From positions 309,410 to 349,409 of the forward strand of contig NZ_BMOC01000001.1 in assembly GCF_014646875.1 (NCBI RefSeq): a DNA stretch of 40,000 nucleotides. The letters run 5' to 3'. Shown here piece after piece: positions 1-40,000 of this stretch (the stretch's first letter is position 1; the number at the start of each line of letters is the position of its first letter). This stretch comes from Halobellus salinus. GTDB lineage: Archaea > Halobacteriota > Halobacteria > Halobacteriales > Haloferacaceae. The notes under the pieces were generated by a model. It saw only the letters and a program-made list of their open reading frames with translations. It searched no databases and was not told where the DNA came from. Made by a program: the position numbers and the translations under genes.

Positions 1-360
1 CTCCTGGGAATCGGGGGCGGCGACGACTCCCGTCGGGCGCTGGAGCGGACCGTGTCGCGTGCGGCCGAGGCGGGCGACAACCTGACAGTCGCGGTCGTCG
101 ACGATTCCAGCACCGGGCGCACGGGTGACGAGATCGAAACCGAGATCGACGAGGTGCTCGGGGAGGCGGGAGTCGACGCCGAGGTCAGACACGTCGACGG
201 CGACGCGGGGAGCGAACTGGTCAGGATCGCCGAATCCGAGGGGTTCGACCGGGTCGCACTCGGCGGTGGCACCACGAGTCCAATGGGGAAGATCCAACTG
301 GGCACCACCGCGCAGTTCGTCCTCCTGAACTCCCACGTCACCGTCTCGCTGGTCCGATGA
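1..360 (+). CDS. Universal stress protein (UspA family), 5'-truncated by window edge
   Basis: Frame 1 is open from base 1, so the track Met at 52 is internal. The C-terminal 'RVALGGGTTSPMGKIQLGTTAQFVLLNSHVTVSLV' resembles the USP nucleotide-binding tail. The stop overlaps the next start (ATGA at 357-360). Confidence 0.7.
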   Translation, partial: LLGIGGGDDSRRALERTVSRAAEAGDNLTVAVVDDSSTGRTGDEIETEIDEVLGEAGVDAEVRHVDGDAGSELVRIAESEGFDRVALGGGTTSPMGKIQLGTTAQFVLLNSHVTVSLVR

Positions 361-899
361 ACCCGGACCGAAACTACCCCTCGACGGTCGCCGGGCCGTT
401 CGAGGCGGCACCGTTCGCGTTCGATGACCGCGAGAGCCGGGAGATCGAACTCCGGCCGTACGACGGAAGCGATGGCGAGTTCGAGGCGCTCGTGTCGATG
501 TACGTCGCGTTCGATCCCGCTGACCGCGCACAGGGGATCCCGCCCGGCGACGAGGGTCGGATCCGGACCTGGCTCGACGGTCTCGTAAAGAAAGGAGGGT
601 ACAACGTCGTCGCGTGGCACGGCGGCACGGTGGCGGGCCACGCCACACTGGTCCCGGACGACGACACCTACGAACTCGCCATCTTCGTGCTCCAGGCGTA
701 CCAGGAGTCGGGGATCGGAACCCGGCTGATGCGCGGCCTGCTCGGCTACGGCGCCGAGAACGGCGTCGATCGGGTGTGGCTCAGCGTCGAACGGTGGAAC
801 AAGGCCGCGATCGGGCTCTACGAGAAACTCGGGTTCGAGATCAGCAACTCCGAGAGCTTCGAGATGGAGATGAGCGCACGGATCTCGGCAGAGGATTGA
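357..899 (+). CDS. GNAT family N-acetyltransferase
   Basis: 180 aa. The acetyl-CoA binding-type motif 'LQAYQESGIGTRLMRGLLGYGAENGVDRVWLSVERWNKAAIGLYEKLGFE' is present. ATGA coupling to the upstream USP gene. Confidence 0.85.
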   Translation: MNPDRNYPSTVAGPFEAAPFAFDDRESREIELRPYDGSDGEFEALVSMYVAFDPADRAQGIPPGDEGRIRTWLDGLVKKGGYNVVAWHGGTVAGHATLVPDDDTYELAIFVLQAYQESGIGTRLMRGLLGYGAENGVDRVWLSVERWNKAAIGLYEKLGFEISNSESFEMEMSARISAED

Positions 900-986
900 C
901 CTCCTCCCGCGCCTAAGAGTGCGGGTATTCTCCTTGAGTGTTATAACTGAGCACAACGCGGTGGACGAGACCGGGCATCAACCGAT

Positions 987-1442
987 CTACACTGATAGCA
1001 CGGGCTGACTCGCGTACAGCAGGACGTACTCGGCGGCCTTCGCCAGAACACCGGCGTCGGGCGCGTCGGGCGGCTCACGAGGCACCACCAGGAAGTCGGC
1101 GCCGACGTCGTCTGCGGTGTCGAGCACGACACTCCCGGGGTGTCTGAGCTTCATTCTGGGCGAGAAGCCGTACGCCACCGACGTCGACACCGGGACCGCC
1201 GCGTCGGCGGCGATCTCGCGGGCGGTTTCGACGATCGCCTCCCCGTCGGCGGCCACCCGGTCGTCGTCGACCTCGCCCTCGTTGATCGCGCGGACAACCG
1301 ACTCGTCAAGCACGTGAACGACGTGGAGCGTCGCGTCGTACTCGGCGGCGATGGCGGCGGCCGACACGACCGCGCCGGACGACGCCTCGCTCCGATCAAC
1401 GGGGACGAGCACGAGGTCGACACCGATCGGGCGGCGGGGCAT
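987..1442 (-). CDS. Universal stress protein (UspA family)
   Basis: 'VDLVLVPVDRSEASSGAVVSAAAIAAEYDATLHVVHVLDE' is a typical USP N-terminus. I prefer the ATG at 1442 (MPRRPIG...) over the alternative start at 1469. TAG stop at 987-989 (complement). Confidence 0.8.
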   Translation of the reverse strand: MPRRPIGVDLVLVPVDRSEASSGAVVSAAAIAAEYDATLHVVHVLDESVVRAINEGEVDDDRVAADGEAIVETAREIAADAAVPVSTSVAYGFSPRMKLRHPGSVVLDTADDVGADFLVVPREPPDAPDAGVLAKAAEYVLLYASQPVLSV

Positions 1443-1652
1443 ATCCGTTCTTCCGACGCGGGGCGACAAAAAAGCTCACTTCGCCGGGCATCGGGTGCAC
1501 GCGAAAACCGAGTACTGCGGCCGCCCGAGAGGTGCTCGTGAGGCACGGGCTATCGTAGCGTTTGCAGGTCTGTACTCACTTGATCGCACGTAGTCGTGTG
1601 ATCTGCTGAGCAACCAGTTGCAAACGCTGCGATCCCCGTCGTGATCGCCGTC

Positions 1653-1707
1653 GGCACGCGGGAGGCACGCGGGAGGCACGCGGGAGGCACGCGGGAGGCG
1701 CGCGGGA
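1653..1707. repeat. 11-bp tandem repeat 'ggcacgcggga' x5 (last copy a->g)
   Basis: Read directly: five head-to-tail 11-nt units with no spacers. Intergenic, between divergent USP genes. Confidence 0.9.
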
Positions 1708-1725
1708 GGGTGGTCGCCGGTCCTG

Positions 1726-1805
1726 ATACTGTCGGCTATAACTACGTGAAGATTTTCGACACCCCGGGGTGTCGAAATACGTCACGCGACTATAGCCGAC
1801 AGTAT
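1726..1805. repeat. 80-bp nested palindrome upstream of USP gene
   Basis: The outer arms 'atactgtcggctata' (1726-1740) and 'tatagccgacagtat' (1791-1805) are perfect reverse complements. The inner 24-nt perfect palindrome 'tttcgacaccccggggtgtcgaaa' lies at 1754-1777. Confidence 0.85.
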
Positions 1806-1943
1806 GACCGAGACGACGACGGGCGGGGTCACGCGGCGGTGCCGGGCGCCGGACCGACGCCGCCTCGAGGCGAACCGGGGCCGGACGGGTCCAAGCGGGG
1901 ACCGCCGACGGTATTTATTGTCCCGCCGACCGCACCCCACCGT

Positions 1944-2411
1944 ATGTTCGAGACCATTGTGGTCGCCACCGACGGGTCCGGGAGCGCACGCCGCGCGGTC
2001 GACACGGCGCTCGACCTCGCGGCGCGGTTCGACGCCGCGGTCGAGTGCCTGTACGTCGTCGACGAGGAGGAAGTGTCATCGTCGCCGGAGCGGCTACAGG
2101 ATGAGATGCGGACGGCACTCGAAGAGCGCGGCCAGGAGGCGGTCGCAACCGTCCGGGCGGCTGCCGACCGCGAGGTACGGACCGAGATCCGGGCGGGGCG
2201 GCCGGCGTCGGTCATCGACGGCTACGCCCGGGAGGTCAACGCGGATGTGGTTGCGATGGGAACCCGCGGCCGCCACGGCGAGAACCGGTTTCTGGTAGGG
2301 TCGGTGGCCGAGCGCGTGGTCCGGACCTGTCCCGTTCCGGTGTTGACCGTCCGCCAACTCGCCGCCGACGAAAACACCGAGGCCCCGGTTGCGGCGCCGG
2401 GCGGGGAGTGA
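1944..2411 (+). CDS. Universal stress protein (UspA family)
   Basis: Starting at the ATG at 1944: 'MFETIVVATDGSGSARRAVDTALDLA...' and the canonical C-terminal 'VAMGTRGRHGENRFLVGSVAERVVRTCPVPVLTV'. The upstream part of track ORF 1641-2411 translates the repeat/palindrome and is not credible coding. Confidence 0.85.
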   Translation: MFETIVVATDGSGSARRAVDTALDLAARFDAAVECLYVVDEEEVSSSPERLQDEMRTALEERGQEAVATVRAAADREVRTEIRAGRPASVIDGYAREVNADVVAMGTRGRHGENRFLVGSVAERVVRTCPVPVLTVRQLAADENTEAPVAAPGGE

Positions 2412-2601
2412 GCGGGGCGTGCCCACGGCGCGGACCGGAGTCCCGCGGTCCCAACGGCTCCGGTTCCGGCAGTTCACACGTGTCGCCTGCGCGCACGTCG
2501 CCGCCCAGGAACCCGGTTCTGTGGAGTGAAGCGGGCCCGGCGGGCCGATGCCGACGCGCCGCAGTCGCGGATTTATTGCCCCGGCCGCGCACCGTCGTGG
2601 T

Positions 2602-3846
2602 ATGGACATCGACCGGGAGCGACTCCGGGAGGACATTGAGGCGAACGCGGCGTTCGGCGCGGTCGACGCCGAGGACGGTCGGGGGCGGACCCTCCTGACG
2701 GGGAGCGACGCCGACCGACGGGCGAGAGAACGGTTCGTCGACCGCCTCGGCGACGCCGGCCTCGACGTGCGAGTCGATGCCGTCGGCAACATCGCGGGCC
2801 GGTGGGCGCCCCCCGAATGCGACCCCGGTGCCGCGCCCGTGGCGTTCGGCAGCCACCTCGACTCGGTCCCCCGCGGCGGGATCTTCGACGGGCCGCTCGG
2901 GACATACGCGGCGCTCGAGGGGGTGCGCGCCATGCAGGACGCCGGCGTCACCCCCGACCGCCCGGTCGAGGTCGTGTCGTTCACCGAGGAGGAGGGTGCC
3001 CGGTTCGGGATCGGCACGCTGGGGTCGTCGGTGGCGGGGGGGCACCGCGACGCGGCCGACGCGCTCGGACTCGTCGACGACGAGGACGTCACTCTCCGGG
3101 AACGCCTCGACGCGATCGGGTTCTGTGGCGACGACGCGATCACTCCCGGAGCGTGGGACGCGTGGGTGGAACTCCACATCGAGCAGGGAACCCGGTTGAC
3201 TGAGGCGGGCGCGGGCGTCGGAGTGGTCGAGGCGATCACCGGCATCACCAACTGCGAGGTCGAGATCGCGGGCGAGGCCGACCACGCGGGGTCGACGCCG
3301 ATGTACGAGCGGACCGACGCCCTGACCGCGGGCGCCGAGTTCGTACTCGACGTCGAGCGCGCCGCCGAGGAGGTCGCCACGGACCGGGAGTCGGCGGTCG
3401 CGACCGTCGGACAGGGCACCATCGAACCGAACGCCCGGAACATCGTCCCCGGCGCGGTCCGGTATCAGTTGGACCTCCGCGACACCGACTCGGAGACGAT
3501 GGACCGGTTGGTCGACCGGTGTCGGTCCAGTCTGGCGCGGCTGGAACGGACCAACGGTGTCGACACCGGCCTCGACCGGTACCGGACCAACCCGCCGACA
3601 CCGATGGCCGAGCGGTGTCTCGCGGCCGCCGACAACGCGGCCGCGACCCGCGGCACCGACGCGATCCGGCTCCACTCCGCGGCGGTCCACGACACCGCGA
3701 ACCTGGCGGCGGCGACCGACGTGGGGCTGCTGTTCGCGCCGTCGGTCGACGGCGCCTCCCACTCGCCCCGGGAGTGGACCGACTGGGACGACTGCGCGGC
3801 GGCGGCGGGCGTACTCGCCGAGACCGTCAGGGCGCTTGCGGAGTGA
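2602..3846 (+). CDS. M20-family Zn-dependent amidohydrolase (hydantoinase/carbamoylase or allantoate amidohydrolase type)
   Basis: 'AFGSHLDSVPRGGIFDGPLG', 'VVSFTEEEGARFG' and 'GEADHAGSTPM' match the motifs of the N-carbamoyl-amino-acid/allantoate amidohydrolase group. ATG at 2602 (MDIDRERL...). Confidence 0.85.
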   Translation: MDIDRERLREDIEANAAFGAVDAEDGRGRTLLTGSDADRRARERFVDRLGDAGLDVRVDAVGNIAGRWAPPECDPGAAPVAFGSHLDSVPRGGIFDGPLGTYAALEGVRAMQDAGVTPDRPVEVVSFTEEEGARFGIGTLGSSVAGGHRDAADALGLVDDEDVTLRERLDAIGFCGDDAITPGAWDAWVELHIEQGTRLTEAGAGVGVVEAITGITNCEVEIAGEADHAGSTPMYERTDALTAGAEFVLDVERAAEEVATDRESAVATVGQGTIEPNARNIVPGAVRYQLDLRDTDSETMDRLVDRCRSSLARLERTNGVDTGLDRYRTNPPTPMAERCLAAADNAAATRGTDAIRLHSAAVHDTANLAAATDVGLLFAPSVDGASHSPREWTDWDDCAAAAGVLAETVRALAE

Positions 3847-3908
3847 GTTGGGGCGTCCCACCGCTCGGAGGGTCCGGCTTTTTGTGAGGGGTCGGCGAAA
3901 CGGGGGGT

Positions 3909-4352
3909 ATGCCCCGGTACGCGATCAACCCACCCGAACTCAAGGACGCCCGCGGGATCGGGTACAACCACGCAATCGTCGAGGGCGGGCGGTTCTATAT
4001 GGCCGGACAGGTCGCTATGGACGCCGACTCGAACGTGGTCGGCGACGACATCGAGACGCAGGCGCGGAAGGCCTACGAGAACGCCGGGACCTTGCTCGAC
4101 GCTGTGGGGAAGGGGTTCGGCGACGTAGCGAAGGTCACCACACACATCGTGGATCCAGCCGAGCACTACTACGACGGGTACAAACGGGTCTACTGGGAGA
4201 CGTTCGACGAACCGTACCCGTGTCACACCGTGCTCGGCCACGACCAGTTGGCCAACGAGGACTACCTCGTGGAGGTCGAAGTCGAGGTGCCGCTGTCCGA
4301 GGCCGATGTCGACGCGATCGAACCCGACGGCGACGTGATACGGGCGGTGTAG
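3909..4352 (+). CDS. RidA/YjgF family (reactive intermediate deaminase-like) protein
   Basis: 147 aa. 'GRFYMAGQVAMDADSNVVGDDIETQARKAYENAGTLLDAVG...VAKVTTHI' is the typical RidA/L-PSP pattern. Confidence 0.85.
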   Translation: MPRYAINPPELKDARGIGYNHAIVEGGRFYMAGQVAMDADSNVVGDDIETQARKAYENAGTLLDAVGKGFGDVAKVTTHIVDPAEHYYDGYKRVYWETFDEPYPCHTVLGHDQLANEDYLVEVEVEVPLSEADVDAIEPDGDVIRAV

Positions 4353-4405
4353 CCTCGTCGCCCCCAACCGCGCCGGTTTTCACCCCGGCGGCCGTCGGAC
4401 GCGCT

Positions 4406-5647
4406 ATGAACGACGAACTCATCGACAGCGGGCGACTCTCGCTCACGCGAAAGTCCCAACTCCCCGGAACGGGGTTCTTCTATCCGGACTCCCTCGACGA
4501 GTCCCGAACCGAAGAACGGGTCGCCGAAGCGGTCGACGGCGCGGAGGCTGTGGTCGTTGCCGACACCGACGCCGACGGGTTGGGGTGTGTGGCGCTGCTT
4601 CGGGAGGTCTACGACGCGACGCTGTCGTGGGCGTCGTTCGCGGACGACGTCTCCGACCGGGTCGACCGGTGGGACGAGCCGGCCGGCGGCGCCGACGACG
4701 AAACCGAAGGCGAGGAGGAGGGAGCCGAGCACCCCCGATCGACGGTCGCGTTGGTCGGCGCCGGCCCATACTCCCTGGATGAGTCCCTACGGAACGTCGT
4801 CGAGTACGCGCCCGGGGGGATCGACCTCTACGTGTGTGACCTGTGTCCCGACGAGTACGACTGGATCGCCGACGAACTCGCCGCCGCGGTCGACCTCGCG
4901 GCGTCGGTTGCGTGGTACGACCACCACCAGTGGGACGCGGAGACGGCCGACTCAGTCCGCGACGCCGGCGTCGACCTCGAGGTCGGCGAATCCGACGAGG
5001 AGTGTTCGACCGACGTGACGCTCCGGTCGCTCGACTACGACTTCGACGAGCAATGGACCGAACTCGCCGCGGTCACCCGGGATCACGACCTCTGGGAGAA
5101 GGAGGACCCACGAAGCGACGACCTCGCGGATTACGCCTACTGGACGGATCCCGAGGAGTACGTGACGGTGGTGGGGACATTCGGCGTCGACCTCCCCGAC
5201 GTCGTCGCGGAGTATATCGACCGCCGGCGGGTCGAGAAGGAGAACCTGATCGACGCGGCGGTGTCGCGGGCGGAACTCAGGGAAGTCGGCCCCTGGACGG
5301 TGGGCGTGGCCTACGGCCGGTGTTCACAGAACGAGGTCGCGGAGGCGTTGCGAGAACAGGGCGCCGACGCGGCGGTCGTGGTCAAGCCCGCAGGCAGCGC
5401 GAGCATCCGGGGGTCCGAGACCTTCGAGCGCGCCCACGAGGTCGCGGGGCGTGTCAACGGCGGCGGCCACCCCCGCGCTGCGGGGTGTAAACCCGACATC
5501 TACGACGACATGCTCGATTACGCCAACCACTGGACCACGAGCGGGGCGACAACGAAGCGGGTGATCCTCCGGGCGTTCGAGGCGGTTGCCGAGGAGGTCG
5601 AAGCGGCGGCGGCCGACGGCGGGGACGCTGACGCCGGCGACGAGTAG
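4406..5647 (+). CDS. DHH/DHHA1 family phosphoesterase (RecJ-like)
   Basis: From the ATG at 4406: 'VVVADTDADGLGC' (DHH motifs I/II), 'WYDHHQW' (DHH motif III) and 'VNGGGHPRAAG' (DHHA1 GGGH). The 5' 283 codons of track ORF 3557-5647 are Arg/Pro-rich shadow frame overlapping other genes. Confidence 0.8.
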   Translation: MNDELIDSGRLSLTRKSQLPGTGFFYPDSLDESRTEERVAEAVDGAEAVVVADTDADGLGCVALLREVYDATLSWASFADDVSDRVDRWDEPAGGADDETEGEEEGAEHPRSTVALVGAGPYSLDESLRNVVEYAPGGIDLYVCDLCPDEYDWIADELAAAVDLAASVAWYDHHQWDAETADSVRDAGVDLEVGESDEECSTDVTLRSLDYDFDEQWTELAAVTRDHDLWEKEDPRSDDLADYAYWTDPEEYVTVVGTFGVDLPDVVAEYIDRRRVEKENLIDAAVSRAELREVGPWTVGVAYGRCSQNEVAEALREQGADAAVVVKPAGSASIRGSETFERAHEVAGRVNGGGHPRAAGCKPDIYDDMLDYANHWTTSGATTKRVILRAFEAVAEEVEAAAADGGDADAGDE

Positions 5648-5690
5648 CGGGGTGTTCGGACGCCCGCTGGGCGTCTTCGGGCGCCCGACC

Positions 5691-6035
5691 TCACTCGCCG
5701 CCCGACACCCGCCGCGGCAGCACCTGTCCCCAGACGTACTTGTCGAGGAGTTTGACCGTCAGCGGTTCATCGACCGTGATCTGACACGAGAGCCGAGGGT
5801 ACCCGAACCGGACGGCGGCGGCGTCGTGCCAGTGTGTCGGCTCCGGCGCGGGGTCAACCTCGACGGTACAGGTGGCACACACCCCCCGGCCCCCGCAGTT
5901 GGCGTGGCGGGAGACCGTCCCGTAGACCGGAAAGTCGTGGGCCAAGAGCGCGTCTCTGAGGGTTTGGCCCCGCTCGACCGCGATTGTCTCCTCGCCGTCG
6001 CCGGTGCGGACTGTGACATCGACCGTCTTGTTCAT
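5691..6035 (-). CDS. Small (2Fe-2S) ferredoxin-like protein
   Basis: 114 aa. Cys cluster 'NCGGRGVCATC' (C-x5-C-x2-C) plus the distal 'RLSCQ'. Confidence 0.8.
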   Translation of the reverse strand: MNKTVDVTVRTGDGEETIAVERGQTLRDALLAHDFPVYGTVSRHANCGGRGVCATCTVEVDPAPEPTHWHDAAAVRFGYPRLSCQITVDEPLTVKLLDKYVWGQVLPRRVSGGE

Positions 6036-6067
6036 ACCTCGCGTCGGGTCGCGTCGGACGTGAGTCT

Positions 6068-6159
6068 GCCGGCAGTCGCGCCGCGCTCGTGTCGGCAGTC
6101 GCAGCGGGTTCGTGTCGGCAGTCGCGCCGCGCTCGTGTCGGCAGTCGCGGCGGGTTCGC
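6068..6159. repeat. 23-bp tandem repeat x4 (A/B/A/B pattern = 46 bp x2)
   Basis: Units are 'tgccggcagtcgcgccgcgctcg', 'tgtcggcagtcgcagcgggttcg', 'tgtcggcagtcgcgccgcgctcg' and 'tgtcggcagtcgcggcgggttcg'. The array starts 33 bp upstream of the ferredoxin start codon. Confidence 0.9.
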
Positions 6160-6164
6160 CAGCG

Positions 6165-6650
6165 TTACTCGGTCGCTTCGACCGGCTCGGACCCGCCCGG
6201 CTGGACGCCGGTCTCGGTCTCCTCGCCGACGACCCACTTGTCTGAGTAGCTTGCGCTGCAGGCGCAGTGGGCGTAGGCGTGGATCACGTCGCCGCGGGCG
6301 TAGAGGCCGCCGACCTCGTCGTTGCGCTCCTCCGAGAACGCGAACACGAACTCGACCTCGTGGGACGCCTCGGCGTCGGTCTCCCGTTGCGGGCACTCGC
6401 CGCCGTCAAGGTCCCGCGAGATGTGGCCGCGGGTCTCCATCGCGCCGCGGGCGAACTCCATCGCCTCCATCCCCGTGCCCGCGGCGAACGCCCGCCGGCC
6501 GTCGTCACCTGGGACGACGAGCACGTACCCCGAGTCGACGGTCTCGCCCATCTTCGGAAGCTTCCCCTCGCTGTCGAGGTACGACTCGGTGAGAAACAGC
6601 GCGACATCGTCGTGGCGCTCGCCGTCGAGGAACGTGGAGCGGTTGCTCAT
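6165..6650 (-). CDS. Conserved hypothetical acidic protein
   Basis: 161-aa ORF with haloarchaeal acidic composition and no shadow-frame bias. No family motif recognised. Confidence 0.6.
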   Translation of the reverse strand: MSNRSTFLDGERHDDVALFLTESYLDSEGKLPKMGETVDSGYVLVVPGDDGRRAFAAGTGMEAMEFARGAMETRGHISRDLDGGECPQRETDAEASHEVEFVFAFSEERNDEVGGLYARGDVIHAYAHCACSASYSDKWVVGEETETGVQPGGSEPVEATE

Positions 6651-6716
6651 ACGGTCACGAGACCACGAAGCGTCAAAAGCCGCGTGATACGGACTGTCGG
6701 GACGAGTTACCTGGTG

Positions 6717-6872
6717 TCAGTGTCTGGTTGCGCGAGCCTCACGGACGTCGGCGCCGTCGCGAACCTTGTCCTCGCAGTTGGGGCAGACCCGCGGGCTGTC
6801 CATGCCGTTCGGGGCGAACACCCGGACGTACTCCCTTGTGACGAACGAACCACAGTTCTCACACGTCGGCAT
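6717..6872 (-). CDS. Small CPxCG-related zinc-finger protein (51 aa), absent from ORF track
   Basis: Manual translation of the minus strand gives MPTCENCGSFVTREYVRVFAPNGMDSPRVCPNCEDKVRDGADVREARATRH*. There are two CxxC pairs (C4/C7 and C30/C33), an ATG start and a TGA stop. This is the pattern of the abundant haloarchaeal small zinc-finger proteins. Confidence 0.65.
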   Translation of the reverse strand: MPTCENCGSFVTREYVRVFAPNGMDSPRVCPNCEDKVRDGADVREARATRH

Positions 6873-7223
6873 TAACCGGCGTTTTGGAATCAATCGAAAT
6901 AATAGTTCGGGACTGTCCGACGGTACTGTTCAGGTGAACGCGACTCGTCCGACACGTTCCACACCGGATCGGAATCGCGGGAGGTGCCAGACGCCGCGAC
7001 TCCCGTCGGTGATTAGCCCCATCACATCCCGCCGCCGGTGTCTTGGGCGAGGGCGGGGTCGAACGGGATGTCTGCGGGTTCGTCGTCGGGGGTGACACGC
7101 CGAACCGGACGACCACGGACGAGGCACGGTCGACGGAACTGCTAATCGACCCTGCGTAGGCGTTCGGGGGCTGGCTACCCCTCGTAGCCCGCGTCCTCCA
7201 TCAGCAGTGCGAAGGCGTCCGTA

Positions 7224-7733
7224 TCACTCCCGGCGGAGCAGCGCAACGAGGGTCGCGATCAGCCCGAGTTCGCTCGCCATCGACGCCGCCGCCCACGGGT
7301 CGCTGGTGAGGTGGCGGACGACGTTCGCGACGGGCGCGACACCGTGGAGCAGCGGCTCCCGGCCGGGGAGGAAGCCGCCGTGGCCGGTCAGGTGCCACGC
7401 GAGGTACCCCACCACGTACGTGAGCGCCACCACGATCCCCGCGACGTAGTAGGGCCGTCGGTTCGGGGCGTTGCGGCTGAGCGAGACGCCGACCAGGAGC
7501 GCCGTCGCCGACACCACGAACGCGGCAGGTCGTGGATCGAACACGAGCACCCGGGGGTTGGCGTAGAGCAACGCGAACAGTTCGAGCAGGCCGTGATTCG
7601 GGTCCAGGAGGTGCAACAGGGCGACGAGGGTTGCGAGCGCGGCGCCGAGATACCGGAGTCGTCGCGTGGTGAGTGTGGCTGCGCCGCCGTCGAGGGAGTC
7701 ACGCGCCGTGGCCGAAGAGTCGTCGGCGGACAT
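7224..7733 (-). CDS. Hypothetical integral membrane protein (about 4 TM)
   Basis: 169 aa with several hydrophobic helices ('YLGAALATLVALLHLL', 'AAFVVSATALLVGVSL', 'YYVAGIVVALTYVVGYLAW', 'LGLIATLVALL'). Confidence 0.6.
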   Translation of the reverse strand: MSADDSSATARDSLDGGAATLTTRRLRYLGAALATLVALLHLLDPNHGLLELFALLYANPRVLVFDPRPAAFVVSATALLVGVSLSRNAPNRRPYYVAGIVVALTYVVGYLAWHLTGHGGFLPGREPLLHGVAPVANVVRHLTSDPWAAASMASELGLIATLVALLRRE

Positions 7734-7887
7734 CTACGGATTGGTCGGTGGCCGCGAGTATTCAATCTTCGGCGGATGCCCGCGGTCGTGGTTAGGTACT
7801 AGACAGCCGGCCGGAAAGCCGCCCCCGGCGGGAGTCCCGCTCGTTCCACCCGCTGGACTCCCGCTCAGCCGCGGTTCGAACTCCTTT

Positions 7888-7905
7888 TGACTGACCGGAC
7901 AGTCA
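7888..7905. promoter_or_regulatory. Candidate TetR operator palindrome
   Basis: 'tgactgaccggacagtca' is an 18-nt palindrome with one mismatched pair. It ends 17 nt upstream of the TetR GTG start. Confidence 0.4.
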
Positions 7906-7921
7906 GTTTGAGGCACACACT

Positions 7922-8542
7922 GTGACCGACGCACCGACCGAGATCCTGGACGCCACCCACTGCGCGCTCCGCGAGCACGGCTACGCGGAGGTGACGATGC
8001 GGGACATCGCCGACAAGACCGACCTGAGCAAGGCCGCCCTCCACTACCACTACGACTGCAAGCACGACCTGCTCGTGGCGTTTCTGGATCACCTCTACGA
8101 CCGATTCGAGGCGCGGATCGGCGACCCCGACGGCGATTCCCCGGCCGAGCGTCTCCACTCCCTGGTCGATGCGCTCCTCACCGAAGGCTCTGAAAATCCG
8201 GCGTTCCGGACCGCCCTCCTCGAGATCAAGGCGCAGGCGCCGTACGACGACGCGTTCCGCGACCGACTCCGGCGGTTCGACAACGCCTTTTCATCGAGGG
8301 TCCGGACCCTCGTCGCAGACGGCGTCGCCCGCGGGACGTTCCGTGACGACGTCGACCCCGACACCGTGGCGTCGGCGCTCACCACGTTCGTGAACGGCGC
8401 ACAGACCCGCCACGTCGGGGTCGGCCACCCGCCGGCGCAGTCGGCGACGACGCTCCACACCTACATCGACACCGCGTTGCGGCCGCGGGACGAACCGGGT
8501 GACGGGAGCGACACAGACGACGCCGGGAGCGCGTCCGGATGA
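7922..8542 (+). CDS. TetR/AcrR family transcriptional regulator
   Basis: The N-terminal HTH 'ILDATHCALREHGYAEVTMRDIADKTDLSKAALHYHYDCKHDLL' is the TetR signature. GTG start. The stop overlaps the MATE start (ATGA at 8539-8542). Confidence 0.85.
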   Translation: MTDAPTEILDATHCALREHGYAEVTMRDIADKTDLSKAALHYHYDCKHDLLVAFLDHLYDRFEARIGDPDGDSPAERLHSLVDALLTEGSENPAFRTALLEIKAQAPYDDAFRDRLRRFDNAFSSRVRTLVADGVARGTFRDDVDPDTVASALTTFVNGAQTRHVGVGHPPAQSATTLHTYIDTALRPRDEPGDGSDTDDAGSASG

Positions 8543-10005
8543 GCCTCCTCGATCGGCTGGAGTCGGTGTTCAAAGGTCCAGAGGAACTCTCGCTCACCAG
8601 CGGCGGGATCGGGTGGCCGCTGTTTTACCTCTCGTTACCCATCGTCGTCACCAACCTCCTCCAGGTGGGGTACAACCTGGCCGATACCTTCTGGCTCGGC
8701 CAGTACAGCACCGAAGCGCTGGCGGCGATCAGCTTCGGGTTCCCGATGATCTTCCTCCTGATCGCGCTTGGGATGGGGATCTCCGTCGCCGGCAGCGTCC
8801 TGGTCGCCCAACACATCGGCGCGGGCGAGGAGGCTGAGGCCGAGTACGCGGCGTCACAGACGGTCATCTACGGGCTCGTCGCCTCGGCGATCCTCGGTGC
8901 GGTGGGGTACGCCGCCGTTGGGCCGTTCATCACGTTCCTCGGGGCGTCGCCCGAGGTGCAGCCGCTCGCGGCGGGATATATGCGCGTAATCTCCGCCGGA
9001 CTACCGTTCATGTTCGGCTTCTTCGTGTTCATCGCGCTGATGCGCGGCTACGGCGACACCGTCACCCCGATGCTCGTGATGTTCGGGTCGGTCGTGCTCA
9101 ACATCGCGATCGACCCGATCCTGATCTTCGGGTTCGAGAACAACCCGCTGTTCGGGATGGTCGGACTCCGCGGGGTCGAGGCGTCGCTGTTCGCCGCCAC
9201 CGGCTACACCGGGTCGGGGATCGAGGGCGCCGCAATCGCGACGGTGTTCTCCCGAGCGCTGGCGTTCCTGGTCGGGATCGCGGTCATGATCCAGGGAGTC
9301 CGCGGGGTCCGGATCCGGCCGAGTCAGATGCGCCCCGACCCCGTCTACCTGCGCAAACTGCTCGATATCGGCGTCCCCGCGTCGATCGAGGGGACCGGCC
9401 GAGCGCTGTCGGTGAACCTCCTCTTGCTCGTGGTGGGGATGTTCCCGACAACGGTCGTCGCCGCCTACGGCATCGGTGTCCGGGTGTTCTCGGTGATCTT
9501 TCTGCCCGCGATCGCGGTCGCCCGCGGGGTCGAAACCATGACCGGCCAGAACATCGGTGCCGAGAAACCCGACCGCGCCGGGTCGGCCGCGGACTTCGCG
9601 GCGAAGGTGACGTTTCTGGTGCTCTCGGGGTTGGGCGTGGTGGCGCTCCTGGCTACCCAACCGATCGTGGCCGCCTTCACGAACGACCCCGAAGTGGTCC
9701 GCGTGGGGGTGGAGTTCCTCCGGTGGGTGGCGCCTTCGTTCGGGTTCATCGGCGTGATGCGCGCCTACACCGGGAGCTTCCGGGGCGCGGGCAAGACGCT
9801 GGTCGCCGCCACCATCTCGATCATTATGCTCGGGGTTGTCCGGATTCCGGTGGCGTACGTCGCGTCGCTCTCGCTGGGGGAAAGCGGGATCTGGGTGGCG
9901 TTTCCGGTCTCGAACGCCGCCGGCGCCCTCATCGCGTACGTGTGGTACCGCCGCGGGACGTGGCAGACGGAGTCGGTGCGGGGACCGACGCCCGCCGACG
10001 ACTGA
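8539..10005 (+). CDS. MATE family efflux transporter
   Basis: 488 aa and about 12 TM. 'LPIVVTNLLQVGYNLADTFWLGQYS' and the internal duplication pattern are typical of MATE/NorM proteins. Translationally coupled to TetR. Confidence 0.9.
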   Translation: MSLLDRLESVFKGPEELSLTSGGIGWPLFYLSLPIVVTNLLQVGYNLADTFWLGQYSTEALAAISFGFPMIFLLIALGMGISVAGSVLVAQHIGAGEEAEAEYAASQTVIYGLVASAILGAVGYAAVGPFITFLGASPEVQPLAAGYMRVISAGLPFMFGFFVFIALMRGYGDTVTPMLVMFGSVVLNIAIDPILIFGFENNPLFGMVGLRGVEASLFAATGYTGSGIEGAAIATVFSRALAFLVGIAVMIQGVRGVRIRPSQMRPDPVYLRKLLDIGVPASIEGTGRALSVNLLLLVVGMFPTTVVAAYGIGVRVFSVIFLPAIAVARGVETMTGQNIGAEKPDRAGSAADFAAKVTFLVLSGLGVVALLATQPIVAAFTNDPEVVRVGVEFLRWVAPSFGFIGVMRAYTGSFRGAGKTLVAATISIIMLGVVRIPVAYVASLSLGESGIWVAFPVSNAAGALIAYVWYRRGTWQTESVRGPTPADD

Positions 10006-10023
10006 TCGTCGGCCGGACGCCCG

Positions 10024-10263
10024 CTACAACGTGTCCTCGTCGAGGTCGCCGGGGTCGGAGGCCGTATCGAAGAGGTTGTTCTCCGCGCCGTCCATGAAGT
10101 CGTCGCCGGGTTCGCTGTCGTCGATCACGTCGACGTTGTAGGCGTCGATCCCCATCGTGAGAAGCTCCTCGACCGCCTGCTCTTCGGTGACAAACTCCTC
10201 GTCCACCAGCTGCTCGAACTCGCTCAACAGTTCGTCGGGGAGCGTCACTTCGACTATTGGCAT
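10024..10263 (-). CDS. Small acidic protein, possible ribbon-helix-helix (CopG-like) fold
   Basis: 79 aa. The N-terminal 'MPIVEVTLPDELLSEFEQLV' looks like an RHH beta-strand plus helix. The C-terminus is extremely acidic. Confidence 0.5.
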   Translation of the reverse strand: MPIVEVTLPDELLSEFEQLVDEEFVTEEQAVEELLTMGIDAYNVDVIDDSEPGDDFMDGAENNLFDTASDPGDLDEDTL

Positions 10264-10317
10264 TGCGACCGGGTTCGGCTTCCGGGTACTTGAGTGACCT
10301 GCTTGGAGGGGGGAGGG

Positions 10318-11076
10318 TTACGACTCCCGCAAACCGGCGTTGATCTCGATGGTGCCGAACACGTGCCGCGTGGTCTCGACGGTGTCCATCCGCGCGTCGA
10401 GCGCGTCGCGGGAGGCGTCAGTCCGCGCCGCAAGCTGGGCTAGAACGTCCCCCTGCGCCGCGTCGAACAGCCTGGCGTTCACCCGGGCGAACCCCCACAG
10501 TGCCGCGTTCGCCGCCCGATGTCCCCGCGGGACGAAGTTCGCGACGACGACCCTGTCGGCACGGTCGCACCACCGGCCGACCACGTCGTACGCGTCCGGG
10601 AACAGCGAGGTCACGAACGTCGCGAGCACGCCGTCGGCCGCCGCGACCGGCGGCCAGGTGGCGTCGCCCCGCGCCAGCGACACGTTCTCCCACCCGCGGC
10701 GGGCGACGAGCCCCCGCGCGCGCCGCAGCATCGGCCCGGTGATGTCGACGCCGACGACCCGGCCGCCGGGGCCGACCGCCTCTCTGAGCACGGGCAGGTT
10801 GGCACCCGGGCCACACCCGAACTCGACGACCGTGTCGCCGGGCGCGAGGCCGAGCGCGTCGACACAACTGCTTCGGACGCCCCCGACCGACGCGGTCGCC
10901 CGGGCGAACCAGTCGTAGATCCGGGCCCACCGGCCGTAGCTCTCCCGAATCCGGCCGGCGCGATCGCGGTCGGCTGTCCGCGACGGTGGCGGGGTCACAG
11001 CGATCCGGCCACCGCCGACGGTGGCGTCTTCGGCCACCACTGTTCGTCGCCGTCCCACGTCACGGTCGAGTAGCAC
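10318..11076 (-). CDS. Class I SAM-dependent methyltransferase
   Basis: 'VVEFGCGPGANLPVL' (motif I) and 'VVGVDITGPML' (motif II). The start is uncertain because the annotated start overlaps the upstream gene by 82 nt. Confidence 0.8.
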   Translation of the reverse strand: MLLDRDVGRRRTVVAEDATVGGGRIAVTPPPSRTADRDRAGRIRESYGRWARIYDWFARATASVGGVRSSCVDALGLAPGDTVVEFGCGPGANLPVLREAVGPGGRVVGVDITGPMLRRARGLVARRGWENVSLARGDATWPPVAAADGVLATFVTSLFPDAYDVVGRWCDRADRVVVANFVPRGHRAANAALWGFARVNARLFDAAQGDVLAQLAARTDASRDALDARMDTVETTRHVFGTIEINAGLRES

Positions 11077-11762
11077 TGCTCGGAGCCGGGACAGTCACGC
11101 GGGCGCTGGTAGTCGATCCCGCGCGCTTCGAGGTAGGTCACGTAGCCGTCGTCGACGCGGTCCAACTTCTCGTGACACACCCACTTCTCGCCGCACCGGC
11201 CGGCGGCGACGTCCCGGTACGGGCACGTGAACGTGGTGCGCTCGCCGCCGTCCCCCGAACGGGTGTCGTCGATCCGAACCCCGACCGACCGGTAGGCGAC
11301 GCGGAGCCGCCGCACCACCTGCTCGGGCGAGGACGCGCCGAGGAACAGCCCGTGCGCCAGCGCGTACCCGAAGTCGTGGAGGACGCGTTCGAGGAGCGAC
11401 CGGTTCTCCGGGCTGTCGACCAGGAGCGCCCGGAGGTCGTTGTACCACGTCGACACCGCCGCGACCCCGTCGACACCGTTAGCGGCGTCCACCAACGCCG
11501 CCCGCCGGTCGGGCAGCGGCGCGGCGCCGTCGGTCAGCCGGAACGCGGGGACTGCCTCGACGTGTTCGAGCACGTCTTCGCGGAGGATCTCGCCGTCGGC
11601 GTACGCCGACGTGCGCCGACGCAACTCGGGGTACCACGTTTCCGCGAGACGACTGTACGTGCCGCCGAGCGCGTCGTCGACATCGGCGAACCAGTCGCTT
11701 TCGGGCGGCGTCGGGAACCGCTCGACGACCCGGCGCAACTCTTCGGGGTTCGGACCCGCCAT
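10995..11762 (-). CDS. Hypothetical protein with Cys-rich C-terminal region
   Basis: 255 aa with acidic composition. C-terminal 'FTCPYRDVAAGRCGEKWVCHEKL...CPGSEQCY'. No family assigned with confidence. Confidence 0.6.
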   Translation of the reverse strand: MAGPNPEELRRVVERFPTPPESDWFADVDDALGGTYSRLAETWYPELRRRTSAYADGEILREDVLEHVEAVPAFRLTDGAAPLPDRRAALVDAANGVDGVAAVSTWYNDLRALLVDSPENRSLLERVLHDFGYALAHGLFLGASSPEQVVRRLRVAYRSVGVRIDDTRSGDGGERTTFTCPYRDVAAGRCGEKWVCHEKLDRVDDGYVTYLEARGIDYQRPRDCPGSEQCYSTVTWDGDEQWWPKTPPSAVAGSL

Positions 11763-11855
11763 ACCTGGGTGTTCCGCGGGACGCCCTTGAATCTGCGTGC
11801 GCCGGGAGGAAACGCCGCGTCGGTCACGCCGGGCGGTCGCCGCGGCCGACCACGG

Positions 11856-12032
11856 CTACTCCCCGGCGAAGAAGCTGGTGAAAAACCCGGACAGAAACGC
11901 CGTGAGCGCGACCGACAGCAGGAGTTCGGTCCCGGAGTACCCGTCCTCGTCGTCGTTCATGAACGGATAGGTGGCGGCGACGCTGATCACAAGCGAGACG
12001 ATCCCGTTGACCGTGTCGGTCTTCAGGTTCAT
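11856..12032 (-). CDS. Small hydrophobic protein (58 aa), absent from ORF track
   Basis: Manual translation gives MNLKTDTVNGIVSLVISVAATYPFMNDDEDGYSGTELLLSVALTAFLSGFFTSFFAGE*. Two hydrophobic segments flank an acidic loop. The competing track ORF 11824-12126 is Arg-rich shadow. Confidence 0.4.
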   Translation of the reverse strand: MNLKTDTVNGIVSLVISVAATYPFMNDDEDGYSGTELLLSVALTAFLSGFFTSFFAGE

Positions 12033-12133
12033 ACATCCGTTTCGGTCGCCGGGAGAATGAAGATGTCCCTCGGGGGGTGGGCGGGCACCCGCGAGCCGTC
12101 ACGAATTTATGTTCGATCCGCGCCATTCAGGGT

Positions 12134-12640
12134 ATGCTCCCCGCCGCACGTCCGCTCGCGCTCCCGGTTCCGCTCCCGCTCCAGGCGTCGTCGGAGTTCG
12201 GGTCGGCGTTTTTCACGTTCCTGATACTCGCGTTGTTCGCCGGCCTGATCGGGGCCATCGGTGGCGCGGTCGTCCGCCGGTTCGAGACGCCCGCGGGAAA
12301 GTACCGCGTGCTGTACGTGGGTGTGGTGCTCCCCGCGGTGCTCGGGGCGTACGCCTTCCTCTCGCTCGGGGAGATGGGGCCGGCGGCCGCGGTGTGGTTC
12401 GGCCTCGAATCGGGCGTCGTGGCCGACGGGTTCGCGAACGTTGTGGAGTTCCTGGCGGCGGGGCTCGTGTGGCTCACGGCGTACGCGCCGACGCTTCCCG
12501 GGAGGCGCGACGCGGACGACCTCGACATCCCGGTCACCGACGCACTCCGGCGGATGGCGCGGTACGTGCTCGTCGGCAGCGCGGTCCTTGCGGTCGTGGT
12601 CACGCCGTTCGTCGGGGCGGGCCTCCCGTTGCCGGTGTGA
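12134..12640 (+). CDS. Hypothetical integral membrane protein
   Basis: From the ATG at 12134 (MLPAARPL...). There are 4-5 hydrophobic helices ('AFFTFLILALFAGLIGAIGGAVV', 'VLYVGVVLPAVLGAYAFL', 'VVEFLAAGLVWLTAYA', 'YVLVGSAVLAVVVTPFV'). Confidence 0.55.
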   Translation: MLPAARPLALPVPLPLQASSEFGSAFFTFLILALFAGLIGAIGGAVVRRFETPAGKYRVLYVGVVLPAVLGAYAFLSLGEMGPAAAVWFGLESGVVADGFANVVEFLAAGLVWLTAYAPTLPGRRDADDLDIPVTDALRRMARYVLVGSAVLAVVVTPFVGAGLPLPV

Positions 12641-12686
12641 CGCTCGGAGTCGCTGATGTTAACCGAGTTACCGGTCAACGTCGGGT

Positions 12687-13307
12687 ATGGCCGACAAACC
12701 CGATCCGACCCGGAGCAAGGTCGGGCGGCTGATCGACGAACACGGAACGGTGGGGCTCGGACAGGAACTCGAAGACCGGTGGCTCGGCCGCGGGCACGAG
12801 GAACAGAGCCTCCGGTCGCTGGCCGACTGGTTCAACGAACGCCTCCTCCACCGGCGGCTCGTCACGGCCGGCTACGACCCGCTCGACGGCGAGGTGTCCA
12901 ACCTCTACCGGCTGCTCTCCGAGGACGATGTCACTGCGGGGAGCCGCGTCGACGCGGAAGCGACAGTTGAGGAGTACGGGATCGACACCGAGACTCTTCG
13001 GCGGGAGTTCGTCTCCCACCAAGCGATCCACACCTACCTGACGGAGTTCCGGGATGCCTCGAAGGAGCGGTCCGTGATCGACCGGCCCGGAAACGCCCGA
13101 CAGACGATCCAGCGGCTCCGGAGCCGACTGGTCGCAGTCGCGGAGAACAACCTCGACCACCTCCGAACGGCGGGCGAGCTCTCCATCGGGGAGTTCACCG
13201 TTCTGCTTGAGGTGCAGGTGCTGTGTGAGGACTGCGGCGCGAGCTACCCGATCACCGACCTGATCCGGCGGGGGCAGTGCGACTGTGCGGTGGACACCGA
13301 GTCCTGA
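12687..13307 (+). CDS. rdfA: RdfA-like protein (rod-determining factor family, tentative) with C-terminal Cys cluster
   Basis: 206 aa. 'SKVGRLIDEHGTVGLGQELEDRW...SLRSLADWFNERLL' and the C-terminal 'VQVLCEDCGASYPITDLIRRGQCDC' match my recollection of the haloarchaeal RdfA family pattern. This is not verified by search. Confidence 0.5.
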   Translation: MADKPDPTRSKVGRLIDEHGTVGLGQELEDRWLGRGHEEQSLRSLADWFNERLLHRRLVTAGYDPLDGEVSNLYRLLSEDDVTAGSRVDAEATVEEYGIDTETLRREFVSHQAIHTYLTEFRDASKERSVIDRPGNARQTIQRLRSRLVAVAENNLDHLRTAGELSIGEFTVLLEVQVLCEDCGASYPITDLIRRGQCDCAVDTES

Positions 13308-13448
13308 CGCGGACCGCTCGGGAGCGACCGGAGTCGCCACCGCAGAGAACAAGACAATATTGCTTGTATCTCCGATCCAGCTTGTTGCGGGGAACCGAAC
13401 GTGATCGGCTGTCCCTCCCGAATCCGGGAACACAGCCCGAATGTGACG

Positions 13449-13697
13449 ATCTGTCTCTTACCCATAAGTTAATCGAGTCCCAAACGGACGTTTTAGACGC
13501 TGTCGAACCCAATCTGTCATCGGAAGATCGAGGTGATGAGTGATTCGGGCGGTGATATCTGCGGTGGGGGGTTACTGAATTCGGATAACCGAGATGGGTA
13601 AAAACCGTCGCATAGAGGTATCAGATGGGTAGATACAGGATTTTCGTTCGGATTCATCGATCCTAGCACCGACTCGGTTTGTGGGTAAGAGACAGAT
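13449..13697. repeat. Perfect 16-nt inverted repeat pair flanking about 217 bp of less GC-rich DNA
   Basis: 'atctgtctcttaccca' (13449-13464) and 'tgggtaagagacagat' (13682-13697). Each copy is adjacent to a direct copy of 'atgtgacgatc'. Confidence 0.7.
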
Positions 13698-13770
13698 GTG
13701 ACGATCCGCGATGACGGCAGCGATCGCTCGTAGCAGGCGGGTGAAGCGGGTGGCAGGCGTACAGAAGTTA

Positions 13771-14814
13771 ATGAGTGACACCGATTCGAACGTCACGCGG
13801 CGCGGGTACCTCAGTGGCTTCGCGGCGGCGAGTGCCGCCGGACTCGCGGGGTGTTCGGGGCTCAGCGGCCCGAACATCGATACGTTGCGGGTTGCGCACA
13901 TGCCCATCTACCCCGACATCCAGTCGCACATCATGCTGGAGGAGGGGTACTTCGACGAGCTGCCGGTCAAGGTCGAGACCAAGCTCTTCTCCGACGGTCC
14001 GAGCATCGTCCAGGCGTCGGCGACCGGCGACTTCGACGTGATGCTGTTCGGGATCATCCCCGCCATGATCGTCGTCGACCGAGGGATCCCCGCGAAGATC
14101 ACCAACGCCAACATCGTCGACCCGATGCTGATCATGGGGACCGAGGAGTTCGCTGCGCAGTACGACTCACAGGGCGCCGAGGCCTTCGCGGCCTTCGAGG
14201 AAGAGACCGGCGAACGGTTCGAGTTCGGCACGTTCCCGCCGGGGTCGGTGCCGGACATCACCCTCCGGTACTGGCTGATCGAGGAACTGGGACTGGACCC
14301 CGGAAGCGACGTGACCGTCACCTCGCTGGGTGGCGCCGGCCCGGTTCGGCAGGCGCTTTTGTCCGGTCAGATCGACGGGACGAGCATGATCGAGCCCGTG
14401 CCGACGATCGCGAAGCGGCGGGACGCCGGGTACACCGACCTCGACTGGAGCGGGGACTTCTTCCCGGGCGGCCAACCCGGGGCGGTCGCGCTGATGCACG
14501 AGCGGATCTACGACGGCGCCCCCGACGTGGCGGAGGCGTTCGTCGAGCAGCACCGCCGGGCCACCCAGTTCGTCGCCGACGACCCCGACGGCGCGGCGCG
14601 GGCGACGAGCAATGTGATCGGGACCGAGTCGCTGTCGGTGGAGGACGCGCGGGCCGCACTGGACTCCCGGGCTGCGAACTTCGTGTCGAACCCTCACGAG
14701 ATCGAGGAAGGCACCCCGATCTTCGCGGAGTGGGCCAACAGGCTCGGCCGGACCGACCAGACCCTGACCAACGACCAGCTGTTCGAGTTCAGCCACTGGG
14801 ACAACACCGCGTGA
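13771..14814 (+). CDS. ABC transporter substrate-binding lipoprotein (NitT/TauT: nitrate/sulfonate/bicarbonate type)
   Basis: From the ATG at 13771: Tat motif plus lipobox 'TRRGYLSGFAAASAAGLAGCSG'. SsuA/TauA-like body. First gene of a coupled SBP-permease-ATPase set. Confidence 0.85.
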   Translation: MSDTDSNVTRRGYLSGFAAASAAGLAGCSGLSGPNIDTLRVAHMPIYPDIQSHIMLEEGYFDELPVKVETKLFSDGPSIVQASATGDFDVMLFGIIPAMIVVDRGIPAKITNANIVDPMLIMGTEEFAAQYDSQGAEAFAAFEEETGERFEFGTFPPGSVPDITLRYWLIEELGLDPGSDVTVTSLGGAGPVRQALLSGQIDGTSMIEPVPTIAKRRDAGYTDLDWSGDFFPGGQPGAVALMHERIYDGAPDVAEAFVEQHRRATQFVADDPDGAARATSNVIGTESLSVEDARAALDSRAANFVSNPHEIEEGTPIFAEWANRLGRTDQTLTNDQLFEFSHWDNTA

Positions 14815-14815
14815 C

Positions 14816-15670
14816 ATGAGCGTCGACACCAGCACCGACTCCGAGACCGGACTCGTCGCCGACACCCTCCTCGACGACGATCGGGCGGCCAGACGGTGGC
14901 TCCGCGGCGCGGTCGGGACCGCGGCGTTCCTTGTGATCTGGCAGGTCGCGGCGATGCCGGTCCCGACGTTCCTGCTTCCGACTCCGATCGAGGTCGCGCG
15001 GGCGTTCGTGGTCGAACTGACCGCGCCCGCGACCTTCGAGGTCCCGCTGACCGGCGCGGAGATCCCGCTGACGCGGCTGCTCGTGAACCTCATCGACAGC
15101 CTGTATCACTACATCCCGGGGCTCGTCGTCGGCGGCACCGCCGGGATCGCCGTCGGGATCGCCATGGGGTGGAGCGACCTACTCAACGAGGCCGTAACGC
15201 CGGTCCAGCGGGTGCTCCGCCCGATCCCGCCGCTGGCGTGGATCGCGTTCGCCATCGTGTGGCTGGGCGTCAACCACAGCGGCGCGGCGTTCATCGTCGG
15301 GATCGGCGCGTTCTGGGTCAACTTCTACAACGCCTACGCGGGCGTGGAGGGCGTCACCCAGAGCTCCAAGGAGGTCGCCGCGTCGCTTGGGGTCGACGAC
15401 GACCTCACCATGATCCGGAAGGTGGTGATCCCGAGCGCCACCCCCGAGATCATGACCGGGATCCGAACCAGTATCGGTCAAGGGTGGATGATCGTGGTCG
15501 CGGCCGAACTGTTCGGCGCCCCCGGGATCGGCTTCCAGATCATCAACGCCGCCCAGAACCTCTCGCTCGACGTGAGCGTGGCGTACATGTTCGTGATCAG
15601 CCTGGTGTTCCTGGTGAGCGACGGGGTCTTCCGCCGGGTCGAACGGAGGGTACTGGTGTGGCGGGAGTGA
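14816..15670 (+). CDS. ABC transporter permease (NitT/TauT family)
   Basis: 284 aa and about 6 TM. The BPD-type EAA-like region is 'VEGVTQSSKEVAASLGVDDDLTMIRKVVIPSATPEIMTG'. Starts 1 nt after the SBP stop. Confidence 0.9.
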   Translation: MSVDTSTDSETGLVADTLLDDDRAARRWLRGAVGTAAFLVIWQVAAMPVPTFLLPTPIEVARAFVVELTAPATFEVPLTGAEIPLTRLLVNLIDSLYHYIPGLVVGGTAGIAVGIAMGWSDLLNEAVTPVQRVLRPIPPLAWIAFAIVWLGVNHSGAAFIVGIGAFWVNFYNAYAGVEGVTQSSKEVAASLGVDDDLTMIRKVVIPSATPEIMTGIRTSIGQGWMIVVAAELFGAPGIGFQIINAAQNLSLDVSVAYMFVISLVFLVSDGVFRRVERRVLVWRE

Positions 15671-16428
15671 CCGACGCCCAACCGGTGGACGGGAAAATCG
15701 TCGTCGACGGGGTCGGCAAGCGGTTTCAGTCGGGATCCGGGACGGTCGAGGCGCTCCGGGGCGTGAACTTCAGCGTCCAGGAGGGAGAGTTCGTCTGCAT
15801 CATCGGCTCCTCGGGCGCCGGGAAGACCACCCTGTTCCGGATCATCGCCGGGCTGGAGGAGGCGACCGACGGAACCGTGTGGCTCGACGGCGAACCCATC
15901 GAGGGCCCGGGGACCGACCGCGGGATGGTGTTTCAGGAGTACGGGCTGTTCCCGTGGCGGACCGTGCTCGGGAACGTCGCGTTCGGGCTGGAACAGCGGG
16001 AGATGAGCAAGCCGGCCCGTCGGGAGCGCGCCGAGAGGATGATCGACCTCGTCGGGCTCGGGGAGTTCGTCGACAGCTACCCCAAGGAGCTATCCGGCGG
16101 CATGAAACAGCGGGTCGGGATCGCTCGCGCGCTCGCGGTCAACCCGGAGATCCTGCTCATGGACGAGCCGTTCGGGAGCGTCGACGCCCAGACGAAACAG
16201 CGGCTCCACGCCGAACTCCTCGACATCTGGCGGGAGACGGGCAAGACCGTGATGTTCGTCACACATGACGTCGACGAGGCGGTGACCCTGGCCGACCGGG
16301 TGGTCGTTCTGACCGGGTCGCCCGGCTCCGTCCACGAGGTTGTCGACGTCGACCTGGATCGCCCGCGGGCCCGGACCGACGAGGCGTTCGCCGAGTACGA
16401 GGAGCGGTTGCGGGACGCGATCGGGTGA
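15658..16428 (+). CDS. ABC transporter ATP-binding protein
   Basis: Walker A 'GSSGAGKTT', signature 'LSGGMKQRVGIARAL', Walker B 'ILLMDEPFGSVD' and the H-loop 'FVTHD'. GTG start at 15658 or 15667, overlapping the permease stop. The upstream part of track ORF 14896-16428 is shadow frame. Confidence 0.9.
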   Translation: MAGVTDAQPVDGKIVVDGVGKRFQSGSGTVEALRGVNFSVQEGEFVCIIGSSGAGKTTLFRIIAGLEEATDGTVWLDGEPIEGPGTDRGMVFQEYGLFPWRTVLGNVAFGLEQREMSKPARRERAERMIDLVGLGEFVDSYPKELSGGMKQRVGIARALAVNPEILLMDEPFGSVDAQTKQRLHAELLDIWRETGKTVMFVTHDVDEAVTLADRVVVLTGSPGSVHEVVDVDLDRPRARTDEAFAEYEERLRDAIG

Positions 16429-16472
16429 GCACGGCCGTCACGCCTTTTACCGGGGCCGACGTCTCTCGGGCT

Positions 16473-16823
16473 ATGCCGACCGTTACGTTCGGGGAGAACG
16501 AGGTCGACTGCGAGGCGGGTGCGACCCTGCGGGGCGTCCTGCTCGATGCCGGAGTGTCACCACACAACGGGAGCGCCGACACACTCAACTGCCGCGGCCA
16601 CGGGACGTGCGGGACCTGTGCGGTCGAGATCCGGGCGAACGGTGAGGACGACGACGCGGAACCCCCAGTGACCGACGTCGGAACCGTGGAACGTGGGCGA
16701 CTGTCGATTCCGCCACACGATCCCGAGTCGGGGCTCAGGCTCGCGTGTCGGACACGCGTCTACGGCGACATCGCGGTGACGAAACATCCGGGATTCTGGG
16801 GCCAGCGTGTGGACGGCGAGTAG
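16473..16823 (+). CDS. Small (2Fe-2S) ferredoxin-like protein, last gene of the ABC operon
   Basis: 'NCRGHGTCGTCAVEI' (C-x5-C-x2-C) plus 'RLACRT'. It has the same architecture as the 5691-6035 protein. Alternative GTG start at 16425 overlaps the ATPase stop. Confidence 0.75.
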   Translation: MPTVTFGENEVDCEAGATLRGVLLDAGVSPHNGSADTLNCRGHGTCGTCAVEIRANGEDDDAEPPVTDVGTVERGRLSIPPHDPESGLRLACRTRVYGDIAVTKHPGFWGQRVDGE

Positions 16824-16937
16824 CGCACCGGTGACTCGTGGTCCGCGGCAAAAAAGGCCGATCTCGCCCGGGCAGCCGTTCTGTATAGCGCGTATTAGTT
16901 TATATTTGCCAGATACCGCCGAAACGGACAACTGCCC

Positions 16938-17462
16938 CTACCCGCCGAATCCGCCCAGGAGCCCGCCGCTTTCGGACTCGGTGTCCGGTTCCTCTTCCTC
17001 TTCGGCGTCGTCCGCTTCGTCCTCCGGAGCGGACGGCGTCTTGGCGTGGCACGTGATCGTGACCGGGTCGCCGTCGTAGGTGGTCTCGATCGCCCACATC
17101 CGACCGCACCCCAGCACCGTCCGCCACTCCTCGCCGTCGCGTCTGGAGACAGACACCATGATCTCGTCAGTCTCAGCGTCGCGGCCCGCGTACTCCACGC
17201 GGAGGAGTTCCCCGTAGACGTTGAGTCCGAACGGCGAGTCAAGCCGGGCGGGAGTCGTGTCGATTCGGCCCGTCGGGCCTTCGACGACGATCTCGATCAC
17301 CGGGACGTCACCGTCGGGTGTTGAGAACGTGACTTCCAGAGCCGTTCCGTCGACAGCCACCTCCTGGATATCGACGTACGATGTCGAGCGGCCGGTCGCG
17401 TCCGCGACCCGCTTCCGGAGCGGTTCCAGCGGGATCCGAGCGGTGTCGGGTGAGTCTGCCAT
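16938..17462 (-). CDS. Hypothetical protein with poly-acidic C-terminal tail
   Basis: ATG at 17462 (MADSPDTARIP...). The C-terminus is 'PEDEADDAEEEEEPDTESESGGLLGGFGG'. Coding-like acidic composition. Confidence 0.6.
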   Translation of the reverse strand: MADSPDTARIPLEPLRKRVADATGRSTSYVDIQEVAVDGTALEVTFSTPDGDVPVIEIVVEGPTGRIDTTPARLDSPFGLNVYGELLRVEYAGRDAETDEIMVSVSRRDGEEWRTVLGCGRMWAIETTYDGDPVTITCHAKTPSAPEDEADDAEEEEEPDTESESGGLLGGFGG

Positions 17463-17577
17463 CGTTCCCAAGATCTACACCCGGGGAACGTATGACTTCT
17501 CCGGCATAGGCCGGGGGGAGCAACTCGTAAATGATATTCCGATATACAAAATCGGATCGCGGCCGTGACGGGGACGC

Positions 17578-18705
17578 TCACCACCCGGTCTCGCGGAGGC
17601 CGGTCAGGAGCCGGTCGACATCCTCGGCGGTGTTGTAGACGTGTAACGAAGCCCGAACTGCGCCGGCGGGATCGGGTAGCGACCGGACCACGACGCCGTA
17701 CTCCTCGCGGAGACGTTCGACCGTCGACTCGGCATCGTCGACGCGGACGGTCACCAGCCCCGACTCGGGCGTTGCGGGGCTGTATAGCCGATCCGCTGGG
17801 GCCCCATCGACGAACCGCTCCGCGAGGTCGTTGATATGCGCGTCGACGGTGTCGAGACCGACATCCTCCAGTAGGTCGATCGACGCCGAGAGCGCGGCGT
17901 ACGGCGCGAGGTTCGTGGTGCCGACCTCGAACCGAGCCGCGCCGGGTTTCAGGTCGTACTCGTCGGCTTCCGGGTCCGGGACGCTCCGGTAGCCGATCCG
18001 CCCGGGGTGGAACTCGTCGATCACGTCGCCGTCGACGTAGAGAAACCCCGCGCCCCAGACGCCGAGCAACCACTTGTGGCTGGCCATCGCGACCGCGTCC
18101 GCCCCCCACTCGGTCACGTCGAGCGGGGTCTGCCCGGGAACTTGGACGGCGTCAACCAGGACGTACGCGCCGGCGTCGTGTGCCTCCGCGACCAGTTCGG
18201 AGACCGGGAGATAGGTCCCGTAGTTCCAGGTCAGCGCGCTCAGGCAGACGAGTTTCGCGTCGGCAACGGCGTCACGGTACGCCTCGCGGTCAAGCCGGCC
18301 GTCGGTGGTCGGGACAACCCGCACCGCACACCCCTGTCGCTCCAACCGCTTCCAGGGCAGGACGCCCGCGGGGTGTTCGAGGTCGGTCCGGACGATGGTA
18401 TCTCCGGATTCCCACTCGATCCCGCCGGCGATCCGGGTGATGCCGTCGGCGGTGCTCTGGGTCAGTGCGATCTCCCCGGCGTCGGCGCCGAGAAAGTCAG
18501 CGATGTCCGCGCGCACATCCTCGTAGAATCCGAACGCGTGCGGGTACGGTCCCGGGTCGCTCGCTGCGCCCCACTCGTGGGCCTCGATCTCACGTTGGGC
18601 CGCTTCGACGATCCACCGAGGGCTGGGGCCGCTCGCGCCCGTGTTGAGGTATCTGACGTCCTCGAACACCGGGACGGAGTCCCTGATGTCTGCTGGCGTG
18701 GGCAT
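17578..18705 (-). CDS. Class V aminotransferase / cysteine desulfurase-family PLP enzyme
   Basis: 375 aa. 'YLNTGASGP', 'LVDAVQVPGQ' and the PLP-lysine context 'AVAMASHKWLLG' are typical of the class V fold. Confidence 0.85.
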   Translation of the reverse strand: MPTPADIRDSVPVFEDVRYLNTGASGPSPRWIVEAAQREIEAHEWGAASDPGPYPHAFGFYEDVRADIADFLGADAGEIALTQSTADGITRIAGGIEWESGDTIVRTDLEHPAGVLPWKRLERQGCAVRVVPTTDGRLDREAYRDAVADAKLVCLSALTWNYGTYLPVSELVAEAHDAGAYVLVDAVQVPGQTPLDVTEWGADAVAMASHKWLLGVWGAGFLYVDGDVIDEFHPGRIGYRSVPDPEADEYDLKPGAARFEVGTTNLAPYAALSASIDLLEDVGLDTVDAHINDLAERFVDGAPADRLYSPATPESGLVTVRVDDAESTVERLREEYGVVVRSLPDPAGAVRASLHVYNTAEDVDRLLTGLRETGW

Positions 18706-18858
18706 CGTATCAGAGTGCGGTGCCGAAATATATAGAACGTCCGATGGGCGCCAACAGCGTCGTTCAGACGGGGACAGAGGCGTGCTGCGTGCGCCGGTTG
18801 CGGCGCAAGCCGGAGCGCGAGCCTATGCCCGACGGGAGCGAGAAGCATAGACGCGTTT

Positions 18859-19200
18859 GTGGGCCACGGACTGTTGGTGTTCGCTCTCGCGGTGCTCGCC
18901 GCGGAGCGGCGGGGCTGATCGCGGCGCTGCCCGACGTCGACGTGGCCTACGCCGTGATCGCGGTCGACGGCGGCCGGTTCCTCGGCGGTGGGTCGGTCCG
19001 ACCGGACGTGTTCTGGAACGCCGCAAACGCCGTCCACCGGTCGATGACCCACTCGCTAGCCGTCGCGGCGGTGGCCGGTCCCGCCCTCGGTCTCTGGAGT
19101 AGCCGCAGCGGGCGACGGGTGCGTCGCTACCGGGGTGGCGCTCGAAAAATGTCCAGCGGTCGTCCGGCCGTGCGTTCGTGTACCCCTACCCGAGACGCCC
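18859..19200 (+). pseudogene. Probable frameshifted YdjM-type membrane-bound metal-dependent hydrolase remnant
   Basis: The frame from 18859 reads 'VGHGLLVFALAVLAAERRG*'. A second frame continues 'AAGLIAALPDVDVAYAVIA...VHRSMTHSLAVAAVAGPALGLWS'. The xPDxD and HRxxTHSL motifs are characteristic of YdjM-like hydrolases. No single frame spans both parts. Confidence 0.3.
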
Positions 19201-19269
19201 GTCCGAACGACCGCTCGCAACCGTATGCCGGATTTTCACGAAACCAATAAAAATCTTGTGTATAGTTGC

Positions 19270-19462
19270 CCAGTGCTGTGTAGTTGGGAGCGAAATCGGC
19301 GGAAACCGGAGAGTGAGACCCTCCGAAACCCCCGCGGTCTCGACCCGATGGGCTCGCTGTCGTTCGAAAGACGCTGCGCGTCGTTCGTGTTCACGAGAGG
19401 GCTGCGTCCATCGATGTCCCGCTCGATTCACTCGCGGGACTTCCGCCCGACGGCCGTTTTTT
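19270..19462 (+). ncRNA. Candidate structured RNA or leader (unidentified)
   Basis: There is an A/T-rich box 'aataaaaatc' at 19246-19255. A long-range pairing joins 'cggcggaa' (about 19283) and 'ttccgccc' (19441-19448) and encloses several local hairpins, for example 'gtcccgc...gcgggac' and 'gacgc-tgc-gcgtc'. A T6 run at 19457-19462 follows immediately. Strand and ends are uncertain. Confidence 0.2.
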
Positions 19463-19659
19463 CGCCAGCAATCGAGTAACGAAGCACGACCGGTCGCCCG
19501 CGGCTGGGTGAACTGCTTCGGAGTCCCCGAGGCACTCGCCTCGATATTCTGTAGAGGACCGCCACCGCTCCGGTGGCCGTTGGGGGCCTGGGATCGGTCA
19601 CGAGTATCAGCTGACAATCACCCGACAGCACGGCGCCTGACGCGGCGGCGTACGGCGTC

Positions 19660-19669
19660 AAATATATTA
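19660..19669 (+). promoter_or_regulatory. Candidate TATA box for the tubulin-like operon
   Basis: 'aaatatatta' is centred about 37 nt upstream of the ATG at 19702. This fits an archaeal promoter producing a very short leader. Confidence 0.35.
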
Positions 19670-19701
19670 GCCCGGTTCGGAAAGGGTAGAACAGCTATCA
19701 T

Positions 19702-20886
19702 ATGCAATATCTCTTTGTGGGGGCCGGCCAGGCAGGGACGCAGATCGTCGACCAGATCTTCGCACACGACAACATCGACCTTCGGGCGGAGGCGCTGGCG
19801 TTCAACTCCACGATCCAGGACCTCGAACGCCTGGACAACATCCCGCAGGACCGGTGGTATGGGGTTTCCGAGAGCGACGGGCTCGTCAGCGGGACCGTCC
19901 GCGGGTTCGAAGAACGGGTCACGGGTGGCTTCGGCCAGACCCCGACGAAAGCCGACCGGGTAATGCGCCGGAACGAGGGAGAAGTCCACCGCGTGCTCGA
20001 TGAGGTGTACGAGGGGTTGGAAGCGGATCCCTCGACGCTGCAATACGCGTTCGTCTTCCTCGGGTTCGGCGGCGGCACGGGATGCGGGATCGCGCCGCAC
20101 CTCGCCCGGGAGATCCGGTCGTACGCCAGTTCGGAGATGGACATCGTCTCAGTTGGCGTGCTCCCCAATACCAAGCTGGTGAACCAAGGCGCCCAGATGG
20201 ACAACGACGAGGACAACCCGGTGGAAAAGCAGATCCAGCAGTGTGAGAACACGGTGTTCGGGCTGGACAACTTGGAACAGGAAGTCGAGAGCATCATGCT
20301 CGTCGACAACCAGCGGCTCGCGTTGGACGTCGCGGAGAGCAACGAGTACAGCGACTACAACCGGTACGTCGCCGACGCGTTCTTGGATATCGTCTTGGGG
20401 GCCGAGCGCGAGCGCACGGACGACGCGCTCGACGTCCAGATGATGGACGTCGACCTCCAAGACCTTATCCGGTACATCGACGGCGACGGGTTCCGCGCGG
20501 GGTACGCTACGCTCGGCCGCGGTGTCCGGCAGACGGAGTCGCTTCTCGGCTACCTCCTCCCCGGACCGTTCGGCCGTCAGCCGATCCAAGAGACCGGGTT
20601 GATCGCCGACTCCATCGACAAGCAGACAATCGACGAGTTCTCCCCGAGCGACGCCACGAGCGCGGTCGCCGTCGCACAGGCACCGGGGTGGTGCTGGGAC
20701 GACAAGGAGGTCTCGGTCGGGTCGGTCGAGAGCGAACTCGGCTACTACTGCAAGAACGTGAACGCCGGGTGGGCCGTCACCAAACGGAACCTCGCGTCGG
20801 TCACGACCGCGTTCGGGTTTGACCGCGAGGACATCGACCGGATCGCCCAGATCGAACGGATCGCCGAGCGGGAGGGGACAGCGTGA
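19702..20886 (+). CDS. Divergent CetZ-like tubulin/FtsZ-superfamily GTPase (paralog 1, 394 aa)
   Basis: G1 box 'LFVGAGQAGTQIVDQIF' (aa 4-20). T3-like 'TGGFGQT'. Tubulin signature 'LGFGGGTGCGIAPHLAREI' (aa 120-138, signature at nt 20062-20088). 'MLVDNQRLALD' resembles tubulin/CetZ 'DNxA'. T7-like 'MMDVDLQDLIRYIDGDGFRAGYATLG'. Confidence 0.85.
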   Translation: MQYLFVGAGQAGTQIVDQIFAHDNIDLRAEALAFNSTIQDLERLDNIPQDRWYGVSESDGLVSGTVRGFEERVTGGFGQTPTKADRVMRRNEGEVHRVLDEVYEGLEADPSTLQYAFVFLGFGGGTGCGIAPHLAREIRSYASSEMDIVSVGVLPNTKLVNQGAQMDNDEDNPVEKQIQQCENTVFGLDNLEQEVESIMLVDNQRLALDVAESNEYSDYNRYVADAFLDIVLGAERERTDDALDVQMMDVDLQDLIRYIDGDGFRAGYATLGRGVRQTESLLGYLLPGPFGRQPIQETGLIADSIDKQTIDEFSPSDATSAVAVAQAPGWCWDDKEVSVGSVESELGYYCKNVNAGWAVTKRNLASVTTAFGFDREDIDRIAQIERIAEREGTA

Positions 20887-21140
20887 GGAAGCCTCTCCTC
20901 GCCGCCATCGCCGTCGGCGCGGCGCTCGCGGCCGTCGGAAGCGTGGGCGCACAGGGTGACGCCGCATCCCTCGCAGCGCTCGTCGACGGGACGCAACGCG
21001 GACTGGGCCGGCTGGCCGCGGTACAGGTCGCCGCCGGGGACTCGAATCTGAACGTCGTCCGGGGCGTGGGCGGCCTCGCCGGGGTCGGACTCGGGATCGC
21101 GGTCGGTTCGGTCGCGACGTACGTCCGGTGGAGGCGGTAG
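20883..21140 (+). CDS. Small bitopic membrane protein (85 aa; signal/anchor plus C-terminal TM)
   Basis: GTGA overlap with the upstream stop. The N-terminal 'MRKPLLAAIAVGAALAAVGSVGAQG' is followed by the C-terminal 'GLAGVGLGIAVGSVATYVRWRR'. Confidence 0.6.
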   Translation: MRKPLLAAIAVGAALAAVGSVGAQGDAASLAALVDGTQRGLGRLAAVQVAAGDSNLNVVRGVGGLAGVGLGIAVGSVATYVRWRR

Positions 21141-21141
21141 A

Positions 21142-22224
21142 ATGCGGGGACCCCACCTCGGCGCCGGGATCGTCGTGGCGTCGGTGCTCCTCGCGGTCGT
21201 TGCAGCGGGACCGGCGGCCGCACAGACGGTCGACCCGGCCGACGAGGCCGAGATCTGTCCCGGAACGTCGGGAGACAGCCTTGTCGTGGTGCTCCCCGGC
21301 GACACCTACGTGCGTCCGGGTGGCGACGCGACGCTGCTGCCCGGGACCGAGGCCGAGATCGCGCTCTGTTCCGATGGCGGGGTGGTCAGCACCACCGCGT
21401 GGCCGGTCGACGGCGGTATCAACGGGGTCACTGTGGGCGAGTCCGAGCGGTTCAGCTACCCCGTCACGGTCGAGGCCGTCGAGGGACCGACCCCTGTCGA
21501 GTTCGCGCCGGCGATCGGCCAGCGGGGCGACGTGGCCACCCCGACTGTGACCGCCGCACCGGGGAACGTGACAACGATCGGCGTCGGCGGTAGCACGTAC
21601 CGTGTCGCCGTCGCAGCCGACAACCGCGACCGACTCCGACGGGCGAACAACTCCTACACCGAGACGCGCAACGGGATGCGCACGGCAGCCGCGGATCTCG
21701 CTGAGAACGCTGGGCGGCTCGACCCCGCCCCCGACATACCGGACGACCGGCGGCTGCCACAGATCAACCGGACACGAGCCGTGACAACCAACTACTCCAC
21801 CATCCAGTCGCGACTGTTCAATGCCGCCGCAAACGGAGACACCGGGGCCGTCGCCGCGCTCGACGCGTACGAACGGCAGCACAACGATGCGCTCGGCGAA
21901 ACTCGCGACAGCCTCGAGACCGCGAACCGGGCGATCGAACGGCAGGCCAGATCCACTGCGCTCGGCGTGCTCGGGGACCTCCTCGGGGTTGCGCTCGCCG
22001 GTGCGGTCGTCGGCGGAATCGGCGGCCGCGTGCTCACGGATCGGATCCTCTCGCAGGTGGAAATCGACCGCCGGCGGAGTTCTGCGGTCGACTTCCGGCC
22101 CAAACACCTCGCGGTCCAACTCGGGGTCGCGGTCGTGTTGGTGGCCGGGGCCGTCGCGCTCGTGGTGACGCAGGGACTGCTCGACCCGCTTGTCGCGGTC
22201 ATCCGGGCGGTGATCGGCGTATGA
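21142..22224 (+). CDS. Secreted/membrane-anchored hypothetical protein (360 aa)
   Basis: Starts 1 nt after the upstream stop. Signal peptide 'GAGIVVASVLLAVVAAGPAAAQ', a beta-rich then helical ectodomain, and two C-terminal TM helices ('ALGVLGDLLGVALAGAVVGGIGG', 'LAVQLGVAVVLVAGAVALVV'). Confidence 0.7.
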   Translation: MRGPHLGAGIVVASVLLAVVAAGPAAAQTVDPADEAEICPGTSGDSLVVVLPGDTYVRPGGDATLLPGTEAEIALCSDGGVVSTTAWPVDGGINGVTVGESERFSYPVTVEAVEGPTPVEFAPAIGQRGDVATPTVTAAPGNVTTIGVGGSTYRVAVAADNRDRLRRANNSYTETRNGMRTAAADLAENAGRLDPAPDIPDDRRLPQINRTRAVTTNYSTIQSRLFNAAANGDTGAVAALDAYERQHNDALGETRDSLETANRAIERQARSTALGVLGDLLGVALAGAVVGGIGGRVLTDRILSQVEIDRRRSSAVDFRPKHLAVQLGVAVVLVAGAVALVVTQGLLDPLVAVIRAVIGV

Positions 22225-24284
22225 ACTCGACACGACGCGATGCCCTCACCGCCGGTGGGGTCGTCACCGCGCTTGCGGCCGCCGGCGTCGCCGTGTTCCT
22301 GTTTTCGGGGTCGAGTGACGCGGTCCTGTTTTTCATCGCCGGGGTGCCGGTGGTGTTGATCCTCGGCGGGGTCGCGTGGCACCGCCGGGAGACGCGTTCG
22401 TCGGGGACCACGTCGCCGCGGATCGAATCGATGACCGACGACCTCGCTGACGACGTCGAGGAACTGTTCGTGACCTACCGGCGGCTTGAGACCGAAACCC
22501 CCTGGGATCCGTCCGCGCACGCGGACTCGGTCCAGGGGATCAAACGGGACCTCGAAAACCGCGGGTTCGAGATCACCACCGGGGGCGACACCGTCGACGT
22601 GACCGTGACCGACTACCCGATGGGGATGGGCGCGCTCTCACAACATCGGACAGCCGTCCGGGACGCGCGCGACGCCCTCGAGTCGGAATACCGGGCGGAC
22701 ATCGACGCCCAGATCGAAGCGATGAGCGATCAGATCGATCGGCTGATCGACGGGAACCTGCTCGATCCGTCGGCCGCCGGTGCGGTCGCGGACGCGCCCG
22801 CTGTTGGGGCCGACCCCGGACGCCTGGCCGGTGTGCTTGGAGACCGCCGGAAGACGTTTCAGGACCTTCTCGACGACGCCGAGAGCAAGGTTCACAGCGT
22901 GACCGGCGAACGGGTCGTCGAGTGGTCGGCGGTCGAAGGGCGGATCGCCGCCGGGCAGTACGAGGCGGCCGCCGAACACGTGTTGGACCCGGACGGTGCG
23001 ACACCCCCAGATCCCGGGCCGAAGAAGGCGGAACTGCTCGAGCTCATCGACACTGTCGAGTCGTCGGTCGCGGCGCAGTACGCCGACCCCGCGCGGTTCG
23101 AGACGCTCGGGGAGGTGCGGGGGGAGATCGAAGCGATCGACTCGGCGTATGAGGTGGACGAACTCGACGAGCGGCTGCGACCGCGTGCGCTCCGGGCGTC
23201 CGCGGAGGTCCTGACCGATATGCGCGAGGAGCTGACCGGGTATATCGAGCAGTTCAGCCGGTCGAACGTCCCGGATGGCTTCTTCGAGCGGCCGGGGGTG
23301 CTCGATCGCTCGCTCGAATCGGAACTCCGCGGCGCGTCAGATCTGGATGCGTTCCGGACGCTGTGGACCGGAATGGCCGACGACCTCGCGGCGGCCCTGG
23401 ACACGGCCGGCGAGCGCGATGGCGCCCTCCGGGCGTACGACGACGTGGTCAACATCGTCGAGCGGGCCCTCGCAACCGATGGGGAGGTGACGGAATCGGA
23501 CGTGCCGTACGATCCCGCAGAGCCGATCATGCGGCTGTACGCCCACCGGAACCCCGAGGTCGGGTTCATGCCGGGGCGTCCCGCCCTCACACAGGACACC
23601 GAGGTGATCGGCCAGCAGTTCGGCCTCGCAGTCGACGTACAGCTCGACCCCCCAGAGACCCGCGACGTCACGGTTGCGGTGACGATCAGAGACGAGACCC
23701 ACCGCCGGACGCGGACGCTCGAAGGGTCGGGCCGAATCGGGTTCGACGGCATCCTGGGCGGTCAGGCGACGGTGGCCGCCAGCGCCGACGACGACCGGTT
23801 CGGAAGCCGTGAGACCGAACTGACGCTCGACCGCGACCGAACGGTCAACCTCCAACTGTCGGAGGAGACCGCGATCGAACGGCTGTGTGCAGGCGTCGAG
23901 ACCAACGCCGAACTCCTCCTCACGGAGGTCGAAGACGACATAACCGCACGCTACGAGTCCGAACAGTATCTCACCGACGGCATGGACCTCGGTGTCCAAG
24001 ACGAGTACACACAGTGCGTGCTCGCGCTGTGGGCCGACAACGCCGGGCTGTCCGTTCAGGTGGAAACCGATTCAGTACTAGTGTACGACAGACAGCGCAT
24101 GCAGAACCAGTTGGTAGATCTGACAGAACAGCGCGTGGGCGACGCCGGCGAGCTCGCCTACGAGACGATGCGCGAGCGGTTCCTGAAACCGCCGGCGAGC
24201 GACGCACTGATACGCGACATCCTCGCGCAGGCGGAGTTGAGTATCGACGTGGAACTCACTGACGACAAGGTGGTGAGTGCGTGA
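22221..24284 (+). CDS. Membrane-anchored hypothetical protein with large acidic soluble domain (687 aa)
   Basis: ATGA overlap with the upstream gene. The N-terminal 'STRRDALTAGGVVTALAAAGVAVFLF' is Tat-like or TM1. It is followed by 'AVLFFIAGVPVVLILGGVAW' (TM2) and then about 620 aa of acidic, partly helical sequence. No family motif recognised. Confidence 0.75.
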   Translation: MNSTRRDALTAGGVVTALAAAGVAVFLFSGSSDAVLFFIAGVPVVLILGGVAWHRRETRSSGTTSPRIESMTDDLADDVEELFVTYRRLETETPWDPSAHADSVQGIKRDLENRGFEITTGGDTVDVTVTDYPMGMGALSQHRTAVRDARDALESEYRADIDAQIEAMSDQIDRLIDGNLLDPSAAGAVADAPAVGADPGRLAGVLGDRRKTFQDLLDDAESKVHSVTGERVVEWSAVEGRIAAGQYEAAAEHVLDPDGATPPDPGPKKAELLELIDTVESSVAAQYADPARFETLGEVRGEIEAIDSAYEVDELDERLRPRALRASAEVLTDMREELTGYIEQFSRSNVPDGFFERPGVLDRSLESELRGASDLDAFRTLWTGMADDLAAALDTAGERDGALRAYDDVVNIVERALATDGEVTESDVPYDPAEPIMRLYAHRNPEVGFMPGRPALTQDTEVIGQQFGLAVDVQLDPPETRDVTVAVTIRDETHRRTRTLEGSGRIGFDGILGGQATVAASADDDRFGSRETELTLDRDRTVNLQLSEETAIERLCAGVETNAELLLTEVEDDITARYESEQYLTDGMDLGVQDEYTQCVLALWADNAGLSVQVETDSVLVYDRQRMQNQLVDLTEQRVGDAGELAYETMRERFLKPPASDALIRDILAQAELSIDVELTDDKVVSA

Positions 24285-25552
24285 TGGCGGCCGGACCGGG
24301 GGCGGACCGCGACGCCACACGGTGGGGTATCATCGCGTCTGGCCAGGGCGGCTGCCGGATCGCGTCGCAGCTTTTCACCCGGACGGACAATCCCGGGGTC
24401 GACGACCGGATCGTCCTCATCAACACCAACGACACGGACATCAAAGAGAGCCTTGATCGGGTGGACGCGCAGTTGACGATGGATCGGGAGATGATCTCCC
24501 GGGAGCACGTCGCGCTCTTCGGGCCTGCCGACGGCACCGGAAACGACTTCTTCGATGGGGAGCGGTTCGCGGAGGAGGGGTTCGACGAGATCTACCAGCC
24601 GATCAACAACACCGCCCGGTCCGACGCCCTCATGTACACGGTTGCGCTCGGTGGGGGGACCGGAAACGGGTCGACACCCTACATCATCGACCAGTTCAGA
24701 CAGGCGCCGGAGGGGGGCGCGGTTGCGGGGTCAAGCAGCGAAGCGACGTGGCTCAACGACATCCCGCAGTTCGTGCTCGCGGCGTGGCCGTTCAGGGGCG
24801 AACTGGACCAGCGGTATTTCAACGCCGTGTGTGGCCTCTCGCGGCTTCTGATGCGGGAGGAAGGGTCTCCCAACGCCGACATAACGCTCCTCGCGTCGAA
24901 CGCGCGGCTGAAGCAACTCCCGGAGGAAAACAACGACACCGAGGCGGTGGCCGGCGCGGAAGCCGTCAGGGAGGAAGACCTCGTGAACCGGCGGATCATC
25001 TCCGCGCTCGATCTGTTCATCAGCGCCGGGCGAACCGCCAGCGATACGATCGACGTGAGAGACTACGCCCGCCAGCCGCAGAGCCGCGGGGCGTACCACG
25101 GCACGTTCGGCACCGCGCTCGAGAAGCCGCTCGGGTTGGGGCTGGAGGTGGCGATCGAAAAGGCCGTCGGGAACACGTTCGTTCCCTTGGACCCGTCGAC
25201 CGCGGAGGCGGCGTACGTGGTCGTGCGCGCGCCACAGCGGAAGGTCAACGCCGGAAAGATCACCGGAGGGGATGTCCGGGGCGCCTTCGCCGACTGGCGG
25301 GAGAAACAGGACCTCAGTGGCGTGGTGGGAATGCATACGCTCTCGAAACAGCCCGGCGGCGGCAACACGTTCGACGTGCTCGTGTTCCTCGCCGGGTTCG
25401 ACCTCACGCCGCTTTTGGAGGAGTCGCGCTCGTGGGAGCGCTACGAGAGCGAGCGGGATCGCCGCGAACAGAACAGTACCGGCGATCGGGGGAAGCGAAT
25501 CCGTCAGTTGGAAGAGAACCTACGGCAGTACCGGAATAACCTGGAGGGGTGA
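24284..25552 (+). CDS. Highly divergent tubulin/CetZ-like GTPase (paralog 2, about 422 aa) with charged helical C-terminal tail
   Basis: The ATG overlaps the upstream stop (TGATG), and an in-frame GTG lies at 24281. G1 box 'WGIIASGQGGCRIASQLF'. T3-like 'PADGTGNDF'. Signature 'VALGGGTGNGSTPYIIDQF' (from nt 24647). T7-like 'TIDVRDYARQ'. Tail 'ERYESERDRREQNSTGDRGKRIRQLEENLRQYRNNLEG'. Confidence 0.8.
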   Translation: MAAGPGADRDATRWGIIASGQGGCRIASQLFTRTDNPGVDDRIVLINTNDTDIKESLDRVDAQLTMDREMISREHVALFGPADGTGNDFFDGERFAEEGFDEIYQPINNTARSDALMYTVALGGGTGNGSTPYIIDQFRQAPEGGAVAGSSSEATWLNDIPQFVLAAWPFRGELDQRYFNAVCGLSRLLMREEGSPNADITLLASNARLKQLPEENNDTEAVAGAEAVREEDLVNRRIISALDLFISAGRTASDTIDVRDYARQPQSRGAYHGTFGTALEKPLGLGLEVAIEKAVGNTFVPLDPSTAEAAYVVVRAPQRKVNAGKITGGDVRGAFADWREKQDLSGVVGMHTLSKQPGGGNTFDVLVFLAGFDLTPLLEESRSWERYESERDRREQNSTGDRGKRIRQLEENLRQYRNNLEG

Positions 25553-28500
25553 CTGTGGGACAGGATACCCCCGGACGCGGCACCGCGACGATTGCCGTTC
25601 TGGCGTGTCTAGTCGTTGTTGTTTCGGGGCTCGCGGTCGCGCCGGGAGCGGTCGGCGCGCAGCAACAGCAACCCGACGGCGACGTCGCGTTCGACGGGGA
25701 CAACGGCGAACTGACAGTCGCAGTGGACCGACGGAACGCGGCCAACGGGAGCTTCACCGGCAGCCCGGAGGACGTGACGATCGATATCGGGGGTGCGACG
25801 GTGCAGAAGCGCACCGATCCCGGGAACGCCTCGACGTACAACTACATGGTCGGGCCGGACGAGTTGGCCGGTCTCGACAGCCTCGACGGGCAGGACGGCG
25901 CGGGAACGACCGTCACAGTCACCCACAGCGAGGCGGGGAGCTTCAACGAGACCGTCGACATCCAGCACGTCGTGCTCGGCGGCGACGGGACGTTCACCGG
26001 CGACGGGGCGTTTCGGTTTGGCATCGTACAGAGCTTCGGCATCGCGACCGACGGATCGGTGGCAGTTCGGGTCGAGGTCGGAAGCGAGGAGCAGGACGTC
26101 TCTGCCGCGTATCGACAGGACGGAGCGACCAACGAGTCGTATCTGGTGGTGGATCGTGCCACCCTGAGTGACCTCGGGGTGCTCGAACGGCCGCAGGAGG
26201 TCACGATCTTCGGACAGGAACAGTTCGTCGGTGGGTCCGTATCGGTCGATGTCGCCAGCAAGGGCGCGGCACTGACGACCGGCGAGCGCCTGTCCGACGA
26301 CACCGTCCGGTTCGAGAGCCCGCTGTTCGAGGCCGGCGGGACGTACGAGATCGACGTCGCCACGGGTGGAGCCCAGTACCTGCAGACGATCGAGGCCGGC
26401 GACCGCGCGGTCGAAGTCGACAGTGCGGCGGTGGCCGCGGAGTCGAGCGTGAGCCTCACCGTCGAGCGGAACGAGAACACGATTCTCAACGGACAGACGG
26501 TCGAATTCGAGACCCGGACGGTGAACGGGACCGTCGACGGCGCGACGATCACGTTCGACAGCCTGCCCGGAGGAATCAGCGGAGCCGACGGGAGCGGGGC
26601 CAACGTGAGCGCGGTGTGGGTCGAAACCCAAGGCGGCGTTGAGCGGTACGAGGCCGGGCTGAACGCCACCACGGGGACGCTGACACTGTCGAACGCGGAA
26701 TCGCTGCCGCGGGCGGACACGAACGAGGCCGACATCCTCGTGCAGTTCGAGGGCGCGACGCCGCTGCACGCCACCGTGTCGCTGCAGTCCGACAGCGATG
26801 GAGCGGCCGCCGAACAGCCCAGCAACGGGGACGAAACCGGGCTCGCGATCGACTTCACGACGATCCTGTTCGCCGTGGCTGTGGTGCTGCTGTTCGTTGT
26901 CGGTGTTGTCGTGGTCTTCTTACTCCTCGATCGGTTCGGGTCCGGCACCACGAACCTCAGCATCCCGTTCGGTTCCTCGAAGTCGACACCGGTCGGGGAG
27001 TCACCCGGGAGCGAGACCGCCGAGGTGTCCGTGGAGGTGGTCGACGAGACCATCGGCACGACCTACCCCCACGCGAACGAGGTGGTCGTGCGCCCGGAGA
27101 ACCGCAGCGGCTCGGCGCAAGCGGCCGGAGCGGTGGGCAGTAGCGGACGCTCCGGGCCGACTGGACACCCCGGATCTGCCGGCCGGACTGCAGCCGCCGG
27201 GCTCGACGGGGTCAACACCACCCGGGCCGACTCAATCGATCTGACGGCCGGCGAGGGCGAGATCGAACTCGAGTACGGGACCTGGATTTTCGAGATCAAA
27301 CGGCGGGGAGAGACCATCGGACAACGGAAACACGAAGTCGGGTACGGCTTCGAGAGCGATCACATCGGACTCTCAGTCGACCCACACGCCGTGGAAGCGG
27401 TGGTGACCGGCGGCCCCGACCGGGAGCCGTTGTCGGGGACGGTCGTTGAGGCGACAGCGGACGCCGGGAGGTGGACGCAACAGAAGCCCACCGATCCGGA
27501 GGGCAGAGTCCGGTTCGAGGTGCCGCGGTCGGCGTCGACCGTCTCGTTCACCGCCACACACGAACCCCTCCCGCCGGCGGAGTCGGAACGCCGGGTCGAG
27601 AAGGCGGCCGAGCAGGGCGTGAGCCTGCGGATCGCCGACGGGAGCGGGTCGATGCGGGTTGAGACGACGGTCGGCGACCGGGCGTGGCCCAACGTCGAAG
27701 TCGGGATCACGCCGATCAGCGCGGACGCCAAGGCGTACACCGAGGAGGGGACGGTCACAACGACGTCGAACGGGCACCAGACGATCGAGGGACTCCCAAC
27801 CGGGGAGTACGAAGTGACCGCCCACCCGCAGGTCGAGTCGGTCGAGACCACCGCAGCGGTCGAGCGCGTCACAGTCGAGGACGGCGGGACCGTCGGCGTA
27901 GAGCTTCCGGTTGGCATCTCGTATACGATGTCGACCGCACAGCGCGACAGGGTCGGAGAGCTGGAAGACCGGATCGAGGGGTTGGCGGCGGCGTCGAACC
28001 GCGACGTGGCGATCCCGCGGTACTACGGGACAGTGCTCACCTCGGTGCTCGAACTCGCAGCGGGCGTGGAGTCGGCACCGGAACGCGCCGTCGAGACGGG
28101 GATCTCTCCCGATGCGACGGTGGATGCGCTGCTCGATGCGACCGAAGCCGGAATCAGAGCGGTCGACGGGGCGATGTCGGAACGCCGGAACGTGAAGCTG
28201 TTCGACGCGTGTGAGGCGCTGCCCGCCGCGACGGTCGAGTGGACCGGGACAGCGACCTTGGAGGAGTTCCTCGGCGGGGTGGCCGACGGCGGAGATCACG
28301 AGCGGCGCGCGCTCCGCGACCGGCTCAGGGCGGTCGACGAGACCCTGGACGGGAAATGGGGCGAGGTCAACGAGATCGCTCCGGCCCGAAAACTCCACGA
28401 CCGGGTGGGAGACCTGGCGCGGGAGACCCGCGATATCGACGACGAACTCACACTTGTCGCACGGACGTACGTCGGAGTCTGTCTGTTGGACGCGGTCGAG

Positions 28501-28554
28501 GGGGTCTTCGACCACGACAGTCTGGTGGATCGGCTCAACAGCGGGAGCTACTGA
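25549..28554 (+). CDS. Large bitopic membrane protein (1001 aa): signal peptide, about 400-aa ectodomain, central TM, about 530-aa second domain
   Basis: GTGA overlap with paralog 2. Signal 'IAVLACLVVVVSGLAVAPGAVGAQ'. The ectodomain carries many N-x-S/T sequons. The TM is 'ILFAVAVVLLFVVGVVVVFLLL' (about aa 437-460). Downstream are three beta-sandwich-like units resembling carboxypeptidase-regulatory-like domains ('TDPEGRVRFEVP', 'GLPTGEYEVTAHP'), then a helical region. Confidence 0.8.
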   Translation: MTVGQDTPGRGTATIAVLACLVVVVSGLAVAPGAVGAQQQQPDGDVAFDGDNGELTVAVDRRNAANGSFTGSPEDVTIDIGGATVQKRTDPGNASTYNYMVGPDELAGLDSLDGQDGAGTTVTVTHSEAGSFNETVDIQHVVLGGDGTFTGDGAFRFGIVQSFGIATDGSVAVRVEVGSEEQDVSAAYRQDGATNESYLVVDRATLSDLGVLERPQEVTIFGQEQFVGGSVSVDVASKGAALTTGERLSDDTVRFESPLFEAGGTYEIDVATGGAQYLQTIEAGDRAVEVDSAAVAAESSVSLTVERNENTILNGQTVEFETRTVNGTVDGATITFDSLPGGISGADGSGANVSAVWVETQGGVERYEAGLNATTGTLTLSNAESLPRADTNEADILVQFEGATPLHATVSLQSDSDGAAAEQPSNGDETGLAIDFTTILFAVAVVLLFVVGVVVVFLLLDRFGSGTTNLSIPFGSSKSTPVGESPGSETAEVSVEVVDETIGTTYPHANEVVVRPENRSGSAQAAGAVGSSGRSGPTGHPGSAGRTAAAGLDGVNTTRADSIDLTAGEGEIELEYGTWIFEIKRRGETIGQRKHEVGYGFESDHIGLSVDPHAVEAVVTGGPDREPLSGTVVEATADAGRWTQQKPTDPEGRVRFEVPRSASTVSFTATHEPLPPAESERRVEKAAEQGVSLRIADGSGSMRVETTVGDRAWPNVEVGITPISADAKAYTEEGTVTTTSNGHQTIEGLPTGEYEVTAHPQVESVETTAAVERVTVEDGGTVGVELPVGISYTMSTAQRDRVGELEDRIEGLAAASNRDVAIPRYYGTVLTSVLELAAGVESAPERAVETGISPDATVDALLDATEAGIRAVDGAMSERRNVKLFDACEALPAATVEWTGTATLEEFLGGVADGGDHERRALRDRLRAVDETLDGKWGEVNEIAPARKLHDRVGDLARETRDIDDELTLVARTYVGVCLLDAVEGVFDHDSLVDRLNSGSY

Positions 28555-28560
28555 CAGAAC

Positions 28561-29655
28561 ATGAAGGGGACACTACTCAGGATGGTCGTCGTCGTCTGCG
28601 TGGTGACGTCCACCGCGGGCGTCGCGGCGGCGACGAGCGGGGCACAGGGGAGCACAGCGGACGCGCCCGACGGGACGCCACCGGCGGACCTCGATGCGGC
28701 GTCGGCGCACGCAGACGTCGATATCGACGTCGAGGAGCCACAGACCGGCGACGATTTCCTCGCGGCGTTCCGGCGGCTATCGGGACAGGAGTCGCTGTCG
28801 GCGTACAGCGAGTTGGAGGTGATCCGGACCCAGGCGGTCGTCGCGGTCCAGTCGGGGTCGTTCGATGACGCCGACCGCGAGCGGATGCGCGGAGTGTTGC
28901 GCACGCTGGTTCGGTTCGACGCGGCGTACGCCGCCGCACAGAACGACAGCCTGACGACGAGTTTCGAGTCGGCGACAGCGACCCGAGAAGCGGTCTCGGG
29001 GCTCGATTCGTCCGGGAGCACCGTCTACAGTTCGCTCGCGAGCGTCGCCTTGGATCGGTTCTTCCGGTCGCTGGGCGAGCGCTTCGAGCAGCGCTCCCGG
29101 GCGGACGGAATCAGCACGCCCGAGCAGATCGACGCGCTCCAGCGGGCCGGGGAGGCGTACCGCCTCGGCGGGTCCAGCGAGCGGTTCGCTGAAGTGTCGG
29201 TCGAGGCCGAACAGCTCGAGAGCGCGTGGGCGCGCGACAGCCAGGAGATCAACGAGTCGATGGCGGCCACACAGTCGTTCCTCGACCGGTGTGGGGCCAC
29301 CTGCGGGAGCCCGGTGAACGCGGTGTCGACCCACACGCTCGGCGTGTTCGGGCTGTACACCGACGCCCGGGCGGCGAGTTCAGCGAGCAGCGACGCGGTC
29401 CGGATCGCAGAGGCGAACAACCTGGGCGACCGCACCACGGAGCTGCAAACAGTCGCCAGCGACGCCTCCGACACGCTGCTGTCGCTGGCGATCGGGTCGG
29501 CGCTGCTTCTGTTCGCGTACGCGTTCGTGCTCGCGATCCCGACGATGATCGTCGCCAGCCGGATGTCGGCGTGGGCGCGCGACAGGCGGGCCGCGTCGGT
29601 GGGGTCAGTCCTCTCGGCGATGCCACGGGAGGTGTACACCGATGGCGGCGAGTGA
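28561..29655 (+). CDS. Secreted helical protein with C-terminal TM anchor (364 aa)
   Basis: Starts 6 nt after the upstream stop. Signal 'MVVVVCVVTSTAGVAAATSGAQG'. The body is helical and acidic. The C-terminal TM is 'LLSLAIGSALLLFAYAFVLAIPTMIVA'. Confidence 0.75.
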   Translation: MKGTLLRMVVVVCVVTSTAGVAAATSGAQGSTADAPDGTPPADLDAASAHADVDIDVEEPQTGDDFLAAFRRLSGQESLSAYSELEVIRTQAVVAVQSGSFDDADRERMRGVLRTLVRFDAAYAAAQNDSLTTSFESATATREAVSGLDSSGSTVYSSLASVALDRFFRSLGERFEQRSRADGISTPEQIDALQRAGEAYRLGGSSERFAEVSVEAEQLESAWARDSQEINESMAATQSFLDRCGATCGSPVNAVSTHTLGVFGLYTDARAASSASSDAVRIAEANNLGDRTTELQTVASDASDTLLSLAIGSALLLFAYAFVLAIPTMIVASRMSAWARDRRAASVGSVLSAMPREVYTDGGE

Positions 29656-32341
29656 GCGTACTGTGAGCCGTGTCGGGGTGGTCATCGTGGCCGCGGTGGT
29701 GGCGCTTTCGGCGTTTGCGGGGCCGGCAGCAGCGGCGACACAGACCGTCGAGCTCGACGAGGCGCTCAACGACCAGCAGCGCGCCACGGAGTTCACGTTC
29801 ACCTTCACCGCGAGCGGCAACGACACCGTGACCGCCGACAGCGGACCGAGCTTCCAGGGCGGCAACGTGAACTTCGAGTTCGAGGGGTGGGACGACCTCG
29901 ACAGCGGCGCGTCGGGGTCGTCACCCAGTTGGGACGTACAGAACGGAAACGAGTACGAAGTCACGTATCAGGCGCAGGTGTCGTCGGGTGCCAACGACGA
30001 GAGCTGGACCGCAACGGTCAGCGGCGGTTCCACAAGCGCCTCGGAGACGCTCAACCTCAACGTTGACTACCTCCAACCCCGGTTCGGCGCCACCGACAGC
30101 CCAACCGAGACGCTGATCTTCACCGATACCAACGACGCGTCTACGGAACTCGACATCGGGTTCGACAACGACGGGCCGGGCGTGATGGTGCTCGATTCGG
30201 TCAACCTCGATAGCACGCCCAGTGGGATCGACGTCTCGGTCGCCTCGCTGTCGAACCAGGTCGACGGCGGGGGGTCGGGGACGGCCGTGCTCGATGTCTC
30301 CGTGGACCCGTCGGTCAGCGCGGGTGACTACACCATCTCGGGGACCATCACCGACAGCCTCGGGAACACCGAGTCGTTCAACGCGGAGATAGAGGTCCGA
30401 AAACCACCCGTCATCTCCGCCGACGACGTCGACGTCGGCGGCGTCCTCATCGGCGAGTCCAACACCGTCGATGTCACGATCGAGGAGGTCGCCGGGTTCT
30501 CCGGCGTCGATGGCGTGAAGGTGAACGTCATCGGGACCAGCGACGATGGCGCCGTCACCGTCGAGGGCGCCGGGTTCGCGAGTACCGGTCCCGGGGGGAG
30601 CGACACGATCGAGGTCCAGGTCTCAGCGGACTCCGACGGGGTGCAGAACGCCGACCTCGACTGGCAGGTCGAGTTGACGCCGCAGGACCAGTACAGCCCG
30701 ACCGAGTCGATCGACGTCACCGGCGAGGTGTTCTACCCGCCGAACCTCGAGTCGCTGTCGGGTGAGGGCGCCGAGAACGTCTTCGACACGCCGCGGTCGC
30801 AGGCCGACACCCAGACCACCGAGACGCGGGTGACCTTCGAGAACACCGGCGACCTCGACATGGACGTAACAGGTGTGTCGGCGAGCGTCGACGACCCCGA
30901 CGTGTCCGCGTCGATCGCGAACGCCGACGCAGCCGTCGGCGGGCAGTCCACCGGAGAGGCGACGGTCGTGCTCGAAGCCGACCCCGAGGCCGCGGAAGGG
31001 AGCTACCCCTTCACCGTCACGGTCGACACCGCGACGGCGGGCACCCAGTCGGTCACGCGCGACCTCACAATCGAGCACATCCCTGAACTCGCCGTGGAGC
31101 GCTCGGAGTTGCCGCTGGGTGACATCACGGTCACCAACCAGCGGACGACGAGCATCGACGTCTCGGAGGTCCTGGAGTACGAGTCGGTCTCCGGTGTCGA
31201 GGTCGTTCGGGTCTCGGGTCCAGACCAGTACCTCGAGGTCGCCGAACGCCCCACCGAGCTCCGGGCTGGCGGGTCCGCGCCGCTGGTGTTCGCAGTCGCG
31301 TTCGACACCTCCGCGGAACTCTACCAGCAGTACCGCTGGGAGTTCGAGGTCCGCGGGGAGGGCGTCGAGACCCAGACCGTGACCGTGACCGCGCAGCCGA
31401 CCCCCTACTCGTTCGATTCGATCTCGAACAACCTCTCGTCGTACGCCGGTGGGTCGGGAGCGCGCGCGGCGACCGCAGCGGGAATGGCGGAGTCGCTTTC
31501 GGCGCTGGAAACCCGGTTGCGGGACGGCGAGGAGGTCCCGGAGGGCGACCTCACCGAGACGATCGCGGCGGGCGAAACCGCGATTCTGCTGCTCGACTCG
31601 CTCGAGGCGGCGGACGAGGCGCGGGGATCCGACGGGCCGGCCGCCGCACAACCGGATGTGCTTCGGGCGCAGGCAACGCTCAACGCGATGTCGGAGTACG
31701 TCACGCGGATCGACGCCTCGCAGGTCGACGCCTCCGCCACGGGGTCGCTCGAGTCCGCCCGAGCCGCGACCGACGAACAGGCCGACGCCCAAGTGGAGTA
31801 TTACGAGTCCCAACTCAACGGCGACATCACCACGTTGCAGCGCGCCAGCGCGAACCGCCAACTCGCGCGGTTGGCCGAGAGCCGCGGCAACGCCGAACGA
31901 GCCAGCCGGCTGAACGAGGAGGCGTCGGGCGCGTTCGACACCTACCTCCAGCAGGTGCAGAACGCCTCCGAGAGCGCGGAGAACGCGCGGGCGACGCGGG
32001 AATCGATCCGTGAAGACGCCACGCTTGTCCTGCTGAACCAGCCGCTGGTGTTGAACCCGGCGCGACTCGACGGTATCTCGGCGGAGATCAGCGCAATCGA
32101 CGCGGCGTACGCCACCGCCGAGGAGACGTACGCCGAGGCGGGCGCGACGGGGCAGGCCGACGCGATCGGCGGGGAACGCGCCACGGTGCAACAGCGCCTC
32201 CAGTTGACACGGTACGGGCTGTGGGGCGCAACCGCGCTGTACGGGCTCGTGGTCCTCGTCGCGCTGCTCAGGACGGGACGGAACCTGTACGCGTACCTCC
32301 AGGACAGACGCACCGTCGAAATGGGTGCGGTCCTGCAGTAG
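29642..32341 (+). CDS. Large surface protein (899 aa): signal peptide, repeated Ig-like beta-sandwich units, helical stalk, C-terminal TM
   Basis: 14-nt overlap with the upstream gene. Signal 'VGVVIVAAVVALSAFAGPAAAA'. It has repeated 'x-V-x-[FV]-x-N-x-G...' strands ('ETRVTFENTGDLDMDVTGV', 'LDIGFDNDGPGVMVLDSV') of the CARDB/Ig-like type. The region from about aa 600-860 is helical. The C-terminal TM is 'LWGATALYGLVVLVALL'. There is no PGF-CTERM motif. Confidence 0.8.
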   Translation: MAASERTVSRVGVVIVAAVVALSAFAGPAAAATQTVELDEALNDQQRATEFTFTFTASGNDTVTADSGPSFQGGNVNFEFEGWDDLDSGASGSSPSWDVQNGNEYEVTYQAQVSSGANDESWTATVSGGSTSASETLNLNVDYLQPRFGATDSPTETLIFTDTNDASTELDIGFDNDGPGVMVLDSVNLDSTPSGIDVSVASLSNQVDGGGSGTAVLDVSVDPSVSAGDYTISGTITDSLGNTESFNAEIEVRKPPVISADDVDVGGVLIGESNTVDVTIEEVAGFSGVDGVKVNVIGTSDDGAVTVEGAGFASTGPGGSDTIEVQVSADSDGVQNADLDWQVELTPQDQYSPTESIDVTGEVFYPPNLESLSGEGAENVFDTPRSQADTQTTETRVTFENTGDLDMDVTGVSASVDDPDVSASIANADAAVGGQSTGEATVVLEADPEAAEGSYPFTVTVDTATAGTQSVTRDLTIEHIPELAVERSELPLGDITVTNQRTTSIDVSEVLEYESVSGVEVVRVSGPDQYLEVAERPTELRAGGSAPLVFAVAFDTSAELYQQYRWEFEVRGEGVETQTVTVTAQPTPYSFDSISNNLSSYAGGSGARAATAAGMAESLSALETRLRDGEEVPEGDLTETIAAGETAILLLDSLEAADEARGSDGPAAAQPDVLRAQATLNAMSEYVTRIDASQVDASATGSLESARAATDEQADAQVEYYESQLNGDITTLQRASANRQLARLAESRGNAERASRLNEEASGAFDTYLQQVQNASESAENARATRESIREDATLVLLNQPLVLNPARLDGISAEISAIDAAYATAEETYAEAGATGQADAIGGERATVQQRLQLTRYGLWGATALYGLVVLVALLRTGRNLYAYLQDRRTVEMGAVLQ

Positions 32342-32370
32342 CAGCGCAGGGTGTGACGGAGCGTTTGATC

Positions 32371-32444
32371 GCGTCGGACACCTACTCGCTCGAACGCACG
32401 TCCAGCCGCGTCGGACACCTACTCGCTCGAACGCACGTCCAGCC
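32371..32444. repeat. Perfect 37-bp tandem duplication at the convergent gene junction
   Basis: 'gcgtcggacacctactcgctcgaacgcacgtccagcc' occurs twice back to back (32371-32407 and 32408-32444). The first 6 nt of a third unit follow. The second copy contains the stop and last 8 codons of the minus-strand 1108-aa gene. Confidence 0.9.
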
Positions 32445-35400
32445 GCGTCGAGAGCGTGTCCGGGAGCGTCGGCGTGTCGGCCTCGTCTTCGGCGTCGACC
32501 CGCCAGCGTTCGGCGTTGTCGGTCCGGTCCCCTGAGACGGTCACCGCCGTCGAGTGAGGGCCGTCGGCGCCGTTGAACGGGGTGACTTCAAGTTCGATCG
32601 GGAGTTCGACGCGGTCGTCGTTGACGGTGCACTCGACCCGGTGGGTCGCGGTCGATCCGGGGTCGAGCGCGTCGATCTCGCCGGGTGCGTAGAGGTACTC
32701 GTCGGGCGCCGTGCCGGTGGCCTCAACGCGGACCGCAACCGGCGCGCCACCCTCGTTTTCCAGCCGAAGCACGACGTTGGTGTCGCGGTCGCCGAGGATG
32801 TCCACCGAGTCGACGGCGACGGAGACGGGCGGGGCGTGTGAGTCGTGGACCGCCGCGAGGGTTTGCAGCGGCCGCTGCCTGTGGTCGATCCGGACGAGCG
32901 TCAGCGCCGGGCGTTCGGTTGGCGCGCCCTGGTAGGTGATCTCCCGGGTTACGTCACCGCCGGGAGCGACGTCGAACCCGTCGAAGCCGACACCTGTGGA
33001 GAACCCCTTCGAGCCGATTTCGAGCACGGAACACGACGTCTCAAGGTTGTTATGAACGTCAAGCCGGACGTCGGTCGTGGTCGACCCCGCCGAGAGCGCG
33101 GGACGAACGACGACCGGTGCGGGTTCGACCGGAACCGACACCCCCGGCACGGTCACCTCGGCGTCGTCCGCGCTGGCGGTGACCGGCGGGACCTCGATCG
33201 AGGAGGTGTCCCACGCGGCGTGATACCGAGTGGCAGTCGCCGTTGTCTCCGGGCTGAGTTCGACCGTGGCTGCGTCACCGTCGGACCGGAGGGTGATCGA
33301 CTTCGGCTCCGGCGAGCGGTTCTCGACCGTGAGCGTCTCTTCGAGGGCGTGACCCTCGTGAGCGGTGTCCGAGTCCAGGCTGCGGTCAAGGCCGAGCGGG
33401 TCGCGGGGTGCCGGGGAGGCGGACTCCTCGGATGCGGCGGAGTCGTCAGGGGCGGCGGGCGAAACGGGCGAGTCGACCGACTCCGGTGACGGTCCGCGCT
33501 CGGGGCCGGGGGTCGCGTCCGGCTGGCCGGCCGACCCGGGGGCCGCCGGTGCGGACGCGTCGCCCGCCTCCGCGGAATCCGGCGGCGTTGTGTCCCGGTC
33601 CGGAGGGGCCGCCGGTGCGGACGCGTCGCCCGGCTCCGCGGAGTCCGGCGGCGTTGTGTCCCGGTCCGGAGGGGTCGCCGGTGCGGATGCGTCGCCCGCC
33701 TCCGCGGAATCCGGCGGCGTTGTGTCCCGGTCCGGAGGGGTCGCCGGTGCGGATGCATCGCCCGCCTCCGCGGAATCCGGCGGCGTTGTGTCCCGGTCCG
33801 GATGGGGGGTCGAGGGCGTGTCGCGGCCGCCGCGTGTCGGCGTGTCCGCGCCCGGGACCCGGTCCTTGCCGTCGTGTGCGTGGTCGTTGCGGCCGTCCTG
33901 TGGGGCGTCCGTCCCGCCGGCCGACGGGAGCGTCGCGCGGTCAAGCGAAACAGCGGCGGTGGCGTCGACCGCCGCGGCGTCGATCCTGACCTCGCCGACA
34001 CCGGCGCGGGCAGACGGAAGCGCAAGTGTGAGTCGACCCCCGGCCGGGAGAGACACCGACCGCTCTACCGGGGTGACCAGCGGGTCGCCGGTCACCCGCA
34101 CGTCGTCGTGGACCGTTATGTCGGTGTCGTTCCGGAGCGTCACGTCGACGAACCCGTCGTCGCGTGCGCTGACGGACGCCGAAAGCGGGGTTGTCGGGGG
34201 TGACACCGCGGCGTCGACCGACTCCCCGTCTCCGGTTGTGGCGGTCACTCGCTCCGTCGTGAGGGGGAGCGAGAGCGTCCGTGACACCGAGGACCGCCCC
34301 GGTTCGGGATCGATGTCGACGCCGCCCGGGGAGAGCGACACCGCCGGGAGATCCGACCCGTCCGGCGTCCGAACGCTCACCTCAACGGTCGCAGTCCCGT
34401 CGTCGACACCGGTGACATCAGCACCGACGACCGGGGTTGGGGTTGCCGGCGGGACCGAAATCGTCGCCCCGACCTCGGTCGGTTCCGAGCCATCGGTGCC
34501 GCCGGGGGTGAACGTCGCACGGGCTGCAAGCCGAGACCCCGCCGCCTCCGCGAGCGTGAACCGCAGTTCGGTGCGTTCGCCGGCGTCAAGCGAGACCCGC
34601 CGGGATTCGGGACGGAACGATCCGTCGTCGGCGGACGCCCGAACCGTCCCGGTGGTCGGCTCACCGATGGTTTCGGCCGTGACAACGAGTTCCGAGCCGA
34701 CCCGGAGCGACGTCGGCGAGAGGTCCAAGTCGACGCCGGAAAGCGACGCCGCAGGCCGAAGCACCCCGGCGGTCCGACCGTCGATCCGGCAGGCCACCTC
34801 CCCGTCGGTTGTGACCGCGACCTGCGTTGCGTCTGGTGTGTCGATCCCGACGTCGGTCACCGCGCCGTCGGCGGAGATCCGGACTACGCCGTGATCGGCG
34901 GCGGCGTAGAGCCCCCCGTCACCCCGCGGTGCGAGCCACTCGACGTCGAGGTGCAGTTCCCACCGGATCGCCCCGTCGTCCGCGTCGACGCCGACGACCC
35001 GATCACCGTGGAGCGACACCACCGCCACGTCTTCGAGCAGTCCGACGCCCGTGATGGTGCCGTCGAGCATCGCCTCTCCCGTCCGATCGCCGTCGGGGCC
35101 GAACCCGGTGAGGTACCACGACTCGCCCGCGAGGAACTCCTCGCCCCGGCCGGCGAGCAGGACGGTCTCGGACACGTCGGCGTGGGTCCGGTCGATCCGT
35201 CCGCGTTCGGTCCCGTCAGCGTCGTCGAGTAGCACGAACTCTCCGGTGTCGGTGGCGGCGACCACCCGCGATTGGTCGGGCACCCAACACAGCGCCGTGG
35301 CGCCGTCAATGGGCGCCTCCCACCGTCGTGCGCCGTCGAACCCGTACCCGAACACGTGGTCGTCGACCGCGACGTACACCAGCGGCCCGACCGCAAGCCC

Positions 35401-35745
35401 GCGCGGCCGTGCTTCGACGCCGAACCGCGCGCCGTCGTCGGACCCGGCCGCGAGCACGGAGACCCCGCCGGAGACCGACGCCAGCGCGATCCGGGAGTCG
35501 CCGGCGGCGATCAGCGCGATCGCCCCGGTGTCGACCGACCTGACCTGCGCGTACTCCCGCGGGAGGTCGCCGCCCGCGACCGCATCGGGCGTGTCATCGG
35601 CGGTGCCCCCCTCCGAGGCACGGCCGGTCACCGGAACTCGCCTCCCGAGTCGCGCGGCGCACACTCCGGTCGTCGTCGGCCGTGTCGCGTGCGTGGCCGA
35701 TCGGATATCATACCCGGACCTGGAATCCGGAGTGACAAAAAACAC
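32419..35745 (-). CDS. Large PQQ-like beta-propeller plus Ig-like repeat protein (about 1108 aa) with internal 22-aa tandem repeats
   Basis: The N-terminal third has repeated 'DG..RWE' blades ('GFDGARRWEAPI', 'DADDGAIRWELHL'). The C-terminal half has CARDB-like strands ('TLTVENRSPEPKSITL', 'VVLRLENEGGAPVAVRVEATG'). The GTG start is uncertain. No obvious signal peptide. Confidence 0.8.
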   Translation of the reverse strand: MFFVTPDSRSGYDIRSATHATRPTTTGVCAARLGRRVPVTGRASEGGTADDTPDAVAGGDLPREYAQVRSVDTGAIALIAAGDSRIALASVSGGVSVLAAGSDDGARFGVEARPRGLAVGPLVYVAVDDHVFGYGFDGARRWEAPIDGATALCWVPDQSRVVAATDTGEFVLLDDADGTERGRIDRTHADVSETVLLAGRGEEFLAGESWYLTGFGPDGDRTGEAMLDGTITGVGLLEDVAVVSLHGDRVVGVDADDGAIRWELHLDVEWLAPRGDGGLYAAADHGVVRISADGAVTDVGIDTPDATQVAVTTDGEVACRIDGRTAGVLRPAASLSGVDLDLSPTSLRVGSELVVTAETIGEPTTGTVRASADDGSFRPESRRVSLDAGERTELRFTLAEAAGSRLAARATFTPGGTDGSEPTEVGATISVPPATPTPVVGADVTGVDDGTATVEVSVRTPDGSDLPAVSLSPGGVDIDPEPGRSSVSRTLSLPLTTERVTATTGDGESVDAAVSPPTTPLSASVSARDDGFVDVTLRNDTDITVHDDVRVTGDPLVTPVERSVSLPAGGRLTLALPSARAGVGEVRIDAAAVDATAAVSLDRATLPSAGGTDAPQDGRNDHAHDGKDRVPGADTPTRGGRDTPSTPHPDRDTTPPDSAEAGDASAPATPPDRDTTPPDSAEAGDASAPATPPDRDTTPPDSAEPGDASAPAAPPDRDTTPPDSAEAGDASAPAAPGSAGQPDATPGPERGPSPESVDSPVSPAAPDDSAASEESASPAPRDPLGLDRSLDSDTAHEGHALEETLTVENRSPEPKSITLRSDGDAATVELSPETTATATRYHAAWDTSSIEVPPVTASADDAEVTVPGVSVPVEPAPVVVRPALSAGSTTTDVRLDVHNNLETSCSVLEIGSKGFSTGVGFDGFDVAPGGDVTREITYQGAPTERPALTLVRIDHRQRPLQTLAAVHDSHAPPVSVAVDSVDILGDRDTNVVLRLENEGGAPVAVRVEATGTAPDEYLYAPGEIDALDPGSTATHRVECTVNDDRVELPIELEVTPFNGADGPHSTAVTVSGDRTDNAERWRVDAEDEADTPTLPDTLSTRLDVRSSE
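33541..33804. repeat. 66-bp tandem repeat x4 inside the 1108-aa gene (encodes PPDRDTTPPDSAEAGDASAPAT x4)
   Basis: Four nearly identical 66-nt units are visible on the plus strand ('ggccgccggtgcggacgcgtcgcccgcctccgcggaatccggcggcgttgtgtcccggtccggagg'), with a few substitutions. Confidence 0.85.
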
Positions 35746-35778
35746 CTGCCCGGAGCGGGATCGCTTGATCGCGGCGGG

Positions 35779-37035
35779 TCACACCAACCCGGACGGGAGG
35801 AGGATCGCAACAACCACGAGCGCGAGCGCACCGGCGCCGGCCGACGCCACGACCCCGGCACCGATCGCCCGCCGGCGCTGCCGGTCCCGGTCACCCGCGG
35901 GTTCGATGGTGACGCCGTACGGCTCCAGTGCGGACGCGAGCGCCTCGCGGGCGGCGTCGGGGCCGATCACAGCCGCGACCCGCGAGACGGCGTCACCGAC
36001 GGCTGCGGGGTCGGCGTCGACCGCCGGCGGGTCCGACGACCGGTCGGGGCCGTCGCCCGCCACGACGGCGAGGAGCGCGCCGGCCCAGACCGCCGCCACC
36101 AGAAGGCTGCCGACAGCGAGAAGCCACCGCGAAACCGATCCGACACCCCCCGACCACGCCACCCCGACAGCAGCCCCGACAGCGACGCCGCTCGGGAGGC
36201 CGTAGGAGAGCGTCCGACGGAGTTCCCGCCGGGTGACCGCGGGCGGCGACGACGGGACCGCGCGGACGCCCAACTCGGCGGTGATATCGGCCCGATCGAC
36301 CGCGGCCGCGACGCCGGTCGCAACGGGGACCGACGCCGATTCGAACCCCGCGGCCGCCGACTCGACGGCATCATCGATGGCAGCGGTCGCGGCCGCCGCT
36401 CGCCGACGGTCGAGCCACGCCGAGAACTCCGGGCCGGGCGTCACGCGGTCGACATTTCCCGTCGGTCGAACGATGACATCGGCGCCCGCGATAGTCTCGA
36501 CAGCCGTCGATTCTGAGACCGCGACGGCGTACCCCTCGAACGTCTCGGTGACGTGTGCAAGCGTCGCCGCGGCGGTGTCGTAGTCGGGGACCGCCAGGTC
36601 CACCGCACCCAGGTCGTCGACCGCGTCCTGGATATCCGCCGGCCCGACCGACTGCTCGGCGAGGCCACGCTCGACCGCCGTGAGCGAGTCCGGGTCGAAC
36701 GCCGACCCGTCGTCGAGGGCGTCGTAAAGCGCCTGTGTCCCGCCGGAGGCGCGCTGGATCGTCCACTCCCGGCGCGCCGAAAGCGCCCGGAGGCGGTCGA
36801 ACAGGGGTGAGAGGAGGGCCTCATCGGTGCCGGACTGGTAGGTCGCCACGAACTGCTCGGGGCTCCGGCGGTGGATGTTGACCTGGATACGGACCAGTCC
36901 CGCGCCCGGGTCGTAGAACGCCGCAACACCCGCGTTAAACTCGCGTTTGATCCGTTCGAGCCGGCGGTCGTCGGCCTCGCCGTCGGAGTCGTAGATCGGG
37001 CGGCCACCGCTGCCGTAGAGGCGGAATCGACTCAT
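35779..37035 (-). CDS. Hypothetical protein: soluble N-terminal domain plus C-terminal TM segments (418 aa)
   Basis: The ATG at 37035 (MSRFRLYGSGGRPIYDSDG...) lies 7 nt downstream of the upstream stop. The 5' extension in track ORF 35779-37290 overlaps the upstream gene and is Arg/Ser/Thr-rich. TM helices are 'GLPSGVAVGAAVGVAW', 'WLLAVGSLLVAAVWAGALLAVVA' and 'AGVVASAGAGALALVVVAILL'. Confidence 0.7.
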   Translation of the reverse strand: MSRFRLYGSGGRPIYDSDGEADDRRLERIKREFNAGVAAFYDPGAGLVRIQVNIHRRSPEQFVATYQSGTDEALLSPLFDRLRALSARREWTIQRASGGTQALYDALDDGSAFDPDSLTAVERGLAEQSVGPADIQDAVDDLGAVDLAVPDYDTAAATLAHVTETFEGYAVAVSESTAVETIAGADVIVRPTGNVDRVTPGPEFSAWLDRRRAAAATAAIDDAVESAAAGFESASVPVATGVAAAVDRADITAELGVRAVPSSPPAVTRRELRRTLSYGLPSGVAVGAAVGVAWSGGVGSVSRWLLAVGSLLVAAVWAGALLAVVAGDGPDRSSDPPAVDADPAAVGDAVSRVAAVIGPDAAREALASALEPYGVTIEPAGDRDRQRRRAIGAGVVASAGAGALALVVVAILLPSGLV

Positions 37036-37042
37036 ACCGTGG

Positions 37043-39133
37043 TCACTGGTTGATCCGCTGCATGAACTGGCGGGCGCCTTTGAGAACCGAAGAGGGGCCG
37101 CGAACGTTGATCCGTAACTCGTCGGTGCCCGCCGGGTCCTCGTTTTTGATGTCGTACCACAACAGGTACAGCGGGTCGGGGTCGGTTGCCCCGCCGAAGA
37201 TCTGGGTGATCTCGGGGTTCTGTTCCCGGACGATCTCGTCGCGGACGTAGTCACAGAACGCCCGGTAGCCGTCTGCCTGGGGAGCCGCACTCGACTCGCG
37301 GTGCGACTTGAAATCGTCGAGCATCCAGTCAGCCATCGTGCCCACGATCACGACTTCCTTCTCGGGGTAGATCGCCTGGATCGCCTCGTACCACCCGAGG
37401 TAGTCGGCGACCGCGTCGCGAGTGGGGCCTTTGACGCCGTAGTTCAGACCGTCGTACTCGATTGTCCGGATGTCGCTCCGGCGGTAGTCGTCGTACTCTT
37501 CGGGGGTGACGACACGGTCCCGGAGGTACGCGGGGACGTTGCCCCGCTCGATCACCGGCGCGACGAAATCGTCGAGCGGGAGCGTCAGCACGATCCGGTC
37601 GGCGTTGTGCACGCACCCCCGAATCCCGGGGATCATGTCCGAGAGGGTCTCGGCCTCCCGGATCGACTGTGTCGCCGCCTCCCACGACGACTTCGGGTCG
37701 ATGTCGGGTCCGTCGTCGGTGACATCCCCGTCGCCGAAGAGGCTCGCCTCGGAGGCGTTCGCGAGTCCGCCGGAGCTGTCTCCGAAGGGGCTGTCCGACC
37801 CGGAGTCGTCGTACGTCGATCCCGCCGCTCCGGCACTGGTCGTGCCCCCGGACGCGCCTCCCGAGTCGGAGCCGGTCTGAGAGCTCACTCCCGACGACGA
37901 ACCGGGACTGCCGTCGCGGCCGTCGCCGTCGTCGCCGTCGTCGGTCGCGCCCCACTGGACCGCCGAGTCGCTGTCGTCGTCGCCGTCGTCGCCTTCCGAA
38001 AAGGGGATGTCGAAGTCCGAGCTCTCGCGTTCGCCCCCGTCAGTGGCGATCTCCGCGTCGCCGCCCTGGGTCTGTTGGGTCGCCTTCTCCATCACCTCCG
38101 CGAGGATGTCCTCTAGGGCCTCGCCGGGGTAGTCGACCACGCTGAACCGGACGCGAGTCGGGACGAACCGCCCCCACGAGTACGGGAGCTCGAGCAGCAT
38201 CGGCTGGCTCTCCCCGGACCCGTCACCCCCCGGCTGGAGGGTCGCAGGTGTCGGGTCGGGAAACTGCGTGCTCTCGATGCTCTGGCGCAGTCTACTGACT
38301 CGGGTGGCCGCCGCGCCGCCCTCATCGACGTTGTCGCGGATGTAGAGGTGGATCCCGCCGAACACCGCGCTCTTGCCGCTCCGCTTCGGGCCGAGCATGA
38401 TGGCGTTCAGCCCCCGCTCGTAGGTCGTGAAGTACCGGAGCGCGGGCAGGAGCACGATCACGCCGACGAGGTGTGCCGCGGCGTCGGTACCCACCACGCC
38501 CTCGAAGGCGAACGTCTGCGTGCCGAACCCGTCGGCGACGGCCACGACCGGGCTCCGGTAGACCACGTGGGCCTCGAAGAGGCCGAAGACCGCGAGAGCG
38601 GCGGTGAGCCAGAAGATGAGCGCCGGGATCCGGGGGAACTCCCGCTGGTCGGCGTCGATGCCGTCGAACGTGACGCCGCCGATCCGGAGGGTCACGACGG
38701 CCGCGAGAAGCGCCGTCAGTACGGTGTTGGGACCGAAACTCGTCGCCAGGGGTTCGACAAAGACGCCCCGCGGGATGAACACCACCGGCACCGCAAGCAG
38801 GGTCGCGACCGTGAGGACCGCTCCTTGGACGTATTTGAACGAGTCGAGCAGAAGCCCCACCACGAGCCCTACAAACACCCCGAGCGGGATGTAGTAGAAA
38901 AACGTCGGCGCGACCCCGGCCGCGTTCATCCCGCCTCTGAGGCCGTGCCTAGCGACGCTCCACGGACGGTGTCCCCACGCGGTCGCGAGGAGTTCGATCA
39001 CGGACACGCTTGCGACGAGCAACAGCCCGATGGAGGCGAGAAACAGGAGCCGCCGCTGTCTCCTGTTCGACGGGGCGAGCGTCGGAAACGACATCATATC
39101 AGTGTTCTCACCCGTGAATGTACTAAAACCCAT
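37043..39133 (-). CDS. Polytopic membrane protein fused to a P-loop GTPase-like NTPase domain (696 aa) with acidic/Gly-Ser low-complexity insert
   Basis: The N-terminal about 235 aa carry about 6 TM helices. Walker A 'MLGPKRSGKS' (aa 246-255, core at nt 38369-38392). 'SVVDYPGE' is DxxG-like. An Asp/Gly/Ser-rich insert spans about aa 355-480. 'VIVGTMADW' may be an [NT]KxD-like element. Confidence 0.8.
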   Translation of the reverse strand: MGFSTFTGENTDMMSFPTLAPSNRRQRRLLFLASIGLLLVASVSVIELLATAWGHRPWSVARHGLRGGMNAAGVAPTFFYYIPLGVFVGLVVGLLLDSFKYVQGAVLTVATLLAVPVVFIPRGVFVEPLATSFGPNTVLTALLAAVVTLRIGGVTFDGIDADQREFPRIPALIFWLTAALAVFGLFEAHVVYRSPVVAVADGFGTQTFAFEGVVGTDAAAHLVGVIVLLPALRYFTTYERGLNAIMLGPKRSGKSAVFGGIHLYIRDNVDEGGAAATRVSRLRQSIESTQFPDPTPATLQPGGDGSGESQPMLLELPYSWGRFVPTRVRFSVVDYPGEALEDILAEVMEKATQQTQGGDAEIATDGGERESSDFDIPFSEGDDGDDDSDSAVQWGATDDGDDGDGRDGSPGSSSGVSSQTGSDSGGASGGTTSAGAAGSTYDDSGSDSPFGDSSGGLANASEASLFGDGDVTDDGPDIDPKSSWEAATQSIREAETLSDMIPGIRGCVHNADRIVLTLPLDDFVAPVIERGNVPAYLRDRVVTPEEYDDYRRSDIRTIEYDGLNYGVKGPTRDAVADYLGWYEAIQAIYPEKEVVIVGTMADWMLDDFKSHRESSAAPQADGYRAFCDYVRDEIVREQNPEITQIFGGATDPDPLYLLWYDIKNEDPAGTDELRINVRGPSSVLKGARQFMQRINQ

Positions 39134-39148
39134 CCCACTACCCGGTGG

Positions 39149-40000
39149 TCACAGTCGACGTAACACGTCGTCGTACCCACGTGACTCGGTCCTGGACACC
39201 GGGAGCACCCTCCCGAGGTAGGCGGTCCCGAGTCGGAGGATGTCGGTCCGGAGGAAGTTGAGGAACTCGTCGTCGTCGAAGTCATCGTCGCCGTGGATGT
39301 CGAGCGCGATGTCGGCGTCGGTCGCGACCACGTAGACATCGGGCATCGAGGCGGCGCCGCAGGCCTCCCCGATCCGGTGGTATCTGCCTGCGTCCCCGAC
39401 TCCGTCTTCGGGTTCCCACAGGTACGCAGGGGTGTTCACCCACGACTCGTCGAACTCGCCGCCCTCCTCCACCAGGTACTGGTCGATGATCTCATCAAGC
39501 GGGGCCAAAAGCAGCATCACGTCCGCGCCCACTAACCGGTCGAGGTGGGCGCCGCCCGAGCGCCGGAGCACCGACCGGACCGACGCCGGGGCCGCGAGCA
39601 GGAGGTGCCGACGGAACCCGTACCACGCGCGTGATCCGAGCGACGACCGCTCCTCGGCGACCGTCTCGATCGCCGCGGCGTCCTCGTCGGTCACCGGACG
39701 GATGTTGTCGTACGCCACCTTCCGCCGGCGGACGAAGACGCCACTGCCCGGCTGGTACTGGAACGCCACCCGGCCGGTGACGGAGGGCTGGGAGTGCTGC
39801 AGGGCCCGCGCGTCGTTCAGCACATCACCGCCCTCAAGCGTGGTCGCGCCGTACCGCCGGTCGGCAGCGTCGTACAACCCGCCGAGAAAGCTCGACACTG
39901 TCCCGTCATCGGGCGAGGAGATGACGACGTCCGTCACGTCGGAATACCTCGTGAAATACCCCATCAGGTAGACGAGCGCCGACACCGCGAGGAGATCCAC
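39149..40000 (-). CDS. Hypothetical protein, 5'-truncated by window edge
   Basis: The ORF is open to the window end. The stop lies 15 nt upstream of the GTPase-like gene start. Composition is acidic ('IHGDDDFDDDEFLNFL'). No family motif recognised. Confidence 0.6.
   Translation of the reverse strand: MDLLAVSALVYLMGYFTRYSDVTDVVISSPDDGTVSSFLGGLYDAADRRYGATTLEGGDVLNDARALQHSQPSVTGRVAFQYQPGSGVFVRRRKVAYDNIRPVTDEDAAAIETVAEERSSLGSRAWYGFRRHLLLAAPASVRSVLRRSGGAHLDRLVGADVMLLLAPLDEIIDQYLVEEGGEFDESWVNTPAYLWEPEDGVGDAGRYHRIGEACGAASMPDVYVVATDADIALDIHGDDDFDDDEFLNFLRTDILRLGTAYLGRVLPVSRTESRGYDDVLRRL

Follow-up and report, generated by a model that had tools for sequence, protein, structure and literature searches.

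A conserved gene cluster of Halobellus salinus pairs two CetZ-like GTPases with a putative envelope-spanning set of membrane proteins

Results and discussion

In a 40,000-nt stretch of the Halobellus salinus genome (NZ_BMOC01000001.1:309410-349409; hereafter the window), eight consecutive genes combine two tubulin/FtsZ-superfamily GTPases with six proteins containing predicted membrane segments (Table 1). Our best reading, to which we assign a probability of roughly 0.5, is that they specify a system of CetZ-like filaments, tethered to the membrane and coupled to a scaffold outside the cell.

Table 1. Features of the cluster in window coordinates; membrane topologies are predictions.
Feature	Position	Strand	Description	Basis
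Promoter	19660..19669	+	TATA-like box AAATATATTA, 33-42 nt 5' of the gene 1 ATG	sequence read
Gene 1 (T1)	19702..20886	+	394-aa cytoplasmic CetZ-like tubulin/FtsZ-superfamily GTPase	Pfam, profile search
Gene 2	20883..21140	+	85-aa small membrane protein, hydrophobic segment at the N-terminus and a weaker one at the C-terminus	hydropathy
Gene 3	21142..22224	+	360 aa; signal/anchor, ~245-aa extracellular domain, two C-terminal TM	hydropathy
Gene 4	22221..24284	+	687 aa; N-terminal TM hairpin, ~630-aa cytoplasmic part	hydropathy, positive-inside flanks
Gene 5 (T5)	24284..25552	+	422/423-aa cytoplasmic CetZ-like tubulin/FtsZ-superfamily GTPase	Pfam, AF2, Foldseek
Gene 6	25549..28554	+	1001-aa bitopic protein	hydropathy, weak Pfam, profile search
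Gene 7	28561..29655	+	364 aa; signal peptide, ~290-aa extracellular helical domain, TM 314-332	hydropathy
Gene 8	29642..32341	+	899 aa; signal peptide, extracellular Ig-like domains, long helical stalk, TM 858-876	hydropathy
Gene 9	32419..35583	-	~1050 aa; beta-propeller (PQQ-like) and Ig/CARDB-like domains	orthologs, domain matches

Organization of the operon

All eight ORFs are intact, lie on the + strand at 19702-32341, where a previous sequence-only reading had placed them, and have GC3 values of 0.84-0.89, as expected for real genes at a genome GC of 68%. The junctions described in that reading were confirmed, all coordinates being read directly from the sequence: GTGA between genes 1 and 2 (20883-20886), a gene 2 stop at 21140 followed by the gene 3 ATG at 21142, ATGA between genes 3 and 4 (22221-22224), TGATG between genes 4 and 5 (24282-24286), GTGA between genes 5 and 6 (25549-25552), a gap of 6 nt between genes 6 and 7 (28554 to 28561) and an overlap of 14 nt between genes 7 and 8 (29642-29655). 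SD-like motifs (GGAGG, GGTGA) precede genes 2-8 and are absent from gene 1; together with the tight junctions, which are conserved across about 33 genomes, they support the proposal of a single operon. The candidate TATA box proposed upstream is kept as GTCGTCAA(A/G)TATA(A/T)TAG in four related species (loci L003-L006), in which the surrounding intergenic DNA has diverged, and its distance from the gene 1 ATG implies that the 5' leader of this gene is very short or absent. The long non-coding region also noted there exists and measures about 450 nt instead of about 1 kb; where ORF 18720-19250 lies, related Halobellus genomes have a multi-TM gene, and the ORF is a truncated homolog of it. It seems an even bet that the several proteins of the locus are expressed together and form a single machine spanning the haloarchaeal cell envelope.

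Two CetZ-like GTPases outside canonical CetZ

Genes 1 and 5 are assigned to the tubulin/FtsZ superfamily, both passing the cutoff of Pfam PF00091 (49.9 and 34.7 bits, respectively; cutoff 33 bits). Gene 1 carries the G1 box GAGQAG and the signature GGGTGCG, whereas in gene 5 the signature is GGGTGNG and the G1 box reads ASGQGG, not an exact match to GxGQxG, so that the claim that both genes possess both motifs holds for gene 1 and is inexact for the G1 box of gene 5. The gene 5 start is most likely the ATG at 24284, as in the 92%-identical homolog P0121, with an in-frame GTG at 24281. Among 46 gene 1 homologs, GxGQxG is present in 93-97%, GGGTGxG in 97-100% (fixed positions), the T6 DN in 100% and the T7 DxxD in 97%; among 69 gene 5 homologs, GGGTGNG is found in 97-100% and both aspartates of the T7 motif IDxxDY in 97%. 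Judged by sequence, both proteins keep every GTP-binding motif and, in the T7 loop, the aspartates by which hydrolysis is triggered within a polymer.

The profile of the gene 1 family matched the CetZ structures 3zid and 4b46 best (E about 1e-11), and the AF2 model of gene 5 (pLDDT 82, pTM 0.87) folds like CetZ, its best Foldseek matches being CetZ2 (4b45; E 1.4e-18, TM 0.82) and CetZ1 (4b46), followed by BtubA, tubulin and FtsZ. FtsZ identity was ruled out by TIGR00065 (31 and 15 bits versus a cutoff of 295). The nearest solved structures of both GTPases are thus CetZ, yet both proteins fall outside canonical CetZ: identity to a canonical CetZ is 27-28%. Genes 1 and 5 are 23% identical to each other. 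The description of the pair as divergent CetZ/tubulin-like GTPases therefore stands as regards the superfamily and the closest relatives, but they are not strict CetZ proteins.

CetZ1 and CetZ2 of Haloferax volcanii (4b46, 4b45), the best profile and structural matches of both GTPases, are archaeal tubulin-superfamily cell-shape proteins from the same host group, Halobacteria, and share with genes 1 and 5 the two-domain fold, the GGGTGxG signature and an acidic T7 loop, but only about 18-28% identity. The T7 catalytic residue is Asp in genes 1 and 5, while that of CetZ1 is Glu (E218). Canonical cetZ1 and cetZ2 adjoin cofactor or nucleotide biosynthesis genes or pilB2/C2 regulons (PMC9856176) and, unlike genes 1 and 5, do not share an operon with dedicated membrane proteins. 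In the tree of Santana-Molina et al. 2023 (PMC9871819), an Altiarchaeota 'CetZ-like' branch lies outside the canonical CetZ node, and this group corresponds to the gene 1 family. The same study includes 'Halo.Tub', a tubulin of this very cluster: in most Halobacteria it is the third one, its gene lying three genes upstream of gene 1; Halo.Tub itself is absent from the window. The literature has these tubulins only in phylogenetic surveys, and this one contains neither the membrane partner set, its topology, the beta-propeller and AAA partners, nor the conservation of the core outside Halobacteria (PMC9871819). The novelty proposed for the cluster is tempered by that survey.

Six predicted membrane partners

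Hydrophobic segments were predicted in all six remaining proteins (6/6), in agreement with the signal peptides and/or TM anchors attributed to them by the sequence-only reading. Its statement that none has a recognisable family is mostly correct, except that Ig/prealbumin-like beta-sandwiches can be recognised. Topology was assigned from hydropathy alone for all six, supplemented for gene 4 by positive-inside flanks, and large domains are predicted on both membrane faces. Prealbumin/CnaB-like beta-sandwiches are typically extracellular, and in genes 4 and 6 they fall within the predicted cytoplasmic parts, which counts against this topology.

Besides a CnaB/prealbumin-like beta-sandwich and a small alpha/beta domain, the cytoplasmic part of gene 4 has a long helical region; in its AF2 model (pLDDT 79.8) the helices span residues 66-445 and the strands 466-548, and Foldseek matched the beta-sandwich only. 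With just 60 representative clusters among 1.84 billion proteins, gene 4 defines a tiny dedicated family, whose short forms (470-480 aa) retain residues 14-456. It lies directly 5' of T5 in every lineage and, except in Micrarchaeota, between both tubulin genes, both of which are always encoded with it. Gene 4 is the candidate membrane tether of the tubulin-like filaments.

In gene 6, hydropathy outlines a signal/anchor, an extracellular domain of ~410 aa, a membrane crossing at residues 442-460 and ~540 aa of cytoplasmic sequence, the latter with prealbumin-like beta-sandwiches, a fold common to genes 4 and 6, and a conserved helical C-terminal domain. Weak Pfam matches were CarboxypepD_reg, SdrD_B and SpaA, and its profile matched collagen-adhesin B-repeats (E 6e-6). 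The gene was found in 35 loci, Methanoperedens included. Counts of N-glycosylation sequons give a mixed picture as to topology, with enrichment in its outer domain and depletion in gene 8.

The cytoplasmic tails of genes 7 (32 aa) and 8 (23 aa) are conserved. Aligned by hhalign with the C-terminal 280 aa of gene 8, gene 7 matched over 257 columns, TM and tail included (probability 90.8%, E 1.2e-6), and on this comparison is a paralog of the gene 8 stalk; the Hydrothermarchaeota neighbour c13 is a gene 7 ortholog (98.8%). Gene 8 gave weak matches to Big_13 and choice-of-anchor D, and in Methanoperedens, as in MAGs of the Hydrothermarchaeota type, its homologs sit beside the two tubulin genes.

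What is conserved of genes 2 and 3 is mainly their position, not their sequence. A small ORF with 1-3 TM occupies the gene 2 position in most Halobacteria loci (annotated OE_RS12055 in Halobacterium salinarum) with poor sequence conservation, and the positional equivalents of gene 3 in other Halobacteria have 333-373 aa and 3-5 TM segments. The gene 3 extracellular domain contains two invariant cysteines, C39 and C76 (alignment A6), and the protein had no match in family searches.

Conservation, plasmids and chance

Gene order and tight junctions extend well beyond Halobellus salinus, being kept in about 35 Halobacteria loci from three orders (median junction gaps 1, 5, 2 and -8 nt in about 33 Halobacteria loci). 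A core of tubulin, gene 4, tubulin, gene 7, gene 8 and a beta-propeller protein is present in Methanoperedens and Hydrothermarchaeota-type MAGs, and Micrarchaeota have T1, gene 4 and T5 only. That unrelated genes were packed by chance in a gene-dense genome, forming no functional unit, would suit the stop/start codon overlaps that are common in haloarchaeal genomes and the little sequence conservation of genes 2 and 3, but is barely credible: gene order, gene sizes and junctions are repeated across about 35 genomes in which protein identity is as low as 25-45%, the core is kept in other phyla in a different gene orientation, and the genes flanking the cluster are not conserved. Synteny already contradicts chance packing, and the arrangement is far beyond chance.

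The cluster is located on megaplasmids in Halobacterium salinarum (pHS2, between IS elements), Natrinema and Halobaculum. This location, the flanking IS elements and the presence of TubZ/RepX among the weaker PDB matches of the GTPases would agree with TubZ-type maintenance of a plasmid or mobile element, the tubulin-like proteins segregating DNA and the membrane proteins being unrelated cargo or surface-exclusion factors. We consider this very improbable, given that many species carry the cluster on the chromosome, that the window is ordinary chromosome free of mobile-element genes, that domain searches found no DNA-binding TubR-like gene, that the closest relatives are CetZ and not TubZ, and that membrane genes and tubulins have been conserved together in different phyla. 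Searches for defence, phage and viral-contig matches to the cluster found none, and viral contigs hold no relatives. The patchy distribution, together with the plasmid location in some species, indicates that the system is dispensable and that its role might differ from envelope shaping.

A reduced version of a larger cluster

The unit is larger than the eight genes originally delimited. Gene 9, outside the reported span, is convergent, directly 3' of gene 8 and conserved in 27-30 loci; its ORF is open to 35745, with a true start near 35571-35583 as inferred from orthologs. The Halobacterium ortholog matches PQQ_2 (45.8 bits) and CARDB, Methanoperedens has an equivalent convergent beta-propeller/CARDB gene, and outside Micrarchaeota the beta-propeller protein is a constant further partner. 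The N-termini of this family have no hydrophobic segments and, lacking a signal peptide, gene 9 is presumably cytoplasmic. Most Halobacteria add three further upstream genes, including the third tubulin, and an AAA+ ATPase, a classic AAA protein (PF00004, with a weak CDC48_2 N-domain match) in an operon with the beta-propeller gene. The window, having neither the third tubulin, the two further upstream genes nor the ATPase, holds a reduced version of this larger cluster.

The ATPase of the full clusters raises the alternative of a membrane-remodelling machine serving a discrete event instead of shape, such as accessory constriction or scission, cell-cell bridging or fusion, or budding of vesicles or nanotubes, in which tubulin-like polymers would give force and the ATPase would recycle them. 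The T7 aspartates, which imply dynamic, hydrolysing polymers, the accessory, patchy and partly plasmid-borne character of the system and its predicted envelope-spanning architecture are all consistent with such a machine. We nevertheless regard it as unlikely: ESCRT/Snf7, SepF, fusexin and dynamin-like partners were not found in domain searches and cluster neighbourhoods, the absence of the ATPase from the window variant means that it is not essential to the core, and the sequences hold nothing that separates remodelling from an envelope-organising reading.

Proposed mechanism and related systems

For the membrane-tethered filament system, we suppose that both GTPases polymerise, together or side by side, at the inner membrane face. 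Because their charged C-terminal helices are unlike membrane-binding helices, their probable docking sites are the domains that genes 4 and 6 have on the cytoplasmic side. With gene 6 running through the membrane and genes 7 and 8 extending their tails into the cytoplasm, the assembly or treadmilling of filaments could be passed outward to an extracellular scaffold that would consist of genes 8, 7, 3 and 2 plus the gene 6 outer domain. Such coupling of cytoskeleton to extracellular scaffold fits the predicted topology.

The same tails, which suit coupling, the link that gene 6 makes between both membrane sides and the several Ig-like domains on the long gene 8 stalk could also serve a surface adhesion or motility apparatus, in which the treadmilling of cytoplasmic filaments would carry gene 8 and its partners over the cell surface or gather them there, much as FtsZ treadmilling guides cell-wall synthases or as in MreB-linked gliding complexes. 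This is pure analogy, for which a literature search gave no archaeal precedent, and domain searches detected no adhesin-type repeats, sugar-binding domains or motor proteins, which makes it distinctly improbable.

The filament system would follow the logic of the FtsZ divisome (bacterial FtsA/ZipA/FtsQLB/FtsN; archaeal SepF, CdpA), a GTP-hydrolysing polymer at the inner membrane face, tethered by membrane proteins and coupled to partners outside the cell, and bacterial divisome genes are likewise clustered (dcw). In contrast, neither GTPase is FtsZ, SepF, FtsA and cell-wall genes are absent here, the partners have no detectable divisome homology, and the present system is accessory and patchy. 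Two diverged tubulin-superfamily paralogs in one operon, as in BtubA/BtubB-BtubC and Asgard AtubA/B, suggest a hetero-polymer, and BtubA and tubulins are strong structural matches of the gene 5 model; the present pair differs in being 23% identical, in having gene 4 (in Halobacteria also genes 2 and 3) in between, and in keeping acidic T7 residues in both GTPases, and BtubC is kinesin-light-chain-like whereas the partners here are membrane proteins. FtsZl1 (Makarova & Koonin 2010, PMC2875224) is similarly a divergent tubulin-superfamily GTPase with a conserved multi-gene neighbourhood and a predicted membrane-remodelling role. It has about 1000 aa, a coiled coil and an alpha-helical C-domain, without recognisable T6-H7 elements, and its partners are vWA, a distinct GTPase and OmpA-family proteins (PMC2875224); none of these protein or partner features is present in the Halobellus salinus cluster.

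Most likely, the filament system would locally organise or remodel the envelope, or determine where a surface structure is placed, as an accessory and not an essential function. Given its presence in many Halobacteria and, pared down, in other archaeal phyla, the gene set probably encodes an unstudied machine that links cytoskeleton to envelope.

Genes 1 and 5 encode non-canonical, CetZ-like tubulins

The Tubulin/FtsZ membership proposed for genes 1 and 5 in the sequence-only reading was confirmed, since gene 1 (394 aa) and gene 5 (422/423 aa) scored 49.9 and 34.7 bits against the Pfam Tubulin/FtsZ domain PF00091, both above the gathering cutoff of 33, and the model of gene 5 folds like CetZ. 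The two proteins are 23% identical to each other. Neither is FtsZ, as scores against the FtsZ equivalog TIGR00065 (31.3 and 15.1 bits, respectively) were far below its cutoff of 295.2.

The G1 box reads GAGQAG in gene 1 and (A)SGQGG in gene 5, and the T4 loop reads GGGTGCG and GGGTGNG, the GGGTGxG pattern being conserved in 97-100% of 46 gene-1 and 69 gene-5 homologs, distant archaea included. The T6 Asp-Asn pair of gene 1 is 100% conserved, and the T6 asparagine of gene 5 is invariant in a 17-sequence alignment. Acidic residues of the T7 loop activate GTP hydrolysis in the neighbouring subunit, and aspartates are found there in both proteins (D251 and D254 in gene 1, D258 and D261 in gene 5), each conserved at 97%. 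With the motifs for function retained, genes 1 and 5 are predicted to be catalytically competent.

The AF2 model of gene 5 (pLDDT 82, pTM 0.87) displays the two-domain tubulin fold, comprising the nucleotide-binding domain, helix H7 and the C-terminal activation domain. Foldseek placed the CetZ2 structure 4b45 first (E 1.4e-18, TM 0.82) and the CetZ1 structure 4b46 next, followed by BtubA, tubulins and FtsZ; the alignments to CetZ2 and CetZ1 span 371-397 columns with target-normalised TM-scores of 0.80-0.82. Gene 1 was compared through its family sequence profile instead of a model, and this profile aligns to 4b46 over residues 1-271. The family profiles of both genes matched three solved CetZ structures best (E 1e-11 to 4e-14), then FtsZ (~1e-7), and then TubZ/RepX and tubulins. 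A canonical CetZ from a published data set scored 72 and 67 bits against genes 1 and 5, with 28% identity to gene 5. Genes 1 and 5 are full tubulin-fold proteins whose nearest relative is CetZ, at only 18-28% identity.

CetZ in the strict sense was reportedly defined by Duggin in 2015 and by Brown and Duggin in 2023. The initial CetZ assignment holds insofar as CetZ is the nearest relative by sequence and by structure, but the label was loose, with the gene-1 family lying outside the canonical CetZ clade, and 'CetZ-like, non-canonical' is the accurate name. The Altiarchaeota protein ODS39765, which the Fig. 6 tree in the phylogenetic survey of Santana-Molina et al. 2023 (PMC9871819) places outside the node of canonical CetZ, matches gene 1 with 327 bits, and the Altiarchaeota 'CetZ-like' group of that survey is the gene-1 family itself. 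A Halobacterium homolog of gene 5 is named 'FtsZ family protein, noncanonical' in UniProt, and these proteins have been termed 'non-canonical TSF proteins' in another survey (PMC9856176). Two Hydrothermarchaeota proteins from the published tree, GBE54332 and GBE54334, reached only ~57 bits in BLAST and were set aside as a different CetZ-like pair and not orthologs of genes 1 and 5. Typical cetZ1 or cetZ2 neighbourhoods contain genes for cofactor or nucleotide biosynthesis, a sugar epimerase or the pilB2/C2 regulon (PMC9856176); none of these occurs in the cluster, which carries dedicated membrane genes instead. The FtsZl1/FtsZl2 families of Makarova and Koonin 2010 (PMC2875224) were likewise rejected, as size, domains and partners differ: unlike FtsZl1, the proteins of genes 1 and 5 have the whole tubulin fold at lengths of 394 and 423 aa, and vWA and OmpA matches are absent from the cluster.

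Operon layout and genomic surroundings

The eight ORFs lie on the same strand at exactly the positions first described (table), and all of the reported junctions (GTGA, a 1-nt gap, ATGA, TGATG, GTGA, a 6-nt gap and a 14-nt overlap) were borne out by the sequence. Since their third-position GC is 0.84-0.89, in a genome of 68% GC, all eight were taken as real genes. A GGAGG- or GGTGA-like motif precedes each of genes 2-8 and none precedes gene 1. The TATA-like box of gene 1 has the form GTCGTCAA(A/G)TATA(A/T)TAG across the related species, and, judged by its distance to the ATG, the leader would be very short. The hypothetical protein GCM10008995_03380 of Halobellus salinus and the product of gene 4 are 100% identical.

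Coordinates and predicted properties of features in the window and in homologous loci; topologies were predicted solely by hydropathy analysis and inspection of flanking charges
Feature	Locus	Position	Strand	Description
RdfA-like gene	window	12687-13307	+	206 aa
Upstream ORF	window	18720-19250	+	176 aa
TATA-like box, gene 1	window	19660-19669	+	kept in four related species, adjacent intergenic DNA diverged
Genes 1-8	window	19702-32341	+	eight ORFs
Gene 2	window			small membrane protein
Gene 3	window			signal/anchor segment, ~245 aa outside, two C-terminal TM segments
Gene 4	window			N-terminal TM hairpin, then ~630 predicted cytoplasmic residues
Gene 6	window			signal/anchor segment, ~410 aa outside, one TM segment, ~540 aa inside
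Gene 7	window			signal peptide, ~290 aa outside, one TM segment, 32-aa tail
Gene 8	window			signal peptide, ~830 aa outside, one TM segment, 23-aa tail
Tandem repeat	window	32370-32450		37 nt x 2.2 copies
Gene 9	window	32419 to ~35583	-	directly downstream of gene 8; kept in 27-30 loci
696-aa protein	window	37043-39133	-	~6 TM segments; no Pfam matches; beyond gene 9, same strand
Adjoining protein	window	39149-40000	-	at least 283 aa; no Pfam matches
Halo.Tub	L081 (H. salinarum pHS2)	7071-8693		~540 aa; equivalents in 22 loci
AAA+ ATPase	L082 (H. salinarum pHS2)	13360-14856		at least 13 other loci
RRXRR-family gene	L038 (Methanoperedens)	9068-9925		between genes 4 and 5

The long non-coding region described upstream of the operon is not wholly non-coding, given that a short ORF sits there. 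The homology of this ORF is confined to residues 14-132 of a multi-TM protein (335-365 aa) whose gene, in Halobellus marinus, H. ordinarius and strain Atlit-31R, separates gene 1 from the aminotransferase gene. The ORF is apparently what truncation has left of that multi-TM gene, and it accounts for part of the supposedly non-coding stretch. Further upstream, 6.4 kb from the operon and separated from it by ABC-transporter, ferredoxin and aminotransferase genes, lies a gene whose product matches the haloarchaeal cell-shape factor RdfA (rod-determining factor A, PF21811, 238.8 bits). Flanking genes are not conserved between genera. This flank, too, does not accompany the cluster in other genera, so the RdfA-like gene probably lies close to the operon by coincidence. 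A perfect tandem repeat (100% match) is found in the gap that separates the convergent genes 8 and 9; it looks like a recent duplication of the 3' end of gene 9, since the last codons and the stop codon of this gene lie inside it. The two adjoining proteins encoded beyond gene 9 have a single weak relative among the fetched loci, and a link between them and the tubulin cluster is unsupported.

The remaining window contains ordinary chromosomal genes, with no mobile-element genes outside the operon. This chromosome-like setting differs from the plasmid or phage context of TubZ/TubR, and the eight proteins have no DNA-binding domain in Pfam or NCBIfam, hence no TubR-like adaptor; a TubZ-like partition role is unlikely also because the viral contigs of IMG/VR hold no relatives. 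The latter result, together with the lack of PHROGs matches, led us to discard a phage origin as well, and a defence system was discarded for want of PADLOC matches.

Conservation and true extent of the cluster

A scan with one genome per species yielded 80 loci. The same gene order and sizes occur in ~35 Halobacteria belonging to three orders, with the tight junctions kept (median gaps of 1, 5, 2 and -8 nt), so that the conservation on which the sequence-only reading depended is present; it is unlikely that genes held together in this manner are an unrelated set arranged by chance. On plasmid pHS2 of Halobacterium salinarum R1 the set corresponds to OE_RS12060-12025, annotated only as 'FtsZ' or 'hypothetical', and the growth-phase regulated 'cetZ5' gene VNG6260G of Halobacterium NRC-1 (PMC7439475) is probably a member of this pHS2 cluster.

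The unit is, however, wider than the eight genes originally delimited, as it takes in gene 9, upstream genes and an AAA+ ATPase. Gene 9 encodes a beta-propeller and CARDB/Ig protein without signal peptide. In most Halobacteria three extra same-strand genes precede gene 1, coding for a multi-TM protein, a third tubulin-like protein (Pfam 51.6 bits) and a further uncharacterised protein, and in many a classic AAA+ ATPase gene stands ahead of the beta-propeller gene, in an operon separate from genes 1-8. All four additions are missing from the window, where no homolog of the third tubulin (protein cluster c9) was found beyond weak cross-matches to genes 1 and 5; the window therefore represents a reduced '8+1' variant, as in the closest relatives (L003-L006).

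In many Halobacteria translational coupling links the AAA+ ATPase (PF00004, 106 bits, with a weak match to the CDC48_2 N-domain) to the beta-propeller gene, and on pHS2 three more uncharacterised genes lie upstream of the ATPase. The third tubulin is exactly the 'Halo.Tub' of Santana-Molina et al., whose sequences from Haloquadratum and Halopenitus share 50-98% identity with it and whose divergent Halogranum query shares 31-40%. Halo.Tub has a degenerate T4 loop (SVTKGTGCG, not GGGTGxG) and an FtsZ-like G1 box (GvGGAGN); a Cys/His motif is conserved at its N-terminus, and its C-terminal domain of 230 aa is unique.

Outside Halobacteria, Methanoperedens carries genes 8, 7, 1, 4, 5 and 6, and a beta-propeller/CARDB gene converges on them. 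In Hydrothermarchaeota-type MAGs the tubulin genes 1 and 5 occur with a short gene 4, genes 7 (hhalign 98.8%) and 8 lie in divergent orientation, and a beta-propeller gene (c16) is adjacent; both c16 and gene 9 contain PQQ-like propellers, but at an hhalign probability of 23% their orthology is not established. In Micrarchaeota genes 4 and 5 are kept, with gene 1 nearby. That archaeal lineages so distant from one another have the core suggests that the module is old.

An RRXRR-family gene (PF14239, 135 bits) within the Methanoperedens cluster suggests a mobile insertion inside the operon. Orphan gene-5-like tubulins also occur away from any cluster: Halobellus ordinarius (L025) and H. marinus (L033) each have a second copy among transporter genes, and in ANME-2 (L039-L060) a divergently oriented copy adjoins cdhC, the gene for the acetyl-CoA synthase beta subunit. 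The apparent ANME-2 partner c6 is CdhC itself, an unrelated context, and standing alone beside cdhC these proteins are not part of such a system.

The six membrane partners

Hydropathy bore out the earlier statement that all six partners have predicted membrane segments, with domains on both sides of the membrane (table). The only families recognisable in them by Pfam, NCBIfam and PDB-sequence profile searches were Ig-, CnaB- or prealbumin-like beta-sandwiches; the profiles of genes 4, 6 and 8 matched PDB sequences in the sandwich domains, their helical parts remaining without match. It is unusual for cytoplasmic domains to contain sandwiches of this kind.

The gene-4 model (pLDDT 79.8) consists of two TM helices, a long stretch of helices (66-445), a beta-sandwich (466-548) and, at the C-terminus, a small domain; of these Foldseek matched the sandwich alone. 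The gene-4 family is very small, with 60 representative clusters among 1.84 billion proteins, and its short forms (470-480 aa) comprise only the TM and helical part. Gene 7 is paralogous to the part of gene 8 that comprises the membrane-proximal stalk, the TM segment and the cytoplasmic tail (hhalign 90.8%, E 1.2e-6, 257 columns), and genes 4 and 6 have their beta-sandwich in common; both relationships are new as far as we found in the literature searched. Gene 3 showed no homology to genes 7 and 8, and the upstream protein clusters c8 and c10 had only weak helical-region similarity to genes 4, 6, 7 and 8; neither was retained as a relative.

Proposed working of the system

The locus is classed as a cytoskeletal system of the tubulin superfamily whose dedicated partners span the envelope. 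Judged from gene content and predicted topology, it is a tightly packed, co-inherited set of two tubulin-fold GTPases and membrane proteins with domains on both membrane sides. The GTPases of genes 1 and 5 would polymerise on the inner face of the membrane. Because their C-terminal helices are charged and not amphipathic, membrane attachment is probably indirect, by way of the cytoplasmic portions of the gene-4 and gene-6 proteins and the conserved gene-7 and gene-8 tails. Outside the cell, stalks and Ig domains would form a scaffold whose position or assembly tracks the filaments, and the cytoplasmic beta-propeller protein may be an accessory, as may the AAA+ ATPase and the third tubulin where present. 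The purpose is most likely local organisation or remodelling of the envelope, or the positioning of surface structures.

In its full form, to which we give a probability of roughly 0.3, this reading describes an ancient, hitherto unrecognised archaeal machine in which two or three CetZ-like tubulins would act as a dynamic heteropolymer, hard-wired by transmembrane adaptors (genes 4 and 6, together with the gene-7 and gene-8 tails) to the extracellular stalk-and-Ig scaffold, in an 'elongasome-like' or surface-organising capacity. The sequence data fit two further functions as well as this envelope-organising one: event-type membrane remodelling, which we consider doubtful, and a surface adhesion or motility apparatus, which seems improbable. 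As regards the first interpretation of the locus, the family assignment and the operon logic stand, the CetZ label was loose and the boundaries too narrow, and the function is still a matter of inference. An accessory status for the envelope-organising system is supported by its patchy distribution, its plasmid location in some species and, to our knowledge, its absence from Haloferax volcanii.

Significance

In the literature searched these proteins appear in surveys only, and we found no paper that treats the partner set with its topology and paralogies, the partners of beta-propeller and AAA type, or the retention of a core beyond Halobacteria. If the heteropolymer machine is real, it would be the first archaeal tubulin-family system with its own envelope-spanning partners, ranging over Halobacteria, Methanoperedens and Hydrothermarchaeota; of its genes, Micrarchaeota have those of two tubulins and gene 4. 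The presence of the cluster on pHS2 of the genetically tractable Halobacterium salinarum makes deletion, tagging, cryo-tomography and in vitro polymerisation feasible. The system bears on the open question of how archaeal tubulin homologs such as CetZ are linked to membrane and S-layer when they alter cell shape or organise machinery at the surface, and offers a candidate answer, namely tubulin-like GTPases genetically locked to a fixed set of membrane-crossing proteins with large domains on both sides. The module would add a new branch to the evolution of tubulin-based machines.

Follow-up and report, generated by a model that had tools for sequence, protein, structure and literature searches.

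The window analysed here, a 40,000-nucleotide stretch of the Halobellus salinus genome, encodes two tubulin/FtsZ-superfamily GTPases, T1 and T2, together with membrane and surface proteins. As the initial annotation had proposed, the two paralogs belong to one operon, which is tightly packed, with every junction overlapping or abutting. The reading that we favor, at a probability of about 0.45 with its mechanistic steps included, is that T2 is one of two non-redundant tubulin paralogs in an ancient envelope-spanning system. The T1 and T2 genes are uncharacterised and have received passing mention only in the literature.

Two GTPases of one fold

T2 (24284..25552, + strand) is a protein of 422 amino acids, or 423 if the GTG at 24281 is the start, as in the ORF call (24281..25552, +). 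The ATG at 24284, one codon 3' of this GTG, is the likelier start because it shares 1 nt with the stop codon (TGA) of c687, the gene before it, and because T2 homologues begin with MAAG. The coordinates first assigned to the gene are accurate and the ORF is real, and all of the motif strings quoted in the initial annotation were located in the T2 and T1 translations. T2 residues are given below in the 423-aa numbering.

The phosphate-binding T1-loop of T2 is SGQGGC (24338..24355, +; aa 20-25), the T3-like loop is DGTGND (24530..24547, +; aa 84-89) and the T4 signature is LGGGTGNG (24647..24670, +; aa 123-130). The T1, T3, T4 and T7 motifs are kept across 83 T2 and 53 T1 sequences. The T2 family has the T1-loop pattern (A/S)(S/A)G(E/Q)G(G/A)x and the T3-like GxGN across all lineages, and 79 of 83 members have exactly LGGGTGNG. 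The T7 loop (TIDVRDY, 25046..25066, +; aa 256-262) follows the pattern (T/V)ID(V/I)xD(Y/L) in every listed variant, again in all lineages. Its putative GTPase-activating acidic residues are D258 and D261, the latter nearly invariant in the family alignment. Judged by its loops, T2 is catalytically complete, with all nucleotide-binding loops and an acidic T7.

T2 scores 34.7 bits against Pfam PF00091 (gathering cut-off 33, E 2.8e-8), and the T2 family profile matches CetZ1 in the PDB (E 9e-14). In a Foldseek search the best match to the AF2 model (pLDDT 88, pTM 0.90) is CetZ2 (4b45; E 6e-18, TMt 0.81), and matches to CetZ2, FtsZ, tubulins, BtubA and AtubA have E of about 1e-16 to 1e-18 (TMq 0.70-0.71 for tubulins). 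The initial annotation had let its proposal stand or fall with a tubulin/FtsZ fold for the second paralog; that fold is predicted confidently, with CetZ2 closest. T2 is thus confirmed, at the level of profiles and predicted structure, as a genuine and very divergent tubulin/FtsZ-fold protein, well beyond a chance match. Its family is small, CetZ-like yet probably distinct. Against TIGR00065, the FtsZ equivalog model (cut-off 295), T2 reaches 15.1 bits and T1 31.3 bits, and the FtsZ_C domain was not found in either protein. Tubulin_C (PF03953) was not detected in a Pfam scan at E<=1, and for Tubulin_2 (PF13809) there was no match for T2 and a score of 15.1 bits for T1 (GA 27).

T1 (19702..20886, +), encoded by the first gene of the operon, is a tubulin/FtsZ-superfamily GTPase of 394 aa that scores 49.9 bits against PF00091 and, like T2, has CetZ as its best PDB match (family profile E 4e-12). 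The T1 family keeps GAGQAG, GGFG, GGGTGCG and a T7 of the form (I/V)D(L/V/I)xD, and the T7-like MDVDLQD reported for T1 is present at aa 248-254. The earlier observation that T2 shares little with T1 holds for the pair of sequences (BLASTP E 0.04). The family profiles align along their full length by hhalign (298 columns, probability 98%, E 2.4e-13, ~20% identity), with the T7 loops in register. Sequences score 300-660 bits with the HMM of their own family and <35 bits with that of the other; on such scores, T1 and T2 are two distinct orthologous families, homologous only at the profile level.

The C-terminal end of T2 (25421..25549, +; aa 381-423, ending RIRQLEENLRQYRNNLEG) consists of two well-packed predicted helices (381-398 and 402-422), over which the AF2 block pLDDT is 85-94. 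Charged residues make up 21 of its 43 positions, hydrophobic residues line the last helix in a heptad-like stripe of 3-4-3-4 spacing (I407, L410, L414, Y417, L421), and an (I/L)ExxLxxY motif is present in all phyla. The description of this end as a charged, heptad-like tail therefore stands; the further claim that the first paralog lacks such a feature needs correcting, as T1 ends in its own conserved helix (...EDIDRIAQIERIAERE; R380, E385 and A388 conserved). In the model, the T2 tail resembles the C-terminal surface helices of tubulin and CetZ more than it does a floppy peptide for docking, though it may still dock.

An operon of membrane and surface proteins

A TATA-like box, aaatatatta (19660..19669, +), read from the sequence ~33-42 nt 5' of the T1 ATG, is the putative operon promoter. 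Overlapping the T1 stop is the gene for s85 (20883..21140, +), a small membrane protein of 85 aa in which an N-terminal signal/TM precedes a Gly-rich C-terminal hydrophobic segment (hydropathy). A jackhmmer search with s85 gave 34 haloarchaeal matches and zero elsewhere, so the family is found only in Halobacteria. Also confined to Halobacteria is m360 (21142..22224, +; 360 aa), which begins with a signal/TM and has two further TM segments at its C-terminal end.

The next gene encodes c687 (22221..24284, +), referred to here as the anchor. It has two N-terminal TM helices (hydropathy) followed by a large cytoplasmic helical domain, beyond which AF2 predicts a beta-sandwich and an alpha/beta C-terminal domain (pLDDT 82.6; pTM 0.50, the domain arrangement being uncertain). 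The model has no PDB fold match at E<0.001, and no relationship to SepF was found by Pfam or structure search. c687 is 100% identical to a Halobellus salinus protein and homologous across phyla (hhalign 99.95%). It is translationally coupled to T2. Among loci outside ANME that have a gene called upstream, nearly all place it directly 5' of T2, usually at -4 to +6 nt, so that stop and start codons overlap or abut.

The GTG start of b1001 (25549..28554, +) overlaps the T2 stop. This bitopic protein of 1001 aa comprises a signal/TM, a ~400-aa extracellular domain, a TM at 438-456 and a ~540-aa cytoplasmic region (hydropathy), the last with prealbumin/PEGA-like beta-sandwiches and weak CarboxypepD_reg/SpaA matches at aa 725-785. 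The family also occurs in non-haloarchaeal loci, and it cross-matches the C-terminal PEGA beta-sandwich that Micrarchaeota T1 bears. Downstream are two surface proteins, each with a C-terminal TM anchor. The first, m364 (28561..29655, +), has a signal at its N-terminus and is kept in Methanoperedens, Hydrothermarchaeota and other MAGs; the second, b899 (29642..32341, +), is large and combines a signal with Ig-like domains and a helical region. b899 has weak Big_13 and choice-of-anchor-D matches and a C-terminal module related to m364; it is conserved across phyla and always adjoins an m364 homologue. A possible ninth component is a PQQ-like beta-propeller surface protein of 1108 aa (32419..35745, - strand; weak PF13360 match). 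By tblastn, its gene directly follows the operon, in convergent orientation, in 26 haloarchaeal loci, and it is a conserved neighbour in most Halobacteria.

The initial annotation had also named usual separate encoding of the homologs as evidence against itself. The two families are instead co-encoded in nearly all informative loci, across phyla: of 60 informative T2 loci, 51 have T1 nearby, and conversely 36 of 37 informative T1 loci have T2 nearby. By lineage, T1 is beside T2 in 34/34 informative loci of Halobacteria, 12/12 of Hydrothermarchaeota and related MAGs, 3/3 of Micrarchaeota, 1/1 of Methanoperedens and 1/1 of a MAG labelled 'bacterium'. Four partner families (c687, b1001, m364 and b899) recur with T1 and T2 in several archaeal phyla. 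Some T2-like genes stand alone, with neither T1 nor the partner genes: those of ANME-2, which adjoin cdhC, and the second copies in Halobellus. Thus, the T2 family is not tied to this system in every lineage. The distribution is patchy. T2 has no relatives in IMG/VR and PADLOC returned no matches, and therefore we conclude that this is not a defence, viral or plasmid-partition system.

Two proposed filaments or one

The fixed set of membrane and surface genes that accompanies T1 and T2 points to a machine linking the cytoskeleton to the envelope. We propose that T2 would polymerise head-to-tail, in a GTP-dependent manner, on the cytoplasmic face of the membrane, where c687 would tether it, with the C-terminal helical hairpin of T2 as the most likely tether or partner surface. 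T1 would be tethered separately, probably via the cytoplasmic beta-sandwich region of b1001, because the PEGA tail of Micrarchaeota T1 cross-matches that region. These pairings of T2 with c687 and of T1 with b1001 are drawn from gene order, translational coupling and one domain fusion. Together, the filaments may position, assemble or move m364, b899 and the part of b1001 outside the cell, to which s85 and m360 would be added in Halobacteria. Two filaments or tethers cooperating in one complex, in the manner of archaeal FtsZ1/FtsZ2, appear somewhat more likely than an obligate heterodimer of the alpha/beta-tubulin type, given the non-adjacent genes, the apparently different tethers, the extreme divergence and the solo T2-like genes. 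The strict co-occurrence of T1 and T2 across phyla fits a co-polymer equally well.

It is possible, if doubtful, that T1 and T2 pair obligately, as alpha/beta-tubulin, BtubA/B and Asgard AtubA/B do, and that the resulting heterodimer or alternating heteropolymer is the cytoskeletal element of the operon. Near-obligate reciprocal co-encoding in at least four archaeal lineages speaks for such a pair, as do the complete nucleotide pockets and acidic T7 of both proteins, by which each could complete the active site of the other. Alignment of the two families brings together the T7 loops and the fold as a whole, and for the T2 model the heterodimer-forming chains BtubA and AtubA are as good a match as eukaryotic tubulins. 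The pairwise distance matrices of T1 and T2 are correlated (r = 0.92-0.94), and a partial r of 0.51 remains after controlling for the anchor, which carries little weight given the non-independence of the data points. In heterodimers of the alpha/beta type, one paralog lacks the T7 acidic residue (beta-tubulin has Lys where the alpha-tubulin T7 has Glu), resulting in a non-hydrolysing intradimer site, and the members of known heterodimer tubulin pairs are much closer to each other than ~20% identity. Both acidic T7 residues are kept in essentially all T1 and T2 sequences, and there is therefore no catalytic asymmetry of this kind; the two proteins are ~20% identical, with no significant BLASTP match. 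Their genes are never adjacent in Halobacteria (spacing 3.0-4.0 kb, with three membrane-protein genes between) and are on opposite strands in Micrarchaeota, and gene coupling and the domain fusion indicate different membrane partners. Solo T2-like genes also argue against an obligate pair. The analogy to alpha/beta-tubulin and BtubA/B from which the initial annotation argued is weak.

A T2 that forms no filaments but regulates, nucleates or caps those of T1 in the manner of gamma-tubulin, or serves as the GTP-switch subunit of the membrane complex, is unlikely. Such a role would suit its extra C-terminal helical hairpin, its tight coupling to a membrane protein and its faster evolution within the Halobellus clade (61% identity to Halobellus sp. 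Atlit-31R, compared with 81% for T1). Gamma-tubulin chains are among the structural and sequence matches of T2, but match no better than other tubulins. The T7 acidic residues, conserved in essentially all T2 sequences, matter only in a head-to-tail contact, and the solo genes argue for T2 acting without T1.

A TubZ-like pair for segregation of plasmid or provirus DNA, or a CetZ cell-shape gene that was duplicated and is now redundant and decaying, is very improbable and largely refuted. The operon is on plasmids in Halobacterium salinarum R1 (195 kb) and Natrinema sp. 74 (742 kb), and TubZ and RepX are among the weaker PDB matches. However, complete chromosomes or large chromosomal contigs carry most of the loci, IMG/VR holds zero relatives, and no TubR-like DNA-binding gene or centromere-like repeat accompanies the genes, whose neighbours in the operon all encode membrane or surface proteins. 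Only ~20% of residues are identical to CetZ, and both families are strongly conserved with motifs intact, so that neither is decaying.

Returning to the envelope-spanning system, it is a tentative step further, and one that we consider rather improbable as a whole, that T1 and T2 drive or scaffold an unrecognised archaeal 'two-tubulin envelope machine' built on membrane-tethered, GTP-driven filaments, possibly a co-polymer. The filaments would be mechanically coupled through c687 and b1001 to m364 and b899, which they would position, assemble or move. If so, the system would have arisen before Halobacteria, Methanoperedens, Hydrothermarchaeota and Micrarchaeota diverged, and would be a tubulin-based counterpart of bacterial systems that couple the cytoskeleton to envelope or surface machinery.

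Relation to known tubulin and FtsZ systems

Both T1 and T2 find their best structural and profile match in CetZ (4b45, 4b46, 3zid), with which they share an FtsZ-like core, C-terminal helical elements and occurrence in Halobacteria and other Euryarchaeota. However, identity to CetZ is only ~19-20%, and the neighbours of T1 and T2 are membrane and surface proteins, unlike the neighbourhoods of cetZ1 and cetZ2, which hold genes for cofactor/nucleotide biosynthesis or type IV pili (PMC9856176). Such haloarchaeal sequences have been surveyed as 'non-canonical TSF' or 'CetZ-like', outside canonical CetZ (PMC9856176, PMC9871819). The Halo.Tub/CetZ-like groups of Halobacterota (Santana-Molina et al. 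2023, PMC9871819) share the gene neighbourhood of T1 and T2. The C-terminus in the Halo.Tub alignment row of Halopenitus persicus (PMC9871819) exactly matches T0, a third tubulin-like protein (530-650 aa) encoded 5' of T1 in locus L023. Halo.Tub is T0, neither T1 nor T2, and T0 is absent from the window and from the Halobellus clade. No function, partner analysis or cross-phylum operon is given in the Halo.Tub paper (PMC9871819).

Alpha/beta-tubulin, BtubA/B and AtubA/B resemble T1 and T2 as pairs of co-inherited paralogs of the same fold (T2 model TMq ~0.70). T1 and T2 differ in having neither Tubulin_C nor a non-hydrolysing site (both T7 loops are acidic), in being far more divergent from each other, and in that their genes are split by membrane-protein genes.

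The FtsZl-1/Tubulin_2 families, reportedly described by Makarova and Koonin in 2010 with membrane-remodelling operons, are similar in that a divergent FtsZ/tubulin homologue is found in a conserved operon with membrane proteins. The partner of FtsZl-1 is a vWA-domain protein (PMC5898192), whereas none was detected by Pfam scan in the neighbourhood of T1 and T2, which also do not match the PF13809 model.

Archaeal FtsZ1 and FtsZ2 are two non-redundant paralogs in one membrane-associated structure, with SepF and CdpA as anchors (10.1101/2020.06.04.133736, PMC8178401, PMC12126565). T1 and T2 are not FtsZ, their distribution is patchy with the operon sometimes on plasmids, and c687 is unrelated to SepF by Pfam and structure search. 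Nevertheless, the division ring of FtsZ1 and FtsZ2 with its SepF and CdpA anchors is the closest working analogy for the two-filament model.

The second tubulin-like gene and its product

The ORF listing of the window gives the gene for the second tubulin-like protein (T2) as 423 codons from a GTG (24281-25552, + strand). The next codon is an ATG (24284) that shares one base with the TGA ending the upstream gene. As T2 orthologues begin with MAAG, this ATG is probably the true start, as the initial annotation had it. At the other end of T2, its TGA (25550-25552) in turn shares bases with the GTG at 25549 that begins the following gene, b1001. The window is high-GC haloarchaeal DNA (~68% GC). 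The motifs quoted for T2 (SGQGGC, DGTGND, LGGGTGNG, IDVRDY and the C-terminal RIRQLEENLRQYRNNLEG) are all present where expected, as is MDVDLQD in the first paralog (T1; 19702-20886, + strand). Both proteins score above the curated cut-off of 33 bits for the Pfam Tubulin/FtsZ family (PF00091), T2 with 34.7 bits and T1 with 49.9 bits.

For T2, 35 homologues were aligned and the structure was predicted; it has a tubulin/FtsZ fold (mean pLDDT 88, pTM 0.90), and disorder is confined to residues 1-10 and an acidic insert (residues 218-228). Foldseek returned >1000 PDB matches at E<=0.001. The best is CetZ2 of Haloferax volcanii (4b45, E 6e-18, TM 0.81 on target), followed by Methanocaldococcus jannaschii FtsZ and CetZ1; lower in the list are eukaryotic tubulins, gamma-tubulin, BtubA and Asgard AtubA (TM ~0.70 on query). 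The T1 and T2 family profiles likewise place CetZ first, then FtsZ/TubZ/RepX, then tubulins.

The limited resemblance originally noted between the two paralogs is borne out in pairwise comparison (BLASTP E 0.04, not significant), and homology is detected only via family profiles (hhalign over 298 columns, probability 98%, E 2.4e-13, ~20% identity), which place the T7 loops in register. The T1 and T2 HMMs cleanly split the full set of tubulin-like ORFs from the window and 83 loci (84 sources), with 300-660 bits for the own model and <35 bits for the other. Thus, T1 and T2 are two old orthologous families and not recent duplicates.

The T2 tail comprises 43 residues, 49% of them charged, and is predicted to form two helices (381-398 and 402-422; block pLDDT 85-94). 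The last helix has a hydrophobic stripe with 3-4-3-4 spacing, and an (I/L)ExxLxxY motif is kept in every lineage. This conserved tail looks folded in the model, unlike a floppy docking peptide. The proposal that T1 lacks such a tail holds in part: the T2 tail is present and conserved, but T1 is not simply tail-less, as it ends in one conserved helix. Hydrothermarchaeota orthologues of T2 (L064, L066, L067, L072, L077, L080) have a conserved C-terminal EWGF motif beyond the shared helix.

Co-encoding of T1 and T2 across archaea

Scanning genomes with the T2 profile yielded 80 loci. T1 accompanies T2 in all 34 informative loci of Halobacteria, where it invariably shares the strand of T2 and lies 3.0-4.0 kb upstream, and in 12/12 loci of Hydrothermarchaeota and related MAGs (~1.4 kb upstream). 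It also does so in the three Micrarchaeota loci (opposite strand), the single Methanoperedens locus and the one locus from a MAG labelled "bacterium". In the reverse test, a metagenome scan with the T1 profile, T2 was found in 36 of the 37 loci with enough downstream sequence. The two genes, described initially as a pair within one operon, are therefore clearly not usually encoded separately. T2 is a real second tubulin-like paralog, anciently and genuinely paired with T1. Its family is small, with only 41 representatives at E<=1e-30 among 1.84 billion proteins.

T1 is missing from 7/8 informative ANME-2 loci, where T2 adjoins cdhC (encoding a component of ACS/CODH), and two second T2-like copies in Halobellus spp. 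lie among housekeeping genes without T1. These T2-like genes (L042-L065 in ANME-2/Methanogaster; L028 and L036 in Halobellus ordinarius and H. marinus) have neither T1 nor any partner gene nearby. One such locus (L043) has a degenerate T1-like ORF (GGITGPG, acidic T7 absent) 6.6 kb from the T2-like gene.

Membrane-protein partners and flanking genes

Eight genes overlap or abut in the window, in the order T1 - s85 - m360 - c687 - T2 - b1001 - m364 - b899, with a TATA-like box 33-42 nt upstream of T1. Pfam, NCBIfam and PADLOC gave no significant assignment for any of the six partner proteins, and hydropathy identifies all six as membrane proteins. By the same measure, c687 (22221-24284, +) has two N-terminal transmembrane (TM) helices and a ~630-aa cytoplasmic body; b1001 (25549-28554, +) is bitopic, with ~400 aa outside and ~540 aa inside. 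N-terminal signals and C-terminal anchors characterize s85, m360, m364 (28561-29655, +) and b899 (29642-32341, +).

The identical eight-gene order occurs on a 195-kb plasmid (record AM774417) of Halobacterium salinarum R1, in Halobellus sp. Atlit-31R and in ~35 other haloarchaeal loci; Haloferax volcanii was absent from the hits. Beyond Halobacteria, the c687, b1001, m364 and b899 families all adjoin T1 and T2. A c687-type gene lies almost always directly upstream of T2, usually with a gap of -4 to +6 nt. Because the homologue search for c687 recovered close relatives only (at least 53% identity), its homology across phyla was shown by HMMs on fetched loci; the iterative searches, on a small database, are trusted mainly because the matches are syntenic. 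GCM10008995_03380 of Halobellus salinus is 100% identical to c687. In the AF2 model of c687 (pLDDT 82.6, pTM 0.50), two TM helices lead into long helices on the cytoplasmic side (66-420), followed by a beta-sandwich (466-548) and then an alpha/beta domain. A fold search of this model against the PDB gave no match at E<0.001, and only the beta-sandwich resembles a known fold (CarboxypepD/CnaB).

The T1 proteins of Micrarchaeota are fusions with a PEGA beta-sandwich, a domain that cross-hits the cytoplasmic region of b1001; as a Rosetta-stone argument, this hints that T1 works beside such a domain. The Micrarchaeota orthologues (L075, L083) end in this sandwich and a Lys-rich tail. In Hydrothermarchaeota, neighbouring C-terminally anchored proteins have NosD/beta-helix and Ig-like domains typical of cell-surface proteins. 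The m364 and b899 proteins cross-hit in iterative searches and share a C-terminal helical and TM module; their genes are always adjacent (window and homologues in L041, L050, L064 and others). Beyond Halobacteria the pair is transcribed divergently, from the opposite strand; it lies before T1 in loci of Methanoperedens and of the Hydrothermarchaeota type, but after T2 in the "bacterium" MAG (L050).

Convergent to the operon is a gene for a PQQ-like surface protein (32419-35745, - strand; 1108 aa, acidic, weak PQQ_2 beta-propeller match), kept at this position in most Halobacteria. Within it, a 66-bp sequence repeated 4.1 times in tandem (33539-33807) encodes a 22-aa Pro/Asp/Thr-rich unit. A perfect 37-bp x 2.2 tandem repeat (32370-32450) lies in the gap between the b899 stop (32341) and the 3' end of the PQQ-like gene (32419), extends ~30 nt into the latter, and may serve as a bidirectional terminator. 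Downstream of the PQQ-like gene are a membrane protein with the Walker A motif GPKRSGKS (37043-39133, -) and acidic neighbours (35779-37290, -; 39149-40000, -), all without family assignment; the genes at 35779-40000 look like another uncharacterised cluster. In the ~1-kb gap before T1 (18706-19701), a degenerate YdjM fragment (18720-19250, +; 22 bits vs the Pfam cut-off of 29, one third of the model) is probably a decayed gene, and Halobellus sp. Atlit-31R has an intact 335-aa ydjM at this position. An Rfam scan of the entire window gave no matches.

Polymer arrangement and relation to known systems

All nucleotide-binding loops and both acidic T7 residues are kept in essentially all T1 and T2 sequences, in the T7 patterns (I/V)D(L/V/I)xD for T1 (D251 and D254 in the window protein) and (T/V)ID(V/I)xD(Y/L) for T2 (D258 and D261). 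Thus, GTP binding is predicted for each protein, as is activation of hydrolysis in a subunit stacked on it. As judged from sequence, these two tubulin-fold GTPases are catalytically intact and travel together with four families of membrane proteins as one inherited unit, and T2 is translationally coupled to the 2-TM cytoplasmic helical protein c687. We suggest that T2 may polymerise on the inner membrane face, tethered by c687, with the conserved C-terminal helices of T2 as the likely contact surface, and that b1001 would tether T1. The filaments could then organise or move surface proteins. By analogy with archaeal FtsZ1/FtsZ2 and their anchors, T1 and T2 may form two cooperating filaments on one complex, a reading to which we give a probability of roughly 0.45.

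The heteropolymer proposed initially, in which T1 and T2 co-polymerise, is plausible and fits two observations, namely that each family is strictly accompanied by the other and that both proteins have complete active sites, but several features do not favour it. In beta-tubulin, a Lys makes the intradimer site non-hydrolysing, and neither T1 nor T2 has a counterpart in its T7 loop, which is acidic in essentially all sequences; the catalytic asymmetry of an alpha/beta-style obligate heterodimer is thus absent. Such a heterodimer is also at odds with the low T1-T2 identity (only ~20%), the non-adjacent genes, the differing inferred tethers and the existence of solo T2-like genes. In mirror-tree (distance-matrix) comparisons with partial correlations, all pairs correlate highly (r 0.92-0.94), so the correlations indicate co-inheritance only and do not separate it from co-polymerisation. 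On balance, two filaments rate slightly above a heteropolymer, which we consider less likely than not. A defence system (PADLOC matched 0/8 operon proteins), a viral or plasmid-partition TubZ-like system (no IMG/VR relatives, no TubR-like neighbour) and assignment of T1 and T2 to FtsZ or Tubulin_2/FtsZl-1 were rejected.

To our knowledge, the archaeal tubulin-superfamily proteins studied are limited to FtsZ1/2, CetZ and a few tubulin-like proteins. In literature searches for the operon, the H. salinarum accessions and the "noncanonical" FtsZ label, such proteins came up in just two surveys, each with a passing mention, and no characterisation of T1, T2 or the partner genes or account of the cross-phylum operon was found. 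Haloarchaeal sequences of this sort were lumped as "non-canonical TSF proteins" of patchy distribution and set aside as patchy or possibly redundant (Brown & Duggin, 2023; PMC9856176). Halo.Tub, in the supplementary alignment of the other survey (Santana-Molina et al., 2023; PMC9871819), is a third tubulin-like family that we call T0, as its Halopenitus persicus row matches the L023 gene exactly. T0 proteins (530-650 aa) are encoded upstream of T1 in most haloarchaeal loci (e.g., L023 1826-3541; L001 2393-4015); HMM comparison of loci did not find T0 in the window or elsewhere in the Halobellus clade. The two-tubulin, envelope-spanning system is uncharacterised, its components having been glimpsed before and never analysed.

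Two "non-canonical" families thus appear, from their sequences, to be a conserved, catalytically intact pair. They are fixed members of an envelope-spanning system of six gene families that recurs across several archaeal phyla, with a putative dedicated membrane anchor (c687) translationally coupled to T2. Three questions can now be tested directly: how archaeal tubulin homologues attach to membranes, whether co-polymerisation of tubulin paralogs in prokaryotes extends beyond BtubA/B and the Asgard tubulins, and whether surface proteins of archaea can be organised by a cytoskeleton of the tubulin type; H. salinarum R1, with the operon on a plasmid, is a genetically tractable host. T1 and T2 belong to the tubulin/FtsZ superfamily, and their closest known relatives are the CetZ proteins, yet identity to these is ~20% and the gene context is different.

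Follow-up and report, generated by a model that had tools for sequence, protein, structure and literature searches.

An FtsZl1 cassette with a duplicated membrane GTPase beside a tubulin island in Halobellus salinus

Gene content and extension of the locus

The right-hand end of the window (the whole 40,000-nt stretch of Halobellus salinus DNA that was analysed) carries four minus-strand ORFs, at 32419–35745, 35779–37035, 37043–39133 and 39149–40000, which as maximal ORFs are separated by 33, 7 and 15 nt. The window was extended with a public contig, L029, in which every base is identical across the 14,222-bp overlap. On this contig a Tubulin_2 gene of 1139 aa (FtsZl1) is followed in turn by genes for proteins of 477, 696, 418 and 1070 aa, the gaps from FtsZl1 to the last of these, the propeller gene, being −4, 15, 7 and 147 nt, and a TATA-like sequence, ATATTTAT, lies about 31 nt upstream of the FtsZl1 ATG. 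The features are collected in Table 1.

Table 1. Features of the FtsZl1 cassette and the adjoining propeller gene (window numbering)
Feature	Position	Strand	Remarks
Propeller/Ig-repeat protein	32419..35631	-	1070 aa from GTG 35631; maximal ORF 1108 aa, to 35745
Small Arg-rich ORF	35628..35711	-	27 codons, MISDRPRTRHGRRRPECAPRDSGGEFR; ATG 31 nt after start of T run
T6 run in conserved motif TTTTT.TC..TCC	35737..35742	-	36 nt past partner stop; motif invariant in six loci
A1-family partner, 418 aa	35779..37035	-	Starts 7 nt past GTPase stop; longest ORF to 37290
Membrane GTPase	37043..39133	-	696 aa from first ATG; N-terminal membrane domain and C-terminal G domain
G4, TMAD, residues 599–602	37328..37339	-	Family variant T[KM]xD of NKxD
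Disordered insert, 116 residues	37700..38047	-	After the helix behind switch II; 25 D, 25 G, 23 S, no K
G3 / Walker B, DYPGE, residues 334–338	38120..38134	-	96-sequence alignment and AlphaFold2 model
G1 / Walker A, GPKRSGKS, residues 248–255	38369..38392	-	G248, G253 and K254 invariant in 96 members
Membrane pseudo-GTPase, 3' part	39149..40000	-	283 of 477 codons; full gene from L029
FtsZl1 (Tubulin_2, PF13809), 1139 aa	~40579–43998	-	From L029

A sequence-only reading of the window had described these genes as a four-gene operon and proposed extension beyond nt 40000 to find its start. The extension did locate a start, with the TATA-like promoter and FtsZl1 at the head of the series. The four ORFs themselves are real and conserved, but the first of them runs on to about nt 40582, where it overlaps the FtsZl1 stop by 4 nt, and the Tubulin_2 gene precedes it. 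Nor are the four genes a single self-contained operon, as the propeller gene has its own promoter-like element and belongs to the neighbouring tubulin island (see below). Positions 35779–40000 are the distal three genes of an archaeal FtsZl1 cassette, termed five-gene, with the order promoter, FtsZl1, membrane pseudo-GTPase, membrane GTPase and A1 membrane protein. That the cassette has this identity and architecture is considered highly probable.

All four minus-strand genes, in the same order, are found at the Halobellus-clade genome loci L001–L008 (the contig of L007 stops short of the propeller gene). Two distant genome loci keep a homologue of the first gene together with the GTPase, and one of the two also keeps the partner. 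Identities over the ten genome loci range from 25 to 87%. In all ten, and also in L016 and L019, FtsZl1 comes first and the GTPase lies downstream, with one paralogue between them.

The membrane GTPase, its inactive paralogue and their companions

The description of the 696-aa product as a membrane-embedded P-loop GTPase-like protein was borne out. Five to six hydrophobic helices lie within residues 24–237 and are modelled at pLDDT above 90, and the motifs GPKRSGKS, DYPGE and TMAD are invariant or nearly so in an alignment of 96 family sequences. The invariant residues of this alignment are D97, G248, G253, K254, G337 and D602, while D334 and T599 are kept in at least 90% of the sequences. D97 and the nearly invariant K100 belong to a motif of the membrane domain, DxxK[RY]xQG, which is common to the inactive twin described below. 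The start of the protein is probably at nt 39097 (684 aa), which is the NCBI start and agrees with the alignment of homologues. The AlphaFold2 model (pLDDT 81.9, pTM 0.77) has the secondary-structure order of a G domain, DYPGE being preceded by a predicted strand pair (residues 312–320 and 326–334) with a 5-residue turn between. The disordered insert is acidic, differs in length among close homologues and is missing from the classical members of 480 aa.

Of the cluster representatives recovered in a profile search with the GTPase, 254 reached E ≤ 1e-3 and 189 reached E ≤ 1e-10. The pattern G.{4}GK[ST] was present in 163 of 175 inspected sequences, nearly always as GPxxxGK[ST], and most also have a DY[PA]GE-type G3 and T[KM]xD. 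TKxD and TMxD alternate over the family, with the Met form in this clade. Guanine specificity is thus putative, as the Met of G4 replaces the Lys of NKxD.

Profile and structure searches of the NTPase domain, as the earlier reading had proposed, gave a divided result. The curated sequence libraries left the 696-aa protein without a name (Pfam, NCBIfam, PADLOC and PDB sequences all empty), and a Foldseek search of PDB returned no match at or below E 0.001, but weak fold matches to YcjX and septins were obtained. YcjX is a bacterial protein encoded with a membrane protein, YcjF. It is the nearest structure to the G domain (6nz4, 6nz5 and 6nz6; E 0.017–0.03, probability 0.97–0.99, the best match having E 0.017 and probability 0.99), and is likewise a P-loop GTPase with helical insertions. 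However, only about 155–165 columns align, at 16–18% identity and an rmsd of about 7 Å, and Pfam and PDB profile searches gave no match at the sequence level; YcjX is also soluble, whereas here a membrane domain is fused, and it has no link to a tubulin-family gene. Septins and MglA follow YcjX in the ranking, and the next-best fold matches, to septin, GIMAP and atlastin (E 0.14–0.5, atlastin at 0.5), are not significant. Unlike septins, the GTPase shows no septin-unique element, polybasic region or coiled coil, its G4 is T[KM]xD, and it spans the membrane with an integral domain instead of binding peripherally.

Two other names were considered and rejected. A dynamin or bacterial dynamin-like protein was dismissed, since Pfam was empty at E < 0.1, the model has no stalk and no dynamin occurs among the top 50 fold matches. 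DUF456, the name given by NCBI to an identical protein, is a source annotation only, with Pfam empty at E ≤ 0.1.

The family to which the GTPase belongs is instead indicated by its operon. An FtsZl1-centred membrane-remodelling system was predicted computationally by Makarova and Koonin (2010, Biol Direct 5:33; PMC2875224). Its operon members are FtsZl1, a 'membrane associated GTPase' (GTPase_new) and A1, as in Huta_2051/2052/2053 (1052, 482 and 408 aa), and the linkage of FtsZl1 to the GTPase was found in Methanosarcina, Pyrococcus and haloarchaea (PMC2875224). A locus of identical layout in Haloarcula laminariae encodes proteins of 1044, 480 and 410 aa, the GTPase carrying GPKASGKS, DYAGE and TKAD. 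The 696-aa protein aligned with this 480-aa GTPase in hhalign at a probability of 98.9% (E 1.2e-17); membership in the 2010 family runs via this Haloarcula locus, the named type proteins being Huta_2052, Htur_1069, MA2712 and PAB1258. The characters of GTPase_new are all present, namely Walker A and B and a T-K-x-D-type motif, TM segments, a position in an FtsZl1 operon, and homology to a member from a classical operon. Judged by these sequence comparisons, the protein is one of the membrane-associated GTPases encoded in archaeal FtsZl1 operons, an uncharacterised family; full-text literature searches found no experimental work on any member. In 14 of 15 loci examined the GTPase gene lies downstream of FtsZl1 with tight operon spacing. 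The GTPase is not strictly dependent on FtsZl1, because the family member in L015 has no FtsZl1 gene adjacent to it.

The truncated first gene encodes a 477-aa protein that aligned with the GTPase family in hhalign over two segments, one from the TM domain through the P-loop position (probability 99.4%, E 5e-22) and the other across strands 4 to 6 in the G domain (probability 96.5%, E 7e-10). At the P-loop position it reads SSPDDGTVS, and both GK[ST] and the glycine of DxxG are missing. It is therefore designated a pseudo-GTPase, a paralogue of the GTPase that has kept the membrane domain and the G-domain scaffold and lost G1 and G3.

The partner has a cytoplasmic N-terminal domain of about 290 aa followed by two to three C-terminal TM segments, confirming the membrane-anchored protein with a soluble N-terminal domain that had been described previously. 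It appears to match the A1 family, the comparison being made through the Haloarcula locus and not with a type sequence: hhalign to the 410-aa product of the third Haloarcula gene gave a probability of 84.5% (E 7e-6, 181 columns from residue 1). The GTPase-like protein, its partner and the truncated gene, none of which the sequence-only reading could assign to a family, thus correspond to the membrane-associated GTPase of the FtsZl1 system, apparently to its A1, and to a P-loop-less GTPase paralogue, respectively.

The FtsZl1 sequences gave Tubulin_2 E-values from 8.4e-6 to 9.4e-15, the weakest, that of L001, falling slightly below the Pfam cut-off, and their GLGGGTGSG loop is invariant. A search with FtsZl1 returned 186 homologues at E ≤ 1e-3, with PF13809 in all 120 listed, while the match to FtsZ chains in PDB was weak (E 0.003). 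An N-terminal FtsZ-like core with GGGTG(S/T)G, a length of about 1000–1200 aa and no FtsZ_C or Tubulin_C domain were found, as in the FtsZl1 family, and Pfam Tubulin_2 corresponds to the FtsZ-like family of Makarova and Koonin (PMC9871819). FtsZl1 is a giant protein with an FtsZ-like GTP-binding core at its N-terminus. The link to tubulin-family proteins previously suggested for the membrane GTPase does exist, but it runs via FtsZl1, beyond the window end, and the tubulin-family companion of the cassette is not either tubulin of the facing operon.

Relative to the 2010 system the cassette is a lineage variant: it has undergone a duplication of the membrane GTPase gene, and the nucleotide-binding loop is gone from one of the two copies. 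As in other archaeal FtsZl1 operons, a giant Tubulin_2-type protein comes first and PQQ propeller proteins occur nearby; a PQQ propeller also adjoins the FtsZl1 cassette in a Halorhabdus locus (PMC2875224). It differs from them in the additional GTPase paralogue between FtsZl1 and the GTPase, in the acidic insert, in TMAD instead of TKAD and in adjoining the propeller gene of a tubulin island. There is also no vWA or kinase gene in the cassette, such as are found in bacterial FtsZl1 operons (PMC2875224).

The propeller gene and the facing tubulin operon

The start of the propeller gene is most likely GTG 35631, which is the start in the public record, and distant orthologues align only from residue 63 onwards. 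This leaves 147 nt between it and the partner gene, a stretch that includes a T6 run and a small ORF. Only four T6 runs occur in the 40-kb window, each at a gene boundary, and this one may serve as the TATA box of the propeller gene, as an oligo-T terminator that ends the cassette, or in both roles. Read-through at this point could lead to the propeller gene being partly co-transcribed with the cassette. The small ORF ends in a TGA that shares bases with the GTG start codon of the propeller gene (GTGA). Across six loci both TATG and GTGA are invariant and the small ORF has 26–28 codons, with the peptide sequence poorly conserved.

The earlier call of a beta-propeller/Ig-repeat protein draws on weak domain matches of the Halobellus protein itself (PQQ_2 E 0.002, BamB TIGR03300 E 2e-6), reinforced by an orthologue in Halobacterium (PQQ_2 7.5e-12, CARDB 3.7e-6). 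Homology to the 911-aa Halobacterium protein is end-to-end (E 1e-33 and 5e-19). Neither a signal peptide nor a TM segment was found in the propeller protein. In every locus with enough DNA, an orthologue follows, in convergent orientation, the homologue of g899 (899 aa), and the propeller protein is a cytoplasmic, conserved member of the facing tubulin island.

The facing operon is syntenic, gene for gene, with loci of Halobacterium, Halobaculum and Natrinema, and in all of these loci the operon is followed by an orthologue of the propeller protein (1108 aa as maximal ORF in Halobellus) in convergent orientation. Upstream of the propeller, these three genera carry a gene for a single-domain AAA ATPase (PF00004), where Halobellus has the FtsZl1 cassette. 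This multi-tubulin island is possibly the 'Halo.Tub' group, which it resembles as described in the literature, the genes of that group being in 'quasi-tandem disposition' (Santana-Molina et al. 2023, PMC9871819).

It had been suggested that the cassette genes and the facing eight-gene tubulin operon form one functional unit of about 20 kb, comprising filaments, a GTPase and Ig-repeat proteins. The convergent arrangement does recur wherever a Halobellus-clade locus extends far enough for it to be seen (the window and L029, L001–L006, L008, L019, L020 and L024), with the propeller gene of the island directly downstream of the cassette on the same strand. However, all such loci are from close relatives (GTPases 61–87% identical), so that the adjacency is explained by shared ancestry. 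Among more distant loci the two also occur apart in both directions. Halobacterium, Halobaculum, Natrinema and two metagenome contigs (L012, L013, L014, L027, L028) have the tubulin operon with the propeller gene and AAA ATPase but lack the cassette, and the cassette lacks a facing tubulin operon within flanks of 7–10 kb in Salinigranum, Haloplanus, Haloarcula and one metagenome contig (L009, L010, L011, L016). Of the suggested unit, only the propeller gene is consistently found next to the tubulin operon in convergent orientation, in all loci of sufficient length, and the conserved promoter-like or terminator-like element separates it from the cassette. PQQ propellers do recur with FtsZl1 cassettes, either fused to the A1-type partner domain (L009, L010, L016) or as neighbours (L011 and the published Halorhabdus locus), which suggests that the Halobellus cassette may use the island propeller protein; the A1-fused propellers, however, have no detectable relation to that of the island (E 0.045). 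A single functional unit is accordingly regarded as unlikely.

Proposed function and alternatives

Overall, the locus is best explained as an FtsZl1 cassette with a duplicated membrane GTPase, the propeller gene belonging to the tubulin island (probability roughly 0.65). Gene order and motifs are the source of every functional step proposed for the cassette. The six-helix membrane domain is common to the active GTPase and the inactive twin, and the two would probably pair as a heterodimer within the cytoplasmic membrane. The G domains of this heterodimer would face the cytoplasm, and under the control of GTP it could anchor FtsZl1 polymers at the membrane or switch their assembly there, with A1 as the presumed third membrane subunit, and in Halobellus the complex may also engage the propeller protein. 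Septins and related GTPases are membrane-associated and work as homo- or hetero-oligomers, and some septin subunits are catalytically inactive; by analogy, these inactive subunits would be a precedent for a pair of active and inactive GTPases. The role of the pair as a heterodimeric membrane anchor or switch for FtsZl1 is put forward only tentatively.

The 696-aa protein might alternatively be a GTP-gated transporter or channel resembling FeoB, in which a substrate would be moved by the six helices under gating by the G domain, the link to FtsZl1 being regulatory or incidental. Like FeoB, it is a single polypeptide in which a polytopic membrane domain is joined to a G domain. With about 215 residues the membrane domain is large, and its DxxK[RY]xQG motif recurs in the twin; the L015 member without FtsZl1 would also fit. 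The domain order is nevertheless the reverse of that in FeoB, there is no FeoB_N or transporter match (no transporter family in Pfam or NCBIfam at E < 0.1, no transporter fold among the best structure matches), and the genomic partners are different, with the gene tightly spaced after FtsZl1 in nearly all loci examined here and the same linkage reported in the 2010 analysis (PMC2875224). A transporter is consequently considered improbable.

Genes of the vWA and kinase types are also common in conflict systems. Their presence in bacterial FtsZl1 operons (PMC2875224), the patchy distribution of the cassette and the related tubulin island on a 195-kb replicon of Halobacterium salinarum (AM774417) would suit a module of mobile or defence type, borne on plasmids or islands, with no role in cell architecture, but this is very improbable given that PADLOC-DB 2.0 gave no matches at E ≤ 0.1 for any of the five proteins, the flanking genes in this genome are housekeeping ones (histidyl-tRNA synthetase, pseudouridine synthase), the G+C content is even throughout the window and neither integrases nor transposases turned up in the loci that were inspected.

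Under the preferred explanation, an FtsZl1 cassette with a duplicated membrane GTPase lies beside an island that contributes the propeller gene. A more speculative proposal, and one thought rather unlikely, is that the FtsZl1 cassette replaced, in the Halobellus lineage, the AAA ATPase that is otherwise the partner of the propeller protein, giving a single composite machine of two CetZ-like tubulins and FtsZl1, a membrane heterodimer of active and inactive GTPases, and propeller and Ig-repeat scaffolds. If true, a GTPase switch would here have been substituted for an AAA motor in a prokaryotic cytoskeleton-membrane apparatus.

Gene layout and assignment of the cassette

The minus-strand genes that enter the window from its right end were followed past position 40000 on L029, a 227-kb public contig identical to the window over a 14,222-bp overlap. 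The sequence-only reading had described four such genes as one operon whose start would be found by extending the window. The ORFs are real and placed as it had them, but gene starts need correction, and the unit extends beyond the window to a gene for a Tubulin_2 protein (FtsZl1, the giant FtsZ-like protein), with a 187-nt spacer before it; genes for a histidyl-tRNA synthetase and a pseudouridine synthase lie 5' of it in L029. The spacer contains ATATTTAT about 31 nt before the ATG, a distance typical of TATA boxes in haloarchaea when the mRNA is leaderless. All ten loci from species-representative genomes have the five genes in this order, and the order of the four genes seen in the window is kept in 8/8 Halobellus-clade genome loci, except that the L007 contig ends before the propeller gene. 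The first four genes, from FtsZl1 to the partner of the membrane GTPase, are tightly coupled. Plus-strand ORFs overlapping the four minus-strand genes are the usual by-product of high G+C, which is 64-73% in this haloarchaeal DNA. In Halobellus ordinarius (L004) and H. marinus (L005) a second Tubulin_2/FtsZl1 paralogue lies in tandem, directly upstream of the cassette FtsZl1, and is itself preceded by a gene for a DUF4397 protein.

Features of the cassette, the propeller gene and comparison loci (L numbers; L029 is the contig matching the window). Gaps are to the preceding gene.
Feature	Locus	Position	Strand	Size	Remark
FtsZl1 (Tubulin_2 protein)	L029			1139 aa	starts 187 nt after pseudouridine synthase gene
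Membrane protein cut by window end	L029			477 aa	4-nt overlap with FtsZl1 gene
Membrane GTPase	L029			696 aa	gap 15 nt
Partner	L029			418 aa	gap 7 nt
Propeller protein	L029, window	32419-35631 (window)	- (window)	1070 aa	gap 147 nt
T run, TATG and small ORF	window	35628-35742	-		also in L002, L003, L004, L006, L008
Other T6 run	window	19457-19462	+		gene boundary
Other T6 run	window	16850-16855	-		gene boundary
Other T6 run	window	1468-1473	-		gene boundary
Tandem duplication	window	32370-32450		37 bp	2.2 copies, 100% match
Tandem repeat in propeller gene	window	33539-33807		66 bp	4.1 copies, 96% match
Second FtsZl1 paralogue	L004	1486-4863		1125 aa
Second FtsZl1 paralogue	L005	1593-4970		1125 aa
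Membrane GTPase family member	L015	7001-8542		513 aa
Partner-propeller spacer	L001	8720-9337		~500-600 nt	Halorubrum MAG
Partner-propeller spacer	L007			~500-600 nt	uncultured Halobellus

The FtsZl1 family of Makarova & Koonin comprises proteins of ~1050 aa whose N-terminal FtsZ-like core contains GGGTG(S/T)G and which also have a coiled coil and, at the C-terminus, a helical domain; in 2010 the prediction was made that FtsZl1 systems remodel membranes and are widespread in bacteria and archaea (PMC2875224). The archaeal operons that they list combine FtsZl1, a membrane associated GTPase and a protein of family A1, with lengths of 1052, 482 and 408 aa in Halorhabdus, 1079, 485 and 742 aa in Haloterrigena, and 1039, 559 and 821 aa in Methanosarcina acetivorans; kinases and a PQQ-propeller-kinase fusion are encoded near the Halorhabdus operon (PMC2875224). 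The FtsZ-like family of Makarova & Koonin is equated with Pfam Tubulin_2 in PMC9871819. The giant proteins of the loci match Tubulin_2 at E 8e-6 to 9e-15 and share an invariant GLGGGTGSG, and a profile search recovered 186 homologues of them, in haloarchaea and Methanosarcinales.

The gene for one of these homologues, from Haloarcula laminariae, is part of a locus with the published layout (1044/480/410 aa). The 480-aa protein of this locus carries the motifs GPKASGKS, DYAGE and TKAD and aligns with the GTPase family of the window (hhalign probability 98.9%, E 1e-17), while the 410-aa protein aligns with the partner family from residue 1 (84.5%, E 7e-6). The cassette very probably (about 85%) belongs to the FtsZl1 system of 2010, the link to the type proteins running through this Haloarcula locus of the same layout. 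The membrane GTPase, its partner and the gene cut by the window end, which the sequence-only reading could assign to no family, can be placed, the partner as a putative A1 protein. Full-text searches of the searchable literature found no experimental work on the FtsZl1 system.

The putative A1-type partner has a conserved N-terminal domain of ~290 residues, beginning MSRFRLYGSGGRP, followed by 2-3 C-terminal membrane segments; a PDB profile search with its alignment gave no match at all. Three loci, those of Salinigranum (L009) and Haloplanus (L010) and the metagenome contig L016, encode fusions of 1036-1063 aa in which a strong PQQ propeller is joined to this N-terminal domain and its membrane segments. 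The fused propellers of Salinigranum and Haloplanus were considered as orthologues of the propeller protein of the window and rejected, as there is no detectable relation (BLASTP E 0.045).

The membrane GTPase and its P-loop-less paralogue

By alignment and structure prediction, the 696-aa protein has a G-domain-like model, weak fold matches to GTPases and invariant catalytic motifs. The sequence-only reading was correct in seeing a membrane GTPase module with a link to tubulin-family proteins. In the profile and structure searches suggested as a check, GTPases are the best, though weak, Foldseek matches, and sequence and profile searches of curated libraries and the PDB gave nothing significant. 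Pfam, NCBIfam and PADLOC yielded no match, or only a sub-threshold one at chance level, for the GTPase, the partner or the truncated gene; nothing was found in a PDB sequence search with the GTPase, and nothing significant in a PDB profile search with a broad GTPase alignment.

An NCBI protein from Halobellus salinus is identical to the 696-aa product from residue 13 onward. Close relatives form 29 clusters from Halobellus, Haloquadratum and one Halorubrum MAG, and a profile search of 1.84 billion representatives retrieved 254 clusters at E <= 1e-3, of which 189 reach E <= 1e-10; the proteins are 480-830 aa long. The motif G.{4}GK[ST] follows a ~230-residue membrane domain in 163 of 175 inspected sequences, nearly always as GPxxxGK[ST], and most also show a DY[PA]GE-type G3 and T[KM]xD. 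Residues D97, G248, G253, K254, G337 and D602 are invariant in a 96-sequence alignment, and D334 and T599 occur in at least 90% of its members. An Asp/Gly/Ser-rich insert (residues 363-478) varies in length among close homologues and is absent from the 480-aa classical member of Haloarcula laminariae.

With 17 close sequences AlphaFold2 gave a poor model (pLDDT 58), with which a fold search was uninformative; with the 96-sequence alignment it gave pLDDT 81.9 and pTM 0.77. In the latter model six membrane helices and a small four-stranded sheet are followed by the G domain, with disorder only at the N-terminus, in a short switch I stretch and at residues 373-468. Strand 1 runs into the P-loop, strands 312-320 and 326-334, with a 5-residue turn between them, run into DYPGE, strand 4 has the sequence ADRIVLTLP, and TMAD follows on strand 5. 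The short turn before Walker B may be read as that expected of TRAFAC class GTPases. Foldseek gave no PDB match at E <= 0.001, and nearly all of the 50 best matches were GTPases: YcjX (E 0.017-0.03, probability 0.97-0.99), septins (E 0.14-0.3), and also MglA, LRRK1 Roc, GIMAP2, atlastin, EF-Tu and Ras.

Three other identities were considered for this protein and rejected. A FeoB-like one has neither a FeoB_N nor a transporter match and would require the reverse domain order, a dynamin-like one has no Pfam match and no stalk in the model, and the NCBI name, DUF456, finds no match in a Pfam scan at E <= 0.1. Some relatives are named 'GTPase SAR1 family protein' by JGI. In L015 a family member lies among genes for a CARDB protein, a protein of 228 aa and one of 541 aa without a Pfam match, and no FtsZl1 gene adjoins it, so members of the membrane GTPase family can occur apart from FtsZl1.

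All ten genome loci, as well as L016 and L019 (a Halobellus-type metagenome locus), encode a protein of 470-497 aa between FtsZl1 and the GTPase. Its alignment with the GTPase family covers the entire membrane domain and reaches the P-loop position (hhalign probability 99.4%, E 5e-22); against a broad G-domain profile it also aligns from strand 4 to strand 6, including the strand of G4 (96.5%, E 7e-10). The membrane-domain motifs LDxxKHVQG and ERYLxYxSP are retained, SSPDDxTVS stands at the position of GPKRSGKS, the DxxG glycine is missing, and the G4 position is variable (ATDAD, VTEGD, VTGA). At least five more representatives of this P-loop-less type were present among 150 listed. From its sequence, the gene cut by the window end is a GTPase paralogue that has lost its P-loop, i.e. 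a predicted pseudo-GTPase. Classical FtsZl1 operons have one GTPase; the cassette described here has a GTPase/pseudo-GTPase pair. A natural inference is that the putatively active GTPase and its inactive twin form a heterodimer. This pair, the acidic insert and the site beside a tubulin island are new relative to the system predicted in 2010.

The propeller gene and the tubulin island

A T6 run begins 36 nt 3' of the partner stop, inside the motif TTTTT.TC..TCC, which is invariant in six loci. The 40 kb of the window contain only four T6 runs; each lies at a gene boundary, one of them ~240 nt before the first tubulin gene. In this G+C-rich genome an oligo-T run seems to be a reliable sign that one transcription unit ends or another begins. 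Downstream of the motif comes an invariant TATG; in the window its A is 31 nt past the first T of the run. Its ATG opens a putative Arg-rich small ORF of 26-28 codons, whose length and boundaries are kept but whose peptide is not, and its TGA overlaps the propeller GTG in an invariant GTGA. The GTG at 35631 is the propeller start in the public record and also the ORF start in three other loci; homology to the Halobacterium orthologue starts at residue 63 of the maximal propeller ORF. The T-run signal may act as a promoter, as an oligo-T terminator or in both ways, and would mark a boundary in any of these cases. The partner-propeller spacers of L001 and L007 are of different sequence, without the T-run motif.

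Homologues of the second tubulin of the window, at ~43% identity, occur across many haloarchaeal genera. Halobacterium salinarum, Halobaculum gomorrense and Natrinema saccharevitans have operons syntenic gene for gene with the facing plus-strand tubulin operon (tubA, g360, g687, tubB, g1001, g364, g899), although g360 was not detected in the Natrinema locus, being too diverged. Each is followed by a convergent propeller orthologue (the Halobacterium one matching end to end, E 1e-33 and 5e-19), and there the propeller gene is preceded by that of a single-domain AAA ATPase. A g899-anchored metagenome scan added twelve loci, with a convergent propeller gene in every one that has enough DNA; in L019, L020 and L024, which are of Halobellus type, the gene upstream of it belongs to an A1/GTPase cassette, and in the distant L027 and L028 it encodes an AAA ATPase. 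The cassette is found without any tubulin-operon gene, within 7-10 kb of flanking DNA, in L009, L010, L011 and L016.

The propeller gene is a separate unit, which travels with the tubulin operon rather than with the cassette, and the cassette and tubulin-operon modules are separable. Of the single island of two convergent operons that had been suggested, only the propeller gene remains. Co-occurrence of the two, suggested as a check, breaks down where an AAA ATPase occupies the place of the cassette in other genera and where the cassette has no tubulin-operon gene within 7-10 kb of flanking DNA. An AAA ATPase gene surviving near the Halobellus cassette was looked for, and none is present in the window or the upstream flanks.

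The propeller protein has no signal peptide and no membrane segment; the non-tubulin proteins of the facing operon all have hydrophobic segments at or close to their two termini. The 66-bp repeat encodes PDRDTTPPDSAEAGDASAPATP-type repeats within a linker rich in Pro, Asp and Thr, which connects the propeller/Ig part at the N-terminus with the Ig-like part at the C-terminus. The 37-bp duplication lies in the 77-nt spacer between the convergent gene sets and spans the propeller stop codon, but the protein is unchanged because the first stop is kept. The islands of L012 (Halobacterium salinarum AM774417), L013, L014, L027 and L028 have, upstream of the segment that the window also contains, a third tubulin (531-540 aa) plus two further genes, and in their convergent pair the AAA ATPase (at least 529-603 aa) and propeller genes overlap stop to start. 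The Halobacterium copy of the island is on a 195-kb replicon.

Possible function and significance

A tentative scheme, on balance rather doubtful, is that the GTPase pair acts as anchor and switch for FtsZl1. The active subunit would associate with the inactive one in the membrane, FtsZl1 polymers would be bound or regulated by the G domains of both on the cytoplasmic side, and A1 would complete the membrane complex. This complex may, in Halobellus, take the place of the AAA ATPase and act on the propeller protein.

The locus provides a well-defined archaeal version of the FtsZl1 system, with a high-confidence GTPase model, invariant catalytic residues, an inactivated twin and clear operon boundaries, and the natural inactivation of that twin predicts a heterodimer. 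Current views are not overturned, but an old open question is narrowed. The propeller protein is a fixed member of a multi-tubulin island across haloarchaeal genera, with either an AAA ATPase or the GTPase cassette as upstream partner, a comparable pair for asking what role the extra archaeal tubulins have.
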